Positions 1 through 64,000 are shown, numbered from the stretch's first letter. The stretch is 64,000 nucleotides of DNA from Candidatus Latescibacterota bacterium (GCA_965116885.1 OZ220741.1:1-64000); one strand, 5' to 3'. The notes: generated by a model from the letters alone, not told the origin. Numbers and translations: made by a program.

Positions 1-77
1 AGAATTTCTCTTGAAATGGGAACGAGACCACAGCCTTCGCTCAGCTTCTCGACAGTTTTGAGATCGGGTTGAACCAC
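1..77 (-). CDS. trpE: Probable anthranilate synthase component I, 5' end only (runs off window)
   Basis: Manual translation from GTG at 77 with upstream TAAGGA RBS gives MVQPDLKTVEKLSEGCGLVPISREI, resembling the TrpE N-terminus (P..L...NLIPVYREIL); lies directly downstream of a Trp-containing leader/attenuator. Only 25 codons visible. Confidence 0.65.
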   Translation of the reverse strand, partial: MVQPDLKTVEKLSEGCGLVPISREI

Positions 78-99
78 TGGAAAATCCTTAAAGTCAAAT

Positions 100-130
100 C
101 CGCAGATGGACGCAGATGGGCGCAGATGAA
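100..130 (+). repeat. Three tandem ~10-bp CGCAGATG units
   Basis: ccgcagatggacgcagatgggcgcagatgaa read directly; an inverted partial copy (tttcatctgcggat) lies at ~11204-11217. Confidence 0.7.
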
Positions 131-141
131 AAGTCAGAAAC

Positions 142-173
142 AAAAAAGGTCGTGAGCAGTTTGCCCACGACCT
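142..173 (-). terminator. Intrinsic terminator (attenuator) hairpin upstream of trpE-like gene
   Basis: Minus strand AGGTCGTGGGCA-AAC-TGCTCACGACCT: 12-bp stem with one G-U pair, followed by a T tract. Confidence 0.85.
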
Positions 174-199
174 CGTACTTTTATTCACTTACATCACAC

Positions 200-304
200 T
201 TAAAACGCAGGACAAACCACACTTTTGGACAGGCGGCGATAATAATAATATCGGCCGTCAAATCGACGCCAAAAATACCAGAAGTAGGTTGCAAAAACGT
301 TCAT
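200..304 (-). CDS. 34-aa aromatic-rich leader peptide MNVFATYFWYFWRRFDGRYYYYRRLSKSVVCPAF
   Basis: Manual translation, below the ORF-track cutoff; TAAGGAA RBS upstream; 2 Trp, 5 Phe and 6 Tyr codons; followed by terminator and trpE-like start. Confidence 0.8.
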   Translation of the reverse strand: MNVFATYFWYFWRRFDGRYYYYRRLSKSVVCPAF

Positions 305-345
305 CACATCAAATTCCTTAAACCAGATTTATATCAGACGCGCCA

Positions 346-375
346 AAGATAACAAATTCTAAAACAAATTGTCAA
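346..375 (-). promoter_or_regulatory. sigma70-type promoter of the leader peptide
   Basis: TTGACA (375-370), 18-nt spacer ending TGT, TATCTT (351-346). Confidence 0.6.
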
Positions 376-384
376 GAAGGAAGT

Positions 385-1155
385 TTATTCATGACCGTCA
401 ATCGTGCCCACCTCAATTTTCAACTCGTCGCGATCAATAATGCGATCTACGCGGCCATCGCGCACCCACACCACGCGGTCGGATACCGACAGCATCTTGT
501 GATCGTGCGTCGCTGAAATCACAGTCACGCCCGACTCCTCGTTCATCTGGCGCAACAACTCAATAATCTCCCGCCCCGTATTCAAATCGAGATTCCCAGT
601 CGGCTCGTCAGCCAAAATGATCGCTGGATCGTTGGCAAAAGCCCGCGCAACAGCCACGCGCTGCTGCTGCCCACCCGAAAGCTCAAAAGGCTTGTGCATC
701 ACGCGCTCGCCCAGGCCGACCTGTGTCAACAATTCTACACCCTTGTCGCGTGCCTCGTCGCTCGTCAGCCCGGCAAACACCATCGGCAAGGTCACATTCT
801 CAAGCGCTGTCATCACCGGAATCAGATTATAAGATTGAAAAATATAACCGATCTTTCGACAGCGCAACCACGCGAGTTCATAAGCGTCGAGTTGGGCGAC
901 ATCTACATCGTCGATATAAACCTTGCCCTCGGTCGGCTTGTCCAATCCCCCCACCATATTGAACAGAGTACTCTTCCCCGAACCAGAAGGTCCCATAATG
1001 GACAGGTACTCGCCCTGTGTCACTTCCAGATCCACACCTTTGAGTGCGTGAATCTGCTCTTCGCCCATTACGTACACCTTCTTCACATCTTGCGTGCGTA
1101 CAACTGTCGCTTCTTCGGCCTCTGCATTTGTTTCTGTTTTTTCTTCGGCAGCCAT
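385..1155 (-). CDS. ABC transporter ATP-binding protein (LolD/MacB family)
   Basis: Walker A GPSGSGKS, LSGGQQQR signature, ILADEPTGNLD; start MAAEE has a GAGGTG RBS. Confidence 0.92.
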   Translation of the reverse strand: MAAEEKTETNAEAEEATVVRTQDVKKVYVMGEEQIHALKGVDLEVTQGEYLSIMGPSGSGKSTLFNMVGGLDKPTEGKVYIDDVDVAQLDAYELAWLRCRKIGYIFQSYNLIPVMTALENVTLPMVFAGLTSDEARDKGVELLTQVGLGERVMHKPFELSGGQQQRVAVARAFANDPAIILADEPTGNLDLNTGREIIELLRQMNEESGVTVISATHDHKMLSVSDRVVWVRDGRVDRIIDRDELKIEVGTIDGHE

Positions 1156-1175
1156 AAAACACCTCACAGTCAGAT

Positions 1176-1847
1176 TTACACTTCCAACGACATCGCATCA
1201 ACCGGCTCCATCTTGGCAGCGCGATAGGCCGGCAAAATGCCACCAATCAGCGACAAAAAAGAACCAATGACAATAGCTTTAACACCATCTTGAAGAATTT
1301 GAACCATGGGAAGATGATCGAAAATCACCGTACCAAAACTCGACATATTGAGCAATGCAGTCAGCAAAAACCCAACGACCACGCCAATAACCGTGCCCGC
1401 TGCCCCCATAAACGTCGATTCGAGAATAAATAGCTTAATAATAAATCCGTCCAATGCGCCCATACACTTCATGGTGCCAATCTCTCGGAACCGCTCGGTA
1501 ACAGACATAAGCATGGCATTGGCAATACCCACCAAACACACGAGCAGCGACAACACCACCAGCCATGCATCCTTCGACCGTTGCTGGATCGCAGCGGCAC
1601 TATCGGGATCAATTTCAACGCCCTTTTGCTGCAAAATCAGGTTAATCTTGGGATCGCTGGCAGCCATCAAACCGTCAATAATGGCATTGCCCGCCCAAAT
1701 CGACATTAAAAAAGCGATGGCAAGCACAATGCCACTCACCGTAATCAAAGACCGACCGAATCGGATCTTAACGCTATTAAAACTGATCTCAACCGCTTTG
1801 GAAAGCGGAAGAGATATCTGGGTGTTGAGTTCGTGCCGCTCTGCCAT
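1176..1847 (-). CDS. Small FtsX/MacB-type ABC permease
   Basis: Four hydrophobic segments, IANAMLMSVTERFREIGTMK motif, C-terminal PAYRAAKMEPVDAM; almost no periplasmic domain. Confidence 0.88.
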   Translation of the reverse strand: MAERHELNTQISLPLSKAVEISFNSVKIRFGRSLITVSGIVLAIAFLMSIWAGNAIIDGLMAASDPKINLILQQKGVEIDPDSAAAIQQRSKDAWLVVLSLLVCLVGIANAMLMSVTERFREIGTMKCMGALDGFIIKLFILESTFMGAAGTVIGVVVGFLLTALLNMSSFGTVIFDHLPMVQILQDGVKAIVIGSFLSLIGGILPAYRAAKMEPVDAMSLEV

Positions 1848-1930
1848 AAACGCCTCCAGTTACAAAAATTGCGCAAATCAATGCTCAACATAAAAGCCTA
1901 TTGCCCCTCTGTCAAGCCAAAATACCAGAC

Positions 1931-2650
1931 TTATTTATTTTCGACGTTGGTCTTTTTTCGCAAAAAATAGAATGCCACCAATTGCTTGAGAAACAAATAG
2001 TACTCAGTCCAGTTCAACTTGCTGCTGCTGTATTGCCGGTTGCGAAACACAAAGGGGACCTCTATAAAAGACTTATAATGCCCCTTGACCAGAATCTCCA
2101 GTAAAATTTTATACCCCGGCGAAGTCAATGCCATGTCTTTAATAACGCGCCGATGCAAGAAAAAATAGCCCGCCAGCGGGTCTTGCACACCGGTTAATTG
2201 CCGCGCGAGAAATACCCCTAATTGAGAAATAAACCTGCGGTACCATGCCCATTTTTCAACGTGACTATCCGCATCAAATCGGCTGCCAATCGCCAGATCG
2301 TGATCTCGCAACCCGTAAATGAGCTGAGGCAAAACAATGGGATCGTGACTCAAATCGGCATCCATCACCCCCAACAGATCCCGCTCTGCCCGCTCAAAAC
2401 CGGCCATCACAGCACTGCCCAATCCCAATTTTCCGGCGCGGTGAACCACCTGCACTGGGTAGCGCTCCACGAGTGATTCGGCCACCTCTCCCGTGCCATC
2501 AGGCGAATTGTCATCAACCACAATCAATTCGAGATCGATGTCGGAATAGTCTTTCAAAACGTCGAATATTTCTTCGACCAATAAGGAAATATTCTCGCGC
2601 TCGTTATAGGTGGGCGTAATCAGAGAAATGCGGAGTGTATTATCGGGCAT
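1931..2650 (-). CDS. GT2 polyprenol monophosphomannose synthase (DPM1-like)
   Basis: ITPTYNERENI, VDDNSPDGT, GKLGLGSA, MDADLSH motifs. Confidence 0.88.
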   Translation of the reverse strand: MPDNTLRISLITPTYNERENISLLVEEIFDVLKDYSDIDLELIVVDDNSPDGTGEVAESLVERYPVQVVHRAGKLGLGSAVMAGFERAERDLLGVMDADLSHDPIVLPQLIYGLRDHDLAIGSRFDADSHVEKWAWYRRFISQLGVFLARQLTGVQDPLAGYFFLHRRVIKDMALTSPGYKILLEILVKGHYKSFIEVPFVFRNRQYSSSKLNWTEYYLFLKQLVAFYFLRKKTNVENK

Positions 2651-3539
2651 AGGTATTGGCGATCTTTTGGGAAACACCCTTTAATTGCCTCAAGTTATGT
2701 TCAAAAGAGGCAGGCACAATATCACATAATGTTCTGGCAAGTGCGGTTGTCAACCCGGCTCGCAGCGGACGCTGTGCGGCCCGCCCAAATTCTGCAGACG
2801 TTACGGCAGACACCAGCGAAAGGTCAAGCCCCATCACCGCACAAATCCGCTCGACCATTTCAAAGCGCGTCAAAAAATCCGCCCCACCAAAATGCACCAC
2901 ACCGCGAAAGTCCGTGCGGCACAATTTTAATATAAATGCGGCGAGTTCATCGACAAAAGTCGGATTTGTCCACTCGTCTGTCACCACGCGAATTGCCTCG
3001 CGTCCCGCCAGCGATGAAATGGCCCAGGTTACAAAATTGGGCCGACAAGACGGGCGAAAACCGTACAACACCGCCGTTCGCACTACAATGCCGGGACAAA
3101 GTGCATTCAACAGAACAACTTCGCTTTCTAACTTGGTCTGTCCATACACATTCACCGGATGTGCTTCATCAGCCTCAGCAAAAGGCCCTTTCTTTCCATC
3201 AAACACATAATTAGTCGATAAGTTCACCAGACCACATCCAACCCGTTCACACGCTTGAACCAAATTGCGCGTTCCATCAACGTGTATCGCACGCGCAAGC
3301 GCGGGATTTCGCTCACATCCATCAACGCTTGTCATAGCTGCTGAATTGATCACCCACTGAGGGCGCACCTGCGCTACCACCTCGTGCACCAAATTGGGCC
3401 GTGTTAAATCTACGACGAGATGACCCCTTGAGCCACTACGCGACGCAGGTACTCGCTCCCAGTCACCACCGGATACATCGCAAAGCGCGTGGCCTAAAAA
3501 GCCCGATGCACCGACAATGAGCAACCGATTATTGGCCAT
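2640..3539 (-). CDS. dTDP-4-dehydrorhamnose reductase-family SDR (RfbD-like)
   Basis: GASGFLG, SAAMTSVDGCE, STNYVFDG, YGQTK; ATG overlaps the upstream stop (TAATG). Confidence 0.82.
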   Translation of the reverse strand: MANNRLLIVGASGFLGHALCDVSGGDWERVPASRSGSRGHLVVDLTRPNLVHEVVAQVRPQWVINSAAMTSVDGCERNPALARAIHVDGTRNLVQACERVGCGLVNLSTNYVFDGKKGPFAEADEAHPVNVYGQTKLESEVVLLNALCPGIVVRTAVLYGFRPSCRPNFVTWAISSLAGREAIRVVTDEWTNPTFVDELAAFILKLCRTDFRGVVHFGGADFLTRFEMVERICAVMGLDLSLVSAVTSAEFGRAAQRPLRAGLTTALARTLCDIVPASFEHNLRQLKGVSQKIANTYAR

Positions 3540-4999
3540 TAGTTTTCGCTTTCTCGAACAAATAATGCCAATGCGCGATTCAGCGCGCCAGCATATCCGA
3601 TACGATCTATATTGGGTCCAATCAGAACTGTCAAAATTGTCTCTGCTCGATCTTGATAGCGCGGCATTTTCGTATGCACAAAAAGCCGCATTAAAACCTG
3701 CGCCGCCACACCATTTCCCGAAGGCAACCACCGATCAATAGCGGGTGAATTCGAGACCTCTGCCTCTGGCGTTCGGTCTTTCAAAGCACCCGAAGAATCG
3801 GCAAAAGCTATCATAACCCGATCTGCATGCGCGCGCGCAAATAACAACTCTGCCTCGCGTTCTTGCACCTCAAACAAATCGAGAGCAGCGCGAATGATTA
3901 AAACCTGATCCAACAAAAAATAAGGCGCACTCAGAGATCGCGCGTGGGCAAACAGGCTATCTTCCTGTACAAAACGCGTCTTAACCGCTTCAAAAATTCC
4001 CCGCGCAGCATCTAAAAAACGCGCCTCTCGAGTTTCGAGAAACGCCGCACATAAACCCGAAACTGCCAGTGCATTCCAGCCCGAATAAATCTCTGCATCC
4101 CGCAATATATTTCCCGCCTGATCTCGGAAACCCGTCAGCCCGGCCCCCAACAAAACACCGTCGGATAAGGCAAACTGTTCGAGCATTGCATCAGCCAGAT
4201 CGCGGGACAAATTTACCTGTGCAAATGCCCGCAATAATTGAGCATTGACCGCCATGTGTTTTTCTGCATCAATCACAGGCCCGCGATGTGTTAATACCCT
4301 CAACACATAAACGCCATCTGTATCGCGCCGTGCGCTGTGTACAAAATTGATCAAAGGCGAATCAATACCCGCTTCTGCAAGTGCGAGAAGACCTTCGGGA
4401 CCTGGATCAAAACCGCTTTTTACCACCGATTTCAAACTATCGCGCACCCGGTGCAAAAGCGCTGCGCTGGGATTGATACGAGGGCGCGGATTTTTCTTTT
4501 TATCGCGTTCTGCTCGCCGCATCAATTCTGCCCGCTGCACCTCGAGCCTGACGAGCCTATCGGGATTGTCGTACAAAATTTGCACCCACCGCAACAGATC
4601 CGTCATATCCCCAGGGTCGAGATAGGTGCTGCCTGTAATCCACTGTCCATCGGGTGTCAAAAAAACGAGAGATGGGACCCCGCCCAGACCAAAACGCTCA
4701 AACAAATCGGGCCGTTGATCGGCATCAACCCATACCGGCAAAGTGTAACGAGCAATCGCCCGCGCAATTTCTGAATCTTCAAAACACCGCACTACCAGAT
4801 CGCGGCACCAAACCGACCGCTGCGTGTACAAAAACAACAGAATGGAGCGCCCGAGTATTCGGGCGGAATCTCTTTGGCTCCATGTCCGCCAGCTTATTCT
4901 TCCGCCATCCAACGCCGTTACATCTAATTTTGTCGCCTCATCTCCCCCACCACATGCCAAAACCCCAAACACGAGTGCGATCCAAATATTTTGCCGCAT
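3539..4999 (-). CDS. DUF255/YyaL-like thioredoxin plus alpha/alpha-barrel protein, probable lipoprotein
   Basis: Lipobox VLAC, VDADQRPDL, GGVPSLVFLTPDG, SGWNAL, PSGNGVAA; CxxC appears as SVWC. Confidence 0.72.
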   Translation of the reverse strand: MRQNIWIALVFGVLACGGGDEATKLDVTALDGGRISWRTWSQRDSARILGRSILLFLYTQRSVWCRDLVVRCFEDSEIARAIARYTLPVWVDADQRPDLFERFGLGGVPSLVFLTPDGQWITGSTYLDPGDMTDLLRWVQILYDNPDRLVRLEVQRAELMRRAERDKKKNPRPRINPSAALLHRVRDSLKSVVKSGFDPGPEGLLALAEAGIDSPLINFVHSARRDTDGVYVLRVLTHRGPVIDAEKHMAVNAQLLRAFAQVNLSRDLADAMLEQFALSDGVLLGAGLTGFRDQAGNILRDAEIYSGWNALAVSGLCAAFLETREARFLDAARGIFEAVKTRFVQEDSLFAHARSLSAPYFLLDQVLIIRAALDLFEVQEREAELLFARAHADRVMIAFADSSGALKDRTPEAEVSNSPAIDRWLPSGNGVAAQVLMRLFVHTKMPRYQDRAETILTVLIGPNIDRIGYAGALNRALALFVRESEN

Positions 5000-5150
5000 A
5001 ACGACCCACATGTGACCAATATATATTATATAATTTTTAAAAAAAATACGGAACTCGCTGCATGGGGAAACGTCTAAACCGAACAAAAAAGGCTTGACAC
5101 ATGGGAAGGATTTGCTGAAGTTTTAAAATACTTTAGATATAAGGAAAAAA

Positions 5151-5414
5151 CTATTGCGCCGCGAATTTTTCTATTGGGATGGCCTCGTCGATCAACATAA
5201 TGGGAATCGCGTCCTGAATGGGATATAAAAAGATGTGATCTTCCCGCACCAGGCCCCCATCAATTGGCTGCTCAATTTTTTGCCCGCCTCGGTTTTTAAC
5301 CTCGCCTTTTGCAATCGCACTGTTAATGGCGTCAATCAGCGGTTGATCGGCCAATTTTACGGGCATTTTGTTCTCTGGACAGGCCAAAATATCGAGTAAG
5401 TCTCGGTCAATCAC
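5151..5414 (-). CDS. Trm112-like family protein
   Basis: LLDILACP ... YPIQDAIPIMLIDEA. Confidence 0.85.
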   Translation of the reverse strand: MIDRDLLDILACPENKMPVKLADQPLIDAINSAIAKGEVKNRGGQKIEQPIDGGLVREDHIFLYPIQDAIPIMLIDEAIPIEKFAAQ

Positions 5415-5619
5415 GGTTCTTCCCTTTCATCAATCAAAAATTCGTGATCTGAAAATAGGCAACACGCGAGCCTCAAACAAGCGGTTTTTTGATCTTATCT
5501 CACCATTAATCAGGAAATTTGTCTATCGCATCACCGCTAAAGCGCTGTTTTTTGCATCAGTAAAATCTTGTTCGATATTCGAGATGTGCTTGCTTTAGCG
5601 CGCGATGTTAGAATGCCCC

Positions 5620-5663
5620 CCCGGTTGGTGGCGCGTTCACACGCGCTCACGGCCGGGTTTTTT
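5620..5663 (+). terminator. GC-rich hairpin plus T tract in the porV leader
   Basis: CCCGGTTGGTGGCGCGT-TCAC-ACGCGCTCACGGCCGGG followed by TTTTTT. Confidence 0.5.
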
Positions 5664-5708
5664 CATGTTTTGCAAGCTTCCCGGCCAATTCCATAAAGGA
5701 GAACCCCA

Positions 5709-6773
5709 ATGAAATACCGTCTTCTCACCCTATTTGCGCTTGGCATTGGCCTGCTCAGCACGCCAGCTTATGCAACGCCCGAAAGCCATGCCGCAGCCAA
5801 TTTTTTGTTGTTCGCGCCATCGGCCCGTGCAGCGGGCATGGGCAATGCTTATGTCGCTATTGCCGATGACGCAAATGCCACGTACTACAACCCCGCCGCA
5901 CTGGCTTCATTACAAATTCACAGTCTCAGCACCACTCTGTACAAACCCGTTCCCCGACTGGCCGGCGACATCTTTTCGTCATTCGGCGCTTATACACACC
6001 CCTTTAGTGGCATTGGCAATCTGGGATATAGCCTCATTTATAGTTCTTTGGGCGAACAACAACGCACCGATGAAGAGGGAAATCTTTTAGGTACATTTAA
6101 AAGCTACGGCATGGCCCTGGGTGTATCTTATGGCACGCACCTCTTCAAAAATCTGGCACTGGGTATCACGGTTAAGTTCATCCATGAAAACCTCTCCGAC
6201 GTAGGCGCGGGTATTGAGCAAGGCAAAGGTACAGCGACTTCTTTTGCCGGAGACATAGGTTTCATGTGGGCTGCCACAGATCGGCTTAGCCTCGGCAGCG
6301 TATTGCGCAATGTTGGCCCAAACATGACTTTTATCGATGCCGACCAGGCAGATCCATTGCCGCAAAATTTTGTTTTTGGCATCGCATACAAAGTGATCAA
6401 AAACAACTCGTCTTCCCTGATGCTCACCGCAGATATTTACAAACCCCTCGCCTCTGATAATTTCTTCTCCTTTATTTCGGGCTGGAACGACGACCCCTTT
6501 GGCTGGAAGCCCAATCCGGGTGGCAACGGTTTTACGGAATTTGACGATATGGATTACCGCGTAGGTGCCGAATGGATGTACCAGCTTTCTGAAGATTCGG
6601 CTTTTGCCCTGCGCAGTGGCTATTCCTATGACAAGGATGGCAAACGCAACTTTCCCACCTTTGGGCTGGGTTTAAAATACAACTGGGCAAATTTCGATAT
6701 CTCGTATTTTGTGCCGACAGAAGACACGCCTGCCAGCAATACATTCCGCTTCACGGGTGGATTTATATTTTAA
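5709..6773 (+). CDS. PorV/PorQ-family outer-membrane beta-barrel (T9SS-associated)
   Basis: Signal peptide, FLLFAPSARAAGMGNAYVAIADDANATYYNPA, DQADPLP, C-terminal Phe; AAAGGAG RBS. Confidence 0.85.
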   Translation: MKYRLLTLFALGIGLLSTPAYATPESHAAANFLLFAPSARAAGMGNAYVAIADDANATYYNPAALASLQIHSLSTTLYKPVPRLAGDIFSSFGAYTHPFSGIGNLGYSLIYSSLGEQQRTDEEGNLLGTFKSYGMALGVSYGTHLFKNLALGITVKFIHENLSDVGAGIEQGKGTATSFAGDIGFMWAATDRLSLGSVLRNVGPNMTFIDADQADPLPQNFVFGIAYKVIKNNSSSLMLTADIYKPLASDNFFSFISGWNDDPFGWKPNPGGNGFTEFDDMDYRVGAEWMYQLSEDSAFALRSGYSYDKDGKRNFPTFGLGLKYNWANFDISYFVPTEDTPASNTFRFTGGFIF

Positions 6774-6830
6774 TCCTCGCAGGTTCAGTAAACTGACTCT
6801 CCTTGCGACGAAGACATCAGTTAAAATACA

Positions 6831-8168
6831 ATGCTAAATCCCTTGAGATATAATGCTAAACCGCGCCTTCTCGCGCTCGGTACCGCCAGTTTGCTGAACC
6901 TCACGCTCTTAATTTCGCCTCTTTTCTCCCAAAATAGTAGTCCCCCTCCTTCGGACTTTAATGGCAATGGTACTGTCGATTTTCCCGACTTCTTGCTATT
7001 TGTCACCGCGTTTGGATCTCAAGCTGGTCAAGAGCGGTACGATGCGAAATACGATCTGGATGGCAATGGCGAGATTGCATTTGAAGATTTTCTGTTATTT
7101 GTCGATAGCTTTGCGGCATCATCACAGCCATCCAGCGATCCACGTCTGACGCGAATTGAACTACCTGAAGGATTCCACATTCGCATATACGCCGAAGGGA
7201 TAACGGGCGCTCGCTCGATGAGTCTCAGCCCGAGCGGAACCCTATTCGTCGGCACCCGCCCCAGCGGTCGCGTGTACGCACTGCGCGACGAAGACGGTGA
7301 CCAAAAAGCAGAGCGGGTCATCATCCTCGCCCGCGACCTGAATAATCCCAACGGCGTCGCCTTCAAGAACGGCGACCTGTACGTAGCCGAAATCAACCGC
7401 ATCCTGCGCTATCGCAATATCGAAGCACAACTCGGCAATCCACCGCAGCCGGAAATCGTCAACGACGCTTTCCCCACAGATCGCCATCACGGCTGGAAGT
7501 TCATCCGTTTTGGACCCGACGGTTTGTTGTACGTACCCGTCGGCGCACCGTGCAACATCTGCAATCGCGGCGATCCTTACGCCTCAATCGGAAGATTGGA
7601 CACCAATGGCACCTTCAGCATCATAGCGCGGGGCATTCGCAACACCGTCGGCTTCGATTGGCACCCGGAAACGGGTGAACTGTGGTTCACGGACAATGGA
7701 AGAGACAGAATGGGCGACGATGTGCCGCCGGACGAACTGAACAGAATAACCGCCAATGGACAGCACTTCGGCTATCCCTACTGCCACGGCACCAACACCG
7801 CCGATCCCGTATTCGGCGATCAGCGTAGCTGCGGCGAGTTCGTCGCACCGGTCCAGAATCTCGGCCCGCACGTAGCGGCTCTTGGAATGCGCTTCTACAC
7901 CGGCGACATGTTTCCAGAGGAATACCGCAATCAAATCTTCATCGCCGAACACGGATCCTGGAATCGCAGCAGCAAGATCGGCTACCGCGTCACCCTGGTG
8001 CGTCTAAATGGCAACAGGGCGGTCAGCTACGAACCATTCGCAAAAGGCTGGCTGCAGGGCGAATCGAACTGGGGAAGACCCGTCGATGTGCTCGTCATGC
8101 CCGACGGTTCCCTACTGGTATCGGACGACCAGGCCGGTCTAATCTACCGCATCAGCTATTCTCACTGA
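6831..8168 (+). CDS. PQQ-dependent glucose/sorbosone dehydrogenase family protein with N-terminal dockerin-like EF-hand pair
   Basis: HHGWKFIRFGPDG, GAPCNIC, GIRNTVGFDWHP, HGSWNRS, GRPVDV; DFNGNGTVDFPDF / DLDGNGEIAFEDF repeats after the signal peptide. Confidence 0.88.
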   Translation: MLNPLRYNAKPRLLALGTASLLNLTLLISPLFSQNSSPPPSDFNGNGTVDFPDFLLFVTAFGSQAGQERYDAKYDLDGNGEIAFEDFLLFVDSFAASSQPSSDPRLTRIELPEGFHIRIYAEGITGARSMSLSPSGTLFVGTRPSGRVYALRDEDGDQKAERVIILARDLNNPNGVAFKNGDLYVAEINRILRYRNIEAQLGNPPQPEIVNDAFPTDRHHGWKFIRFGPDGLLYVPVGAPCNICNRGDPYASIGRLDTNGTFSIIARGIRNTVGFDWHPETGELWFTDNGRDRMGDDVPPDELNRITANGQHFGYPYCHGTNTADPVFGDQRSCGEFVAPVQNLGPHVAALGMRFYTGDMFPEEYRNQIFIAEHGSWNRSSKIGYRVTLVRLNGNRAVSYEPFAKGWLQGESNWGRPVDVLVMPDGSLLVSDDQAGLIYRISYSH

Positions 8169-8177
8169 TCTCGCATT

Positions 8178-11174
8178 ATGAAACCGAATATACGCTTGAC
8201 TATGACCCTCCTGCACGGATGCTCAATCCTCCTGTATCTTATAGCTCTCTTTGTACAGCCCGTTATGGCTGTGGACTCCTATCGCGTCTTAGCCGTGCGC
8301 GTCTCTTTTCCCCCCGAAGACCCCGACAACGAAACCACCAGTGGAAACGGCACGTTCAATCTCAGTACAGTCGAAAGCCCCGATCGTATCTACCCCTTTG
8401 ATGCGCCTCCCCATGACCGCGCCTATTTTGAAGCCCACCTGCAGGCACTTTCCAATTATTACCGCGACATATCCCAGGGGCAACTGACCATCGAATACGA
8501 TGTCTATCCACAAGATCCCACCGCGAGTTACGTCCTCGACACCCCCTTGATCGAATACGGCAATGGACGCACGAGGCGCGAAATAAATGAGCGCGTCACG
8601 CGGCTTTTTCGGGATGGTATTCGCGCTGCAGATGGCGCAGATGGTGCAAATATAGATTTCTCAAAATACCGCGCCTTTGCAGTATTTCACGCGGGACTCG
8701 GCGGAGAAGCAGGTCAAAAACTCAACGACATACCCTCGGCCTTTATTTTTCAACGCGACCTCATCGAACTCGCCGACGGCGCGATTTCCGTCAACAACGG
8801 TGCTTTTCACGTCACATCGGGTATGCTATTGCCCGAAGCCATCAGCACAAACGGTCAGGGTGGTCTCAATGGTACGATCGCCCGATTTTTTGCCTCGCAA
8901 CTCGGCTTGCCCGGTCTTTCGGACTTTGAAAACGATCTGCCTGCAATTGGCGACTGGAGTTTGATGGACACGGGTGCCAACAATCAAATTGACGCCGCTC
9001 GCCTGGGACTTCAACCCCTCAGAAACGACCCCGCCAGCACAACCCTGCTCGGATTCTTGCCCAGCCGCATGATCGCCTGGTGCCGCATGCAACTCGGCTG
9101 GCTCGAACCACTCGTGATCACCCACAACGACACCGTAGAAATCGCTGCATCCGGTAGCGCGTCCGATCTTCCGCAAGCTATTCGCGTGCCCATCAGCGCC
9201 ACAGAATATTTTTTAATTGAAAACCGCTACTCACGCCTCAATATTGAAAATCGCATCCCGCAAATCGAATTTTCCACCCCTCATAATGTCTGGCTTTCCA
9301 CAGATGACTACGATGCATTCATACCCGGCTCGGGCATTCTCATCTACCACATTGACGATGCGATTATTCGGGCCAGCGATGTAGAAAAACACATCAATAG
9401 CCACCCCGATTACAAAATTGCACCTGCCCAATATCGCCGCGGCATTGCTCTCGAAGAAGCCGATGGTCTGCAAGACATCGGCAATGTATCGGCCAGCCGC
9501 ATCATTCAAGCTGGTATCATCTCATTAAGCAGTATCGAAGGCGCGCCAGAAGACGCCTTTTACGTGGGCAACAACGCCGTATTTGATCCCAAGACCTCGC
9601 CGAATACCCGCAGCAACTTAGGCTATGAAAGCGGCATAACCATCGAAGTGCTCAGCCCACCCGGCGAAGTAATGTCAGTTGCTATCCGTTTTGCCAATCG
9701 GATAGATAACTGGCCGATTACAAACTTGAACCCCACACGAGGGGCACCCCGCGCCATCGACCTCGACGGAGACGGAAGCAAAGAGATCCTTCACAGTTCT
9801 GGCGCGTGGAAAATCTCGGGGACACCGCACGGTACGGACGAGGTATTTGCAACAACCCCTGCTATTGGCGACCTGAAAGAACCTGGATTCATCTATCATC
9901 GCGGAGAAACAACCCGAACGCACTGGCGTCCCAGTGGTACAGTCCGTGAAACCATCGATATCAATCCCCCTCCATTTTTCTCTTCAACACCCGTCATTAC
10001 AAAATTCCCCACAACGCCCGTCGATATCTGGGGAAGGAGCGATGGGAAAATCGAATGGGGTAATCTTCTATCTGAAACCGCGGGCAGCATCGCCCTGAGC
10101 GATGCCATCCAATCGCTCGCCGTGGGCAATATCGACGGCGACTCGGACAATGAACTCATCGCCATTACCAGCAGTGCTCAGCTCCACCTCATTCACGGAA
10201 CCAACCAATCCAATCCACTCGCCACATTCGCATCTCCCATCATCGGCGGCCCGGCAATAGGTGACCTCGACCGCGATGGCAATGACGACATTGCAGTCAT
10301 CTCAACAGACGGCATCCTCTCCATCCTCGACGCCAATGGTCTCACCTTTGCGAGCGACCCCGTACCCGGCGGCGCGCATTCACCTCCTGTTGTCGCCGAC
10401 CTCGATCGGGACGGATTTGTCGAAGTCCTCTTTGGCGGCAACGGCAAACTCTATCTCTATCGCTTCAACGCCATCTTGCAAACCGAAGGCGCCCTCGCCT
10501 TTCCGATAAAAGACGACGCCGGCCCCATCGAAGCACCGCCCATTCTCGCCGACATCAACAACGACGCATCCCCCGATATTTTTGTGGGTACACGCGGTGG
10601 CCTCCTCTACGGCCTGACCGCCGAAGGACATTCCCTACCGGGATTTCCCCTATTAGTGTCCGGCCCCATTCTCTCATCACCACTTATCGACGACCTTGAC
10701 AACGACGGCACTCTGGAACTCATTATATATACCGCCAACGGCAGCATGCACCTCTTCCACCTGGAAACAATTGACCCATCTTATACCGGCAACAAAATTA
10801 TCTGGGGACAACTCGGCGGCGGACCGGGCAACGCGGGCAAATTGCTCCAACAGCCTCTCGAAATCGCACCCCCAACAGACACCTCGCTTTTACCTGCGGC
10901 GCGAGCATATCTCTACCCCAACCCGATCCGCAATGGCGACAGGGCGCGCATTCGCTTTTTTTTATTGGAACCCGCCGAAATCACTATGACCATTTACAAT
11001 CCCCTCGGTGAAAGAGTCGCCGACCTCATTCACAACAATCCCATGCCCAACACCGACAACGAAATCGCCTGGGATGTATCCGATTATGCCAGCGGCCTCT
11101 ATATCTGTCGCCTGCAAGCCAGCAACGGCACGCGCACAGAGGTGCGATTTATCAAAGCCGCGATAATAAAGTAA
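8178..11174 (+). CDS. Secreted M6-peptidase-like plus FG-GAP repeat protein with C-terminal T9SS-CTD/FlgD-Ig-like domain
   Basis: VFHAG, WSLMD, QLGW, EYFLIENR, GILIYHID (M6-like); GDLDRDGNDD repeats; YPNP...IYNPLGE...ASGLYICRL C-terminus; HExxH motif missing. Confidence 0.78.
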   Translation: MKPNIRLTMTLLHGCSILLYLIALFVQPVMAVDSYRVLAVRVSFPPEDPDNETTSGNGTFNLSTVESPDRIYPFDAPPHDRAYFEAHLQALSNYYRDISQGQLTIEYDVYPQDPTASYVLDTPLIEYGNGRTRREINERVTRLFRDGIRAADGADGANIDFSKYRAFAVFHAGLGGEAGQKLNDIPSAFIFQRDLIELADGAISVNNGAFHVTSGMLLPEAISTNGQGGLNGTIARFFASQLGLPGLSDFENDLPAIGDWSLMDTGANNQIDAARLGLQPLRNDPASTTLLGFLPSRMIAWCRMQLGWLEPLVITHNDTVEIAASGSASDLPQAIRVPISATEYFLIENRYSRLNIENRIPQIEFSTPHNVWLSTDDYDAFIPGSGILIYHIDDAIIRASDVEKHINSHPDYKIAPAQYRRGIALEEADGLQDIGNVSASRIIQAGIISLSSIEGAPEDAFYVGNNAVFDPKTSPNTRSNLGYESGITIEVLSPPGEVMSVAIRFANRIDNWPITNLNPTRGAPRAIDLDGDGSKEILHSSGAWKISGTPHGTDEVFATTPAIGDLKEPGFIYHRGETTRTHWRPSGTVRETIDINPPPFFSSTPVITKFPTTPVDIWGRSDGKIEWGNLLSETAGSIALSDAIQSLAVGNIDGDSDNELIAITSSAQLHLIHGTNQSNPLATFASPIIGGPAIGDLDRDGNDDIAVISTDGILSILDANGLTFASDPVPGGAHSPPVVADLDRDGFVEVLFGGNGKLYLYRFNAILQTEGALAFPIKDDAGPIEAPPILADINNDASPDIFVGTRGGLLYGLTAEGHSLPGFPLLVSGPILSSPLIDDLDNDGTLELIIYTANGSMHLFHLETIDPSYTGNKIIWGQLGGGPGNAGKLLQQPLEIAPPTDTSLLPAARAYLYPNPIRNGDRARIRFFLLEPAEITMTIYNPLGERVADLIHNNPMPNTDNEIAWDVSDYASGLYICRLQASNGTRTEVRFIKAAIIK

Positions 11175-11222
11175 GAAGGTGCAGGTTTAACCCTTCATTC
11201 GCGTTTCATCTGCGGATCAAAC

Positions 11223-14200
11223 ATGTCTTACAAAATCACACAAACGATCCTCATCCTCCTGACCCTGAGTACACAGGCCCTCGCGCAATTTGACGCCAAT
11301 CACCCCGAACTGAACTGGCGCGTCATTGAAACCGAGCACTTCAAAGTCTATTACCATCAGGGACTGGAAAAACTGGCTCCGCGTGCTGCCCAAATCGCCG
11401 AAGACGCGTACAGCCCAATCGCGTCCTTTTACAATTTTGAACCCGATAGCAAAGTCCGCATCATTCTCAAAGACACCGAAGACTATGCCAATGGCGCAGC
11501 GTATTATTACCATAACACCATCGAAATCTGGGTCTCCAACCTCGACTTTGCATTGCGCGGCAGTACAGATTGGCTCCCAAACGTGATAACGCACGAATTG
11601 ACGCACATCATCTCACTCCAAATCGCTCGAAAATCCTCGCGGCGCATCCCCGCCATCTTCGTCAACTATCTGCAATATCAGGGCGAAGGTAAACGCGACG
11701 ACATCCTCGCTGGCTATCCCAATGTCCTTGCCGCATACGCCATTCCCGCCACCATCATCCCACCCTGGTTTGCCGAAGGCACGGCGCAATACATGGCACC
11801 GGGCGCACAACACGACCGCTGGGACTCGCACCGCGATATGGTCTTGCGCCAGGCCATGCGCAGTGGGAGCTTACTCACCCGCGACGAAATGTCTGTCTTT
11901 GGCGCCAAAACAGGTCTCGGATTTGAAAAAGTGTACGACCACGGCTACTCGCTCTCCCTCTTTATTGTCGATACCTTTGGGCGCGACAAACTCCCCGAAT
12001 TGTATCGGCAAATGAAAGTCTGGTGGCGCACGGATTTTGGCGGCGCAATCCACGCGACCCTGGGCATCTCTGCAAGCGAATTGCACGCGCGCTGGGTCGC
12101 ATCGCTCAAAAAACGCTATGCGGCTCAAATCGCACAGGTCGAAACCAGTCCCGCACAGGGCGACCTCATCCGCGAAGACGGCTACCTCAATCTGCACCCT
12201 CGCTGGTCTCCCGATGGAACAAAACTCGCCTACCTCTCCAATAAAGGGCGCGATTATGGGCGCACGAGTTTGATGGTCTATACCCTCGCTGACAGCAGCG
12301 TAGAAATCACCGCTCCCAGCGCGGTCACGGCCTTTGACTGGTCAACCGATGGCGAGCAATTCCTCTACGCGCGCCACAGCCAACCCAATAAATACGGTGC
12401 GCGGCAATGGGACCTCTACACCATGGATACCAAAGCCGTCAAATCGAGCCTGTTTCAAAATGTCAAAGCCACGATTGGTCTCTCACGAGCCACTTTCCCG
12501 GGCGAAACGCGCCTCAGCACTGGCTTGCGCGGCATTCACCCGGCCTATTCGCCAGACGGAACGCAAATTGCGTTTGTCAAAAATGGCGGAGGCAACACCA
12601 ACCTCTGTATCCTCGACATCGCGGCAGATACTATTCGCTATCTCACATCTTTCGACAATGGCTCACAGGTCGCCACCCCGCGCTGGTCTCCCGATGGATC
12701 GCAAATCGCATTCTCGCTCTACCAAAGCGGTACCTCGCGGGACATCGCCACCATTCCCGCAACGGGCGGCGACTACACAGTGCGCATCGCCTCCCGCGAA
12801 ACCGACCGCGATCCGTGCTGGACACCCGATGGCTCATCCCTCGTATTTGCCTCTGACCAAGACGGCATCTTCAACCTCTATCGCGCCAATCTATCCAACG
12901 GCACAATAGACCGCCTCACCCGCGTGTACGGCGGCGCATTTCAACCCCACGTTCATCCAGATGGCCATCGCATCGCCTATGCACACTACGGCAAAAATGC
13001 CTACGAAATTCGCGTTATCTCTCAGCCATTAAATGAATCCGCAGAGACCAACATCTTTCGAGTCGAACCCTTCGGCTCCACACCGCCCAAACCCGCAATA
13101 GCGAGCCGCCCATACAAAAATGAATTTTCATCCACCACCATACTTCCGCGTCTGGCAATCGACAGCGGCAAACTCAAACTCGGCGCTATAGCGGGATCCG
13201 ACGACGTCTTGCGAAAGCAAACCTTTTTTATCAGTGGTCTGCTTGCCCACGATCTGGATATGGACCTGTACGCACTTTACGAATACCGAAAAAAACGGCC
13301 TACCTTTTTTCTCGAAGCCTATCGTCTATCGCGCCACGTTGAAGAAGATGTAATCAGCCGCGACGAAGACTTTCGCATCTACAACCGCACTTTTGCGCTC
13401 ACGGGCATTGAAATAGGCGGCAAATACACCCTGAGACGCGGCGGTACGATCGACGCGCGACTCGTGTACAATCGCACGGGCGCTGTTCTGGATCAAGCGC
13501 GGTTCAACGGCCTCAATCGCGACATAGTGGCCGCCACAACCCTCAACGGATTTGATCTCGCCCTCACCTATCGCCTCAATGCCATAGGTCGATCCCGCGA
13601 CTCGGAAATCAATCCCCGATCCGGACGTCGTCTCGCGCTGCGTTACGACCGTTATTTCAACTGGTTCATCAGTGGCTTTGAGGAAAACACCTCGCTGATT
13701 GTCGAAACCTACGACCGCTATTTCTACAACCAACTCTCCCTCGACTGGAACGAATTTATCCCGGTCGCTCCCGGTCGCAGTGCCCTGAGTTTCCGCTTTT
13801 TTGGCGGCGTGATCGACAGCGAAGTTGACGACACCTTTGACTTCTTCCTCGGCGGCTTGCCCGGCATGAAAGGATATACGTTTTACAGCCTGGAAGGCCG
13901 CCGCGCCCTGATGTTGCGGTCGGCTTATCGCTTTCCCCTCTGGTCGCGCATCAATCGACAAACCGGTCCGATCTACTCCGACCAGCTCTACGGCGCATTC
14001 TTTGCCGGAATCGCCCGCGCCTGGGATGGCACATCCGATGACGCGATACTCAAACGCGGCTGGAAACGCGAACTGGGCACGCAGTTGCGCTACGATGCCA
14101 CCTCGTTTTATCTTTTTCCCACACGCGCCAGCCTCGACGTAGCCTATGGTTTTGACCATGTGCCTTTGCAACGGGCTGGCGATCCACTTGAACGAAGCGG

Positions 14201-14264
14201 CTTGAAGATTTACTTTACATTGTTATTTGGATTTGTTACAGATGTTGGGAAAGTCAACTTTTAG
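11223..14264 (+). CDS. Zincin (HELTH) plus PD40/TolB beta-propeller plus Omp85-like barrel protein
   Basis: Signal peptide, WRVIETEHF, HELTH...WFAEG, WSPDG repeats, LGGLPGMKGY loop, C-terminal beta-strands. Confidence 0.78.
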   Translation: MSYKITQTILILLTLSTQALAQFDANHPELNWRVIETEHFKVYYHQGLEKLAPRAAQIAEDAYSPIASFYNFEPDSKVRIILKDTEDYANGAAYYYHNTIEIWVSNLDFALRGSTDWLPNVITHELTHIISLQIARKSSRRIPAIFVNYLQYQGEGKRDDILAGYPNVLAAYAIPATIIPPWFAEGTAQYMAPGAQHDRWDSHRDMVLRQAMRSGSLLTRDEMSVFGAKTGLGFEKVYDHGYSLSLFIVDTFGRDKLPELYRQMKVWWRTDFGGAIHATLGISASELHARWVASLKKRYAAQIAQVETSPAQGDLIREDGYLNLHPRWSPDGTKLAYLSNKGRDYGRTSLMVYTLADSSVEITAPSAVTAFDWSTDGEQFLYARHSQPNKYGARQWDLYTMDTKAVKSSLFQNVKATIGLSRATFPGETRLSTGLRGIHPAYSPDGTQIAFVKNGGGNTNLCILDIAADTIRYLTSFDNGSQVATPRWSPDGSQIAFSLYQSGTSRDIATIPATGGDYTVRIASRETDRDPCWTPDGSSLVFASDQDGIFNLYRANLSNGTIDRLTRVYGGAFQPHVHPDGHRIAYAHYGKNAYEIRVISQPLNESAETNIFRVEPFGSTPPKPAIASRPYKNEFSSTTILPRLAIDSGKLKLGAIAGSDDVLRKQTFFISGLLAHDLDMDLYALYEYRKKRPTFFLEAYRLSRHVEEDVISRDEDFRIYNRTFALTGIEIGGKYTLRRGGTIDARLVYNRTGAVLDQARFNGLNRDIVAATTLNGFDLALTYRLNAIGRSRDSEINPRSGRRLALRYDRYFNWFISGFEENTSLIVETYDRYFYNQLSLDWNEFIPVAPGRSALSFRFFGGVIDSEVDDTFDFFLGGLPGMKGYTFYSLEGRRALMLRSAYRFPLWSRINRQTGPIYSDQLYGAFFAGIARAWDGTSDDAILKRGWKRELGTQLRYDATSFYLFPTRASLDVAYGFDHVPLQRAGDPLERSGLKIYFTLLFGFVTDVGKVNF

Positions 14265-14278
14265 CCAAAGGACTCCCC

Positions 14279-14950
14279 ATGCGAACATTCACACTCTGCA
14301 CCCTTGTTTTCGCGCTCATGTGCGGGCAGGCCGCCGCGGAAAAATCACCTAAAACGGCCTTCTTTCTCTCACTGCTTGTACCGGGTCTGGGTGAATTATA
14401 TGCCGGAGCCAAAATGCGCGCAGTCGGGTTTATGGGTGCAGAAGCCCTCACCTGGACCGCTTATGTTTCATGGCGAGGCAAAGGCAATGACATTAAGGAA
14501 GAATTTCGGGCGTATGCCGATCAGCATTGGCGGGAAGCGCGGTACACCGCCTGGCGGGAATGGAACAAAACTCAGCCCGAGCCGTATCACGAAACCCACG
14601 CCCTGCCCTCCAAAAGCGCAGACACGCAGCAGTATTACGAACTCATTGGCAAATACCATCAATTTGTCTATGGCTGGGACGATGTGACGGCTGACTTTTC
14701 CACCGATAACAAGAACGTGCCATCGCCACGCAGGCTGGACTATGAAACGCGTCGCAACGACAGCAACAAATACCTCAAACGCGCGTCTGTTGTCACAGGC
14801 CTGGCAGTGCTCAACCACATTGCCAGTGCCATACACGCCTCGGCCTATACGCGCACGCTCAAAAAAAAGACCGAACCGAGCTTGTGGATCGACATCACGC
14901 CGGTCGATCGCCATGGACGGTCCATGGTCGAATTGAAAACGAGATTTTAG
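14279..14950 (+). CDS. Exported DUF5683-like protein
   Basis: Signal peptide then KSPKTAFFLSLLVPGLGELYAG; QQYYELIGKY; ends in Phe. Confidence 0.65.
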   Translation: MRTFTLCTLVFALMCGQAAAEKSPKTAFFLSLLVPGLGELYAGAKMRAVGFMGAEALTWTAYVSWRGKGNDIKEEFRAYADQHWREARYTAWREWNKTQPEPYHETHALPSKSADTQQYYELIGKYHQFVYGWDDVTADFSTDNKNVPSPRRLDYETRRNDSNKYLKRASVVTGLAVLNHIASAIHASAYTRTLKKKTEPSLWIDITPVDRHGRSMVELKTRF

Positions 14951-14954
14951 CATC

Positions 14955-15578
14955 ATGAAAACACCATTCCATATCCTGATCGTCTGTGCCTGTTTGCTCG
15001 CTCCCTCTGCCGCACTTGCACACGAAGCGAAATCACCTAAAAAAGCCGCCTTTTTATCCGTTCTCTTACCCGGCCTGGGCGAGCGATATGCGGGCGGGCG
15101 AAAATCCGCGAAATTTTTCCTATTTACCGAAGGCATGTTCTGGACGGGATTATTTGCATTTCAAAAACTCAACACCACGCGAGAAAACACCTTCCGCGCT
15201 TATGCCGCGGCACGCGCTGGCGCAACCACCGTCAAAAAACCCAACTCTCATTACGACCGCCTATCCAGTTACAACAGCATCTACGACTACAACGCCCGAT
15301 TGCTATATGTCGAAGGCACATCGGGCAACCCACTGCCAGAAACACCCGAAAACTTTTGGGAGTGGGACACACCGGCTTCCCGCGAGCACTTTCGAGAACT
15401 GCGAAGCAAAGCCACCTGGGCACGCACACGCGGCTTTCTCTTTGTGGGCGCACTCATCTTCAATCGCTTTGCCAGCGCGTTAAACGCCGCCAACATCGCT
15501 GCCAAAACCCGTCCCATTGCAACTGTTTCCCCCAATACCTCTGGGGACTTACAGGTGCAACTCTCAGTCCGATTTTAA
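14955..15578 (+). CDS. Exported DUF5683-like protein, paralog of the preceding gene
   Basis: KSPKKAAFLSVLLPGLGERYAG; ends VQLSVRF. Confidence 0.65.
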   Translation: MKTPFHILIVCACLLAPSAALAHEAKSPKKAAFLSVLLPGLGERYAGGRKSAKFFLFTEGMFWTGLFAFQKLNTTRENTFRAYAAARAGATTVKKPNSHYDRLSSYNSIYDYNARLLYVEGTSGNPLPETPENFWEWDTPASREHFRELRSKATWARTRGFLFVGALIFNRFASALNAANIAAKTRPIATVSPNTSGDLQVQLSVRF

Positions 15579-15580
15579 CA

Positions 15581-17107
15581 ATGTCTCCGCCAACAACGCC
15601 CAAACGCGATTTGCGTTATCTTTCTTTTATCATTGCTTGCTGCATTGCGTTTTTTTGCATCACAGCCCACGCCCAACCCATCCCCCAAAGCGGAACCCAC
15701 CTGATTCCTCGCCAAACCCCACCCTATCGCCCCGCAACCAAAATCTCCTTCTCCACGCCATTCCGCGTTGGCGATACGCTCACGCTGCCCGCATACAGTT
15801 TTCAACTCGTTGGCGGTGGAAAATACCACACCACAACAACCTGTCGCTATGTGGGCGACCACTGTTACATTTTTGTAGAAGATGACATGTGGAACACCCC
15901 GCGCGTAACACAAACGGGTATTGAATCCCTCGCACGCGCGTTTGATCAATCCACCGCACGTCATCCCGACCACGGCATTTACGAGACAGTCACCGACCTC
16001 TTTGGCGATCCCCCGGATGTCGATGCCGATCCCCGCATACTCATCCTGGTACTCGACGTGCTCGACAGTCCAATCACAGGCATCACATTTATCGGTTATA
16101 TCGATACCAACAACGAAGCCCCACCTGTCTCGCGCGAAATCATTTATATCGACGCTCGGCCCCTCGACATTGGCAGCAACCTCGCACGCGCCACACTCGC
16201 CCACGAATTTCAGCACCTGATCCACTGGAAAGCCGATCCCGACGAATCCAAATGGCTCGACGAAGGGTGCTCGGAATACGCCGAACTCGCCTGTGGATAC
16301 AAAGACACGACAGCAGCCGCGACCGAAAATTTTCTCTCGCTCGCGTCCAATACAGACCTCACCTATTGGGAAGATCAGTTTTTTGATTTTGACCAGGCAT
16401 ATCTCTATATGACGTACTTCGCACAGCGCTATGGCGAGGGCGCACTCCGCAAACTCGTCGCAGACCCGGACAGCAGCATAACGAGCATCGATAATCTTCT
16501 CCAATCGCTCAACGCACCCGAACGCTTCGACCACCTCTTTGGACAATGGGCCGCTGCCATGTACCTCGACGGCGAGGGCGACCTCGGCTATCGCGCCATT
16601 GACCTGCACCCGGTAAAGCGCGAAATCCTCACCATCCCGACCAATAACCTCACGCGACGCGCCACGCGCTGGGGCATAGACTATCTCGATCTGGGTGAAA
16701 CACCCGGCCTCGCCTTCACACTCCAATCCACAGGTGACAACGACCTTCTCGTCACACTCATCGCCGAAGGGGATCACCCCTTTGCCGCACCGATCCCCAT
16801 TCCAGCCTCACAGAGCAAACGCATACATACATCGGGCAATATTGCCAGAAGCCTCGCCATCACCTCCACATCTGGCACAACAATTGGTTACACCCTCTCC
16901 GTATCTGAACTCGCGTCCGGCTCCGCAACATCAGACTTTGATGGCGACGGAGAAATCGGCTTCTCGGACTTCCTCGCCTTTGTCTCGGGCTTTGGCAAAA
17001 CCGCAGGTGACGTTGGCTTCGACCCCACCTTTGACCTCGACGGCGACCTGCGCGTTACCTTCTCAGACTTCCTCATATTTGTCCAAAACTTCGGCGCAGA
17101 CTTTTAA
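15581..17107 (+). CDS. Secreted zinc metallopeptidase (M30-like) with C-terminal dockerin-like EF-hand pair
   Basis: TLAHEFQHLIH, WLDEGCSEYA; DFDGDGEIGFSDF / DLDGDLRVTFSDF; start re-placed after the upstream stop. Confidence 0.8.
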   Translation: MSPPTTPKRDLRYLSFIIACCIAFFCITAHAQPIPQSGTHLIPRQTPPYRPATKISFSTPFRVGDTLTLPAYSFQLVGGGKYHTTTTCRYVGDHCYIFVEDDMWNTPRVTQTGIESLARAFDQSTARHPDHGIYETVTDLFGDPPDVDADPRILILVLDVLDSPITGITFIGYIDTNNEAPPVSREIIYIDARPLDIGSNLARATLAHEFQHLIHWKADPDESKWLDEGCSEYAELACGYKDTTAAATENFLSLASNTDLTYWEDQFFDFDQAYLYMTYFAQRYGEGALRKLVADPDSSITSIDNLLQSLNAPERFDHLFGQWAAAMYLDGEGDLGYRAIDLHPVKREILTIPTNNLTRRATRWGIDYLDLGETPGLAFTLQSTGDNDLLVTLIAEGDHPFAAPIPIPASQSKRIHTSGNIARSLAITSTSGTTIGYTLSVSELASGSATSDFDGDGEIGFSDFLAFVSGFGKTAGDVGFDPTFDLDGDLRVTFSDFLIFVQNFGADF

Positions 17108-17131
17108 CATAAAAAAACGAAAGGGACTCCC

Positions 17132-18724
17132 ATGCCAATCACGACCCTTATCCACTCAGGAAAGATCATCGACGGCACTGGCAACCCCTATTTCTACGGC
17201 GATGTCGCCCTACAAAACGGCAAAATATCCGCCATCAAACCACCGGGTTCCATCCCCCGCGACGGCATAGACGAAATCGTCAATGCTTCCGGTCACATCG
17301 TCTGTCCCGGCTTCATCGACATACAGAGCCATTCCATCGTCCCACTCATGCGCGACGGCCGATGCCTCTCCAAAATCACACAGGGCATCACGACCGAAAT
17401 CATGGGCGAAGCGTGGACCCCCGCACCTGTCGGTGGCTCCAACACCCTCTCGCGATCCCTACCCAAAGACTGGCGGGAACGCGCGCAGAACTGGCACCGC
17501 TTCGGCAACTGGCTCGACGCCATGATCGAAGCCGGCGTCTCTCCCAACGTCGGCTCCTTCCTGGGCGCAGGCACCCTGCGCGCGCACGCAATGGGCATGC
17601 GGATGGGTGAGCCAACCCCCGACGAAATGAAAACCATGCACCGCGTCATGGCCGAATCCATGGAAGACGGCGCCTTCGGTCCTTCCTATGCCCTTATCTA
17701 CCCGCCGGACACATATACCAGCACGGATGAAATCGTCGAAATCTGCAAGACAGCGGCGCGATTCGGCGGCATCTACATCACCCACATCCGGTCCGAAGCC
17801 GACAAACTTCTCGAAGCCCTGGACGAAGCCATCGAAATCGGACAGCGCGCCAACATCCCGGTCGAAGTCTATCACCTCAAAGCCGTTCCCGAGCGCAACT
17901 ATCCCAAGATGCACCAGGTCATCGAGCGTATAAATCAGGTACGCGCCGAGGGCCTCGACATCACCGCCGATATGTATCCCTACACGGCCAGCGGCACCGG
18001 CCTATCCACTGTCCTGCCCACCTGGGTGGCCGCAGACGGCAAATTCTTCGACAACCTGCGCGACCCCGACATCCGTGCGAAAATCGTCTCCGAAGTCAGA
18101 ACCCGCCAGGGCGAAATCCCCCGTCGCCCCGACCGGATCGCTCCAGTCGGATTCAAAAAACCCGAAAACCAGCAGTACATCGGCAAACGTCTCTCCGAGA
18201 TTGCCGAGACGCGCGACCAGGACTGGGTAGAAGCCACCATCGACCTCCTGCTATCGGAAAACCAGCGCATCTTCACCATCTACCACACCATATCTGAAGA
18301 CAACGTCCGTCTCCAACTCCAGCTCCCCTGGATCAAAGTCTCCACAGACGCCGGCGGTGTCGATCCAGAACGGGTGGCTGCTGAAGGACCGCTCCACCCC
18401 CGGTCGTACGGAACCTATCCCCGCGTCCTGGGCCACTACGTCCGCGACGAAAAGCTCATGCCACTCGAAGAAGCCATCCGCAAAATGACCTCCTCAGTCG
18501 CCAATCGCCTCTCACTGTGGGACCGCGGGCGACTCCAGCCCAACTGCTGGGCCGATGTCATCGTCTTTGACCCCGACACAGTCGCCGACCGCTCGACATT
18601 CGACGACCCTCACCAACTCTCTATCGGCATCCGCGACGTCTTCGTCAACGGCATCCGTGTCCTCGAAAATGGCGAACACACAGGCGCGACCCCCGGGATG
18701 TTTGTCAAAGGTTCAGGTGCATAA
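17132..18724 (+). CDS. N-acyl-D-amino-acid deacylase family amidohydrolase
   Basis: IIDGTGNP, PGFIDIQSH, THIRSE, DMYPYTAS, HPRSYGTYPRVLG, ADVIVFDP. Confidence 0.88.
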   Translation: MPITTLIHSGKIIDGTGNPYFYGDVALQNGKISAIKPPGSIPRDGIDEIVNASGHIVCPGFIDIQSHSIVPLMRDGRCLSKITQGITTEIMGEAWTPAPVGGSNTLSRSLPKDWRERAQNWHRFGNWLDAMIEAGVSPNVGSFLGAGTLRAHAMGMRMGEPTPDEMKTMHRVMAESMEDGAFGPSYALIYPPDTYTSTDEIVEICKTAARFGGIYITHIRSEADKLLEALDEAIEIGQRANIPVEVYHLKAVPERNYPKMHQVIERINQVRAEGLDITADMYPYTASGTGLSTVLPTWVAADGKFFDNLRDPDIRAKIVSEVRTRQGEIPRRPDRIAPVGFKKPENQQYIGKRLSEIAETRDQDWVEATIDLLLSENQRIFTIYHTISEDNVRLQLQLPWIKVSTDAGGVDPERVAAEGPLHPRSYGTYPRVLGHYVRDEKLMPLEEAIRKMTSSVANRLSLWDRGRLQPNCWADVIVFDPDTVADRSTFDDPHQLSIGIRDVFVNGIRVLENGEHTGATPGMFVKGSGA

Positions 18725-18776
18725 AATATTATTCTTTTGGACAATACGTGTCACTTAAACCCTTGAGAGAAGACTA

Positions 18777-19922
18777 ATGACCAGCACTAAAAATATAGAT
18801 CTATTACAACGTGATTTCATCGACATGCTCAAGGCGACAGGTAGTTTGAAGAATAAGGCAATAGAACATGCCCTCCAATCGACACCGAGACATCTGTTTG
18901 TCGATCGAATCCATGCATTGGGAAAGCGGAAAGGCTTAATTGAGGTCGATCCGAAATGCCCCACCTCGAACCAATTGGAGAGAATTTATTCCGACGAAGC
19001 TTTGCTCAGCCACCTCAACCCACCAAGCTCGACATCCCAACCTTCTCTCGTCGTTCACATGCTGGACGTTCTATCCGTGCACGCAGGCCATCGCGTATTT
19101 GAAATTGGCGCAGGCACCGGATGGAATGCCGCTCTATTAGCCCATCTCGCAGGACCTGACGGACATGTTGTGACAATGGATATTCAACCCGATGTTACGC
19201 GCAGGGCACGCCGTCACTTGAAGCGACAGGGCACAAAAAATGTTCGTGTAATAACGGGTGATGCATCAAAAGGCTATGCGAAAGAAGCGCCTTTTGATCG
19301 GCTGATCACCACGGTTACGTGCCCAACCCTGTTCCCCGCCTGGTGGGAGCAACTATCGCCCAAAGGCATCATGGTATTGACGTTAAACGACTTCCCGGGT
19401 GAGAGCCACTGCCTCATGTTGAAATTACAAAAGCGAAAAGATCATCTCAGTGGGAAAGTAATATCTCTTCCTGGATTTATGCTCTTCACAGGCAGACCTG
19501 GAATGACTCTTCAGTGGGATCAGGCTCAGAAATTAGTCGAGAAATTTGCCAGAAAACGACCAGCCGCCAAAGAGCGCGCTTCCTGGGCGGATATTCTAGA
19601 TGGAAGGGGAAACTGGACTTTACGGAGGGATCTGGCGTTCTTTGCTCAACTTCAGGGATTAACCGTAATACCTATGCAGAATGCTTTTGTACTCACCACC
19701 CATAATAGATCGAATATCTGTATCATGCACGAAAATCACATAACTGCATACGGAGGGAATGAGTGTTTCGACAAACTCAAAGAAGCGCAAACAAAATGGC
19801 TTCGTTCAGGCACACCATCCCGCCAGGACTACTGTGTAGAAGTATGGCCGAGTACTGTCCACCGACCAAATAGCTGGGAGCTACGCCACGAAGACGTAAC
19901 TTTTATTTTCAACCTAAAATGA
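18777..19922 (+). CDS. Long protein-L-isoaspartate O-methyltransferase family protein (FxLD-system-like)
   Basis: PRHLF, SSTSQPSLV, FEIGAGTGWNAALL, APFDR; extended C-terminal domain. Confidence 0.82.
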   Translation: MTSTKNIDLLQRDFIDMLKATGSLKNKAIEHALQSTPRHLFVDRIHALGKRKGLIEVDPKCPTSNQLERIYSDEALLSHLNPPSSTSQPSLVVHMLDVLSVHAGHRVFEIGAGTGWNAALLAHLAGPDGHVVTMDIQPDVTRRARRHLKRQGTKNVRVITGDASKGYAKEAPFDRLITTVTCPTLFPAWWEQLSPKGIMVLTLNDFPGESHCLMLKLQKRKDHLSGKVISLPGFMLFTGRPGMTLQWDQAQKLVEKFARKRPAAKERASWADILDGRGNWTLRRDLAFFAQLQGLTVIPMQNAFVLTTHNRSNICIMHENHITAYGGNECFDKLKEAQTKWLRSGTPSRQDYCVEVWPSTVHRPNSWELRHEDVTFIFNLK

Positions 19923-19931
19923 CACGGACGC
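19902..19931 (+). repeat. Left copy of 30-bp direct repeat, containing the methyltransferase stop codon
   Basis: tttattttcaacctaaaatgacacggacgc; 28/30 identical to 22158-22187 with a 19-bp exact core. Confidence 0.8.
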
Positions 19932-20186
19932 GCGTTGAGAATGATGCAGTCGTTATCGAGGTGGAGGATAACGGGGTTGGGATGGATGAGGCGACCCGTC
20001 AGCGTCTTTTTGAGCCTTTTTTTCTGACAAAGGATGCCGATCAGGACACCGGGTTTGGGGCTGTCGATTATTTACGCCATTGTTCGCAATCACGATGGGC
20101 AGATCGCTGTCGAGAGCGAACAGGGCGTGGGGACGATGTTTAAGGTGATGTTGCCGGTGGTGGAGAGAGACCTACCTCCGGCCTGA
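19919..20186 (+). pseudogene. Histidine kinase HATPase_c C-terminal fragment, frameshifted
   Basis: IEVEDNGVGM, LFEPFFLTK, then after a frameshift near 20054 LGLSIIYAIVRNHDGQIAVESEQGVGTMFKVMLP; no N-terminal domains. Confidence 0.82.
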
Positions 20187-20304
20187 GAGGAAAGGGAGGG
20201 AAGGTATAGGTGTATGCATGTGTAGTTATAGATATTACAACCGTATAGATGCCCCTGAGTGCTTATCAAATAGCAAAAATCCATTATCGTCTTGACAAAG
20301 ATAG

Positions 20305-20641
20305 AAAGGCCCAAATGTAGGTGATAGATACCCCAATCGCTCAAAAGGTAGTCAGTAAAGCTCCCTTTAAGGACTGTTTTGGTCATATGGGGTGTGACAT
20401 CGACGCCTTGCTCCAGTTTTTCTTGTACAGAGTCTATGCCATCGCGTATTTCTTGTGAGAGACTTTTAGAGGTAAGAGTATTCGACCGAAAAACCTGATA
20501 CTTCTGCTGTGGAATCAGTTTGAGGCATACATTCATCCACATCTGAATGAAGTCTTCATCCGTCTTTGCTCTGAAACTATCCACACCGTAATGATCCAAG
20601 AATTGCTTGGCGATTTTGCGGAGATCATTTCTAAAATCCAT
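20305..20641 (-). pseudogene. Truncated hypothetical protein ending near DWGIYHLHLG
   Basis: GAGG RBS and protein-like N-terminal ~110 aa; the rest of the 183-aa ORF looks non-coding and overlaps the kinase relic. Confidence 0.5.
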
Positions 20642-20743
20642 TATTACCTCATCAGTTTTATCTTTACGAGCATCAAATCCGTCAGCTTAAAAAATAAAAT
20701 AGACGCGCCCGAAGATATTGTCAAATCAGCAAGGCCATTTTGG

Positions 20744-20788
20744 GATCGTGGCACGCTGTTTCTGGATGAGGTTGGGGATATGCCTGCG
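20744..20788 (+). pseudogene. Micro-fragment of a sigma54-dependent activator AAA+ domain
   Basis: Encodes DRGTLFLDEVGDMPA (Walker B region) in otherwise unrelated sequence. Confidence 0.55.
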
Positions 20789-20817
20789 GTGCGCTGGCGT
20801 CAATGACCAGATGAAGG

Positions 20818-20852
20818 AAAGCCCGTCAATCGGTAATGATCAACAGGCTTTT
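20818..20852 (-). terminator. Hairpin downstream of RES toxin gene
   Basis: Minus strand AAAGCCTGTTGATC-ATTACC-GATTGACGGGCTTT, fully paired allowing G-U. Confidence 0.5.
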
Positions 20853-20923
20853 GTGGTGAATTTCGGCAGAGTGCTGCGCACTTGACCTAGGAGTTTCACC
20901 CTCCTCCATCATGTACGCCAGGC

Positions 20924-21517
20924 TTATGGTCTTGTCAATGTGATGTCATAGTCGTTCAGAGCGTTCCAAAGATCGGCGTGTTGAGTCAATGGCCTGACTG
21001 CCAGCGTATCCAATTTATCGAACGCCCGATCAAAAATGGCACCGCACCAATGCCCCGTAAATCGTGAGTGATACAGAAATCCATCGGCGTCTGGAAGATG
21101 GGCATAGACATCCGAGGATAATGAACGGCCTTCGAGGTGGTTCGAGTCGTGGACAACATCCGGGGGAGCACCAATACGGATTGGTCCATCCCCTCGGAGG
21201 TCCACAAGATTCAAATCCTGCTGAGATTGGAACGACACGACCAGCCTGGAAGTAATGCCTGGTCTTGGGATTACGCGAGGCAGGCGGCGTGTCAAGCTGT
21301 TACGCACCACAGCCTCCCATAAGCTGCACGGCACGGTTTCAGCCCCGTACAGCACAGCATAGTTCCCGGCCGGATCGCTGAATCGGCTCGGCACAGGAAT
21401 GGCATTAATCGGTGTGGCGGCGTGGCGTTGTTTAATGACACGGAACATCGACGCAATCCGGAACGTGCGAATCTGTGCTTCAATACGCCCTATAAGATCG
21501 ACATAGCTCGCCATCAT
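20924..21517 (-). CDS. RES-domain toxin
   Basis: FRV...SRF...VLYGAE...LWEAVVR...LVDL...DGFLYHSRFTG...AIFDRA; start overlaps the antitoxin stop. Confidence 0.85.
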   Translation of the reverse strand: MMASYVDLIGRIEAQIRTFRIASMFRVIKQRHAATPINAIPVPSRFSDPAGNYAVLYGAETVPCSLWEAVVRNSLTRRLPRVIPRPGITSRLVVSFQSQQDLNLVDLRGDGPIRIGAPPDVVHDSNHLEGRSLSSDVYAHLPDADGFLYHSRFTGHWCGAIFDRAFDKLDTLAVRPLTQHADLWNALNDYDITLTRP

Positions 21518-21957
21518 CCAAAGTCACCTTGGAGGTATCCTTTAGCGGCAGCCTTAACACGGGCGACTTCTCCTTTGTGAAGAAGGGCAAGCGGTTCCGC
21601 TCCATCAAGCGCGTCGTTTGGTGCTGTCAGCCAATACCACATTTCATAGGCGTCATCGAATAGCTTGGTAATACGATCAAGCCTTTTGATAGGCTGTCCT
21701 TGTTTGTCGAATTGTCCAGCGGGAAAGACATAATCGTGCTTGGCATTTTTCCATCCGACTATATGCCCTTTCTTCAGCCAGTCGTGAACAACTTGGTGGT
21801 GATTGAGGCCAGCGAGAGCGACAAGTTGAGAGGAAGTTAGCAGGTCTTCCAGGCCTTCGATCTCTTGGGTATTTGCCTTGATCAATTCGTTCGCCTGTTG
21901 TTCATCAATTAGACATGGTTCGGTACCTTCAATGATTTCTATATTTTGCGTATTCAT
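21514..21957 (-). CDS. Xre/MbcA/ParS-type antitoxin
   Basis: HTH-like segment, YVFPAGQF, WLTAPNDALDGAEPLALL C-terminal domain; GGAG RBS before MNTQ. Confidence 0.82.
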   Translation of the reverse strand: MNTQNIEIIEGTEPCLIDEQQANELIKANTQEIEGLEDLLTSSQLVALAGLNHHQVVHDWLKKGHIVGWKNAKHDYVFPAGQFDKQGQPIKRLDRITKLFDDAYEMWYWLTAPNDALDGAEPLALLHKGEVARVKAAAKGYLQGDFG

Positions 21958-22010
21958 TTTCGATTCTCCAGTGCTTGAGTGCTTATTCCACAACTTCCCG
22001 GCACATGGGA

Positions 22011-22046
22011 AATATAGCCTCTTTTGGATGTCTGTCAACATTTGAC
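22011..22046 (-). promoter_or_regulatory. sigma70 promoter of TA operon with overlapping inverted repeat
   Basis: TTGACA (22038-22033), 16 nt, TATATT (22016-22011); GTCAA-cat-TTGAC palindrome over the -35. Confidence 0.55.
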
Positions 22047-22157
22047 GAGCAGCATGTTTGATTCACGGATCTGTAGCCCAAAAATTGAACCAGTTTGCAG
22101 GCTAATTTGCGCTATGTCACAGCCTTTATACCGATTCTACCATTGGGGTACATCTCA

Positions 22158-22187
22158 TTTATTTTTACCCTAAAATGACACGGACGC
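22158..22187 (+). repeat. Right copy of 30-bp direct repeat
   Basis: tttatttttaccctaaaatgacacggacgc. Confidence 0.8.
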
Positions 22188-22197
22188 AGACAGACCA

Positions 22198-23115
22198 CTA
22201 TGTAATCACACCGCGTTTGCGAAGCATATCGTCCACCTCATCATCGCCCGTTGTTTTGCCACCAAAGTTGAACTCCGACCCCACATTGAGCAACAACTCA
22301 ATCACCCCCGTATAATCGGCATCTGGCACGGGATGATTCGCCAAAAAGTACATCGTTGAACCAAGAGCTGTACCGTCAAAATCATTTTTCAACTCAACAG
22401 ACGCTCCGTATCCCAGAAGCATCTCGACCATATCTCTCCGACCGCGTTGTGATGCCAACATCAACCCCGTATTATTTGCCCCGCCCCTTGCGTCTATATC
22501 CACGCCGCATTTGATAAGACATTCTGCCACCCCAGTGTGTCCATATTTACAAGCGGACCAGAATGCCTCTTCCAACTCCCTGCGGGCTAAACCTCCCCCA
22601 TCGACAAATCTCTCGACCAACTCAAGCTCTCCCAGCCCAGCGGCGACTTCGACATTCATGATCTTTGCACCGCATTCAAGAAGAGCCTGAACCGACTCGG
22701 GATACTCAGAACTAAGCGCGAGCCTTAGTGGTTCACCATCTCCCTTTATCCCATCTACCCTGGCACCCGCATTGACGAACACGCTCACAAGCTCAGCGGC
22801 GACACCCGATTTATGTGGGTGAAAGCTGGTCACCAGCGAAACAAGGGGTGTAGTCCCAGATCCCCCATCCAGGAACGTAGCATCTATTTCAGCACCAGCA
22901 TCGATCAGCACATTTGCTACATCAACCGCGTTGACAGGTGTCCTCTGCCGTTCATCTTCCACGCCATTTGCCGCCACATAGTGAATCAACATCGCCCTAT
23001 GTGCTCTGGATGATCGCCTGCGAATCAGATCAGGCTCTCTCTCAAGCAGCGATTGAAGCGTCTCCGTATCGCCTGAAATCACGGCATCAACTGCTTCCTC
23101 AAATTTCTCAGTCAT
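22198..23115 (-). CDS. Ankyrin repeat protein
   Basis: Repeated LIDAGAEID / GTTPL / NTGLMLASQRG...LLGYGASVE motifs. Confidence 0.85.
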   Translation of the reverse strand: MTEKFEEAVDAVISGDTETLQSLLEREPDLIRRRSSRAHRAMLIHYVAANGVEDERQRTPVNAVDVANVLIDAGAEIDATFLDGGSGTTPLVSLVTSFHPHKSGVAAELVSVFVNAGARVDGIKGDGEPLRLALSSEYPESVQALLECGAKIMNVEVAAGLGELELVERFVDGGGLARRELEEAFWSACKYGHTGVAECLIKCGVDIDARGGANNTGLMLASQRGRRDMVEMLLGYGASVELKNDFDGTALGSTMYFLANHPVPDADYTGVIELLLNVGSEFNFGGKTTGDDEVDDMLRKRGVIT

Positions 23116-23118
23116 CTT

Positions 23119-23793
23119 TCAAACCCCCTCATCCTTCACCACTTCCCCATCGAGCAAATGCACAATGCGTTTGCTGTAGCCCGCCCACTTTTCCGAATGC
23201 GTCACCTGCACAATCGTTGTCCCTTCCCCGTGCAATTTGGTAAACAAATTCATCACATGCTCGCCCTGCGTGGAATTTAAATTTCCCGTGGGTTCATCTG
23301 CCAGAATCACGCGCGGTTTGATCACCACGGCACGCGCAACACCCACGCGCTGTTGTTCGCCGCCGGACAACTGGTGGGGAAACAGATCCTTCTTCTCCAC
23401 CAGATCAAACTCATCCAGCATCGCATTCACCATCTCCTCGCGTTCATCTCCCTTCACCTTCTTGTACAACAAAGGCGTCTCAATATTTCCGTACACAGTC
23501 AGCTCATCAATCAAATGATAGCTCTGAAACACAAAGCCGATATTGTTCTTGTGACAATCTGACCGCTCGCGCTCGCGCATCTTATGCACGGCATCGCCAT
23601 CAAACAAGTATTCCCCTCTATTCGCCGAGTCCAGCATGCCCATAATGTGCAACAACGTGGATTTGCCTGAACCAGAAGGTCCCATAATGGACACAAACTC
23701 CCCAGACGCAACCTCCAGATCAATCCCCTGCAACACAACCGTCCGAATAAAACGCGACGAATACCACTTTTGAATACCCGACATCTTAATCAT
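23119..23793 (-). CDS. ABC transporter ATP-binding protein (MacB/LolD family), no adjacent permease
   Basis: GPSGSGKS, LSGGEQQR, LADEPTGNL; GAGGAGG RBS. Confidence 0.9.
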   Translation of the reverse strand: MIKMSGIQKWYSSRFIRTVVLQGIDLEVASGEFVSIMGPSGSGKSTLLHIMGMLDSANRGEYLFDGDAVHKMRERERSDCHKNNIGFVFQSYHLIDELTVYGNIETPLLYKKVKGDEREEMVNAMLDEFDLVEKKDLFPHQLSGGEQQRVGVARAVVIKPRVILADEPTGNLNSTQGEHVMNLFTKLHGEGTTIVQVTHSEKWAGYSKRIVHLLDGEVVKDEGV

Positions 23794-23851
23794 CTCGCAC
23801 CTCCTCTATAATCTAATACTGAACGACGGATCAAATTGTAACCCCATCTAC

Positions 23852-23867
23852 TGCAATATCCGTGCCA
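23852..23867 (-). promoter_or_regulatory. sigma54 (-24/-12) promoter
   Basis: Minus strand TGGCACGGATATTGCA matches the TGGCACG-N4-TTGCW consensus, ~60 nt upstream of the ATPase start. Confidence 0.8.
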
Positions 23868-23928
23868 AAATATTTATCTCATTATTTTTCAACCTGTTAT
23901 AAAAAATCGGCTAAATTGCACAACATCG

Positions 23929-23970
23929 CAAGTGTCCGATATTGATACACAAGTGTCCGAAAATGAACAC
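23929..23970. promoter_or_regulatory. Tandem upstream activator sites for a sigma54 enhancer-binding protein
   Basis: CAAGTGTCCGA repeated at 23929 and 23950 (21-bp period), each forming GTGT-N10/11-ACAC; IHF-like TTTCAACCTGTTA at ~23887-23899. Confidence 0.6.
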
Positions 23971-23986
23971 TTAAAACCAAAATCCA

Positions 23987-24883
23987 CTATACCTTCACCT
24001 TCAACGCACCCGGAACAACCTCAATCTTTGCGGGAATCTCACACATCGGTTCCCCATCCGCAAAAATCCACAAAGGATCATCGGACTCAATCTGCAAAGT
24101 GCTGGTCTGCACAACGCGCACAGCCGAATGACCAACATGAGCGCCGGAATACGCGCGCAAAAACATCCGCAGAACCGTCCAGCGAGAAACATCTGCCACA
24201 ATGCACACATCCAGCACCCCATCATCAACCATGGCATCAGGTGCAATTTTGACCCCACTCCCATAAAAAGGCGCATTCGCCGTTGCCGCCAGCAAAATAC
24301 GCCCCTCAAAAACGCCAAAATCTCCCCGCAAACGCACAAGAGAAGATCGATATCCGACCAGTGTTCGCAAAACTGTCAGCCCATAAGACACCGTTCCTCC
24401 CACCTTCAAAGCCCGTGTGAGAAAACCAGTCCCCTGATTCTGCATCCTTTGCGCCACCGCAGTATCGAAACCCAAACTCGCAACAGTCGCAAAAAATCGG
24501 TCACCCACTTTCCCCAGATCAATCGCGCGATCCACTCCATGCACCAGCGTATTGACCACATCCTCCACATCACTGGACAGCCCCAACGCCCGTACCAAAT
24601 CATTCCCGCGACCACAGGGCACAATCCCCAAAACCGCATCTGAATTTGCGAGACCATTGACCACCTCATGCACTGTCCCATCCCCCCCACACGCAGCAAC
24701 CTGTCGTGCCCCACGCGCCAATGCTTCCTGCGCTAACCGCTCGCAATCGCCCGGTGCTCCCGACATCATCAAATCGACATATACACCGCGCTCGTGCAAC
24801 AAATCCGCAACCCGCTCACCTGTGCGCCTTGCACGGCCGCGGCCTGAAACGGGATTTGCAATAATTGTCCAATGATTTGACAT
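23987..24883 (-). CDS. Diacylglycerol/lipid kinase family protein (YegS/DgkB-like)
   Basis: IIANPVSG, GGDGTVHEVVNG, GRGNDL, ADGE. Confidence 0.88.
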   Translation of the reverse strand: MSNHWTIIANPVSGRGRARRTGERVADLLHERGVYVDLMMSGAPGDCERLAQEALARGARQVAACGGDGTVHEVVNGLANSDAVLGIVPCGRGNDLVRALGLSSDVEDVVNTLVHGVDRAIDLGKVGDRFFATVASLGFDTAVAQRMQNQGTGFLTRALKVGGTVSYGLTVLRTLVGYRSSLVRLRGDFGVFEGRILLAATANAPFYGSGVKIAPDAMVDDGVLDVCIVADVSRWTVLRMFLRAYSGAHVGHSAVRVVQTSTLQIESDDPLWIFADGEPMCEIPAKIEVVPGALKVKV

Positions 24884-24907
24884 AAGAATAAAAAGAAAAC
24901 TCACCTC

Positions 24908-25042
24908 ATGATGAGATGAGTAAAAGATAAGTTAAGAGTCGATCTTCTGGAGCAACTACCCCGGTAACTACCCCGGTAATTTGAACTCAAGCGTCGTGCC
25001 TTCCCCTTCTTGAATAAGAATTTCAAGGTCAGAAGACGTCAC
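24908..25042 (-). pseudogene. Internally deleted relic of an AlbA_2 (Schlafen-like) DNA-binding protein gene
   Basis: GGGAGAG RBS, VTSSDLEILIQEGEGTTLEFK then stop at 24968; 12-bp tandem repeat at 24954-24977 encodes TGVVTGVV in another frame. Confidence 0.6.
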
Positions 25043-25052
25043 ATTCTCTCCC

Positions 25053-26108
25053 TTAAATCCCAAACCTCTGTTTCAATCTCTGAATCCGATTAAAAGATTC
25101 GCAAATGCGACCTTCTCCAATAACGCCATCTACTACCGCCTGCACAATAGCATCTTTTACCTCATACACCTGCTCAATATTGTATTCCCCAATCTGGTTG
25201 CCGAGCAAAATCATATCAACACCTGCTTTTACAGCCTCAACAACCGCTTCTGTCAACCCATACGCCTCAACAATCGCCCCCATCTGCATATCATCGGAAA
25301 TAACGACCCCATCAAAACCCAGCTCATCCCTCAGGAGCCTCGTCATAATATCATACGACAAAGTTGCCGGTCTTCCGCTCTTATCGAGCTTCCGATTCAC
25401 AATATGCGCGGTAAGAATCGGATCGTCATAGCCTCTCTGGATAAATTTTTGATACGGCAAAAGCTCTTTCGAAAGTCGGTATGTCTCCGTAACATCAGTA
25501 ACACCGAGATGCGTATCACCCGCCGCACTTCCATGCCCGGGAAAGTGTTTCAGCGTCGGTATCACCTGCTGTTCTCGATGCGCCTTAATAAACGCATTGG
25601 CATGCGCCACCACGGTCCTCGGCACATCGCTAAATGACCGTTCTATCGCGCCAACAGCAGGACTTTTGGGATCTATATTCACATCGACAACCGGAGCAAA
25701 ATTCCAGTTAATCCCCATCTCTTTCAATTCGCACGCAAGAGCATTTGCTACCTTTTTTGTCTCACCCGGAGACTGCCCACCGAGTGCTTGAGCAGACGGC
25801 ACAGAAACCGAAAAACCATACTTCTTTTTCAGCCGGTTGACATACCCACCCTCTGCGTCAACTGCGATAAAATAAGGCGCTATATCCTGAAGCGCTGTGG
25901 TCAATGCGCGCAATTGACGCGGAGACGTAATATTCCGCACCACCTCACCTTTACTCGGCAAATCATAATCAAAAAGCACAACCCCACCGGGCTGAATATC
26001 CCCCAGCATCGTCGCAATATCCCCATATAGAACATCACCGCGAAAACCGATCATCAGCATCTGCCCCACGGCTTCTTCTACGGAAGTTCCAAGATCACCA
26101 GGCGTCAC
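25053..26108 (-). CDS. GH3 beta-N-acetylhexosaminidase (NagZ-like)
   Basis: DAEGGYVNRL, NFAPVVD, KHFPGHG, DTH, ISDDMQM; GTG start overlaps SDR stop (GTGA). Confidence 0.85.
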   Translation of the reverse strand: MTPGDLGTSVEEAVGQMLMIGFRGDVLYGDIATMLGDIQPGGVVLFDYDLPSKGEVVRNITSPRQLRALTTALQDIAPYFIAVDAEGGYVNRLKKKYGFSVSVPSAQALGGQSPGETKKVANALACELKEMGINWNFAPVVDVNIDPKSPAVGAIERSFSDVPRTVVAHANAFIKAHREQQVIPTLKHFPGHGSAAGDTHLGVTDVTETYRLSKELLPYQKFIQRGYDDPILTAHIVNRKLDKSGRPATLSYDIMTRLLRDELGFDGVVISDDMQMGAIVEAYGLTEAVVEAVKAGVDMILLGNQIGEYNIEQVYEVKDAIVQAVVDGVIGEGRICESFNRIQRLKQRFGI

Positions 26109-26917
26109 GCCACATCTCCCAAACCCTGATCCCTCATCTTCCTCTTCACCAGCCACTCGACAATTTTGGGATGAATCACTTGAAGAAAGGGCAATGCGCG
26201 GTGATGCCAGGGAAGCACCAATTCGCGCCTCTGTTTTCGCATCGCTTTCAAAATTGCCGCGCAACAATATACAAGAGAAAGCGCCTCTTTGTTGTGCCGT
26301 TGTGAAGAATCGCCCAGTGCTTCACCATCCTTCCCAAAAGCGTGTTGTCTCAGATTCGTCCCCTGAAGCCAATGCGGCAAAACCGTCAACACATGCACAT
26401 CTTCAACTTCCAGACGCAGAGCATTTAAAAAACCCAGCACCGCGTGCTTTGACGCACCATATCCCGTATGCAAAGGCACGCCAAATTTGCCCTGCAAAGA
26501 TGCAATGGCCACAATCATACCCTTCGAAACTTTCAAATGTGGCAATGCCGCGTGTACGCAATAGACCAGACCGAGATAATTGGTCTCCATCAGCTTGCGA
26601 AACACCTCCAAATCCTCCACTTCGTCAAACCGCGCCCACATACTAATCCCGGCATTGGCAATCAAATAATCTATGCGACCAAATTCTGCAATCGTCGCCT
26701 CAACCAATTGCTCACAATCTTCGGCCTGTGTCACATCCCCCACCACTGTCACCACCTCTGCGCCCAACCGCCGACACTGCTCAGCCGTCTCGCCCAGCCT
26801 TTCCTCTCGCCGAGCAAATAATGTCAGGTGTGCGCCCTGCTTCGCCAGTTCCAGAGCCAACGCAGCTCCAAGCCCCGAAGACGCGCCTGTAATAATCGCT
26901 ACCTTATCGCAAAACAT
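26105..26917 (-). CDS. SDR oxidoreductase, DHRS7B-like; candidate acyl/alkyl-DHAP reductase
   Basis: TGASSGLG, NAGIS, METNYLG, IVAIASLQGK, YGASKHA; start may be a few codons upstream. Confidence 0.8.
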   Translation of the reverse strand: MFCDKVAIITGASSGLGAALALELAKQGAHLTLFARREERLGETAEQCRRLGAEVVTVVGDVTQAEDCEQLVEATIAEFGRIDYLIANAGISMWARFDEVEDLEVFRKLMETNYLGLVYCVHAALPHLKVSKGMIVAIASLQGKFGVPLHTGYGASKHAVLGFLNALRLEVEDVHVLTVLPHWLQGTNLRQHAFGKDGEALGDSSQRHNKEALSLVYCCAAILKAMRKQRRELVLPWHHRALPFLQVIHPKIVEWLVKRKMRDQGLGDVA

Positions 26918-26951
26918 TGCGCCATTCAAAATCAATAGGTCCTTTCCATTT

Positions 26952-28784
26952 TCAATCCGCAAACGCCCCATTGCCAATGGCAAAGATATTATTCGGATCC
27001 ATCGCCTTTTTCATCTGCCGCAACACCGCAATGCTATTTTCGCTTTGAATCTGCGGCAAAAAGCCACTGCGGAGCTTGCCCACGCCGTGATGGTGCGACA
27101 AAGACCCGCCGTGGTCTAAAATCTCCTGCCGCAACTGGCGCTCAATCGCGTGATAAACGCCAACCGAATCCTCAAGCCCCTGCGCGCAAAAACCCATTGT
27201 AAAATAAATGCACACACCCGTGTGATACGTCTGCGTCACGCGATACGCCAGAAAGGGTTTGCCCGGCACGCCGTATTCTTCACACAAAACAAATAGCTTC
27301 TTTTCCACCGCACCAATAACATCGTGAATATTAGTCCACGGCACAGAAGTCTCAAATGTCTCGCCCAAAATGTGAAACTGAGTAAAAAAATCGCGAATAT
27401 ACGCAATCCCAAACGTCAGCATATATCCCCGCTCGCCTCTGTGCGCCCCGCCCGAAATACCGCCGTATTTCTTCGCCAAACGAAAAATCGTCTTTGCCTG
27501 CTGCCGGACCTCGTCTTTTGTGCCCTCCATCACAATCGTACACGCCACCAACTGCTTTGGATCAAACCCCTTGACCTTGAACAAAAAAAATTGCAGAATA
27601 TCCTGCTGGAACTTCTTAAATCCTTTAGCCTCGGGCTTCAGCGCCTGCCCAAGATGAAATTCCGTATTGTTCACCAGCCGAATACTCGCCGGAATTTGTC
27701 CCGTCTGCCGAAGTGCCTTTAAGTAATCCACACCCCGTTCAAATGACGGAAATACCAGTGAGCCAAATGCCTGTGCTTCGGGCTGTTTGTGGATCTTTAT
27801 CGTCGCCCGGGTAATAATCCCCAAATTGCCCTCACTCCCAAACAAAAACGACCGGGGCTGCACACCTGTCGAATTGCGCGGCGTCGCGTGATGCGTCTCC
27901 ACCTCCCCCGTTGGCGTCACCAGCGTGGCCTCTATCACAATATCCTCAATATTGCCATACCGGTTCTTTTTCATACCACTGGCATTGGTCGCAATCCATC
28001 CCCCCAGAGTTGAAAACTCCAGACTATCTGGATCGTGTCCCGACGTGTATCCCAACTCATTCAGCGCAATCTCCAATTGCTTACCCGAAATGCCCGCCTG
28101 CACACACGCTTGAAAATTCTCTTCATCCACCTGCACAATGCGATTCATGCGACGCATATCCACCGACGCGACCATCCGCGTCTCCGAAGTCGGAATTGCG
28201 AGCGCACCGCTCACATTCGTCCCCCCGCCATAGGGCACCAGCGCCACATTGTGGTCATTTGCAAGCTGGATAATAGCCTGAATATCCGCGTCTTCCTCCG
28301 GGAACAACACCACATCCACCAGGCGTTCGGGCGGCCGATGGTACAAAATTTGATACACCTCATCCACACTCAACTGCCCGTGGCTATGCACCAGACGCTC
28401 TATGTCATCCTGAGAAACCCCATCTTCACTGAGCGCATCGCGCACCGCCCTCAAAAATTCATCATTTGTCACGGGCGCGGGCAAATCGCGGTGTTCGACC
28501 TCTTGCCCCATATCTTCGGGACGGACCGGCACTTCGAGCACCTCTTCGACAAAAGGCAAAAAATACGGCATCCGATAGCCACACAACGGATACCGCGTTC
28601 CCGTCACATGCACGGTCCTGTCATCGTCAAACTCAAACCGCGTATCCTCATACCCCCACTTGTGTGCAAACCGCTCGCCTTCTGCCCCCTCAGAAAAACG
28701 GTCTTTGCTGGCAAAAGCGCGACGCCCCCGAACGAGCAAAAATACCAGCGCCAGTAAAAATGCAATGATCATCAGTTCATTCAT
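26952..28784 (-). CDS. Alkyl-dihydroxyacetonephosphate synthase (AGPS/ADAS, FAD-linked) with N-terminal membrane anchor
   Basis: HSHGQ, PYGGGTNVS, GHDPDSLEFSTLGGWIATNASGMKKNRYGNIED, GSEGNLG, IAYIRD, ETFETSVPW, RVTQTY...CIYF, GGSLSHHHGVGKLR. Confidence 0.9.
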   Translation of the reverse strand: MNELMIIAFLLALVFLLVRGRRAFASKDRFSEGAEGERFAHKWGYEDTRFEFDDDRTVHVTGTRYPLCGYRMPYFLPFVEEVLEVPVRPEDMGQEVEHRDLPAPVTNDEFLRAVRDALSEDGVSQDDIERLVHSHGQLSVDEVYQILYHRPPERLVDVVLFPEEDADIQAIIQLANDHNVALVPYGGGTNVSGALAIPTSETRMVASVDMRRMNRIVQVDEENFQACVQAGISGKQLEIALNELGYTSGHDPDSLEFSTLGGWIATNASGMKKNRYGNIEDIVIEATLVTPTGEVETHHATPRNSTGVQPRSFLFGSEGNLGIITRATIKIHKQPEAQAFGSLVFPSFERGVDYLKALRQTGQIPASIRLVNNTEFHLGQALKPEAKGFKKFQQDILQFFLFKVKGFDPKQLVACTIVMEGTKDEVRQQAKTIFRLAKKYGGISGGAHRGERGYMLTFGIAYIRDFFTQFHILGETFETSVPWTNIHDVIGAVEKKLFVLCEEYGVPGKPFLAYRVTQTYHTGVCIYFTMGFCAQGLEDSVGVYHAIERQLRQEILDHGGSLSHHHGVGKLRSGFLPQIQSENSIAVLRQMKKAMDPNNIFAIGNGAFAD

Positions 28785-28799
28785 TTTTTACCTCAATTT

Positions 28800-30737
28800 T
28801 CAAGACTCTGGATTCAACAACGTCGCAATATGCACCGCTTGAAACAGCGCGGCAGCCTCAGACTGAATCCGCAGAGATCGTCTTTTGGGCAACAGGGTCG
28901 TCTCCCCCAACATAGGCGGCGAAACCCACACATCGACCTGCCCCGGATTGATATTGATATTGCCCTTTGGACATTTGGGCCACAGCGCGTGAAGCCCCCG
29001 GTACGCAATCGGCACAATCACTACATCCTGGGGCAATTGTGCAAACACCCCGTGTTGAAGCGGAAATTGTTGAATCGCAAAAGCCGCGGTCGTCGCCATG
29101 GGATAAATAACGCCCGGTCGCTCTGTCAATGCCTGTGCCACGCGCTGTGTCGTATGGCCCGCAGCATGGGACCGCTCGAGCATCACATAGCCATCGACAT
29201 TTTCCAGAATCTGATCAAAAACCTCCGACGTCATCCCAAACTGCGTGATCTGCTTCGACCCAATTTTGATACCCGAACGCGCCAGCCCCGTACGCGCCAG
29301 AATTACACAAGGTTCGGGTCTTTCCCATCCCATCGCATTCATAAATTCTCGAGACTGCAAAACCTTATACAAAACGGGATGGTCAAACAAACTCTGATGC
29401 GTTGGCAAAAAAATAAGACGCCGATCTTCCGCATCGGCTCCCAAATCTCGTACGATGGCCTCAAAATGGGGATCGATATAAACGTTGACGCGAATATCAA
29501 AAATATCCAGCGTGCGACGTCCCCAATCGAGCCAGGTGCGCCATCCAGCTTCGCGGCGACGGATGGGATCGGCTTCTTTTTTTAACAATTTCTTTTTTTG
29601 ACGTCCCACCTTGAGCGAAGTCCCCATCCACCTGGCAAAACGCATTCCTCTCCGCAATTTTGAAAATTGTCCTCGACGCCCGACATCGGGATATTCCAAA
29701 AATCGGCCCTGCGCCGTATCTGCGAGCAAAGCGGGAATTTCCATACGCGAAACACCTTGTCCAACGCGATTGATTTGCGCGTTCACATCGCATATCAGCT
29801 TAACCGACAAATCAATCATATCCCGCGTCAAATAACTATACTCCTGTCCATACCAATACAGCCTGGGACGCAGCCTGGTGGGATCTTCTTGATGCGCCTG
29901 CAAAAATTCAATCAACAGTGCCTTGATGTGCAACACATCATCATCTATTCCATCCAACTCCACATCGTCGCGCAACTGCGCCAAAGCCACCTCCGCATCC
30001 ACAATAACCTTCCACACCGACACACCAAACCAGCCGAAATTCGTCAAATAATTATACCGCGTTGACAACAACCCTCCCGCAGCGATCAAATTGAGCGTGC
30101 GCTGTGCCACATCTTGTAGCAAATCGCGCAAAGATCCCACAATCCGCTCGCCATCTCGTTCACAACTGTACTCTTCGGCCCAGTGTGTCCCTTCGTCCGC
30201 CTCCACATTGCCAAGAGCCTCTGCAACGGCGCGGGCATGCGACATCGGCACCTGTGTAATATGCACCTGAGCCAGAGCCTCTTCAACGGCTTCGGGCGCG
30301 TGCAACTCCGCCTGTGTCAGAGCCTTCAAATACAGAGACTGATATAACTTCAAAAAATCTTTCGCATCCCCGCGCCCACGCTCGACAAATTGTCTCCTGA
30401 GTTGCAAATAAATTCGGCTGCCCATGTGATATTGCGGAAGCAACTCTGCAAAAGGACGATACGCCTCGTCCAAACGCTCATCGCGAACCTCGGGCAAGCC
30501 CCTAAAAATCGCATCCACAAGCCGAGCGCGAAATTGCAGTGCCTCCATATCCATCGCGCCGCTCTGACTTTTGGGCCAGACAAGCGCATCCGGATCAAAC
30601 TCGTCAAAATAGCCATCGTGACGCACCGCTTCGAGCATAAGCTGAACCGATTGGTCATAAATAGCCAACATCTGCTCCAGGTCGTCGAGCAGTGTTTCGT
30701 GCAATGGGCGAGTATCCGATTTATCGCGTGAAGTCAT
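28800..30737 (-). CDS. Acyltransferase (PlsC/PlsB superfamily domain) with large uncharacterised N-terminal domain
   Basis: C-terminal FLPTHQSLFD (HX4D), VIVPIAYRG, LWPK...INPGQVDV; block III reads YPMATT instead of FPEGTR. Confidence 0.7.
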   Translation of the reverse strand: MTSRDKSDTRPLHETLLDDLEQMLAIYDQSVQLMLEAVRHDGYFDEFDPDALVWPKSQSGAMDMEALQFRARLVDAIFRGLPEVRDERLDEAYRPFAELLPQYHMGSRIYLQLRRQFVERGRGDAKDFLKLYQSLYLKALTQAELHAPEAVEEALAQVHITQVPMSHARAVAEALGNVEADEGTHWAEEYSCERDGERIVGSLRDLLQDVAQRTLNLIAAGGLLSTRYNYLTNFGWFGVSVWKVIVDAEVALAQLRDDVELDGIDDDVLHIKALLIEFLQAHQEDPTRLRPRLYWYGQEYSYLTRDMIDLSVKLICDVNAQINRVGQGVSRMEIPALLADTAQGRFLEYPDVGRRGQFSKLRRGMRFARWMGTSLKVGRQKKKLLKKEADPIRRREAGWRTWLDWGRRTLDIFDIRVNVYIDPHFEAIVRDLGADAEDRRLIFLPTHQSLFDHPVLYKVLQSREFMNAMGWERPEPCVILARTGLARSGIKIGSKQITQFGMTSEVFDQILENVDGYVMLERSHAAGHTTQRVAQALTERPGVIYPMATTAAFAIQQFPLQHGVFAQLPQDVVIVPIAYRGLHALWPKCPKGNININPGQVDVWVSPPMLGETTLLPKRRSLRIQSEAAALFQAVHIATLLNPES

Positions 30738-30746
30738 AAGAGAAGC

Positions 30747-32351
30747 CTAAACACCTGTCTTTAGCACATGGCGTTGCAAGCCGGGAATATGAATATCTTT
30801 TACGTAAACGGGCCAATCTATGCGCGAAACATCACAATTAAAAATTTCTTTATCTTCTGCATCCAGGCTGTCAAACAACTGATTCATATTGTCGTTTTGA
30901 AACACGCAATCCAGAGAAATATAAGAACCGTAAATATCGGTAAGCGCCAACGTATTTTCCAAAGTAGCATTCAAAATCGATAATTGGCGTTGGCGTTTTG
31001 AGACATCGACCATTGGCACCCAATCCAGTGCCCGTTGCAAAATTTTGAGTGGCAACAGATACTTATAGCGCAACTTTCGACGGAATTGTGACAATGTCGG
31101 ATAGGTCCACGGTGCCACCGCAATGGGTTTGCCATCGCGGTCTCTCATTGGATTGTTCACAAAATACTCGTACACATACTGGACGACTTCACCCACTGTC
31201 ACCGGATTCTTTGCACTTGTTGTCACATGATAAACCTTCAAATCGGCATTTGCACGGATAGAAGGCAAAACACTGATAATCACATTGATAATAATATCCA
31301 CGGGAATAACATCTAAAACCGCTTCTGGACGCGCTGGAAAATCCGTCAAACGCCCCTTGCCGTAGTGTGCAATAAGTGGATCGGCCACTTTTAGCCCCTC
31401 CAGCCATCCCGGCTCTGGATCGGACAAACTGCTCTCAATAATAGAAGGGCGCACGATCACGGTTGGCAAATCGCCCCGGGTCTTGGCAATCATCTGCTCG
31501 CCCATGGCTTTGGTAAAAGAATAACTGTCGTGCCAGCCCAACTCTCGCCCGCGCTTTATGCCGCGTGCCACCATCTGTTCCCGCACCCAGCGCTGGCGCA
31601 AGGCCTCCAACTGATGTTCCCGCCGATGTGCTGTAACGCGCTTGCCACGATCCTGTCGGTCCAACAACCGCGTAAATTCCGCAAATCGCTCGGGACTCCG
31701 CGACGACGCCTCTACTTCGCGGCTATACGTCAGAATATCTTCAATTTCCGAGTCCAGACTATAATCGGGCGCGCGACCATTTCCCATCTGTTGTGCCACC
31801 GTTTGATCGGGCACGGGTGCGTCTTCAGAAATGATTCTCTTTTGCCGCCCATTGACATAAGCCGTTGAAACATGCACGAGCACAGCATCTCGACAGGCTT
31901 TGGCAAATTCGACAACGCGCTTGGCTCCAAGTGTATTTTGCGCCAGAGCCAGATCCAGTGGCGCGTCAAAAACCACATTGGCCGCGCTGTTAATCACAAT
32001 ATCAACTTCACGGGCCAACCGCGCATATGTCTCCGCGTCCATGCCGAGGTGATCTTGTGTCAAATCGCTCGGCACGGCAATGACTTTTTCGCGCATCACA
32101 GCATCAAAACGACCCCCGAGTTCTGCGCGCAATCGCGTAAAGGCACTGGATTGCAAAATCTCCCTTTGCAGTCGATCTTCGGCACTAATGGGCTTGCCCC
32201 CTCCCCGCCTTTGAGGTCGCACCATGAGATAAATGCGCCCAACATCTGGCGCATGGCAAAGGATTTTTCCCACTAATCCCTTGGCCAAAAAACCAGTTGC
32301 ACCTGTAACAAACAGAACCTTGTGATTCAAAAATGGAATAACGACACTCAT
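30747..32351 (-). CDS. Fatty acyl-CoA/ACP reductase (alcohol-forming, male-sterility FAR family)
   Basis: TGATGFLAK, NSAANVVFD, HVSTAYV, YSFTKAMGE, VRPSII, DVIPVD, C-terminal FNCDVSRIDW. Confidence 0.9.
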   Translation of the reverse strand: MSVVIPFLNHKVLFVTGATGFLAKGLVGKILCHAPDVGRIYLMVRPQRRGGGKPISAEDRLQREILQSSAFTRLRAELGGRFDAVMREKVIAVPSDLTQDHLGMDAETYARLAREVDIVINSAANVVFDAPLDLALAQNTLGAKRVVEFAKACRDAVLVHVSTAYVNGRQKRIISEDAPVPDQTVAQQMGNGRAPDYSLDSEIEDILTYSREVEASSRSPERFAEFTRLLDRQDRGKRVTAHRREHQLEALRQRWVREQMVARGIKRGRELGWHDSYSFTKAMGEQMIAKTRGDLPTVIVRPSIIESSLSDPEPGWLEGLKVADPLIAHYGKGRLTDFPARPEAVLDVIPVDIIINVIISVLPSIRANADLKVYHVTTSAKNPVTVGEVVQYVYEYFVNNPMRDRDGKPIAVAPWTYPTLSQFRRKLRYKYLLPLKILQRALDWVPMVDVSKRQRQLSILNATLENTLALTDIYGSYISLDCVFQNDNMNQLFDSLDAEDKEIFNCDVSRIDWPVYVKDIHIPGLQRHVLKTGV

Positions 32352-32411
32352 AAAAAGACCCCGGCATTACCAAAAAAATTAAAACGCAACAGCACTTAAA
32401 TCACCTTCCCA

Positions 32412-32440
32412 ATTAAAGGCGACCATTAGACTTGTGTCAA
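32412..32440 (-). promoter_or_regulatory. Possible sigma70 promoter of FAR operon
   Basis: TTGACA-17nt-TTTAAT; the -10 deviates from consensus. Confidence 0.35.
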
Positions 32441-32487
32441 CCCCTTTCTCGGGCAGTTCACAAGCGCAAATCCTTATCAAAAATGGG

Positions 32488-32517
32488 GTTGACAAAAAAA
32501 AGGTCAACTCCTATCTT
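32488..32517 (+). promoter_or_regulatory. sigma70 promoter of ndk-fab operon with GTTGAC-N9-GTCAAC palindrome
   Basis: TTGACA (32489)-17nt-TATCTT (32512); inverted repeat at 32488-32508. Confidence 0.55.
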
Positions 32518-32565
32518 GTCCTTCTTCAAGCCGTTATGAGCCTATTTTTTTATGGAATTTTATGC

Positions 32566-32964
32566 ATGGAACGCACCTTGCTCATCGTCAAACCCGACGC
32601 TGTTGCACAAAATGTAATCGGTGAAATCATTCGCCGTCTCGAAGAAAAAAAATTTCGAATTGTAAACCTAAAAATGGTTCGCCTCACGCGCAGACAGGCC
32701 GCCGAATTTTATGCAGTACATCGCCAACGGCCTTTTTACAACGACTTGCTCGATTTTATGACCTCCGGTCCCTGTGTACCCATGGCACTCGAGCGAGACA
32801 ACGCCGTTGCATTTTTGCGCGAAGTCATCGGCAGTACCAATCCCGAAGAAGCCGCAGAAGGAACCATTCGCAAAGACTTTGCAACCGATATTCAAAACAA
32901 TGCCGTACACGCCTCAGATTCACTGGAAAATGCAGCCAAAGAAGTGGCTTTCTTTTTTAGCTAA
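32566..32964 (+). CDS. ndk: Nucleoside diphosphate kinase
   Basis: [31 protein letters not shown]. Confidence 0.95.
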
Positions 32965-32981
32965 AAGCCGTTACCTACATT

Positions 32982-33497
32982 ATGAAAATCGACCTGAGAG
33001 ATATACAGGAAGGCGAAACCGAACTTTCGTTTGAAGAAACGCCTGCCGACCTGCACATTACCGGGGAAGACACCTCATTTGCAGGTGCCATAAACACCCG
33101 TCTCGTCGTGTACAAATACGGCGACTCGCTCTCTGCCAAAGGGCAAACCACCTGTCTGGTGCGCCCCGAATGCGCGCGGTGCCTGGAACCCATCGAATTT
33201 CCCATCGCCATCTCATACACATTCGTTTTTCAAAAAGGTCGCCCTGACCAGATGAACGATGACGATGATGAAACGCTGATCTGGCTCAATGAAGAACCCG
33301 GCGAAATAGACCTGGGCAATGACGTGAAAGACTATATTTTGCTCGAACTACCCATGATCCCAACCTGCGCTGCATCGCCTTCTGGCCCTTGCGAACGCTA
33401 TGAGCAAGACCCCCATGAATTACTGGAATACGAGCGTGAAAAGAGCCACGACCCGCGCTGGGATGCTCTCCGCGTACTAAAAGAAAACGAACAGTAA
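32982..33497 (+). CDS. yceD: DUF177/YceD family protein
   Basis: CARCLEP, LELPM, DPRWDALR; upstream of rpmF. Confidence 0.88.
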   Translation: MKIDLRDIQEGETELSFEETPADLHITGEDTSFAGAINTRLVVYKYGDSLSAKGQTTCLVRPECARCLEPIEFPIAISYTFVFQKGRPDQMNDDDDETLIWLNEEPGEIDLGNDVKDYILLELPMIPTCAASPSGPCERYEQDPHELLEYEREKSHDPRWDALRVLKENEQ

Positions 33498-33527
33498 ACA
33501 GAGCAACAATCAAAAAGGAATACCACC

Positions 33528-33710
33528 ATGGCCAACCCCAAACGAAAAAGTTCAAATTCCCGCACAGGTAAACGCCGTGCCAATTGGAAACTGCGTCAAC
33601 CCACTTTTAACGAATGCCCCAACTGTGGGCAGCAAAAAATACCCCACCGGGTCTGTGGAAATTGTGGTTATTACAATGGACGCGAAGTGGTTGAAACCGA
33701 TGGCTTCTAA
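33528..33710 (+). CDS. rpmF: 50S ribosomal protein L32
   Basis: MANPKRK...CPNCG...[11 protein letters not shown]. Confidence 0.96.
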
Positions 33711-33756
33711 TTTTGGTCTAACGTCGCGCAGACTTTAGAGGAGCAGAGTAATTATC

Positions 33757-34749
33757 ATGTACCCCCTTACAGCCACCATCACCGGGGTTGGGCACTACGT
33801 CCCAGAACAGAAGCTGACCAATATCGACCTCGAAAAAATGGTCGATACATCCGACGAGTGGATCACTTCCCGCACCGGCATCAAAGAACGTCGCATTCTC
33901 GACGAGGGATTGGGCACGTCTTTTATGGCTCTAAAATCTCTGGAAGCCATTCTGCACAACAAAGGGCTCGATGCCAGAGATATCGACCTGCTCATCGTCG
34001 CAACCATCACGCCCGACATGGTATTTCCATCAACGGCCTGTCTGGTACAGGACCAAATTGGTGCCACAAATGCCTGGGCTTTTGATCTGGCGGCAGCCTG
34101 TAGCGGTTTTTTATATGCTCTGATGGTGGGGGGGCAATTTATTGAAACGGGCGCACACAAACGCGTAGTCGTCATTGGAGCCGACAAAATGAGCAGCATT
34201 ACAGACTACACCGATCGCGACACCTGCGTGCTCTTTGGCGATGGCGCGGGCGCCGTTTTACTCGAACCCGGCGAACCCGGTTTGGGGCTTAAAGACTTTA
34301 TCCTCTATTCTGATGGCAGCGGCGTAAAATATCTGCGACAACCCGCTGGCGGCAGCCTGCTTCCCGCCTCTCGTGAAACCGTTGAAAAAAAAATGCATTA
34401 CATTTATCAAGATGGTCGCGAAGTTTTCAAATTTGCAGTCCCCAAAATGGCGGAAGTTTCCGCTCAAATTCTCGAACGCAACGGCCTTGTCGGCAAAGAC
34501 ATCGCGCTTTTTGTGCCACATCAGGCCAACAAACGCATCATTGACGCCTGTGTCAAACGTACAGATATACCCGAAGATCGCGTTGTGGTCAATATTGACC
34601 GCTATGCCAATACCTCGGCTGCCACCATTCCCATTGGCCTGTCTGAAGCAGCCGAACAGAGCCGTCTCAATCGCGGTGACAACGTGTTGCTCGCCAGTGC
34701 CGGTGCGGGATATACCTGGGGCAGCACCCTGCTAACCTGGGCTTATTAG
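33757..34749 (+). CDS. fabH: 3-oxoacyl-ACP synthase III
   Basis: DTSDEWITSRTGI, AACSGF, FGDGAGA, PHQAN, NTSAA. Confidence 0.95.
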   Translation: MYPLTATITGVGHYVPEQKLTNIDLEKMVDTSDEWITSRTGIKERRILDEGLGTSFMALKSLEAILHNKGLDARDIDLLIVATITPDMVFPSTACLVQDQIGATNAWAFDLAAACSGFLYALMVGGQFIETGAHKRVVVIGADKMSSITDYTDRDTCVLFGDGAGAVLLEPGEPGLGLKDFILYSDGSGVKYLRQPAGGSLLPASRETVEKKMHYIYQDGREVFKFAVPKMAEVSAQILERNGLVGKDIALFVPHQANKRIIDACVKRTDIPEDRVVVNIDRYANTSAATIPIGLSEAAEQSRLNRGDNVLLASAGAGYTWGSTLLTWAY

Positions 34750-35667
34750 ATGGAAAAAAAAATTTTCCTATTTCCAGGACAAGGTTCCCAATTCGTTGGC
34801 ATGGGATACGACCTGTACAGAAGCGCACCGGAAGCGCACCAAATTTTTGATCTTGCCGACGATGTGCTCGATATAGACATTAAGTCATTCTGCTTCAACG
34901 GTCCTGCCGAGTCACTCAAACAAACCGCAGTCACACAACCGGCAATTTTTGCCCACAGCATTGCTGCCCTTGAAATACTCAAAAGCCGGGGACTGCACCC
35001 CGACCTCGTGGCAGGACACAGTGTTGGAGAACTCGCCGCGCTCGTTGCGGCAGGTGTTATGCACGTCGAAGATGGCTTTCGGGTCGTCAGCGTTCGCGGA
35101 CATGCCATGCAAGTCGCGGGAAAAATTCGGCCAGGTACCATGGCAGCTGTGCTCGGTCTCGACGACGACGTGATGATTCGGCTTTGCGACGACCTCAGTT
35201 CTTCGGGTCATGTCACAACAGCCAATTTCAATTGCCCGGGGCAAGTGGTCCTATCTGGCGAGGAAAACGCCGTTGACGAAGCACTCGAAAAAGCCAAAGC
35301 ACTGGGAGCCAAACGCGCTGTGCTCTTGCCCGTAGGCGGCGCATTTCATTCGGCCTTGATGCAACCAGCCGTAACAGCACTGACCGACATACTCGAAAAT
35401 GTGCCATTTGTGCGGGCGCAAATCCCCGTGATCCCCAATGTCACGGCTGAACCCACACGCGATCCAGACCTGCTCAAAGACCTGTTGATTGAGCAAGTTA
35501 TTTCGCCTGTCCGCTGGACAGAATCCATGCAAAGGCTCATAGCAGAAGGCATGACTGAAGCCCTCGAAGTGGGACCAGGCAATGTGCTCAAGGGTCTCAT
35601 GCGCCGCATTGACCGCAATATTTTAGTCCGCGAAGCCGGCACATTGGAAGCCATTGAACAACTTTAG
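34750..35667 (+). CDS. fabD: Malonyl-CoA:ACP transacylase
   Basis: FPGQGSQ, GHSVGE, GAFHS, EVGPG. Confidence 0.95.
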   Translation: MEKKIFLFPGQGSQFVGMGYDLYRSAPEAHQIFDLADDVLDIDIKSFCFNGPAESLKQTAVTQPAIFAHSIAALEILKSRGLHPDLVAGHSVGELAALVAAGVMHVEDGFRVVSVRGHAMQVAGKIRPGTMAAVLGLDDDVMIRLCDDLSSSGHVTTANFNCPGQVVLSGEENAVDEALEKAKALGAKRAVLLPVGGAFHSALMQPAVTALTDILENVPFVRAQIPVIPNVTAEPTRDPDLLKDLLIEQVISPVRWTESMQRLIAEGMTEALEVGPGNVLKGLMRRIDRNILVREAGTLEAIEQL

Positions 35668-35690
35668 AACATTTAACCGACAATTATCTC

Positions 35691-36437
35691 ATGAACCGAC
35701 TCACAGATAAAACAGCTCTTATAACAGGTGGGTCTCGCGGCATTGGCGAGGCCATTGCCCTGCGCCTTGCGCGCGAAGGAGCCAACATCGCCGTATGTGC
35801 CAGCCAGAGCACGGAAGCTGCAGAAGTCGTGGCCGAAAAAATCCGCGAACAGGGCAGAGAGGCCATTGTACGACAAACCGATGTATCCAATGCCGAATCA
35901 GTTGAAGCCCTTGTAAAGACCGTCCTCGACACCTGGGGCAAAATTGATATACTCGTCAACAATGCGGGTATCACCCGCGACAATTTGCTGATGCGTATGA
36001 AAGAAGACGAGTGGGATGCTGTTCTTGGCGTCAACCTCAAAGGTGCGTACCATTGTATCAAAGCCGTCATCCGTCCCATGATGAAGGCGCGAACCGGTCG
36101 CATCATCAACGTCTCATCGGTCGTGGGACTCACGGGCAATGCCGGGCAGATCAATTACGCCGCATCCAAATCGGGCCTTATTGGCCTGACCAAATCGGTA
36201 GCCCGAGAATTGGCCAGCCGCAATATTACGGCCAACGCCATTGCGCCCGGATTTATTCCAACGGACATGACCGCCAAACTCAACGACAAAATACAAGAAC
36301 AGTTGATCGCACAGATTCCACTGGGCAAACTCGGTAGCCCCGACGATGTCGCTGCTGCCACAGCCTTTCTCGCCTCTGACGACGCGGCCTATATTACCGG
36401 ACAGGTTCTCGTTGTCGATGGCGGAATGGTGATGTAA
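35691..36437 (+). CDS. fabG: 3-oxoacyl-ACP reductase
   Basis: TGGSRGIG, NNAGITRD, GNAGQINYAASK. Confidence 0.95.
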   Translation: MNRLTDKTALITGGSRGIGEAIALRLAREGANIAVCASQSTEAAEVVAEKIREQGREAIVRQTDVSNAESVEALVKTVLDTWGKIDILVNNAGITRDNLLMRMKEDEWDAVLGVNLKGAYHCIKAVIRPMMKARTGRIINVSSVVGLTGNAGQINYAASKSGLIGLTKSVARELASRNITANAIAPGFIPTDMTAKLNDKIQEQLIAQIPLGKLGSPDDVAAATAFLASDDAAYITGQVLVVDGGMVM

Positions 36438-36479
36438 ATAATCACTACACACTACACACTGCAAACGGAGGGCTTCACA

Positions 36480-36719
36480 ATGACCGATGATATTCAACAA
36501 AAAGTTACTGACCTGATTGTTGACCAACTCGGAGTCGATGCCGATAGCGTCAATGCCGACGCCCATTTTATTGACGATCTGGGCGCAGACTCGCTCGACA
36601 CAGTCGAACTGGTCATGGCTTTCGAAGAAGAATTTGACATGGAAATCTCCGATGAAGACGCCGAAAAGCTCGAAACAGTTGGCGATGCCATCGCATACTT
36701 AGACGAACGTCTGGATTAA
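36480..36719 (+). CDS. acpP: Acyl carrier protein
   Basis: [20 protein letters not shown]. Confidence 0.97.
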
Positions 36720-36769
36720 TTCGGGAACTGGAGGCTGGAACCAATCTCAAGCCTTCAGGAGGTCATTTA

Positions 36770-38020
36770 GTGAACAGACAACGCAGAGTGGTCATCACCG
36801 GCATGGGCGCACTTGCCCCCAATGGCAATACCACAAAAAGCTATTGGGAAGCACTGTGCAATGGACAAACAGGTGTTGGCCCCATAACAAAATTTGACGC
36901 CACCGATTTCCGCGTGCAATTTGCTGCCGAAATCAAAAACTTTGATCCAGAACACTTTGGCATTGATCGTCGCAGCCAGCGTCGTATGGACCTCTTTACC
37001 CAATACGCCATTGCATCATCTGTTCAAGCCGTAGAAAATGCAGGTCTCGACATCAGTAATGAACAGGCCGAACGAATCGGGGTTGTATTTGGCTCGGGCA
37101 TTGGCGGCATCCAAACCTTTGAGGATCAGCACGAAGCCTATCGCAAAGATGGTCCAAGACGCATCAGTCCGCTTTTTGTACCCATGATGATCCCCGACAT
37201 GTCCGCAGGTCAAGTATCCATCCACCTCGGTGCCAAAGGCCCCAATTATACCACCGTCACAGCTTGCGCCTCGGCAGCCCATGCCATTGGCAATGCAGCC
37301 CGAGAAATTTGGGACGACGAAGCCGATGTCATGATCACAGGGGGCGCAGAAGCCGCCATTACCCCGATGTCAGTGGGTGGATTTGCCGCGGCGCGAACGC
37401 TTTCAACCCGCAACGACGCCCCAACGCAAGCCAGCCGTCCCTTTGACGCAGACCGAGATGGATTTGTAATTGGAGAAGGCGCCGGTGGGCTTGTTCTGGA
37501 AGAACTCCAACGCGCAACACAACGGGGCGCCACCATCTATGCCGAAGTAGTGGGGACGGGCTACACTGGTGATGCCTATCACATTACCGGTATGGCACCT
37601 GGTGGCGAGGGGGGTGCCCGCGCCATGTGCCGCGCCATGCGACAGGCGCAGATCAATCCCGAAGACGTGGCTTATATCAACGCACACGGCACATCAACAC
37701 CCGTGGGTGACCCGGCAGAAACAGCCGCCATCAAATCCGTATTTGGCGATTATGCCAAAAAGCTCGCCGTCAGTTCGACAAAATCCATGACCGGACATCT
37801 TTTGGGGGCTTCGGGTGCGATTGAAACCATTGCAACAACCCTGGCGGTTCACCACAATGTGGTACCGCCCACGATCAACTATGAAACACCCGATCCAGAA
37901 TGCGACCTCGATTACGTGCCCAATGAAGCGCGAGAAATACCCGTCGAAATCGCCATTAGCAACTCCTTTGGCTTCGGGGGTCACAACGCAGTACTCATCC
38001 TGCGCAAGTTTCGCAACTAA
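36770..38020 (+). CDS. fabF: 3-oxoacyl-ACP synthase II
   Basis: TACASA, NAHGTST, KSMTGHLLGA, SNSFGFGGHN. Confidence 0.96.
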   Translation: MNRQRRVVITGMGALAPNGNTTKSYWEALCNGQTGVGPITKFDATDFRVQFAAEIKNFDPEHFGIDRRSQRRMDLFTQYAIASSVQAVENAGLDISNEQAERIGVVFGSGIGGIQTFEDQHEAYRKDGPRRISPLFVPMMIPDMSAGQVSIHLGAKGPNYTTVTACASAAHAIGNAAREIWDDEADVMITGGAEAAITPMSVGGFAAARTLSTRNDAPTQASRPFDADRDGFVIGEGAGGLVLEELQRATQRGATIYAEVVGTGYTGDAYHITGMAPGGEGGARAMCRAMRQAQINPEDVAYINAHGTSTPVGDPAETAAIKSVFGDYAKKLAVSSTKSMTGHLLGASGAIETIATTLAVHHNVVPPTINYETPDPECDLDYVPNEAREIPVEIAISNSFGFGGHNAVLILRKFRN

Positions 38021-38031
38021 CGAGACCATGC

Positions 38032-38808
38032 ATGCTACGTGAATTGAAAGGGGGCGGTTTTATCCGACTCGGAACCGTCTTACAAACAATCAGACGCTGG
38101 TCCGCGGGCGTCAGAGTGCGTTCCCAGGAAGAACTCCAACGCAAACTCGGTTATACCTTTTCCAATACCGCTTTACTCGAACAAGCCCTTAAACACCGAT
38201 CCCATGTTTACGTCACTCAAGAAGGCAGCATTGCTTCCAACGAACGCCTGGAATTTTTGGGCGACGCAGTGCTCGATCTCATTGTGACAGAACATCTCTA
38301 CAATCAGTTCAGAAAGAAAAGAGAAGGCGAACTCACACAGATCAAGTCTCTGCTCGTCAGCAAGGTAGTTCTGGCCGAAAAAGGCCGAAAAATCCAACTC
38401 GGAGAATATCTCTATTTGAGCAAAGAAGAAATCTCATCTGGTGGGCGCCAACGCACCTCAATTATCGGCGATGCTTTCGAAGCGCTCTTAGGTGCGGTTT
38501 ACCTCGATGGCGGGCTTGAAGCTGCTCGCTCATTTGTCGAACGCACAATTCTAACCAATGTTGAGGAAATCCTCGCCGACGGCAACTATCTCAACTTCAA
38601 AAGCCTGCTTCTCGAATATACACAGAGCACGGGAAAGGGTCATCCGCGATATCAGCCCATATCCGAAGAAGGCCCAGATCACCGAAAAATTTTCTTTATT
38701 GAAGTAACCCTTCAGGGCGATCGATTGGGCGAAGGACAGGGACGCAGTAAAAAAGAAGCCCAACAGATGGCCGCAAAAGACGCGCTCAGACATCTGGGCC
38801 TGCACTAA
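38032..38808 (+). CDS. rnc: Ribonuclease III
   Basis: NERLEFLGDAVL, DAFEALLGAVYLDGG, C-terminal dsRBD; exact start uncertain. Confidence 0.94.
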   Translation: MLRELKGGGFIRLGTVLQTIRRWSAGVRVRSQEELQRKLGYTFSNTALLEQALKHRSHVYVTQEGSIASNERLEFLGDAVLDLIVTEHLYNQFRKKREGELTQIKSLLVSKVVLAEKGRKIQLGEYLYLSKEEISSGGRQRTSIIGDAFEALLGAVYLDGGLEAARSFVERTILTNVEEILADGNYLNFKSLLLEYTQSTGKGHPRYQPISEEGPDHRKIFFIEVTLQGDRLGEGQGRSKKEAQQMAAKDALRHLGLH

Positions 38809-38810
38809 CC

Positions 38811-39644
38811 ATGACACAATGCAATCCCCCCACATGGCGTTTCCTGAATACTCAACACGGAAACGCCTTTTTTAATATGGCAGTCGATGAAGCTCTCGTG
38901 CGCTCGATAGGTGCTCAGCCCGCATTTCGCGTTTACGGGTGGCAACCGCCCGCGGTCTCTTTTGGATATGCACAGCGCATCAGCCGCGAAGTCGATGCTC
39001 AAAAAGTTCGCGAGCGCGGTATCGACATTGTCCGCCGTCCCACCGGTGGTCGCGCTATCTTGCACTGGAACGAACTGACCTATAGCGTTATCTGCCCTGC
39101 CGACAATCCCGTAATGGGGGGCAATATCAACGAAGCCTATCGCAGAATCAGCGAGGGCCTTTTGGCGGGTATTCGCGCTCTCGGCGTCGATGCGACCTTT
39201 GAATCCCGCCGCCAGACACAGCCCTCACCGCGCGGCAAAGAACTCACCGCGCCCTGTTTTACCAGCACAGCACAATACGAAGTCAAATTCAAGGGACGCA
39301 AACTCATCGGTAGCGCGCAACAGCGCATCGGCACAATGCTCTTGCAGCACGGGTCTCTCTTACTCGGCCCAGAGCACAAACAAATCGTCGATCTTCTGCC
39401 CGGCGACAAACCCGGCCTGAAGAAGCGTTTTGCACGCGAACTCGACCGCCACACCATCTCTCTCTCTGAAGCCCTCGCATCCCCCATCGATTTTGATACG
39501 GCGGCTACCGCCATCCGACAAGGCATTCAAAAGACCTTTAACATCCAGCTTATTGAAGCCGCGCTCGGCAAAACCGAAATCGCCGAAACCCAACGCCTCA
39601 TCGCCGAGAAATACGCAACGCATGAATGGAATGACAAGTATTGA
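38811..39644 (+). CDS. Lipoate-protein ligase / octanoyltransferase (LipM/LplA-like)
   Basis: NMAVDEAL, VRRPTGGRAILH, KLIGSAQ, LQHGS. Confidence 0.88.
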   Translation: MTQCNPPTWRFLNTQHGNAFFNMAVDEALVRSIGAQPAFRVYGWQPPAVSFGYAQRISREVDAQKVRERGIDIVRRPTGGRAILHWNELTYSVICPADNPVMGGNINEAYRRISEGLLAGIRALGVDATFESRRQTQPSPRGKELTAPCFTSTAQYEVKFKGRKLIGSAQQRIGTMLLQHGSLLLGPEHKQIVDLLPGDKPGLKKRFARELDRHTISLSEALASPIDFDTAATAIRQGIQKTFNIQLIEAALGKTEIAETQRLIAEKYATHEWNDKY

Positions 39645-40053
39645 ATCTTCAAAGACCTGGACCTCACATCCCCTGCGCGAAGAGCCTTTGGCAAAATCTG
39701 TTTTACTCGTGCTCATCATCCTGAGCGTCGCGCTTATTGTCGGCGTGAGCTTTCAAAGCATCACCTTCGCCTTTCTTTCACTCATATTGCTCACCGCGGC
39801 GATGTCCCGTTATCTCTTTATAACGCGCTATGCTATTGACGCTCACGGTTTTACCATTTCACATATCGGTATGCGCAGGCAGTATTTGTGGACAAGTTTT
39901 CGCCGTGTCGCAATCCATCCCGACGGCATCTTCTTAAGTCCTTTTGTCAAACCGCATCGTCTCGACACCTTTCGCGGTCAATTTCTGCACTCGAAAAACC
40001 CCTCTGAGATCTACCATGTCGTCCAAAAATACATCGCTATTGATCCGGCTTAA
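39631..40053 (+). CDS. Hypothetical membrane protein (2 TM plus PH-like domain)
   Basis: WTSHP, two hydrophobic helices, FLSPF...RLDTFRG; overlaps neighbours. Confidence 0.65.
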   Translation: MTSIESSKTWTSHPLREEPLAKSVLLVLIILSVALIVGVSFQSITFAFLSLILLTAAMSRYLFITRYAIDAHGFTISHIGMRRQYLWTSFRRVAIHPDGIFLSPFVKPHRLDTFRGQFLHSKNPSEIYHVVQKYIAIDPA

Positions 40054-40369
40054 GAATTATTGCGCCCATGCCTTTGCCGTCTCTCCACCCGAAAGTGCTA
40101 TCACTGAAGATGATGAAGTTCTCGCCGAAAAAGCCGCCGCCTTCATCGTGAGGCGCAGACTCACAGCACCAGCCATTATGTTACTTGAAACCGGGCGGCC
40201 CTTTAACTATATTGGCAGCCAACTTTTGACTTTCTTATCGCCCTTCGTATCTATCATCTTCTCCTCAACAGCTGAGTTTGACCGCTTCACGCGCTTTCTG
40301 GAAAAGCGAGAAAGCATTCCCTGCCTCATTCGCCACATTGAAACCCTGGAAAACAAAAACCATGGATAA
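40016..40369 (+). CDS. Conserved hypothetical protein
   Basis: IVRRRLTAPAIMLLETGRPFNYIGSQ...LEKRE; overlaps the start of the next gene. Confidence 0.7.
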   Translation: MSSKNTSLLIRLKNYCAHAFAVSPPESAITEDDEVLAEKAAAFIVRRRLTAPAIMLLETGRPFNYIGSQLLTFLSPFVSIIFSSTAEFDRFTRFLEKRESIPCLIRHIETLENKNHG

Positions 40370-42149
40370 ACTCAATGTCATCATCGCTACTGATTGCGGC
40401 AGCACCACGACCAAAGCCATCCTGATAGAAAAAAAAGACGATATCTATCGCCAAACCTATCGAGGCGAAGCACCAACCACAGTTGAAGCTCCCTACGAGG
40501 ACGTCACGCGCGGCGTTCTCAATGCTATTCAAGAAGTTGAAGAACTCTCCGGCAGACAAATTCTCGACGGCGAAACCATCATCACACCCGCAGAAGATCA
40601 TCGCGGAGTTGACATCTACATTTCCACCAGCAGCGCGGGCGGCGGCCTGCAAATGATGGTCGGCGGTGTCATTCAGGCCATGACCGGCGAAAGCGCGCAG
40701 CGTTGCGCCCTCGGCGCAGGCGCAATTGTCATGGACATTCTCGCGTCCAACGACGGACGGCAGCCCCACGAAAAAATCGAACGCATTCGCCAGTTGCGCC
40801 CCGATATGGTGCTCCTTTCCGGCGGCACAGATGGCGGCACCATTTCGCACGTTGTCGAATTGGCCGAATTTATCTCGGCAGCCGATCCCAAACCGCGATT
40901 TGGATCGGGATACCAACTCCCCGTCATTTACGCTGGAAACAAAGATGCCGCGCAGGAAATTGAACGCACCCTGGGCGACAAAACAGCCCTCACCGTCACG
41001 GAAAACATCCGCCCCACGCTCGAAGAAGAAAACCTCGGACCTGCTCGCCATGTGATCCACGACCTCTTTCTCGAACACGTCATGGCGCAAGCACCCGGTT
41101 ATCGAAAACTCATCTCCTGGACAGGCGCGCCCATCATGCCCACGCCCGGCGCAGTTGGCCTCATGATGCAAACCGTATCCAAACAACAAAATATCAATGT
41201 CGTGGGCGTTGACATAGGCGGCGCCACCACCGACGTGTTCAGCGTCTTCGACGATATCTTCAACCGCACGGTATCTGCCAACCTCGGCATGTCATACAGC
41301 GTATCCAACGTACTCGCCGAAGCGGGCCTCGACGATGTCATGCGTTGGGTACCTTTCAAAATTGACGAAGCCGACCTGCGAGACCGCATCAAAAACAAAA
41401 TGATCCGCCCCACCACAATTCCGCAAATGCTCGAAGAACTTCAGGTCGAACAGGCCATTGCCCGCGAAGCCCTCCGTCTGGCCTTTGTCCAGCACCGCGC
41501 ACTCGCCGTGGGTCTCAAAGGCGTACAGGCAGAGCGTACCCTGTCCGATGTATTCGACCAATCCGCAGGCGGAGATAGTCTCATCAAAATGCGCGACCTC
41601 GACCTCCTCGTCGGAAGCGGCGGCGTTTTATCTCACGCCCCACGTCGAATGCAAACAGCCGCCATGCTCATCGACGCCTTCCAGCCCGAAGGCATCACCC
41701 GCCTCGCCGTTGACAGCATCTTTATGATGCCACACCTCGGCGTACTCTCATCGGTCAATGAAATTGCCGCCACGCAGGTTTTTGAACGCGACTGCCTCAT
41801 CTACCTCGGCACGTGTATCGCACCCATCGTCCAGGGCAAAATAGGCGCGCCCTGTGCACAATACGAAATCGCCCTTCCCGACGGAACCCAATCCGGCACC
41901 CTGAATATTGGCGATCTTCTGCACTTCCCGCTCGAAGCAGATCAGGAAGCACACATCACCTTACAACCCGAGCGCAACACAGACGCAGGTGCCGGACCGG
42001 GTCGAGAATTAAACACAACAGTCAAAGGAGGCACCGCCGGACTAATCCTCGACGGACGCGGTCGCCCCATTGTATTTGCCGAAAATCAATCCGAACGCAC
42101 TGATCAAATAAGCCGGTGGAGCGAGACCCTCGACCTCTACCCCCGGTAA
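40362..42149 (+). CDS. GlmL/MutL (glutamate mutase reactivase)-like ASKHA ATPase
   Basis: DCGSTTTKA (phosphate 1), SSAGGGLQM, LSGGTDGG, IMPTPGAV, DIGGATTDVFS (phosphate 2), GSGGVLSH. Confidence 0.82.
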   Translation: MDKLNVIIATDCGSTTTKAILIEKKDDIYRQTYRGEAPTTVEAPYEDVTRGVLNAIQEVEELSGRQILDGETIITPAEDHRGVDIYISTSSAGGGLQMMVGGVIQAMTGESAQRCALGAGAIVMDILASNDGRQPHEKIERIRQLRPDMVLLSGGTDGGTISHVVELAEFISAADPKPRFGSGYQLPVIYAGNKDAAQEIERTLGDKTALTVTENIRPTLEEENLGPARHVIHDLFLEHVMAQAPGYRKLISWTGAPIMPTPGAVGLMMQTVSKQQNINVVGVDIGGATTDVFSVFDDIFNRTVSANLGMSYSVSNVLAEAGLDDVMRWVPFKIDEADLRDRIKNKMIRPTTIPQMLEELQVEQAIAREALRLAFVQHRALAVGLKGVQAERTLSDVFDQSAGGDSLIKMRDLDLLVGSGGVLSHAPRRMQTAAMLIDAFQPEGITRLAVDSIFMMPHLGVLSSVNEIAATQVFERDCLIYLGTCIAPIVQGKIGAPCAQYEIALPDGTQSGTLNIGDLLHFPLEADQEAHITLQPERNTDAGAGPGRELNTTVKGGTAGLILDGRGRPIVFAENQSERTDQISRWSETLDLYPR

Positions 42150-42240
42150 GTGAAAGAGCAAGGTCATGATTTATTTATTTTTCTTGTAAAGTAGCCCACG
42201 CATTGTATATTCCGTTATTCGTAACCTCAGGTACTACTCT

Positions 42241-43359
42241 ATGGCACACGCATACACACCCGGCCTTCGCGTCACCCCACAGACCCTTCTTCAACGCCAG
42301 CGCCAACTCCCCCTCAAAGGTGAGGTCGTCGTATCACAAGGCGATAGCGTGACGCGCGATCAGGTCGTTGCCCACACGCACCTGCCCGGCAACGTCACCA
42401 CCCTCAACCTGGTCAACATCTTGAGTTGCACGCCCGAAGAACTGCCCAATTACATGCTCAAAAGCGAAGGCGACCCCGTCGAAGCCGACGAACCCATTGC
42501 CGAAACCCGCCCCTTTATCAAATGGTTCAAAACTACTGTTAAAGCACCTATCAGTGGCACCCTCGAAAGCATCTCCAAAATCACCGGACAGGTCATCTTT
42601 CGCGCCCCTCCGCGTCCCGTTCAGGTACAGGCATACATAGATGGCAATGTGATCGAAATCCTGCCTGAAGAAGGCGTCATTGTCGAAACCACAGGTGCTT
42701 TTGTACAGGGCATCTTTGGCATAGGCGGTGAAATCTGGGGACCTCTGCACGTCATCTCCAAAGAGCCAGATCAAATTTTAACCCCCGATCAAATCGACGA
42801 CTCATGCGCGGGAAAAATCGTCGTAGGCGGCAATTTGCTCACCCTCGACGTGATCGACAAAGCGCGGGAAATCGGCGCCGTTGGCATCATTGGCGGCGGC
42901 ATCCGCGATTCCGATTTGCGCGACCTGCTCGGTTACGACCTCGGCGTAGCCATCACCGGCACCGAGAATATCGGCCTCACCGTCATTGTCACCGAAGGCT
43001 TTGGCCCCATCGCAATGGCGCACAAAACCTTTGGTATCCTGAGCGAAAACAACGGCAAAGAAGCCTCTATCTCGGGTGCTACCCAGATTCGCGCAGGTGT
43101 TTTGCGTCCCGAAATCATCATTCCAGAATCCCGCATCCACGAACAAACCGAAGAATCCGATAATCCGGGTCTCATCGAAGGGGCACTCTTGCGCGTAATT
43201 CGCGCACCCTATTTTGGTCAGGTAGGCAAAGTCACGGCACTGCCACCCGAACTGCAAACAGTCGAATCCGAAACCCATGTGCGCGTACTCGAAGTCGAAT
43301 TTGACAATGGTGACCGCGCCACTGTCCCGCGCGCCAACGTCGAACTCATCCAGGAGTAA
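42241..43359 (+). CDS. Conserved hypothetical protein with barrel-sandwich hybrid-like motifs and C-terminal KOW/SH3-like segment
   Basis: GEVVVSQGDSV, KSEGDPVEADEPIAE...VKAPISGTL, QGIFGIGGE, TEGFG, TQIRAGVLRPE, RVIRAPYFGQVGKV. Confidence 0.75.
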   Translation: MAHAYTPGLRVTPQTLLQRQRQLPLKGEVVVSQGDSVTRDQVVAHTHLPGNVTTLNLVNILSCTPEELPNYMLKSEGDPVEADEPIAETRPFIKWFKTTVKAPISGTLESISKITGQVIFRAPPRPVQVQAYIDGNVIEILPEEGVIVETTGAFVQGIFGIGGEIWGPLHVISKEPDQILTPDQIDDSCAGKIVVGGNLLTLDVIDKAREIGAVGIIGGGIRDSDLRDLLGYDLGVAITGTENIGLTVIVTEGFGPIAMAHKTFGILSENNGKEASISGATQIRAGVLRPEIIIPESRIHEQTEESDNPGLIEGALLRVIRAPYFGQVGKVTALPPELQTVESETHVRVLEVEFDNGDRATVPRANVELIQE

Positions 43360-43381
43360 ACGACCCATCGGGAGATTGCGT

Positions 43382-44587
43382 ATGAGATATTTTTTATGTT
43401 GCATCACACTCGTGCTCTGCGCGGCACAGGTATATGCACAACAACCCACCGGTGTCAAAGCCGAAGACACCCCCAACGACTCGGGAGGCAGCATCACCGT
43501 TGTGTGGAACCGCGCGGAACTCCCCGACGGAGCAATGTACAAAATTGTAGTCAGTGAATCGGAAACCGGTCCTTTTCATCCCGCAGCCAATATCGACCCA
43601 TCGGGCAACCTGCAATCCAGCGATCCGGGAACTTTTGGGCATGGCGAAGAAACATCCCAAATGCACTTTGCCAAAATTGCTGAATATGCCGATCCCGCCG
43701 ACCCATCGAAAAAGATCGCCATTGAAAACGGTAAAACCTATTACGGGCAGGTCATCGCCCACCTCCCCTCTGGCGAATCATTTCCCTCTGAAATCGCAAG
43801 CGCAGAAGCATCTGAAAATTTCTTCAATTTCCTCAAAACCAATAATTTCATCATCGGCACGATCTTCTCCCTCATCATTTTAGGCGGCATTTTCCTCGCC
43901 CAAAAACGCGAATTCTTCATCCGACGCATCGCCGGTCTCGAAGCCCTTGACGAAGCCCTCGGTCGCGCAACTGAAATGGGCCGATCTGTTCTTTTTGTTC
44001 ATGGTTTAACCGATATGAGTAGTGTTTCAACAATAGCTGCCGTCAATATCCTCTCCCGCATTGCAGGCCGCACAGCCGAATTTAACACCCAACTTCGCGT
44101 GGGCAATCGCGACCCGATTGTCATGGCCGTGAGCCAGGAGGTCGTCAAAGAATCTTATCTCAATGCGGGCCGTCCCGACGCATATTCCGACGACATGGTC
44201 TTTCTGGCAGCGACAGAACAATTTAGCTATGCCGCAGCCCTCGACGGCATAATGGTGAGAGAAAAACCCGCGGCCAATATTATGATGGGTTATTTTTACG
44301 CAGAATCGCTCTTGCTGGCAGAAACAGGTGCATCCACAGGTGCGATCCAAATTGCGGGTACTGACTCCTACACCCAATTGCCCTTTTTCATCACCACCTG
44401 CGACTATACCCTCATGGGCGAAGAACTCTATGCAGCAAGCGCGTATCTCTCCCGAGAACCCAGATTGCTGGGCAGTCTCAAGGGGCAGGACATCGGCAAA
44501 GCAGTTCTCTTAATTGTCATGATTTTGGGCACGTTGCTGGCTACATTTGGCTTTCCGACATTGACCCATCTTTTTACAGCATATTAA
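43382..44587 (+). CDS. DUF6754-like membrane protein with N-terminal FN3-like exported domain
   Basis: Signal peptide, AEDTPNDSGGSITVVW, TM, IRRIAGLEALDEALGRATEMGR, LMGEELYAASAYL, C-terminal TM. Confidence 0.75.
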   Translation: MRYFLCCITLVLCAAQVYAQQPTGVKAEDTPNDSGGSITVVWNRAELPDGAMYKIVVSESETGPFHPAANIDPSGNLQSSDPGTFGHGEETSQMHFAKIAEYADPADPSKKIAIENGKTYYGQVIAHLPSGESFPSEIASAEASENFFNFLKTNNFIIGTIFSLIILGGIFLAQKREFFIRRIAGLEALDEALGRATEMGRSVLFVHGLTDMSSVSTIAAVNILSRIAGRTAEFNTQLRVGNRDPIVMAVSQEVVKESYLNAGRPDAYSDDMVFLAATEQFSYAAALDGIMVREKPAANIMMGYFYAESLLLAETGASTGAIQIAGTDSYTQLPFFITTCDYTLMGEELYAASAYLSREPRLLGSLKGQDIGKAVLLIVMILGTLLATFGFPTLTHLFTAY

Positions 44588-44628
44588 AACCAACCAGGTT
44601 CTATTTCTAATTTCAAAGGAAACTACTT

Positions 44629-45288
44629 ATGCTTTTTTTGCGACGCACATTGCCTTTGATCCTGGCCTTTACCTTGGGAATCATAGGTATTGTTGTTTTT
44701 TATGTGCCACACAGTTATTCTCAGATGCTTGAAACAGAATTAGGACGCTGGTATCGCATCATCTGGGCATTCGCCATGCTACTGGGTATTTACAGCTTGA
44801 TGCGATTGCACTGGAGTCGCATTCGCCGACAACAAGCGGGTTGGGGATATAGCTTCCTGGTTTTTCTGGGTTTTGGCGTGATGTTCATTTTCGCCGCTTA
44901 TAACAGTGGTAATGGCCCCCTCGTGCCGCGATCAAATTCTCCCGATGATCCATTTAACTGGATGTTTCAATATGTACAGGTACCAGCTGATGCCACCATG
45001 TTCTCCATCCTCGCTTTTTTTATCGCTTCAGCCGCCTACCGCACTTTCCGAGCACGTACTCCTGAAGCCGCTATCTTGCTTGTCTCGGCCATTATTGTCA
45101 TGATCGGGCGCGTGCCTATTGGTGCCGCCATTTCAGATGTTTTTCCCTTATTATCTGGTTGGCTAATGGATGTGCCCAATTTAGCAGCCAAACGCGGCAT
45201 CTTGCTCGGCGTCAGTCTCGGCATGATCGCCACATCATTGCGCATCATTTTTGGCATTGAACGCTCTTATCTCGGCGGAGGTGACTAA
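44629..45288 (+). CDS. Hypothetical polytopic membrane protein
   Basis: About six hydrophobic segments; ATMFSILAFFIASAAYRTFRAR; RIIFGIER. Confidence 0.75.
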   Translation: MLFLRRTLPLILAFTLGIIGIVVFYVPHSYSQMLETELGRWYRIIWAFAMLLGIYSLMRLHWSRIRRQQAGWGYSFLVFLGFGVMFIFAAYNSGNGPLVPRSNSPDDPFNWMFQYVQVPADATMFSILAFFIASAAYRTFRARTPEAAILLVSAIIVMIGRVPIGAAISDVFPLLSGWLMDVPNLAAKRGILLGVSLGMIATSLRIIFGIERSYLGGGD

Positions 45289-46118
45289 TGAAAAATTTTT
45301 TGCTCAATATCGACCGTCGTATTATTTATATTTTTGTTGCATTAGGGGTTATTATCCCATCTCTAACTGCGTTTCAATTGCCCATTAAACCAACAACTTA
45401 TGTGCGTGCTGTTTACGATACAATCGAAGACGTAGCTCAGAAGAAGGGAACCATTCTCATTTCATTTGATTACGGTCCGGGTTCCGATGCTGAAATCCAA
45501 CCTATGGCTCTGGCAATTTTACGGCAATGTTTTAGCGAAGATGTAAAGGTCGTTGCGATGTGTCACTGGCCCGACGCTGTTGGACTCGCCGAAAAAGCAC
45601 TCGCCGAAACTGCTCTTGAATTTAATGCTCAGAGTGGTATAGACTATACATTTTTGGGTTATAAAACAGGCTTCGGTACATTGGTGCTTGGTATGGGACA
45701 AGATTTTCACGGCACATTTCCTCAAGATACCCAGGGGCACAACACAACAGAATTGCCAGTAACCAAAAACATCAGATCTCTCACAGATTTTGATTATGTC
45801 ATTAGTCTTGCAGCAGGCGCTACACCCGAACAGGCCTGGATCCCCTTTGGTCAGGAACGTTATAAATTTAAATTCGGTGTTGGCTGCACGGCGGTTATGG
45901 CACCCGATCAATACCCTTTTCTACAATCTGGACAAATGAATGGACTTATTGGCGGTCTGGCCGGTGCCGCAGAATATGAAGCGCTCGTCAACAGGTCTGC
46001 CAAAGCCACAGCAGGTATGGGCGCACAATCCACCGTTCATGTTATCATTATCCTGTTTATACTTCTAGGGAATGTTATGTACTTCCTATATGGACGTCAA
46101 ACAGGAGGTACACAATGA
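45288..46118 (+). CDS. Hypothetical membrane-anchored protein (TM-soluble domain-TM)
   Basis: DRRIIY, SFDYGP, GCTAVMAP, GLAGAAEYE; TAATG overlap with upstream gene. Confidence 0.75.
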   Translation: MKNFLLNIDRRIIYIFVALGVIIPSLTAFQLPIKPTTYVRAVYDTIEDVAQKKGTILISFDYGPGSDAEIQPMALAILRQCFSEDVKVVAMCHWPDAVGLAEKALAETALEFNAQSGIDYTFLGYKTGFGTLVLGMGQDFHGTFPQDTQGHNTTELPVTKNIRSLTDFDYVISLAAGATPEQAWIPFGQERYKFKFGVGCTAVMAPDQYPFLQSGQMNGLIGGLAGAAEYEALVNRSAKATAGMGAQSTVHVIIILFILLGNVMYFLYGRQTGGTQ

Positions 46119-46852
46119 ACAAAGATAAATTGGCTTTCCTGATCTGCTTATTTCTGTTCGCACTTGTCAATATCTACCTATTAGCCTCCGACAAATTGAC
46201 AGGAGATACGACCGGTGTAGGCATTATTATCGCCGCAGGCATTACTCTGGCGCTCTATAGTTTTCTCTACAAAGACAACCCCCTCTTCAAATTTGCCGAA
46301 AATCTCTATGTGGGTGTAGCTGCCGCATATACGCTTGCTCAGGTCTGGTATCCCATCATTCTCGTTGACGTACTGAACCCACTTTTCGATCTCAACAACC
46401 AAACGGGTGGGTCTTACGATGGTCTTTTGATCATTCCCGCTCTTTTAGGACTTGGTGTTCTCACGCAACTTGCCTCCGACAAAATCAATTGGATCAGCCG
46501 TATCTCATTTGCTTTTATCGTGGGCCTGGGGGCGGGACTCGCTATTCCACGCACCATTGCGGCTAATGTTTTGGCCCAATTGGAACCGACCATGCAACCC
46601 ATAGCAGCCTCATGGGATGGATTAAATCTGCTCATTATTCTAATCGGCGTCGTTACAGTACTCGTGTATTTCTTTTACTCTGTCGAACACACTGGCCCCG
46701 TAGGGGTGGCGTCCAAAATCGGCATCTGGTTCCTCATGATCTCGTTTGGCGCATCATTTGGCTACACCATCATGGCGCGTCTCTCACTGCTGATTGGTCG
46801 CGTCGGGTTCTTGCTCGAAGACTGGCTCGTACTCCCATTGCCTTTATTTTGA
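46115..46852 (+). CDS. Hypothetical polytopic membrane protein
   Basis: YSFLYKDNPLFKFAE, FLMISFGASFGYTIMAR; ATGA overlap. Confidence 0.75.
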   Translation: MNKDKLAFLICLFLFALVNIYLLASDKLTGDTTGVGIIIAAGITLALYSFLYKDNPLFKFAENLYVGVAAAYTLAQVWYPIILVDVLNPLFDLNNQTGGSYDGLLIIPALLGLGVLTQLASDKINWISRISFAFIVGLGAGLAIPRTIAANVLAQLEPTMQPIAASWDGLNLLIILIGVVTVLVYFFYSVEHTGPVGVASKIGIWFLMISFGASFGYTIMARLSLLIGRVGFLLEDWLVLPLPLF

Positions 46853-46937
46853 TTCGTGGAGATGCGCGTGTCCATTCGCTCATTGCAAAAAAACGGGAAC
46901 GTTCAAACCCATATAGAAGTCCAAAGAAAAATCGTAC

Positions 46938-47900
46938 ATGCCCAATTCCGTGCTGACAGTTGACAACCTCCAAACGCATTTTCATACAGACAGCGGAACA
47001 GCGAGGGCGGTAGATGGCGTATCATTCACACTCAACAAGGGCGAAACTTATGGCCTTGTTGGTGAATCGGGGTGCGGAAAAAGTGTCACTTCGCTGTCAA
47101 TCATGCGATTGGTGCCTCATCCTGGCCGCATTGAAAGTGGGCATATTTTTTTTCAAGACAGAGACCTGGTATCCCTTTCGGATACCGAAATGCGCGACAT
47201 ACGCGGCAATGACATTGCCATGATCTTTCAGGAACCCATGACCAGTCTCAACCCGGTTTACACCTGTGGGTTCCAGATTGACGAAGCCGTGAGGCGGCAT
47301 CAGGGATTAGAAAAAACAGAAGCGCGAAAAAAAACAGTTGAAATGCTCCACCTCGTGGGGCTGCCCGATCCCGAGCAACGCGCAAACGAATACCCGCACC
47401 AATTGTCGGGCGGGCAACGCCAGCGCGTGATGATCGCCATGGCCCTCTCATGCAATCCCAAAGTGCTGATAGCCGACGAACCCACAACAGCACTCGATGT
47501 CACCATACAAGCGCAAATCCTGGATTTATTGCGCGACTTGCAGCAACAACTCGGCATGGCAGTCCTGCTCATCACACACGATTTGGGCGTTATTGCCGAA
47601 GCCGCCGATCAGGTCGCGGTCATGTACGCGGGCAAAATTGTAGAAACCGGTCCGGCAGATGCAATTTTTCACAACCCCAGGCATCCCTACACACAGGGGT
47701 TACTCGCATCGGTCCCCCGTCTGGACATCGCGAACAATCGCCTCAGAACCATACCGGGCACTGTTCCCGAAGCCACGCAATTTCCATCGGGATGTCGATT
47801 TGCGGATCGATGTGAAAAGGTCGATTCAATTTGCAGGGAAACCACACCACAACTGCAAACCATTAGCGGCGATCACCAGACCGCGTGTTGGATGGCATAA
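46938..47900 (+). CDS. oppD: Oligopeptide/dipeptide ABC ATP-binding protein OppD/DppD
   Basis: [30 protein letters not shown], Cys-rich C-terminus. Confidence 0.88.
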
Positions 47901-47911
47901 GGCGAGAAATA

Positions 47912-48862
47912 GTGCTACTTAAAGTTCAAAATCTTAAAAAATACTACCCCATTTCTCAGGGACTTTGGGGGCGCAACACCGGGCAGGTCAAAGCGGTAGA
48001 TGACGTGAGCTTCGATATCTCCCCCGGCGAAACCCTCGGCCTGGTCGGCGAATCGGGATGCGGAAAAACGACAATTGGACGCGCCATCTTGCGCCTTATC
48101 AATGCGACATCGGGCACCGTGCAATTCAAAAATACCGACATCCTCTCCCTGGGAAAAAAACAACTTCGAGCACTGCGACGGCATATGCAAATCATCTTTC
48201 AGGACCCTTACGGATCGCTAAACCCCCGTCTCACCATCGGCGGCATCCTCTCGGAACCCTTAAAAATCCACGGCGACAAAACAAAAGATCGAGTCGCCGA
48301 CCTGCTCAACACCGTGGGCTTATCTCCCGACGTCGCACGCCGCTATCCGCACGAATTTTCCGGCGGACAGCGACAGCGCATTGGCATTGCCCGAGCACTG
48401 GCAGTAAAACCGCAATTCATTATCGCGGACGAACCCGTATCTGCACTCGACGTATCGATTCAGGCACAAATAGTAAACTTACTCCAGGATTTGCAGACTC
48501 AATTTGGCCTTTCATATCTCTTTATCGCACACGACCTGAGCGTGGTCAAACACATTTCCAACCGCGTGGCAGTCATGTATCTGGGCAAAATTGTCGAACT
48601 GGCCGAAAGCCAGGAACTCTACGACAATCCGCAGCATCCCTATACGCGTGCATTGCTCTCATCAATCCCCATACCCGATCCGCGCGTCAGGGGATCGCGC
48701 ACCATTTTAACAGGCGACGTACCCAGCCCGGTCAACGTACCTTCGGGCTGTGCATTTCATCCGCGCTGTCCCGAAGCAACGCCGGACTGCGCCCACTGCA
48801 AACCCGAACTCTTAGACATTGAACCCGGCCACAGCGTGGCCTGTATCTTGCGGCACAATTAG
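47912..48862 (+). CDS. oppF: Oligopeptide/dipeptide ABC ATP-binding protein OppF/DppF
   Basis: [41 protein letters not shown]. Confidence 0.88.
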
Positions 48863-48952
48863 AGACGAATAGACGAATAGACGAACCCCGCTCCACCCAC
48901 CAAAATCACTACAAGCTTCGATTCGTTGATTCGTTGATTCGCTGATTCGTTC
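48863..48952. repeat. Two facing octamer tandem arrays
   Basis: AGACGAAT x3 (48863-48885) and ATTCGTTG-like x4 (48921-48952); cores ACGAAT/ATTCGT are reverse complements. Confidence 0.75.
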
Positions 48953-48981
48953 AATCCACCCACCATTTCAAGGAGTCATAA

Positions 48982-51900
48982 GTGAAGGTCTTAAAAATTT
49001 TAACGATGCTGTGTCTCACCGGCCTCATATCCCACACCGCCCTGGCACAGCCCCCCTCTTTGGGTCCTGCCAAAGCCATTGGGGTTGACCTTGCCAATAC
49101 CCCGTTAAACCGTCCGTCTCCCGATCAAAAAAGCTACACCTATTGGAAACCCGAAACAGTGGATGGCTTTTTCCCATCGCTTTTGGGACTGCGTACGGCT
49201 GGCGCTCGGATGATTCGCACCAGATATTTCAACATCTACTTCTCTACTGCTGAAAAAACCGCCCGCCAAATTGCCGACTTCTGCGACGAGGTTCTGTCAA
49301 ATCTCATGCGCCATTACCCTACCTTTGTCGATCGCATTGCCCCCATCCACGTCGTCGTTGACGATCAGGCGGATTATTTGGGCAATGCCTTTGCCGTGTA
49401 CAGTGCCAATTACATCCACTTTTGGACCAACCCCATCGACTGGGAAATCCGCGGCACCAGCGACTGGGTACGCAATGTTTTTGTCCACGAACTCGCCCAC
49501 ATCGTAACATTAAAAGCCGCCTATAAGGGCCTGCCATTTCAAATTGGCATAGTCAACACCTCCCGCGCCAATGAAAATCCCGATTTCAGCTTCACACTCG
49601 GCCTGTATCACCTCGCCGTCAATTCGGGTTTTGCCGAAGGCATCTCGCAATACGAAGCCACCGAATACGGTGACGACCACTGGGACACACACCGCGATAT
49701 GCTCCTGCGCATGGCCGCGCTCGAAAATGATCTACTCTCCCTATCCAGCATGGGGCAACTCGGCGGTAAAGGCAATTTCCACGGTGAAATGGTCTATAAT
49801 CAGGGATTTGCCCTGCTCAACTACATTGGCGAACGCTTTAGCCCCAGTGTTGTCAGACAAATTTTTGAACACAGACCCATTATTAACTTCAACTCCTCGC
49901 TGAAAAAAGCCACAGGCGTATCGGCCAAACAACTCTACCGCGACTGGAAAACGCATATTGAAGAACAATACAGCGCGGTTCAAAGCGACATCCAGGAAGC
50001 CGGTGAACGCGAAGGCGAATTGATCGTGGATAGAGGTGGTTTGGACTATCACCCGGTCTATTCCCCGCAAGGCGATAAGCTGGGCTTTATCTCCAACGAC
50101 GACAGCGACTATTTCATTACTGAACTCAAAGTAATGGACCTCGCCACCAAAAAAGTCACAAAAATAGCCGACCGCGTCGATAATCGCTTTGTCTGGACAG
50201 CCAGCGGCGACAGCCTGATGTACATCAAAGCCGTAGGCGCGCGTTGGGACATCTTCACGTATGACATCAAAACGAAAAAAGAAACCCGCGTCACCGTGGG
50301 TCTGCGCGGCAAAGACCCCACCCTCTCACCCGACGGCAAACAAATCGCCTTTGTAACCATGAGAGATGGCACAGCGAACATCGGCCTTGTAAACACCGAC
50401 GGCACCGATGTGCGATACCTCACACATAACAACGACGCCACACAGTATTTTGGCCCAAAATGGTCGCCCGACGGCAAACACCTGCTCTTCAGCGTATTCC
50501 GCACAGGCGAAGACCGCGACATAGCCATCATCGACGTGGATGCCACAACCTGGGAAAAGAAAAAGGGCCGGCGCTCGCTTAAAAAAGAAGAAGTTGACAC
50601 ACAACTCGACAGCCTCCAGCAGGCAAAGGCCGACAGCCTCAAGGCATTTCCCGATAGCCTCGCCTATGCCAACAATGCCAACTTCAAAGCCATTGTACAC
50701 TCCACAGCCGACGAACGAGACCCCGTATGGCTACCCGATGGCAGTGGGTTTGTCTTCAGTTCAGACCGTACGGGCATCTTCAACCTCTACACCCACGACA
50801 TGGCGACCGGGGAACAAAAGCAACTGACCAATGTTGTCGGCGGCGCGTTTTTGCCCACTATTTCTCCCGATGCCAAAGACGTGATCTACGCGGGATATCA
50901 CGCAGCGAACTACAACCTCTATCGCATACCCCTATCCGAGGCCGTTGCCGTCGATCCTCCCGAGGGTATTGCGCGAGACTATGCCGAAATCTACACCGGA
51001 AAATCCATCACCGACCTTCACGACATCGGGCGGTATTCCACGCGTCTCATCTCCTACGGCATCACACCCATCGCATTGCTGGGCCCCACGTTTATCGGCA
51101 ACCGATTCGGCCTGGATCAAATCAGCGCAGGTGTTCAATGGGCCTGGGGCGACCTGCTCGGCAGCGACGTCTTTGTAACCACCGCCCTGATCGGCAAAAA
51201 CTTCAGACGGCAACAAGACTTCAACTCGGAATTCGCCTTCTACTACCAGAACAGCCTCACCCCCATTCTATCTGAACAAAGCACCTATGTCCCCCGCATC
51301 TTCTTTGGAGGCAGCAGACAAACTATCAACAGCATCGTGGATTTGGGTACCGTCCAAACCGTACGCGATACACTCAGCGGCACATTGATCACCCAAAACG
51401 ACGAAGGACAACAGGTTTTAATCCCCAATGTCACGCAGCACTTAGACCTCACGGTTACAGAAGAAGACGATTTTAAGGATGTATTCTCCGATTTTACGAT
51501 AGGCGCTGAAATGGGAGTAGGTCGCGGACACTATTTTAGTCTGGCCTATGGCTACCGCAAATATACTGAAAACTTGCACGCCGTTCAGGTCCTCCATGAC
51601 AGCTCTCGCGTCTTCCAGACCGATTTGGGAACCGGTGCCATCGAAGACATCACAGATCAGATCCCCGGACCGGGCTATGCATCGCAGGAAACCCTTCTCG
51701 ACGATTTTCTCTACAAAGAACTCGACTTCTTCAAAAGTAACGAATGGATGGGTGGTTGGAGCTACATCACCCTCAAACCCGCCACCGACCTCTACATCAA
51801 CCCATCGGGCGGCCGTGCATTATCCTTCCGCTATCGGCGCATCAATGCAACCGTGATAGATTCGCTGGCCCGCACGCCAGATCTGAATGAGGACTTTGTC

Positions 51901-52557
51901 CCGGATGCAATCGGCGAAGACCTGTCACCCGCATTTTTCCGGGGCGATAAAGTCAACGTGGGATTCAACGAATACATCGCCTCCTTCAATGAATTTATCC
52001 CGCTCGTTGGCCGCTCAACACTCGCCCTCCAGGTCTTTGGAGCCTACAAAGACAGCTACGTCAAAGAAGTACAACAAGAAGGCGGCACATTTGAAGGCGT
52101 ATTCTATTACCCCCTGCGCTATTATCTCGGTGGTCTGGGCACCTTGCGCGGCTATCCGTATTTCACAATCGCAGGCGGCAAAGCCCTCTTTGGTCGCACC
52201 ACGCTGACCCTGCCCATCTTCAAGCGCGTCGGCGCAGAACTGCCGCCCTTCTTTTTTGACAAAATTTACGCCTCGCTCTTTTTTGAGTTTGGCGGCACAT
52301 CCAATGCCGCCAGCATCGGCGATATTTTCGACGTAAATGAAGAAGTACACAGTGGGCGATGGGACAAATTCAAGAACTCTTTCCTATTTGACTACGGCGC
52401 CGAAATCCGATTCCAGATATTTTCACATTATCGCTTGCCCATGTTCGGCTATTTCATCGTCGCCCGTCCCACCAAACTCGAAGTTCCATCCCGCAACAAC
52501 CCCGCTATCATCGAAGAGGTCAGTGGGACGCGATTCTATTTTGGCCTGTCATTGTAA
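48982..52557 (+). CDS. Zincin (HELAH) plus PD40/TolB beta-propeller plus Omp85-like barrel protein, paralog of 11223-14264
   Basis: GTSDWVRNVFVHELAH, FAEG, WDTHRDM, WSPDG repeats, LGGLGTLRGY, RFYFGLSL. Confidence 0.78.
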   Translation: MKVLKILTMLCLTGLISHTALAQPPSLGPAKAIGVDLANTPLNRPSPDQKSYTYWKPETVDGFFPSLLGLRTAGARMIRTRYFNIYFSTAEKTARQIADFCDEVLSNLMRHYPTFVDRIAPIHVVVDDQADYLGNAFAVYSANYIHFWTNPIDWEIRGTSDWVRNVFVHELAHIVTLKAAYKGLPFQIGIVNTSRANENPDFSFTLGLYHLAVNSGFAEGISQYEATEYGDDHWDTHRDMLLRMAALENDLLSLSSMGQLGGKGNFHGEMVYNQGFALLNYIGERFSPSVVRQIFEHRPIINFNSSLKKATGVSAKQLYRDWKTHIEEQYSAVQSDIQEAGEREGELIVDRGGLDYHPVYSPQGDKLGFISNDDSDYFITELKVMDLATKKVTKIADRVDNRFVWTASGDSLMYIKAVGARWDIFTYDIKTKKETRVTVGLRGKDPTLSPDGKQIAFVTMRDGTANIGLVNTDGTDVRYLTHNNDATQYFGPKWSPDGKHLLFSVFRTGEDRDIAIIDVDATTWEKKKGRRSLKKEEVDTQLDSLQQAKADSLKAFPDSLAYANNANFKAIVHSTADERDPVWLPDGSGFVFSSDRTGIFNLYTHDMATGEQKQLTNVVGGAFLPTISPDAKDVIYAGYHAANYNLYRIPLSEAVAVDPPEGIARDYAEIYTGKSITDLHDIGRYSTRLISYGITPIALLGPTFIGNRFGLDQISAGVQWAWGDLLGSDVFVTTALIGKNFRRQQDFNSEFAFYYQNSLTPILSEQSTYVPRIFFGGSRQTINSIVDLGTVQTVRDTLSGTLITQNDEGQQVLIPNVTQHLDLTVTEEDDFKDVFSDFTIGAEMGVGRGHYFSLAYGYRKYTENLHAVQVLHDSSRVFQTDLGTGAIEDITDQIPGPGYASQETLLDDFLYKELDFFKSNEWMGGWSYITLKPATDLYINPSGGRALSFRYRRINATVIDSLARTPDLNEDFVPDAIGEDLSPAFFRGDKVNVGFNEYIASFNEFIPLVGRSTLALQVFGAYKDSYVKEVQQEGGTFEGVFYYPLRYYLGGLGTLRGYPYFTIAGGKALFGRTTLTLPIFKRVGAELPPFFFDKIYASLFFEFGGTSNAASIGDIFDVNEEVHSGRWDKFKNSFLFDYGAEIRFQIFSHYRLPMFGYFIVARPTKLEVPSRNNPAIIEEVSGTRFYFGLSL

Positions 52558-52574
52558 AGCCATCTCTCACAATC

Positions 52575-52610
52575 AAGTGCTCCGCCTTATAACACAGGCG
52601 GAGCACTTTT
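52575..52610 (+). terminator. Intrinsic terminator
   Basis: AAGTGCTCCGCCT-loop-AGGCGGAGCACTT followed by TT. Confidence 0.75.
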
Positions 52611-52620
52611 CGCTGTTTTA

Positions 52621-53493
52621 ATGCTTATGTCTCCACTCATCCACGCGGTGCGTCCACGCGAATGGGTCAAAAATGTCTTTGTATTGGCCGCTCTCGTTTT
52701 TACCAAACGCATTTTTGAACCCGATGACCTCCTGCAAGGCATTCTGGCCCTTGTCTGTTTTTGTCTCATATCCGGCGCAGCGTACCTTTTCAACGACCTC
52801 CGAGACAGAGAAAACGACCGACAGCACCCTCTAAAACGCCATCGCCCAATCGCCTCGGGTGCGTTGCGTATCTCCGTTGCCGCCATCGCCGCTATCCTCC
52901 TCGCTCTCCTCGCCTTGATCGGTGGATTTTATGTACATCCCCATTTTGGTATCGTCCTCCTGATCTATGCGGTACTGAACATCGCCTATACGCTGTACCT
53001 CAAACACATTGTCATCCTCGATGTTATGATCATTGCCGCGGGATTTCTTCTGCGCGCCATAGGCGGTGCAGTGGCGATTCAGGTCGCCATTTCCTCCTGG
53101 TTCATCCTCTGTACCATGCTGCTGGCACTATTTCTCGGCTTTGCCAAGCGCCGGCATGAACTCGCTCTGCTCGAAGGAGATGCCAGCAATCACCGCCGCA
53201 TCCTCGCAGAATATTCTCCACAATTTCTCGATCAGATAATCGCCATAGTCACAGCCGGTGCACTGGTATCCTATGCGCTTTACACCATGTCGTCCGAAGT
53301 TATTGAAAAACTCGGCACCAAATATCTCAACCTCACCATCCCCTTTGTAATTTACGGTATGTTGCGCTACCTCTATCTCATCTACAAAAAAGATGGGGGC
53401 GGCAATCCCACCTCCACCGTATTGGGCGATTTCCCCCTCCTGATCGCCTGCGCCTTATGGTTGCTAACTCTGGGTGTGATACTCTACGTCTAA
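52621..53493 (+). CDS. UbiA-family polyprenyl-phosphate phosphoribosyltransferase (DPPR synthase-like)
   Basis: RPREWVKN, NDLRDRENDRQHPLKRHRPIASG, GFAKRRHE, RYLYL. Confidence 0.85.
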   Translation: MLMSPLIHAVRPREWVKNVFVLAALVFTKRIFEPDDLLQGILALVCFCLISGAAYLFNDLRDRENDRQHPLKRHRPIASGALRISVAAIAAILLALLALIGGFYVHPHFGIVLLIYAVLNIAYTLYLKHIVILDVMIIAAGFLLRAIGGAVAIQVAISSWFILCTMLLALFLGFAKRRHELALLEGDASNHRRILAEYSPQFLDQIIAIVTAGALVSYALYTMSSEVIEKLGTKYLNLTIPFVIYGMLRYLYLIYKKDGGGNPTSTVLGDFPLLIACALWLLTLGVILYV

Positions 53494-53670
53494 CCTCTCA
53501 GCCGATGAACTGGCTTGAACACCGGCCAGTTGTACCCCGCTCTGTCACTGAATCAGCCTTTATTTCACCCCTGCACGCGGGCATTGTGAAAAGACTTCGT
53601 ATTTTGTATTTTGACTCTGCTGATCGTTTTTAATTTTTAATTCTTAATTCTTTTCACAAGGAGTTCTCGA

Positions 53671-55239
53671 ATGGCAGAGCGACCAAATATTTTGCTAATT
53701 ATGAACGACGATATGGGCTATTCTGATATTGGATGTTACGGCGGTGAGATCCACACGCCAAATTTAGATCGACTTGCTGCCAATGGGTTGCGACTCACTC
53801 AATTTTACAACACGGCGCGGTGCTGCCCCACGCGGGCATCGCTACTCACGGGATTGCATCCTCACCAGGCCAGTGTGGGGCACATGATGGATGACCGGGA
53901 ATACGAAGGGTATCGGGGCGATCTGAACTTCAGGAGCGTAACCATTGCCGAAGTGCTCAAAACAGTGGGATATGCGACCTATATGAGTGGCAAATGGCAT
54001 ATCACGCGGCATACAGATGCAGATGGCCCCAAACACAGTTGGCCCTGTCAGCGTGGATTTGATCGCTTTTTTGGCATCATTACTGGTGCCGCCAATTATT
54101 GGAAGCCGCAAACACTCACGCGAGACAACGAGCAAATCACAGTGGATGAATTTCCAGAAGATTTCTTTTTGACCGACGCCATCAGCGATCAAGCAGCGGA
54201 TTATATCCGCGAACACGCGCAGGCAAACGGAGATCAGCCATTCTTTTTATATACCGCATATACTGCACCCCATTGGCCCTTGCACGCGCATGATGAAGAT
54301 ATTGCAAAATACAAAGACCGTTTTGCCGCGGGATGGGATCAACTGCGCGAAGAGCGTCTGGCGCGCATGCGCGAAATGGGCATCTTAAAACCCGAATGGG
54401 GACTGAGCGACCGCGACCCCTCTCAAGTGCCCTGGGAAGAAGCCGACCACAAGGCGTGGCAGCAACGGCGCATGGAAGTTTATGCCGCCCAGGTTGACCG
54501 CATGGATCAGGGCATTGGACGCATCGTCCAATCCCTCGAAGAGACCGGACAACTGGACAATACCCTGATCGTATTTCTGGCTGACAACGGGGGATGCGCC
54601 GAAGAGCTGGGAGGCGGCATGCAACGCAGCGCGATTGCACCGGCCACTACGCGCAATGGACGACCAGTCCAACGCGGCAACGATCCAAACATCATGCCGG
54701 GGGACGAAACCACGTACCAGAGCTACGGCGTACCCTGGGCCAATGTATCCAACACGCCATTTCGCCTGTACAAGCACTGGGTTCACGAAGGCGGTATTGC
54801 AACGCCATTTATCGTACACTGGCCCGATCGCGTAACAGACGGCGGCGCATTGCGCGAGCAACCCGGCCAGCTTACCGATGTCATGGCAACCTGCCTCGAT
54901 GTAGCGGGCGCCGAGTATCCCGAAACTTATAATGAGCACGATATCTTGCCGCTGGAAGGCACCTCGCTAACACCAATTTTTGACAACCGGGACAACGGCA
55001 AAGAATATTTAATCTGGGAACACGAAGGCAATGGCGCGGTTCGCAAAGGCAAGTGGAAACTGGTAAAACGCTACCCGGGCGATTGGGAGCTATACGATAT
55101 AGAAGCCGACAGATCGGAACTCGACGATCTGGCAAATGAAAAAGCCGATGTCGTATCCGAACTCGCGGCAATTTACGACGCCTGGGCAGAGCGTTGTGGG
55201 ATAGAACCCTGGGACAATATCCTCGCAAAGCGCGGGTAA
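53671..55239 (+). CDS. Arylsulfatase (formylglycine-dependent)
   Basis: DDMGYSD, CCPTRASLLTG, GKWH, APHWPLH; no signal peptide. Confidence 0.92.
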   Translation: MAERPNILLIMNDDMGYSDIGCYGGEIHTPNLDRLAANGLRLTQFYNTARCCPTRASLLTGLHPHQASVGHMMDDREYEGYRGDLNFRSVTIAEVLKTVGYATYMSGKWHITRHTDADGPKHSWPCQRGFDRFFGIITGAANYWKPQTLTRDNEQITVDEFPEDFFLTDAISDQAADYIREHAQANGDQPFFLYTAYTAPHWPLHAHDEDIAKYKDRFAAGWDQLREERLARMREMGILKPEWGLSDRDPSQVPWEEADHKAWQQRRMEVYAAQVDRMDQGIGRIVQSLEETGQLDNTLIVFLADNGGCAEELGGGMQRSAIAPATTRNGRPVQRGNDPNIMPGDETTYQSYGVPWANVSNTPFRLYKHWVHEGGIATPFIVHWPDRVTDGGALREQPGQLTDVMATCLDVAGAEYPETYNEHDILPLEGTSLTPIFDNRDNGKEYLIWEHEGNGAVRKGKWKLVKRYPGDWELYDIEADRSELDDLANEKADVVSELAAIYDAWAERCGIEPWDNILAKRG

Positions 55240-55254
55240 TAAAAAGGAAACACC

Positions 55255-56010
55255 ATGACCCCCACAGATATCACAGATGAAATGCTGGCAACATACCGGC
55301 GCGATGGCGTCATAAAAATCCCGCAGATCATCTCGCCGGAAGAAGTTGCAAAATTTCGTCAGGCATCACTGGATATACTGGAAGCAATGCCAAAAGATCC
55401 AAACCGACCCTTTAATCAAAAAGTGAACGTATGGCGGGAAGACGAGGTATTGCGAAACTTGACGCAACACCCGAATGTCGCTGCAGTCGCAGAGAAAATT
55501 GCGGGTGCGCGATTGCGTATCTGGCACGATCACATCCTGGCAAAAATGCCAGAACTCGAAGTCCCAACGGCATTCCATCAAGACCTGGTAAAATGGCCTT
55601 ATGATCGCAATTCCAATGCCCTATCGGCGTGGATCGCGCTACAGGATACCCCCGTAGAAATGGGATGCATGTCATTTGTACAGGGATCGCACGAAATGAA
55701 AGACATACCGGACATGGCGACAAATAACCAAGAGGGATGGCGGGAATTCGCACCGGAAATCGCGTGGCGCACCCGGGTAACACATCCGCTTCAGGCAGGA
55801 GATTGTACATTTCACCACGGGATGACATTTCACACCGCGGGACCAAATAAAACCGATGATTGGCGGGTGGGATACGTGATTATTTTTGTCGATGCGGCGG
55901 CGAAATACACCGGAAAAAAGCATGTAGTCACAGATCCCCTGAAGCTGACGCCCGATACATTGCCGCCAGATGATCATTTTCCACCCGTAGTGAAATTTTA
56001 TGGAGACTAA
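55255..56010 (+). CDS. PhyH-family Fe(II)/2-oxoglutarate dioxygenase
   Basis: HQD, WIAL, GSH, GDCTFHHGMTFH, PNKTDDWR. Confidence 0.88.
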   Translation: MTPTDITDEMLATYRRDGVIKIPQIISPEEVAKFRQASLDILEAMPKDPNRPFNQKVNVWREDEVLRNLTQHPNVAAVAEKIAGARLRIWHDHILAKMPELEVPTAFHQDLVKWPYDRNSNALSAWIALQDTPVEMGCMSFVQGSHEMKDIPDMATNNQEGWREFAPEIAWRTRVTHPLQAGDCTFHHGMTFHTAGPNKTDDWRVGYVIIFVDAAAKYTGKKHVVTDPLKLTPDTLPPDDHFPPVVKFYGD

Positions 56011-56012
56011 AA

Positions 56013-57437
56013 ATGAGCACCCCCAACATAATTTTAATGATGTGTGACGACCTGGGATATGGCGACGTGGGATTTAACGGAAATGAGATAATCAAAACGC
56101 CGAATTTGGACCGCCTGGCGAACAATGGAATCCGGTTCACGCGATTTTATGCGGGCGGACCTGTCTGCTCCCCAACGCGGGGAACGTGTTTGACCGGGCG
56201 ACATTATTTTCGATATGGCGTAACACATGCCAATCGCGGACACTTACCCACACAGGAAATAACACTGGCGCAAATGTTAAAATCCTTCGGCTATGCGACC
56301 GGACACTTTGGCAAATGGCATCTGGGAACCCTGAACCCGAATTATTCGGGCAAGCCCAATCGCAATCCAGCGCGCAACTACGCCCCGCCGTGGGAGCGGG
56401 ATTACGATGCATCTTTTGCCACGGAGTACGCGGTTCCCACCTGGGATCCAACAGTAGATATTAACCAGAGAACCGGAGAACGACTGGACCAACCCTGGGC
56501 CTCTCCGTATTACGAAAATGGAAAACTGGCAACGGAAAACCTGGAAGGATGCGATTCCCGGGTATTGATGGACCGCGCAATTCCATTTATCGAACAAGCT
56601 GTTGAAAATGGCGAGCAGTTCCTTACGACAATCTGGTTTCACGCGCCCCATAGCCCGGTCGTTGCCGGACCGGAATATCGCGCAATGTATTCCGAATACA
56701 GCGAAGATGAGCAGCACTATTACGGCTGTATCACCGCCATAGACGATCAGGTGGGGCGGTTATATCACGCATTAGAAGCATGGGGCGTAGCCAACAACAC
56801 CATGATCTGGTTCTGTTCGGACAACGGACCAGAAGGCCGCACAGGTCGAGATGGCCGTAACCGGGGATCAACAGGCGGCTTGCGCGGGCGCAAACGATCT
56901 CTATTTGACGGCGGCGTGGGCGTACCCGCGCTATTGCACTGGCCGGGTCATGCAGAACCCGGACGCACCGTAGAAATGCCGTGCAGCACACTGGATTACT
57001 TCCCCACAATCGCCGAGGTCATGGGATATGAAATGCCGGATAATCGCCCCATTGACGGCATCAGCCTCCTGCCCGTAATTGAAGGAAACATGACAGAACG
57101 TCCCACTCCCATTCCATATCGATTCAACAGTGGAAAAAATTCGATGTTTGACGCCCCGACCATCTCAATGATCGACAACCGGTATAAATGCTTGACCAAC
57201 CTATCGAGCGATGGCAGCGAAGATCTGTGTTTTGACATGATTGAAGACCGCGCAGAAACGACCAACTTGGCCAATGAACAGCGCGAGCGAATGGGGCAAA
57301 CCCGCGAGACCCTGCGCCAATGGCTCCGCTCATGCGAGGCCAGCCACAACGGCGGGGATTACGACGAAGCTTATGAACCCGTCGCACCATTTGAAGAAGT
57401 CACAGGAGACTGGCCTGGAAGAAGAAACAGAAATTAG
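56013..57437 (+). CDS. Sulfatase (formylglycine-dependent)
   Basis: DDLGYGD, CSPTRGTCLTGR, GKWHLG, SDNG; no signal peptide. Confidence 0.92.
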   Translation: MSTPNIILMMCDDLGYGDVGFNGNEIIKTPNLDRLANNGIRFTRFYAGGPVCSPTRGTCLTGRHYFRYGVTHANRGHLPTQEITLAQMLKSFGYATGHFGKWHLGTLNPNYSGKPNRNPARNYAPPWERDYDASFATEYAVPTWDPTVDINQRTGERLDQPWASPYYENGKLATENLEGCDSRVLMDRAIPFIEQAVENGEQFLTTIWFHAPHSPVVAGPEYRAMYSEYSEDEQHYYGCITAIDDQVGRLYHALEAWGVANNTMIWFCSDNGPEGRTGRDGRNRGSTGGLRGRKRSLFDGGVGVPALLHWPGHAEPGRTVEMPCSTLDYFPTIAEVMGYEMPDNRPIDGISLLPVIEGNMTERPTPIPYRFNSGKNSMFDAPTISMIDNRYKCLTNLSSDGSEDLCFDMIEDRAETTNLANEQRERMGQTRETLRQWLRSCEASHNGGDYDEAYEPVAPFEEVTGDWPGRRNRN

Positions 57438-57446
57438 AGGTATTGA

Positions 57447-58685
57447 ATGGCAACTCAATTTGGCGATGAACGCGATTGGTTTTTGGAAAAGCGATTTGGA
57501 ATGTTCGTCCACTGGGGGATTTACGCAATCCCCGGATGGCACGAACAGCATCAATGGCGCGGACGCATGCCCGCAAATGAATACGTGAAATTAGCCGAGC
57601 AGTGGAATCCCACAAACTTCAATCCCGACGCATGGTTAGATCTCGCGGAAGAAGCCGGGATGCAATACATCATCGCGACAACCAAACACCACGATGGATT
57701 CTGCTTGTGGGACACAGCGCATACGGCATTCAACACCATGAATACGCCGTACGGCAAAGACCCGATGGCAATGCTCGCCGATGCGTGTCACAAACGCAAC
57801 TTCCCCCTGGGCTTTTATTATTCAATTGCCGACTGGCACCACCCCAATTATCCCAATCAGGGACGACATCACGAATTGCCCCAACCCAAGCCAGGAGATG
57901 ATCCCGACCTGGTGAAATACCTGGAATTTCTGAAAGCCCAGGTATGGGAATTGTGTACCCATTACGGAAAACTACACGCATTCTGGTGGGATATGAATGT
58001 AGATGAACACTTCGACCCATCCATCAACGCGATGATTCGGTCCCTACAACCCGCGGCAGTAATCAACAATCGGGGATTTGACCCCGGTGATTTTGGCACG
58101 CCCGAGCGCGATCATGTGCAAGGCATAGATACGCAGCAGTCATTTGATCGGCTGACCGAAGCGTGTCAATCCGTCGGAATCGAAAGCTGGGGCTATCGGA
58201 TAGATGAGGATTATTATACAGACCGCCATTTGATACGGAGCATCGATCGGTATCTCGCGCGCGACGCAAACTACTTGCTCAACGTAGGCCCCAAACCCGA
58301 CGGCACAATTCCAGACGCATCCGAACGCATCTTGAAACGCATAGGAAAATGGTATTGCGCGGTAGAAGAAGCGGTCAAAGACGTAGAACCCGCGTCGCAC
58401 CTGACGCGCAACCGCGATATACTATTGACGCGCCGGGACAATGTGATCTACGTACACCTGGTAAACGACCCGCGCACGAGCGGCGTAAAACTCGACCCCA
58501 TTGCAATCGCACCAAAAAGTGCCACATTACTAAATACAGGTGAAACCGTAGATTTTACCGTGGACCTGGTACCGACCAATCACATAGAACACAAACCCTA
58601 TTTGCGACTACAAAACTTGCCAGTAAATAAACTGATCAACACCGTAATAGTAGTAAAACTCGAATTTGACGAAGCACCTGAGTAA
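57447..58685 (+). CDS. GH29 alpha-L-fucosidase
   Basis: RFGMFVHWG, KHHDGF, WWDM, INNR, LLNVGP; no signal peptide. Confidence 0.9.
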   Translation: MATQFGDERDWFLEKRFGMFVHWGIYAIPGWHEQHQWRGRMPANEYVKLAEQWNPTNFNPDAWLDLAEEAGMQYIIATTKHHDGFCLWDTAHTAFNTMNTPYGKDPMAMLADACHKRNFPLGFYYSIADWHHPNYPNQGRHHELPQPKPGDDPDLVKYLEFLKAQVWELCTHYGKLHAFWWDMNVDEHFDPSINAMIRSLQPAAVINNRGFDPGDFGTPERDHVQGIDTQQSFDRLTEACQSVGIESWGYRIDEDYYTDRHLIRSIDRYLARDANYLLNVGPKPDGTIPDASERILKRIGKWYCAVEEAVKDVEPASHLTRNRDILLTRRDNVIYVHLVNDPRTSGVKLDPIAIAPKSATLLNTGETVDFTVDLVPTNHIEHKPYLRLQNLPVNKLINTVIVVKLEFDEAPE

Positions 58686-58703
58686 AGATAGCAGGAGAAA
58701 ATC

Positions 58704-59426
58704 ATGTTTGGAGAAATCCGAAATAAAAACGGCGAAAAACTCGACTATGCTTTTCACAGTGGAAATCCCGAAAGCAAACACATCGTAGTCTTAGGCCATG
58801 GCGTAACCGGCAACAGAGACAGGCCATTTCTGGTCGCACTGGCGCATGCATTGGAAGCCGAAGGAATCAACGTCCTCCGCTTCTCTTTTGCCGGCAACGG
58901 GAACTCGGAAGGTCAATTTGAGGACGCAACCATAACAAAAGAAGTAGATGATCTGGGTTCAGTCCTGGATGCCTTAAACGGATATACAATCTGTTATGCC
59001 GGACACAGCATGGGAGGTGCCGTAGGCGTATTGCGAGCGAGCACAGATACGCGCATTCAGTATCTCATCTCGTTGGCGGGCATGGTAGATACAAAGGGAT
59101 TTGCACAGCGCGAATTTGGAGATGTCACCCCCGATGAAGGCAACATGTGGGACGACCCGGATTGTCCGCTATCCAGCGCGTATATGGACGACCTGACCGC
59201 GATTGACACCGTCGTAGATCGCGCGTCTCAAATCTCGGTCCCGTGGTTGCTCGTACACGGCACAGAAGACGACGTAGTACCCATTGAAGACTCCCAGACA
59301 ATATTCGAGCAAGCCAACGAATCAAAAGAACTGGTCGTACTACCCGATGCAGATCACGTATTCAGCGATGACGCAACACCCACCATGATACAGGCCGTTA
59401 TAGATTGGATTGCAAAACGGGAGTAA
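58704..59426 (+). CDS. Alpha/beta hydrolase
   Basis: GHSMGG, HGTEDDVVP, ADHVF catalytic triad. Confidence 0.88.
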   Translation: MFGEIRNKNGEKLDYAFHSGNPESKHIVVLGHGVTGNRDRPFLVALAHALEAEGINVLRFSFAGNGNSEGQFEDATITKEVDDLGSVLDALNGYTICYAGHSMGGAVGVLRASTDTRIQYLISLAGMVDTKGFAQREFGDVTPDEGNMWDDPDCPLSSAYMDDLTAIDTVVDRASQISVPWLLVHGTEDDVVPIEDSQTIFEQANESKELVVLPDADHVFSDDATPTMIQAVIDWIAKRE

Positions 59427-59428
59427 TA

Positions 59429-60466
59429 ATGTCTTCTAAAACATACCGAGCCGCGGTAATAGGCCTGGGAATGATCGGCGGAGCAGATCAAGTCTCAGGA
59501 GATGTATTGGGCCAGCGCGTGGACAGTATGGACGGCACGCATACTTTTGCGTATCAAAACCATCCGCGCATCGCTCTCGTGGCCGGATCAAGCCGCGACC
59601 TGGGGCGACGCGAGCGCTATGAAGCGCGCACAGGTGCTATAACTTATGAGAACTGGCGTGAAATGATCGCCAACGAAGCACTCGATATTGTCAGCATAGC
59701 GACCTACACCCCTACCCACGCGGAAATTGCCATAGCCTGTGCCGAACGCGGCATTCCCGTCATCTATTGCGAAAAACCCGCAGCAACCACGGTGATAGAT
59801 GCCCAGCGCATGCTCGAGGCACAAAAACACGGATTATTGGTCTTTAACCATCAGCGAAGATTTGATCCCAATTACCGCCGACTCAGCGCACTAATTGCCG
59901 AAGGAAAACTGGGCACACTTATTTCCGCTTCTCTCCAATGGCCGACGGGCCGATTGGGTAATGTGGGAACCCATGCAATTGACGCCCTCTTGATGCTCAC
60001 CGGACATCGCGTCCAATCGGTCTCCGCGACCCTTGATCTGGCGGGAAAACCCGATTGCCGCGGCGATGAATTTCGCGATCCCGGAGGATGTGGTGTCATG
60101 CGTATGGACGGTGGGCTAATGGTAACAGTAAGCGCACCCGACTATTCCGCCGCACCGCCGCGCACGGAAATTAACGGGCAAAAAGGACGGGCAATTATCG
60201 AGGCAAAAGGCATCACACTCGAATACTGGACTGGAGAAACAGAACAGTGGCCGCCCCATAAGGATAGCGATTCGGGAATGGACCGCGCCGTATCGGAAAT
60301 CGTCGCCTGTCTGGACGATCGCGTCCCATTCTCTTATAACCCCGAAGAAGCTGTCCATACACTCGAAACCATTGTCGCCTTCCACGCTTCTCATAAACAA
60401 AACGCAGCCTATGTTGATCTTCCCTTATCGGGCAGTGACCGCGAGATTGTCGTACTAAGCGGATGA
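59429..60466 (+). CDS. Gfo/Idh/MocA family oxidoreductase
   Basis: IGLGMIG, CEKP, NHQRRF, GTHAID. Confidence 0.88.
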   Translation: MSSKTYRAAVIGLGMIGGADQVSGDVLGQRVDSMDGTHTFAYQNHPRIALVAGSSRDLGRRERYEARTGAITYENWREMIANEALDIVSIATYTPTHAEIAIACAERGIPVIYCEKPAATTVIDAQRMLEAQKHGLLVFNHQRRFDPNYRRLSALIAEGKLGTLISASLQWPTGRLGNVGTHAIDALLMLTGHRVQSVSATLDLAGKPDCRGDEFRDPGGCGVMRMDGGLMVTVSAPDYSAAPPRTEINGQKGRAIIEAKGITLEYWTGETEQWPPHKDSDSGMDRAVSEIVACLDDRVPFSYNPEEAVHTLETIVAFHASHKQNAAYVDLPLSGSDREIVVLSG

Positions 60467-60475
60467 AAGGAATCT

Positions 60476-61657
60476 ATGCCGACTATTGGAACACCGCTTT
60501 CACCCACCGCAACCAAAGTACTCATGTGTGGCTCTGGCGAATTGGGCAAGGAAGTTGTCATTGAACTCCAGCGCTATGGCGTAGAAGTAATTGCTGTAGA
60601 TCGCTACGCCAATGCGCCCGCGATGCAAGTAGCGCATCGGTCGCATGTCATCACCATGCTGGATGGAGCTGCCCTGCGCGAAGTCATAGAAAAAGAACAG
60701 CCCGACCTGATCGTACCCGAAATTGAAGCAATAGCCACAGACACACTCGTCGAATTGGAAAGCGAAGGATTCACAGTAATCCCAACAGCCCGAGCAACTC
60801 GCCTGACAATGAACCGCGAAGGCATCCGTCGGTTAGCCGCCGAAGAACTGGGACTAAAGACCTCACCTTACCGATTTGCGTCGAATTTGGAAGAATACCG
60901 CGCAGCAGTTCGTGAAATCGGCGTACCCTGTGTCATAAAACCAACCATGAGTTCATCGGGCAAAGGACAAAGCACCGTAAAAAACATGGCCGACGCCGAA
61001 AAATCGTGGACCTATGCACAGGAAGATGCGCGCGGAGGCGCAGATGCGGTCATCGTGGAAGGCTTTGTAGATTTTGACTATGAAATTACGCTATTAACCC
61101 TGCGCCATGAAGGAGGCACGAGCTTTTGCGCGCCAATAGGACATCGACAGGTAGATGGCGACTATCACGAATCGTGGCAGCCACAGCCAATGAGCGAAGC
61201 TGCCCTTGCAGGCGCACAACGGATTGGCAAAGCGATCACCGACGCACTGGGCGGCCGCGGCATATTTGGCGTAGAATTATTTGTGAAAGGCGACGACATC
61301 TACTTCAGCGAAGTATCACCTCGCCCACACGACACGGGCATGGTAACCATGATCTCGCAAGACCTGTCTGAATTTGCCCTGCATGCGCGGGCAATCCTGG
61401 GATTACCAGTACCAAACATCAAACACCACGGTCCCTCTGCTTCGCATGTAATCCTGGTAGAAGGACATTCACAACAGGTACAATTCGGCAACCTGGGCGC
61501 CGCACTCACCGAACCCGACACAGAAATCCGCTTATTTGGCAAACCCGAAGTACAGGGAGAACGGAGAATGGGCGTCGTCCTTGCAAGGGGCGCGACACTG
61601 CAAGAAGCGCGCGAAAAGGCAAAAGCGGGAGCAGAAGCCATTAGCATCGCGCTTTAA
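60476..61657 (+). CDS. purT: Formate-dependent phosphoribosylglycinamide formyltransferase
   Basis: [44 protein letters not shown]. Confidence 0.96.
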
Positions 61658-62859
61658 GACAGAATCAGTTGTGCAACAGCCTCTTCATTAAGCGTAATAC
61701 CCAAACCGGGTTCTTCACTCAGAGTAACATGCCCATTTTCAAGCAACAAAGGCTCTGTAAGAAGCCCATTACCAAAAGGACCGCGCGCAAAACCACTGGG
61801 ACATTCGGATATAAAGCAATTGGGAGTCGCCGCGCCAACCTGCAGACCCGCCATGAGATGAACAGGCGTACTGGTACTCACATGAGACGCCCATGACACA
61901 CCAAAAACATCGGCTAATTGTGCGATGCGCAACGTCTCAGAAATACCTCCAGCCCGACAAACATCCGGAAGAATGAGATCGCATTCCTTATTCAGCAAAC
62001 GATCTCGCACGACATAGCGGTTGCAGTCCGTCTCCCCAACAGCGATTCGAACAGAAGTCAATTGGGTCAACTGCCGATATCCCTGATGATCTTCGGGCAG
62101 CAGAGCATCTTCAAACCATTCCACATTGCCGAGATCCTCAAGCAACCGGACAAAGCGGAGAGCATCTTTAATATCGAATCCACCGTGTGCATCAACGAGC
62201 AACTTGCCGCGGTCTCCCACAGCGCGGGACATCTCCCGGACAACGTGCATCTGTTCGTCTATAGTCCCGCGTCCACAGGACGTCTTCACCACAGAAAACC
62301 CATCATCCAGAACCCTATCAATCCCCTCGCAACGAGATTCAATAGTCTGACCCGGCGTACCCGATGAATACACGGGAATTTGCAAACGATAGGGACCACC
62401 GAGCAACCGCCAGATCGGTTCGTTGTAATATTTACCGAGTATATCCCAAAGCGCGATATCGATCCCCGCAATCGCCTCCAGTGTAAACCCCTGCGTATGG
62501 GAACGCAGGCGCATCGTCGAAAACATGCGCTCCCACAAAACGTCGATCGAGCGCGGGTCCTCCCCGATCAGGACAGGACGCAACAAATCTTCTACAATCG
62601 TTTTGACAACGCGAGGCGCAGCCGGGGCGTGGGCTTCGCCAATGCCCTCAATGCCATTATCTGTACGCACGCGAATAAGCGCTGTCGATCGCCCCGAAGG
62701 ATAGACACACAGGTGGCGCGTATCGGCTCTGCCGGGAAAGGTCTGTGTGGATTGGGGCGCGACTTGCGGAAATTTTAATCCTGCGGTATCTTCATATCGC
62801 GTCGCACCCTGCTGACGAACGGTAGAGAGAATATCGCAGGTAATATCGATAATTTTCAT
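61654..62859 (-). CDS. Mandelate racemase/muconate lactonizing enzyme family protein
   Basis: [20 protein letters not shown], metal ligands VDAH/WFED/GET, PGLGI; GAGG RBS before MKIID. Confidence 0.88.
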
Positions 62860-62960
62860 TTTTACCTCTTGGGGTGTGTTATTATGTCGAAAAATAAAAA
62901 TAGGACGGAAATCCGTTATTTGCAAATCTCTAAAAAATATTAAACAAGGAGACCGCAAAC

Positions 62961-64000
62961 ATGAAACACTTATTAAAAGACGAAGCAATATTGCATTTTA
63001 TAGCGCGGGGATATTGCGTCGTCAAAACAAATGTCGCACCGCATATCCACGCGCAAATTCTGACAGATGCAAAAAAGGCGATGGCAGAGAGAAACCCGGG
63101 CAATGACATATTGCATGCCGCACCGGGATTGCGCGAAATTTTTGACGACGAAGCAATGGTCGGCACGCTATCGAGTATCCTGGGCGACTCGTATGTCATG
63201 CATTGCCACAGACATTGCCATCGCAATACCGCGGGCACAGAAGGCCGAAATTTTCATCAGGACGGATCAACGCGTCGATTTGCTGGCTGGAGCCGCCCCT
63301 GGCGGCGTCACCATCGCCCGCGAACCGTCATGGCAATTTGTTATCCCCACCAAACGCCGATTGAAATGGGACCCACGGGCGTCATTCCCGGAACGCAGTA
63401 TTACAGCGCGAAACCCCAAAATGAGTTTGATTACGAATTTCCATTTGCAGTTGTCGATCCCGGCGATGTATTGCTCGTACATTTTGATTTGTTCCATCGT
63501 GTATCCAGCAACACGAGCGACCGCGACCGGTATATGATGAAATTTTTGTTCAAACGCACAGAAGAACCAACAGTGCCGAGTTGGCATGCCGCATCGGATT
63601 TCGATCCCGATTTCGACACCCTTGCCCACCGGATAAAACCCGACCATCCATCTGACGTCTTATTGCGCCATCCCCTAGTATGGGAATTTATGTGGCACTG
63701 GATGCGCGGTGAACCCCTGCCCGAGTGGGGTAATGACGCGCCCGTCTCCGTGGATGACATGATGCACAACCTGAACAGCGACGATCCAGGTATCGTGATA
63801 GATGCGACATACGCACTGGGGCGACTGGGCAAACGCGCAGTACCCACATTGATGGATATATTACTGGGACCAGATGAAGCCCTACGAGAGCAAGTACCCG
63901 CAGCACTATCAGCAGCAGGTAGATACGCGGTAGATCCACTCATCCAGGCATTGACACATTCAGACGACTGGGTGAGAGCAACCGCTGCGGATACCCTGGG
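62961..64000 (+). CDS. PhyH-like dioxygenase fused to HEAT repeats (partial, runs off window)
   Basis: Manual translation from ATG 62961 (AAGGAG RBS): MKHLLKDEAILHFIARGY...HCHRHCH...FHQDG...MGPTGVIPG...DLFHR; then ATYALGRLG and LTHSDDWVRATAADTL HEAT units. Confidence 0.8.
   Translation, partial: MKHLLKDEAILHFIARGYCVVKTNVAPHIHAQILTDAKKAMAERNPGNDILHAAPGLREIFDDEAMVGTLSSILGDSYVMHCHRHCHRNTAGTEGRNFHQDGSTRRFAGWSRPWRRHHRPRTVMAICYPHQTPIEMGPTGVIPGTQYYSAKPQNEFDYEFPFAVVDPGDVLLVHFDLFHRVSSNTSDRDRYMMKFLFKRTEEPTVPSWHAASDFDPDFDTLAHRIKPDHPSDVLLRHPLVWEFMWHWMRGEPLPEWGNDAPVSVDDMMHNLNSDDPGIVIDATYALGRLGKRAVPTLMDILLGPDEALREQVPAALSAAGRYAVDPLIQALTHSDDWVRATAADTL

Follow-up and report, generated by a model that had tools for sequence, protein, structure and literature searches.

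The 64,000-nt stretch of Candidatus Latescibacterota DNA analyzed here (GCA_965116885.1 OZ220741.1:1-64000; hereafter the window) carries what is probably a conserved Latescibacterota operon for the oxygen-independent synthesis of 1-O-alkyl-glycerol-3-phosphate, a plasmanyl precursor, by a route that depends on an alkyl-DHAP synthase (AGPS) and in which an orphan acyltransferase makes the acyl-DHAP. In the proposed pathway, a fatty acyl-CoA reductase (FAR) would convert an activated fatty acid into a fatty alcohol, the 645-aa orphan acyltransferase would acylate DHAP to 1-acyl-DHAP, the membrane-anchored AGPS would exchange the acyl group for the alcohol, thereby forming the ether bond, and an SDR would reduce the 2-keto group to yield 1-alkyl-G3P; apart from that of AGPS, all of these substrate assignments are ones that we infer. 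The new element of the locus is the acyltransferase, which belongs to a protein family that had no name before and would supply the "missing GNPAT" step. An AGPS-dependent ether-lipid operon, as proposed in an earlier note on this sequence, is still the best reading of the cluster. The description of the pathway as "complete eukaryote-type" is more difficult to maintain: AGPS alone is clearly homologous to its eukaryotic counterpart, FAR is so at the family level only, and the acyltransferase is not a recognizable member of the GNPAT family.

The four genes are co-oriented on the minus strand (26105-32351), in the order FAR (30747..32351, 534 aa), acyltransferase (28800..30737, 645 aa), AGPS (26952..28784, 610 aa) and SDR, with spacers of 9, 15, and 34 nt, as had been noted before. 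Direct reading of the sequence places the acyltransferase ATG 9 nt after the FAR stop codon, a 15-nt spacer containing GAGG ahead of the AGPS ATG, and an SDR ATG (26917) 34 nt after the AGPS stop codon. This ATG is the preferred SDR start (26105..26917, 270 aa): it gives the SDR an N-terminus of normal form, and in the longer ORF (26105..26983, 292 aa counted from TTG 26983) the NCBIfam match starts at residue 24. The intergenic region between the divergent FAR and ndk genes (32352..32433) is, by position alone, the presumed promoter region; a sigma-70 scan gave no minus-strand site within it, with scan totals not above those of shuffled sequences.

Two neighboring genes on the same strand deserve mention. 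Immediately downstream lies a GH3 (NagZ-like) hydrolase gene (25053..26108; Glyco_hydro_3, 1.6e-63; NF003740, 5.2e-53, below its cutoff), whose possible GTG start at 26108 overlaps the SDR stop codon (GTGA), so that the transcription unit may reach past the four genes. The GH3 gene is probably co-transcribed with the operon, but is judged to lie outside the pathway; of the 32 loci with all four genes (see below), no more than 13 have it after the SDR gene, all 13 from close relatives. Further downstream, a YegS/DgkB-type lipid kinase (23987..24904; DAGK_cat and YegS_C; TIGR00147, 6.3e-51, above its cutoff) is a candidate for an optional fifth pathway-associated gene. Such a kinase is found on the same strand and at most 3 kb downstream in 17 of the 32 four-gene loci, and directly 3' of the SDR gene (53-107 nt) in L022, L026, and L043; speculatively, it may return alkyl(acyl)glycerols to the pathway.

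Judged from its sequence, the third gene is solidly identified as an AGPS, with acyl/alkyl exchange on acyl-DHAP as its predicted activity. Its product combines FAD_binding_4 (PF01565, 8.4e-39) and FAD-oxidase_C (PF02913, 6e-38) domains and, over residues 42-602, matches guinea-pig AGPS (4bby) at 1e-151; the match to the Dictyostelium enzyme (2uuu) reaches 4.7e-90, whereas the other VAO-family enzymes D-lactate dehydrogenase and glycolate oxidase are matched at 2e-25 or weaker and the NCBIfam GlcD profile stays far under its cutoff (168.9 vs 567.9 bits). Residues R352, R447, and Y508 of the Dictyostelium enzyme have been named as important for catalysis (PMC3509576). They align with R369, R464, and Y527 of the window protein, the chain numbering offset of 3 having been counted by hand, and the positions that align with R369 and Y527 are altered relative to the wild type in the mutant chains 4bc7 and 4bca of the PDB. 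The HHH loop, which also belongs to the catalytic residues of AGPS, is conserved as well (residues 564-566), and a hydrophobic segment occupies residues ~4-19. The resemblance to the animal enzyme that the earlier note had recognized is thus borne out, and the predicted protein is strikingly animal-like. All of the AGPS and SDR motif strings listed at that time are present, those of AGPS also in the alignment with the guinea-pig protein, although three of the spacings need correction: GGW is separated from SGMKKN by 5 residues (not 4), RVTQTY from CIYF by 4 (not 3), and QGK from Y.ASKHA by 8 (not 3).

The first gene encodes, by family assignment, a fatty acyl-CoA reductase nearest to the reductase modules of bacterial ElbD proteins. 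It has NAD_binding_4 (PF07993, 8.9e-65) and C-terminal Sterile (PF03015, 2e-14) domains, contains the strings GATGFLA and YSFTK, and matches PDB 7eoz ("Fatty acyl-CoA reductase") at 4.2e-91. Over 100% of its length, it is 43-50% identical to the reductase module found in ElbD-like multidomain proteins, as compared to only 32-33% for the plant FARs in the same match list. Four-electron reduction to an alcohol end product is proposed for this enzyme; the ElbD reductase, its closest relative, is reported to give aldehyde, with alcohol not detected (PMC9131029). For its part, the fourth gene appears to encode a generic SDR devoid of any specific signature: it matches adh_short (7.1e-50) and NCBIfam NF004825 (4e-90, above its cutoff), has the classical TGASSGLG (TGxxxGxG) and YGASK (YxxxK) sequences, finds clavaldehyde dehydrogenase and 11-beta-HSD1 as its best PDB matches (2e-29 to 5e-26), and is placed by the Atlas among generic bacterial SDR clusters. 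Its position, together with the analogy to SDR-type acyl-DHAP reductases elsewhere, makes it a candidate alkyl/acyl-DHAP reductase; in eukaryotes, DHRS7B and DHRS7 are established enzymes of this type (PMC13200781).

The second gene product was credited in the earlier note with the GNPAT activity, but it does not belong to the GNPAT family. Its match to PF01553 is sub-threshold (E = 0.12; 12.6 bits vs a cutoff of 23), as are those found in 16 of 35 family members (best 0.023), and it matches neither PF19277 (GPAT_C) nor any other Pfam family above threshold. Among 1.84 billion proteins, a profile search recovered only 64 matches, all within its own family, with no GNPAT, PlsB, FARAT, or long fusions among them, and the PDB yielded no match to either sequence or profile. 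Membership in the GNPAT family was rejected on these grounds. The confident AlphaFold2 model (pLDDT 83.9, pTM 0.88) divides the protein into a mostly helical N-terminal domain of ~414 aa (29496..30737, minus strand) and a C-terminal domain with the PlsC/GPAT acyltransferase fold (residues ~415-645 plus stop codon; 28800..29495, minus strand). The former is modeled as long helices, with pLDDT mostly 80-95 and weaker around residues 140-190; since no Foldseek PDB match beyond the acyltransferase hits exceeds a probability of 0.2, it has no confident structural match. Sub-threshold NBD_C matches occur in 7 of 35 family members.

Foldseek aligns the C-terminal domain best with PlsC (5kym; E = 8.5e-5, probability 1.00, TM 0.65-0.69 on target length), at a sequence identity of 14-15%, and next with 1iuq, 1k30, and 8ia1, which include squash and algal GPATs, and with PatA; no GNPAT structure scored in this search. 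Of note, this best match is to an LPA (sn-2) acyltransferase and not to a DHAP/G3P sn-1 enzyme. An H447-x4-D452 dyad is encoded at 29382-29399; H447 is kept in 35 of 35 aligned family members, and position 452 is always acidic (D in 27, E in 8). In block III, the family has IYPMGTT where ElbD domains have IYPEGTR, and hence departs from the EGTR-type motif. Comparison with the ElbD acyltransferase domain by hhalign gives E = 5.5e-4 at a probability of only 30%, with the H-x4-D and other motifs in register, and the Atlas matches share 105-109 of 256 features, a range that the tool links to chance or distant relatives. Fold and motifs together support a very divergent PlsC-fold acyltransferase, and it is gene position alone, between FAR and AGPS, that suggests DHAP as its acyl acceptor.

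Comparison of 79 related loci shows that the arrangement is conserved beyond this genome. The order FAR-acyltransferase-AGPS-SDR on one strand is found in 32 of them, with acyltransferase identities to that of the window down to 48%, which exceeds what chance would produce; in three more, FAR-acyltransferase-AGPS is followed by the end of the contig. All 32 four-gene loci, in which the SDR gene is always fourth, after AGPS rather than FAR, belong to a single clade of the acyltransferase tree, a clade composed mostly of Latescibacterota. Similarly, the family tree has a branch (SH-aLRT 90) with all 41 FAR-linked copies on one side, so that FAR linkage requires 1 label change, against a mean of 27 after shuffling. 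In 39 of 79 loci, the acyltransferase gene has only unrelated genes around it, and it is thus not obligatorily tied to AGPS; in L016, L025, and L064, it is present with FAR, with no AGPS within 10 kb. AGPS and FAR/elbD-like matches have already been reported in Latescibacterota (PMC11868695; bioRxiv 10.64898/2026.06.23.733905). In the PNAS 2026 datasets, the FAR file mentions this phylum 39 times and the AGPS file 32 times, whereas neither the GNPAT file nor the PEDS1 file contains a mention of it (PMC13012113).

Several other readings must be weighed against the synthesis of alkyl-G3P with the orphan protein as the source of acyl-DHAP. The acyltransferase could act later in the same pathway, acylating the sn-2 position of 1-alkyl-G3P in an AGPAT-like manner while a housekeeping acyltransferase encoded elsewhere supplies acyl-DHAP. 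PlsC as best structural match, the AGPAT-type clusters that are its Atlas neighbors, the description of the aligned ElbD domain as AGPAT-like (PMC9131029), and the separation of the gene from AGPS in about half of the loci would all fit with this. However, the location of the gene, after FAR and before AGPS, follows the order of the pathway, and the fold comparison may lean to PlsC because no GNPAT structure scored. Moreover, block III, which binds the glycerol-phosphate acceptor in GPAT and AGPAT enzymes, is altered in the orphan protein, and acyl-DHAP would still need another source, given the published survey without Latescibacterota GNPAT; overall, a role at sn-2 seems unlikely. A second question concerns the SDR, which could instead be a fatty-aldehyde reductase that completes the alcohol after an aldehyde-releasing, ElbD-type FAR, another enzyme being in charge of alkyl-DHAP reduction. 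The kinship of FAR to ElbD modules, the aldehyde product reported for ElbD (PMC9131029), and the generic nature of the SDR are compatible with such a division of labor. Against it speak the C-terminal Sterile domain of FAR, typical of FAR-family enzymes, the invariable location of the SDR gene after AGPS in the 32 four-gene loci, and the precedent of DHRS7B and DHRS7 (PMC13200781), which together make it quite improbable.

The end product can be questioned as well. The operon could provide the first steps of a complete aerobic route to plasmalogens whose PEDS1/CarF desaturase is encoded elsewhere in the genome, an arrangement known from M. xanthus (PMC13012113), and the desaturase search covered the window ORFs only. 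We nevertheless hold this to be very unlikely, as no scanned window ORF matched the PF10520 lipid-desaturase family and the PEDS1 dataset has no Latescibacterota entry in a word search that covered the files other than 13-15 (PMC13012113). A PEDS1/CarF desaturase is missing both from the window genes and from the published listing for this phylum; alkyl ethers rather than plasmalogens are therefore the probable end products, and the surveys devoid of both GNPAT and PEDS1 in Latescibacterota point to a 1-O-alkyl (plasmanyl) lipid as the likely product. That the cluster would make no ether glycerolipid at all, but free fatty alcohols or wax esters, or that its AGPS-like flavoenzyme would use a different substrate, is highly improbable. 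FAR enzymes do have a role in wax synthesis as well. In addition, a preprint on sponge symbionts detected no short-chain plasmalogens of the type usually ascribed to bacteria, though alkyl ethers were present (bioRxiv 10.64898/2026.06.23.733905). Yet the catalytic residues and full-length similarity of AGPS are conserved, no wax synthase is found among the scanned window ORFs, and AGPS has been retained with FAR across a deep clade.

The preferred alkyl-G3P reading can tentatively be taken further. The orphan protein may be the first of a novel family of DHAP acyltransferases with a narrow phylogenetic range, a functional GNPAT analogue that diverged past sequence recognition. Its helical N-terminal domain (~414 aa) would tether FAR and/or AGPS within a metabolon at the membrane, and Latescibacterota, together with their relatives, would have a route to 1-O-alkyl glycerolipids that is self-contained, independent of oxygen, and complete with four enzymes. 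If so, the non-isoprenoid monoalkyl glycerol ethers of sponges and sediments would have in these bacteria a source to which they had not been assigned before, and homology-based surveys would score whole phyla as pathway-incomplete because the acyltransferase step is invisible to them. Bacterial ether glycerolipids are environmental biomarkers, abundant in sponges, whose producers and enzymes are largely unassigned. In this context, the locus offers a concrete, clonable candidate for the acyl-DHAP-forming step that is absent from Latescibacterota surveys, within a compact four-gene unit from an uncultured phylum that is open to expression and assay. The locus is also relevant to how the eukaryotic pathway arose, since AGPS-based operons with different partners exist outside Myxococcota.

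Among known systems, the mammalian peroxisomal route (FAR1, GNPAT, AGPS, DHRS7B/PexRAP) has the same four proposed chemical steps in the same order, with a homologous AGPS whose catalytic residues are conserved and a FAR of the same Pfam families. It differs by its location in peroxisomes, the window AGPS having instead an N-terminal hydrophobic anchor, by a GNPAT with features (above-threshold PF01553, GPAT_C) that the window acyltransferase lacks, and by PEDS1, of which none was seen in the window. The C-terminal domain of the orphan protein shares its fold and H-x4-D dyad with Thermotoga maritima PlsC (5kym), but is preceded by ~414 extra residues and has MGTT rather than EGTR in block III. 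ElbD of the elb cluster, described as being of unresolved mechanism, is a single protein with FAR, acyl-CoA synthetase, ACP, and AGPAT-like acyltransferase domains (PMC9131029); despite the FAR identity and acyltransferase motif register described above, the window enzymes are separate, devoid of adenylation or carrier domains, and combined with AGPS. The anaerobic PlsA/PlsR and Ger systems also make bacterial ether glycerolipids without oxygen (bioRxiv 10.64898/2026.06.23.733905; PMC11868695), as is proposed for the window route, but they are unrelated and reduce an existing ester, and no such gene was found in the cluster. In M. xanthus, the MXAN_1676-MXAN_1675-MXAN_1674 operon encodes AGPS, FARAT, and an NAD-dependent epimerase/dehydratase (PMC9131029; PMC13012113); deletion of MXAN_1676 lowers ether lipids, even though the AGPS route is a minor one in this bacterium (PMC9131029). 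Both operons unite AGPS, FAR activity, an acyltransferase, and an NAD(P)-dependent oxidoreductase. In the window, however, which belongs to a different phylum, FAR and acyltransferase are separate genes in the order FAR-acyltransferase-AGPS-SDR, the acyltransferase has no sequence-detectable GNPAT-like domain, and the reductase is a classical SDR. The suggestion that such an operon may be undescribed is thus only partly true, given this direct precedent and the Latescibacterota AGPS and FAR already reported; as both the chemistry and the operon idea have been seen before, the locus refines a known picture rather than revealing a new kind of system.

The four co-oriented genes described in the earlier note are indeed all found on the minus strand, and the junctions read in the sequence agree with the gaps given there. 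The FAR gene (ORF 1, 30747..32351) is followed 9 nt after its stop by the gene for the 645-aa orphan acyltransferase (ORF 2, 28800..30737), itself separated by 15 nt, GAGG included, from the gene for the AGPS flavoenzyme (ORF 3, 26952..28784). The SDR gene (ORF 4) extends over 26105..26983, with an alternative ATG at 26917, 34 nt from the AGPS stop, that gives a normal SDR N-terminus; in the longer ORF, the NCBIfam match begins at residue 24. Every motif string quoted by the earlier note is present, with three spacings slightly miscounted. Divergent from the operon and upstream of it is a fatty-acid synthesis cluster (ndk, yceD, fabH, fabD, fabG, and fabF, 32434-38020, plus strand), while a GH3 hydrolase, a YegS-type lipid kinase, an ABC ATPase, and an ankyrin-repeat protein are encoded 3' of the SDR on the same strand. 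GC content is even across the cluster region (0.507-0.524, for a window range of 0.47-0.57); given this, the bacterial housekeeping flanks, and the occurrence of the cluster in many closed MAG chromosomes, contamination or a recent eukaryotic insert was rejected. Promoter and terminator scans gave counts not above those of shuffled sequences (13 versus 9.9, and 14 versus 11.4, respectively) and no usable signal at the operon borders.

Judging from homology, the flavoenzyme encoded by ORF 3 is an AGPS. It carries the Pfam domains FAD_binding_4 and FAD-oxidase_C. Guinea-pig AGPS aligns with its residues 42-602 at 1e-151, and Dictyostelium AGPS matches at 4.7e-90. The next-best enzymes are D-lactate dehydrogenase and glycolate oxidase, at 2e-25 or weaker, and the score with the glycolate oxidase model is far under its cutoff; a D-lactate or glycolate dehydrogenase identity was rejected on these grounds. 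Residues R352, R447, and Y508 of the Dictyostelium enzyme, important for catalysis according to a review (PMC3509576), pair in the alignment with the window-protein residues R369, R464, and Y527, with a chain numbering offset of 3 counted by hand. In the deposited guinea-pig variants 4bc7 and 4bca, the chain departs from wild type exactly at the positions matching R369 and Y527, and the HHH loop is retained at 564-566. The N-terminal ~20 residues form a hydrophobic segment, suggestive of a membrane anchor.

ORF 1 is, from its domain content and relatives, an ElbD-type bacterial FAR. It combines NAD_binding_4 and Sterile domains and, at 4.2e-91, resembles a fatty acyl-CoA reductase of solved structure. 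Its best longer relatives among the matches listed are multidomain ElbD-like proteins, made of FAR, AMP-binding, carrier, and PF01553 acyltransferase domains, that are 43-50% identical over the full length of the FAR; plant FARs among those matches reach 32-33% identity. A second architecture among the longer relatives, AMP-binding-FAR-HAD (P0315-P0338, ~1,200 aa), is devoid of the ElbD acyltransferase domain. All 120 longer relatives listed belong to one or the other of these two types; a search among them for fusions the size of FARAT, the FAR-acyltransferase fusion of Myxococcus xanthus, found none joined to the 645-aa family. Since the best longer relatives are ElbD-like, the "stand-alone elbD hits" reported in Latescibacterota MAGs in a sponge-symbiont preprint (bioRxiv 10.64898/2026.06.23.733905) may correspond to window-type FAR genes. 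The ORF 4 product is a classical SDR (adh_short 7.1e-50; NF004825 over cutoff), and the solved structures closest to it are those of clavaldehyde dehydrogenase and 11-beta-HSD1. An Atlas search returned only generic bacterial SDR clusters and no link to DHRS7B; the SDR is thus a candidate pathway reductase, a putative role assigned from gene position only.

The 645-aa protein falls into no Pfam or NCBIfam family at default thresholds; its sole Pfam signal is PF01553, at E=0.12. Searches of the PDB with phmmer and with profiles were empty, the only rows being phage coat proteins at E=0.6. Among the 120 of 183 matches listed, the relatives are ~650-aa "hypothetical proteins" lacking any precomputed Pfam domain, at least one of which is named AGPAT by its source. 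An exhaustive search of 1.84 billion representative proteins with a 35-member profile of the family yielded 64 proteins, namely seven full-length members (607-665 aa), a weak one of 584 aa, and fragments for the remainder; no GNPAT, PlsB, FARAT, or fusion was among them. AlphaFold2 gave a confident model (pLDDT 83.9, pTM 0.88), whose significant fold matches in the PDB are glycerolipid acyltransferases only, headed by PlsC 5kym (E=8.5e-5 and 8.7e-4, probability 1.00, TM 0.65-0.69 by target length) and followed by squash and algal GPATs and PatA. In the family alignment (n=35), H447 is invariant and position 452 is acidic throughout (D in 27 rows, E in 8). Profile-profile comparison with 24 ElbD-like proteins aligned 150 columns on their C-terminal acyltransferase domain, at E=5.5e-4 and a probability of only 30%, and paired the motifs H-x4-D with H-x4-D, IYPmGTT with IYPEGTR, and VIIP with VPIVP. 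Sub-threshold PF01553 matches were obtained for 16 of the 35 members. The Atlas feature search also pointed to PF01553 (29/30 matches in that set, ~0.91), a lead only, because no more than 105-109 of 256 features were shared, which the Atlas itself flags as weak. We read the protein, from sequence and model, as a probable, strongly diverged acyltransferase of the PlsC fold, in which the catalytic dyad is intact and block III is non-canonical; DHAP is its predicted acceptor. Its N-terminal part is a ~414-aa helical domain with no known relative. Residues ~138-225 give a sub-threshold match to PF17042 (NBD_C) in 7/35 family members, at best 7.3e-4, coinciding with the least confident stretch of this modelled domain.

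The best-supported model for the operon is AGPS-dependent synthesis of 1-alkyl-G3P. FAR would supply the fatty alcohol and the orphan acyltransferase the acyl-DHAP; AGPS would then form the ether bond, and the SDR would reduce the ketone to give 1-alkyl-G3P. Residue-level evidence concerns the AGPS step only, and we infer the roles of the other three enzymes. The main rival places the orphan acyltransferase later, at the sn-2 position of alkyl-G3P, in agreement with its closest fold match, PlsC. Another rival takes the SDR for an aldehyde reductase, and is raised because the ElbD reductase is reported to yield an aldehyde (PMC9131029). Under the AGPS-dependent model, alkyl ethers are likelier products than vinyl ethers, since no window ORF scanned matched the PF10520 desaturase family and Latescibacterota are missing from the PEDS1 dataset of PMC13012113. 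The ether-lipid reading made earlier is sound. The further claim of a complete eukaryote-type pathway overstated the homology, as the FAR is of the ElbD type and the 645-aa protein, proposed for the GNPAT step, lies outside the GNPAT family by the tests applied.

The gene set is conserved in related genomes, as a synteny check made clear. Scanning contigs with the acyltransferase profile gave 163 relatives, from which 79 loci were retained, mostly titled Candidatus Latescibacterota, with some Gemmatimonadota, Handelsmanbacteria, Eisenbacteria, Planctomycetota, or unclassified entries; the closest are 93-96% identical to the window. With neighbours called by tblastn on the same strand (score thresholds of 300, 250, and 200 bits), the order FAR, acyltransferase, AGPS, SDR was found in 32/79 loci, titled Latescibacterota (28), Gemmatimonadota/-etes (3), or simply "bacterium" (1). 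Short flanks follow FAR-acyltransferase-AGPS in three loci and FAR-acyltransferase in two, and three more (L016, L025, L064) have FAR-acyltransferase with neither AGPS nor SDR inside 10 kb. In L016, these two genes are followed immediately by one for another SDR, of the enoyl-ACP-reductase type (adh_short_C2 2.8e-65; 12448-13374, plus strand). The acyltransferase stands alone in the other 39 loci, five of them with a short flank, and no common theme emerged around it (M81 peptidase, NfeD/SPFH, hybrid histidine kinases, UvrD, GFO/IDH). Heuristic links suggest that two such genomes appear to encode elsewhere an AGPS (L075) or an acyltransferase-less AMP-binding-FAR-HAD protein (L067), and the orphan acyltransferase may serve proteins of the latter type in trans. 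With all 80 copies kept in the tree, a single branch (SH-aLRT 90) has every one of the 41 FAR-linked copies to one side, with one label change versus a shuffled mean of 27; because related rows have common labels, this reflects one clade-wide arrangement rather than co-evolution.

The divergent ndk and fabH are retained in 23/32 and 22/32 four-gene loci, respectively. The GH3 NagZ-like hydrolase gene (25053-26108, minus strand), whose possible GTG start overlaps the SDR stop (GTGA), is found after the SDR in only 13/32 loci, all close relatives, and thus seems to have entered the transcription unit recently. A YegS/DgkB-type lipid kinase (23987-24904, minus strand) has counterparts up to 3 kb 3' of the SDR in 17/32 loci, and directly 3' of it, at 53-107 nt, in three distant ones (L022, L026, L043); it may be a pathway-tied alkyl(acyl)glycerol kinase. 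Small toxin-antitoxin or defence-type cassettes, none of which is seen in the window, lie inside the operon in six relatives (L002, L003, L005, L014, L015, L017), with DUF6036 nucleotidyltransferase, DUF433, and DUF5615 genes in the AGPS-SDR gap, and either a Fic/DOC gene or an AbiEii-like AAA_21 ATPase with DUF4276 in the acyltransferase-AGPS gap. Elsewhere in the window, a RES-domain protein adjoins a 175-aa ORF of no family, a possible toxin-antitoxin pair, followed by an ankyrin-repeat protein (20927-23115, minus strand), and two sulfatases, a PhyH-family dioxygenase, and an alpha-L-fucosidase in tandem (53671-58682, plus strand) suggest breakdown of sulfated fucose-rich glycans.

Neither the four-gene operon nor the 645-aa family is described in the full-text literature searched, subscription papers and some supplements excepted. 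Black Sea Latescibacterota MAGs contain agps homologues in 67/92 cases and elbD homologues in 50/92 (PMC11868695); the sponge-symbiont preprint presents Latescibacterota as a group with no earlier ether-lipid association, and its main text does not contain the word GNPAT; the passages seen of PMC9426513 (mSystems 2022) tie elb-like clusters to Acidobacteriota and Poribacteria only. The PNAS survey PMC13012113 finds all four enzymes together in 73 bacterial genomes, of which 61 belong to Myxococcota and the remaining 12 to five further phyla, and its section 11 states that AGPS is without phylogenetic signal. Its FAR spreadsheet mentions Latescibacterota 39 times and its AGPS spreadsheet 32 times; the word is absent from the GNPAT file (1,043 PF01553 mentions) and the PEDS1 file, files 13-15 being outside the search. 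The orphan acyltransferase would fill this pathway step, which published surveys did not find. In M. xanthus, AGPS, FARAT, and a NAD-epimerase form an operon (PMC9131029; PMC13012113), and deletion of MXAN_1676 slightly lowers ether lipids (PMC9131029). The general idea of an AGPS ether-lipid operon is thus already precedented. Where M. xanthus has FARAT, the window has FAR and acyltransferase as separate genes, and it is this split architecture in Latescibacterota and, above all, the orphan acyltransferase that are new.
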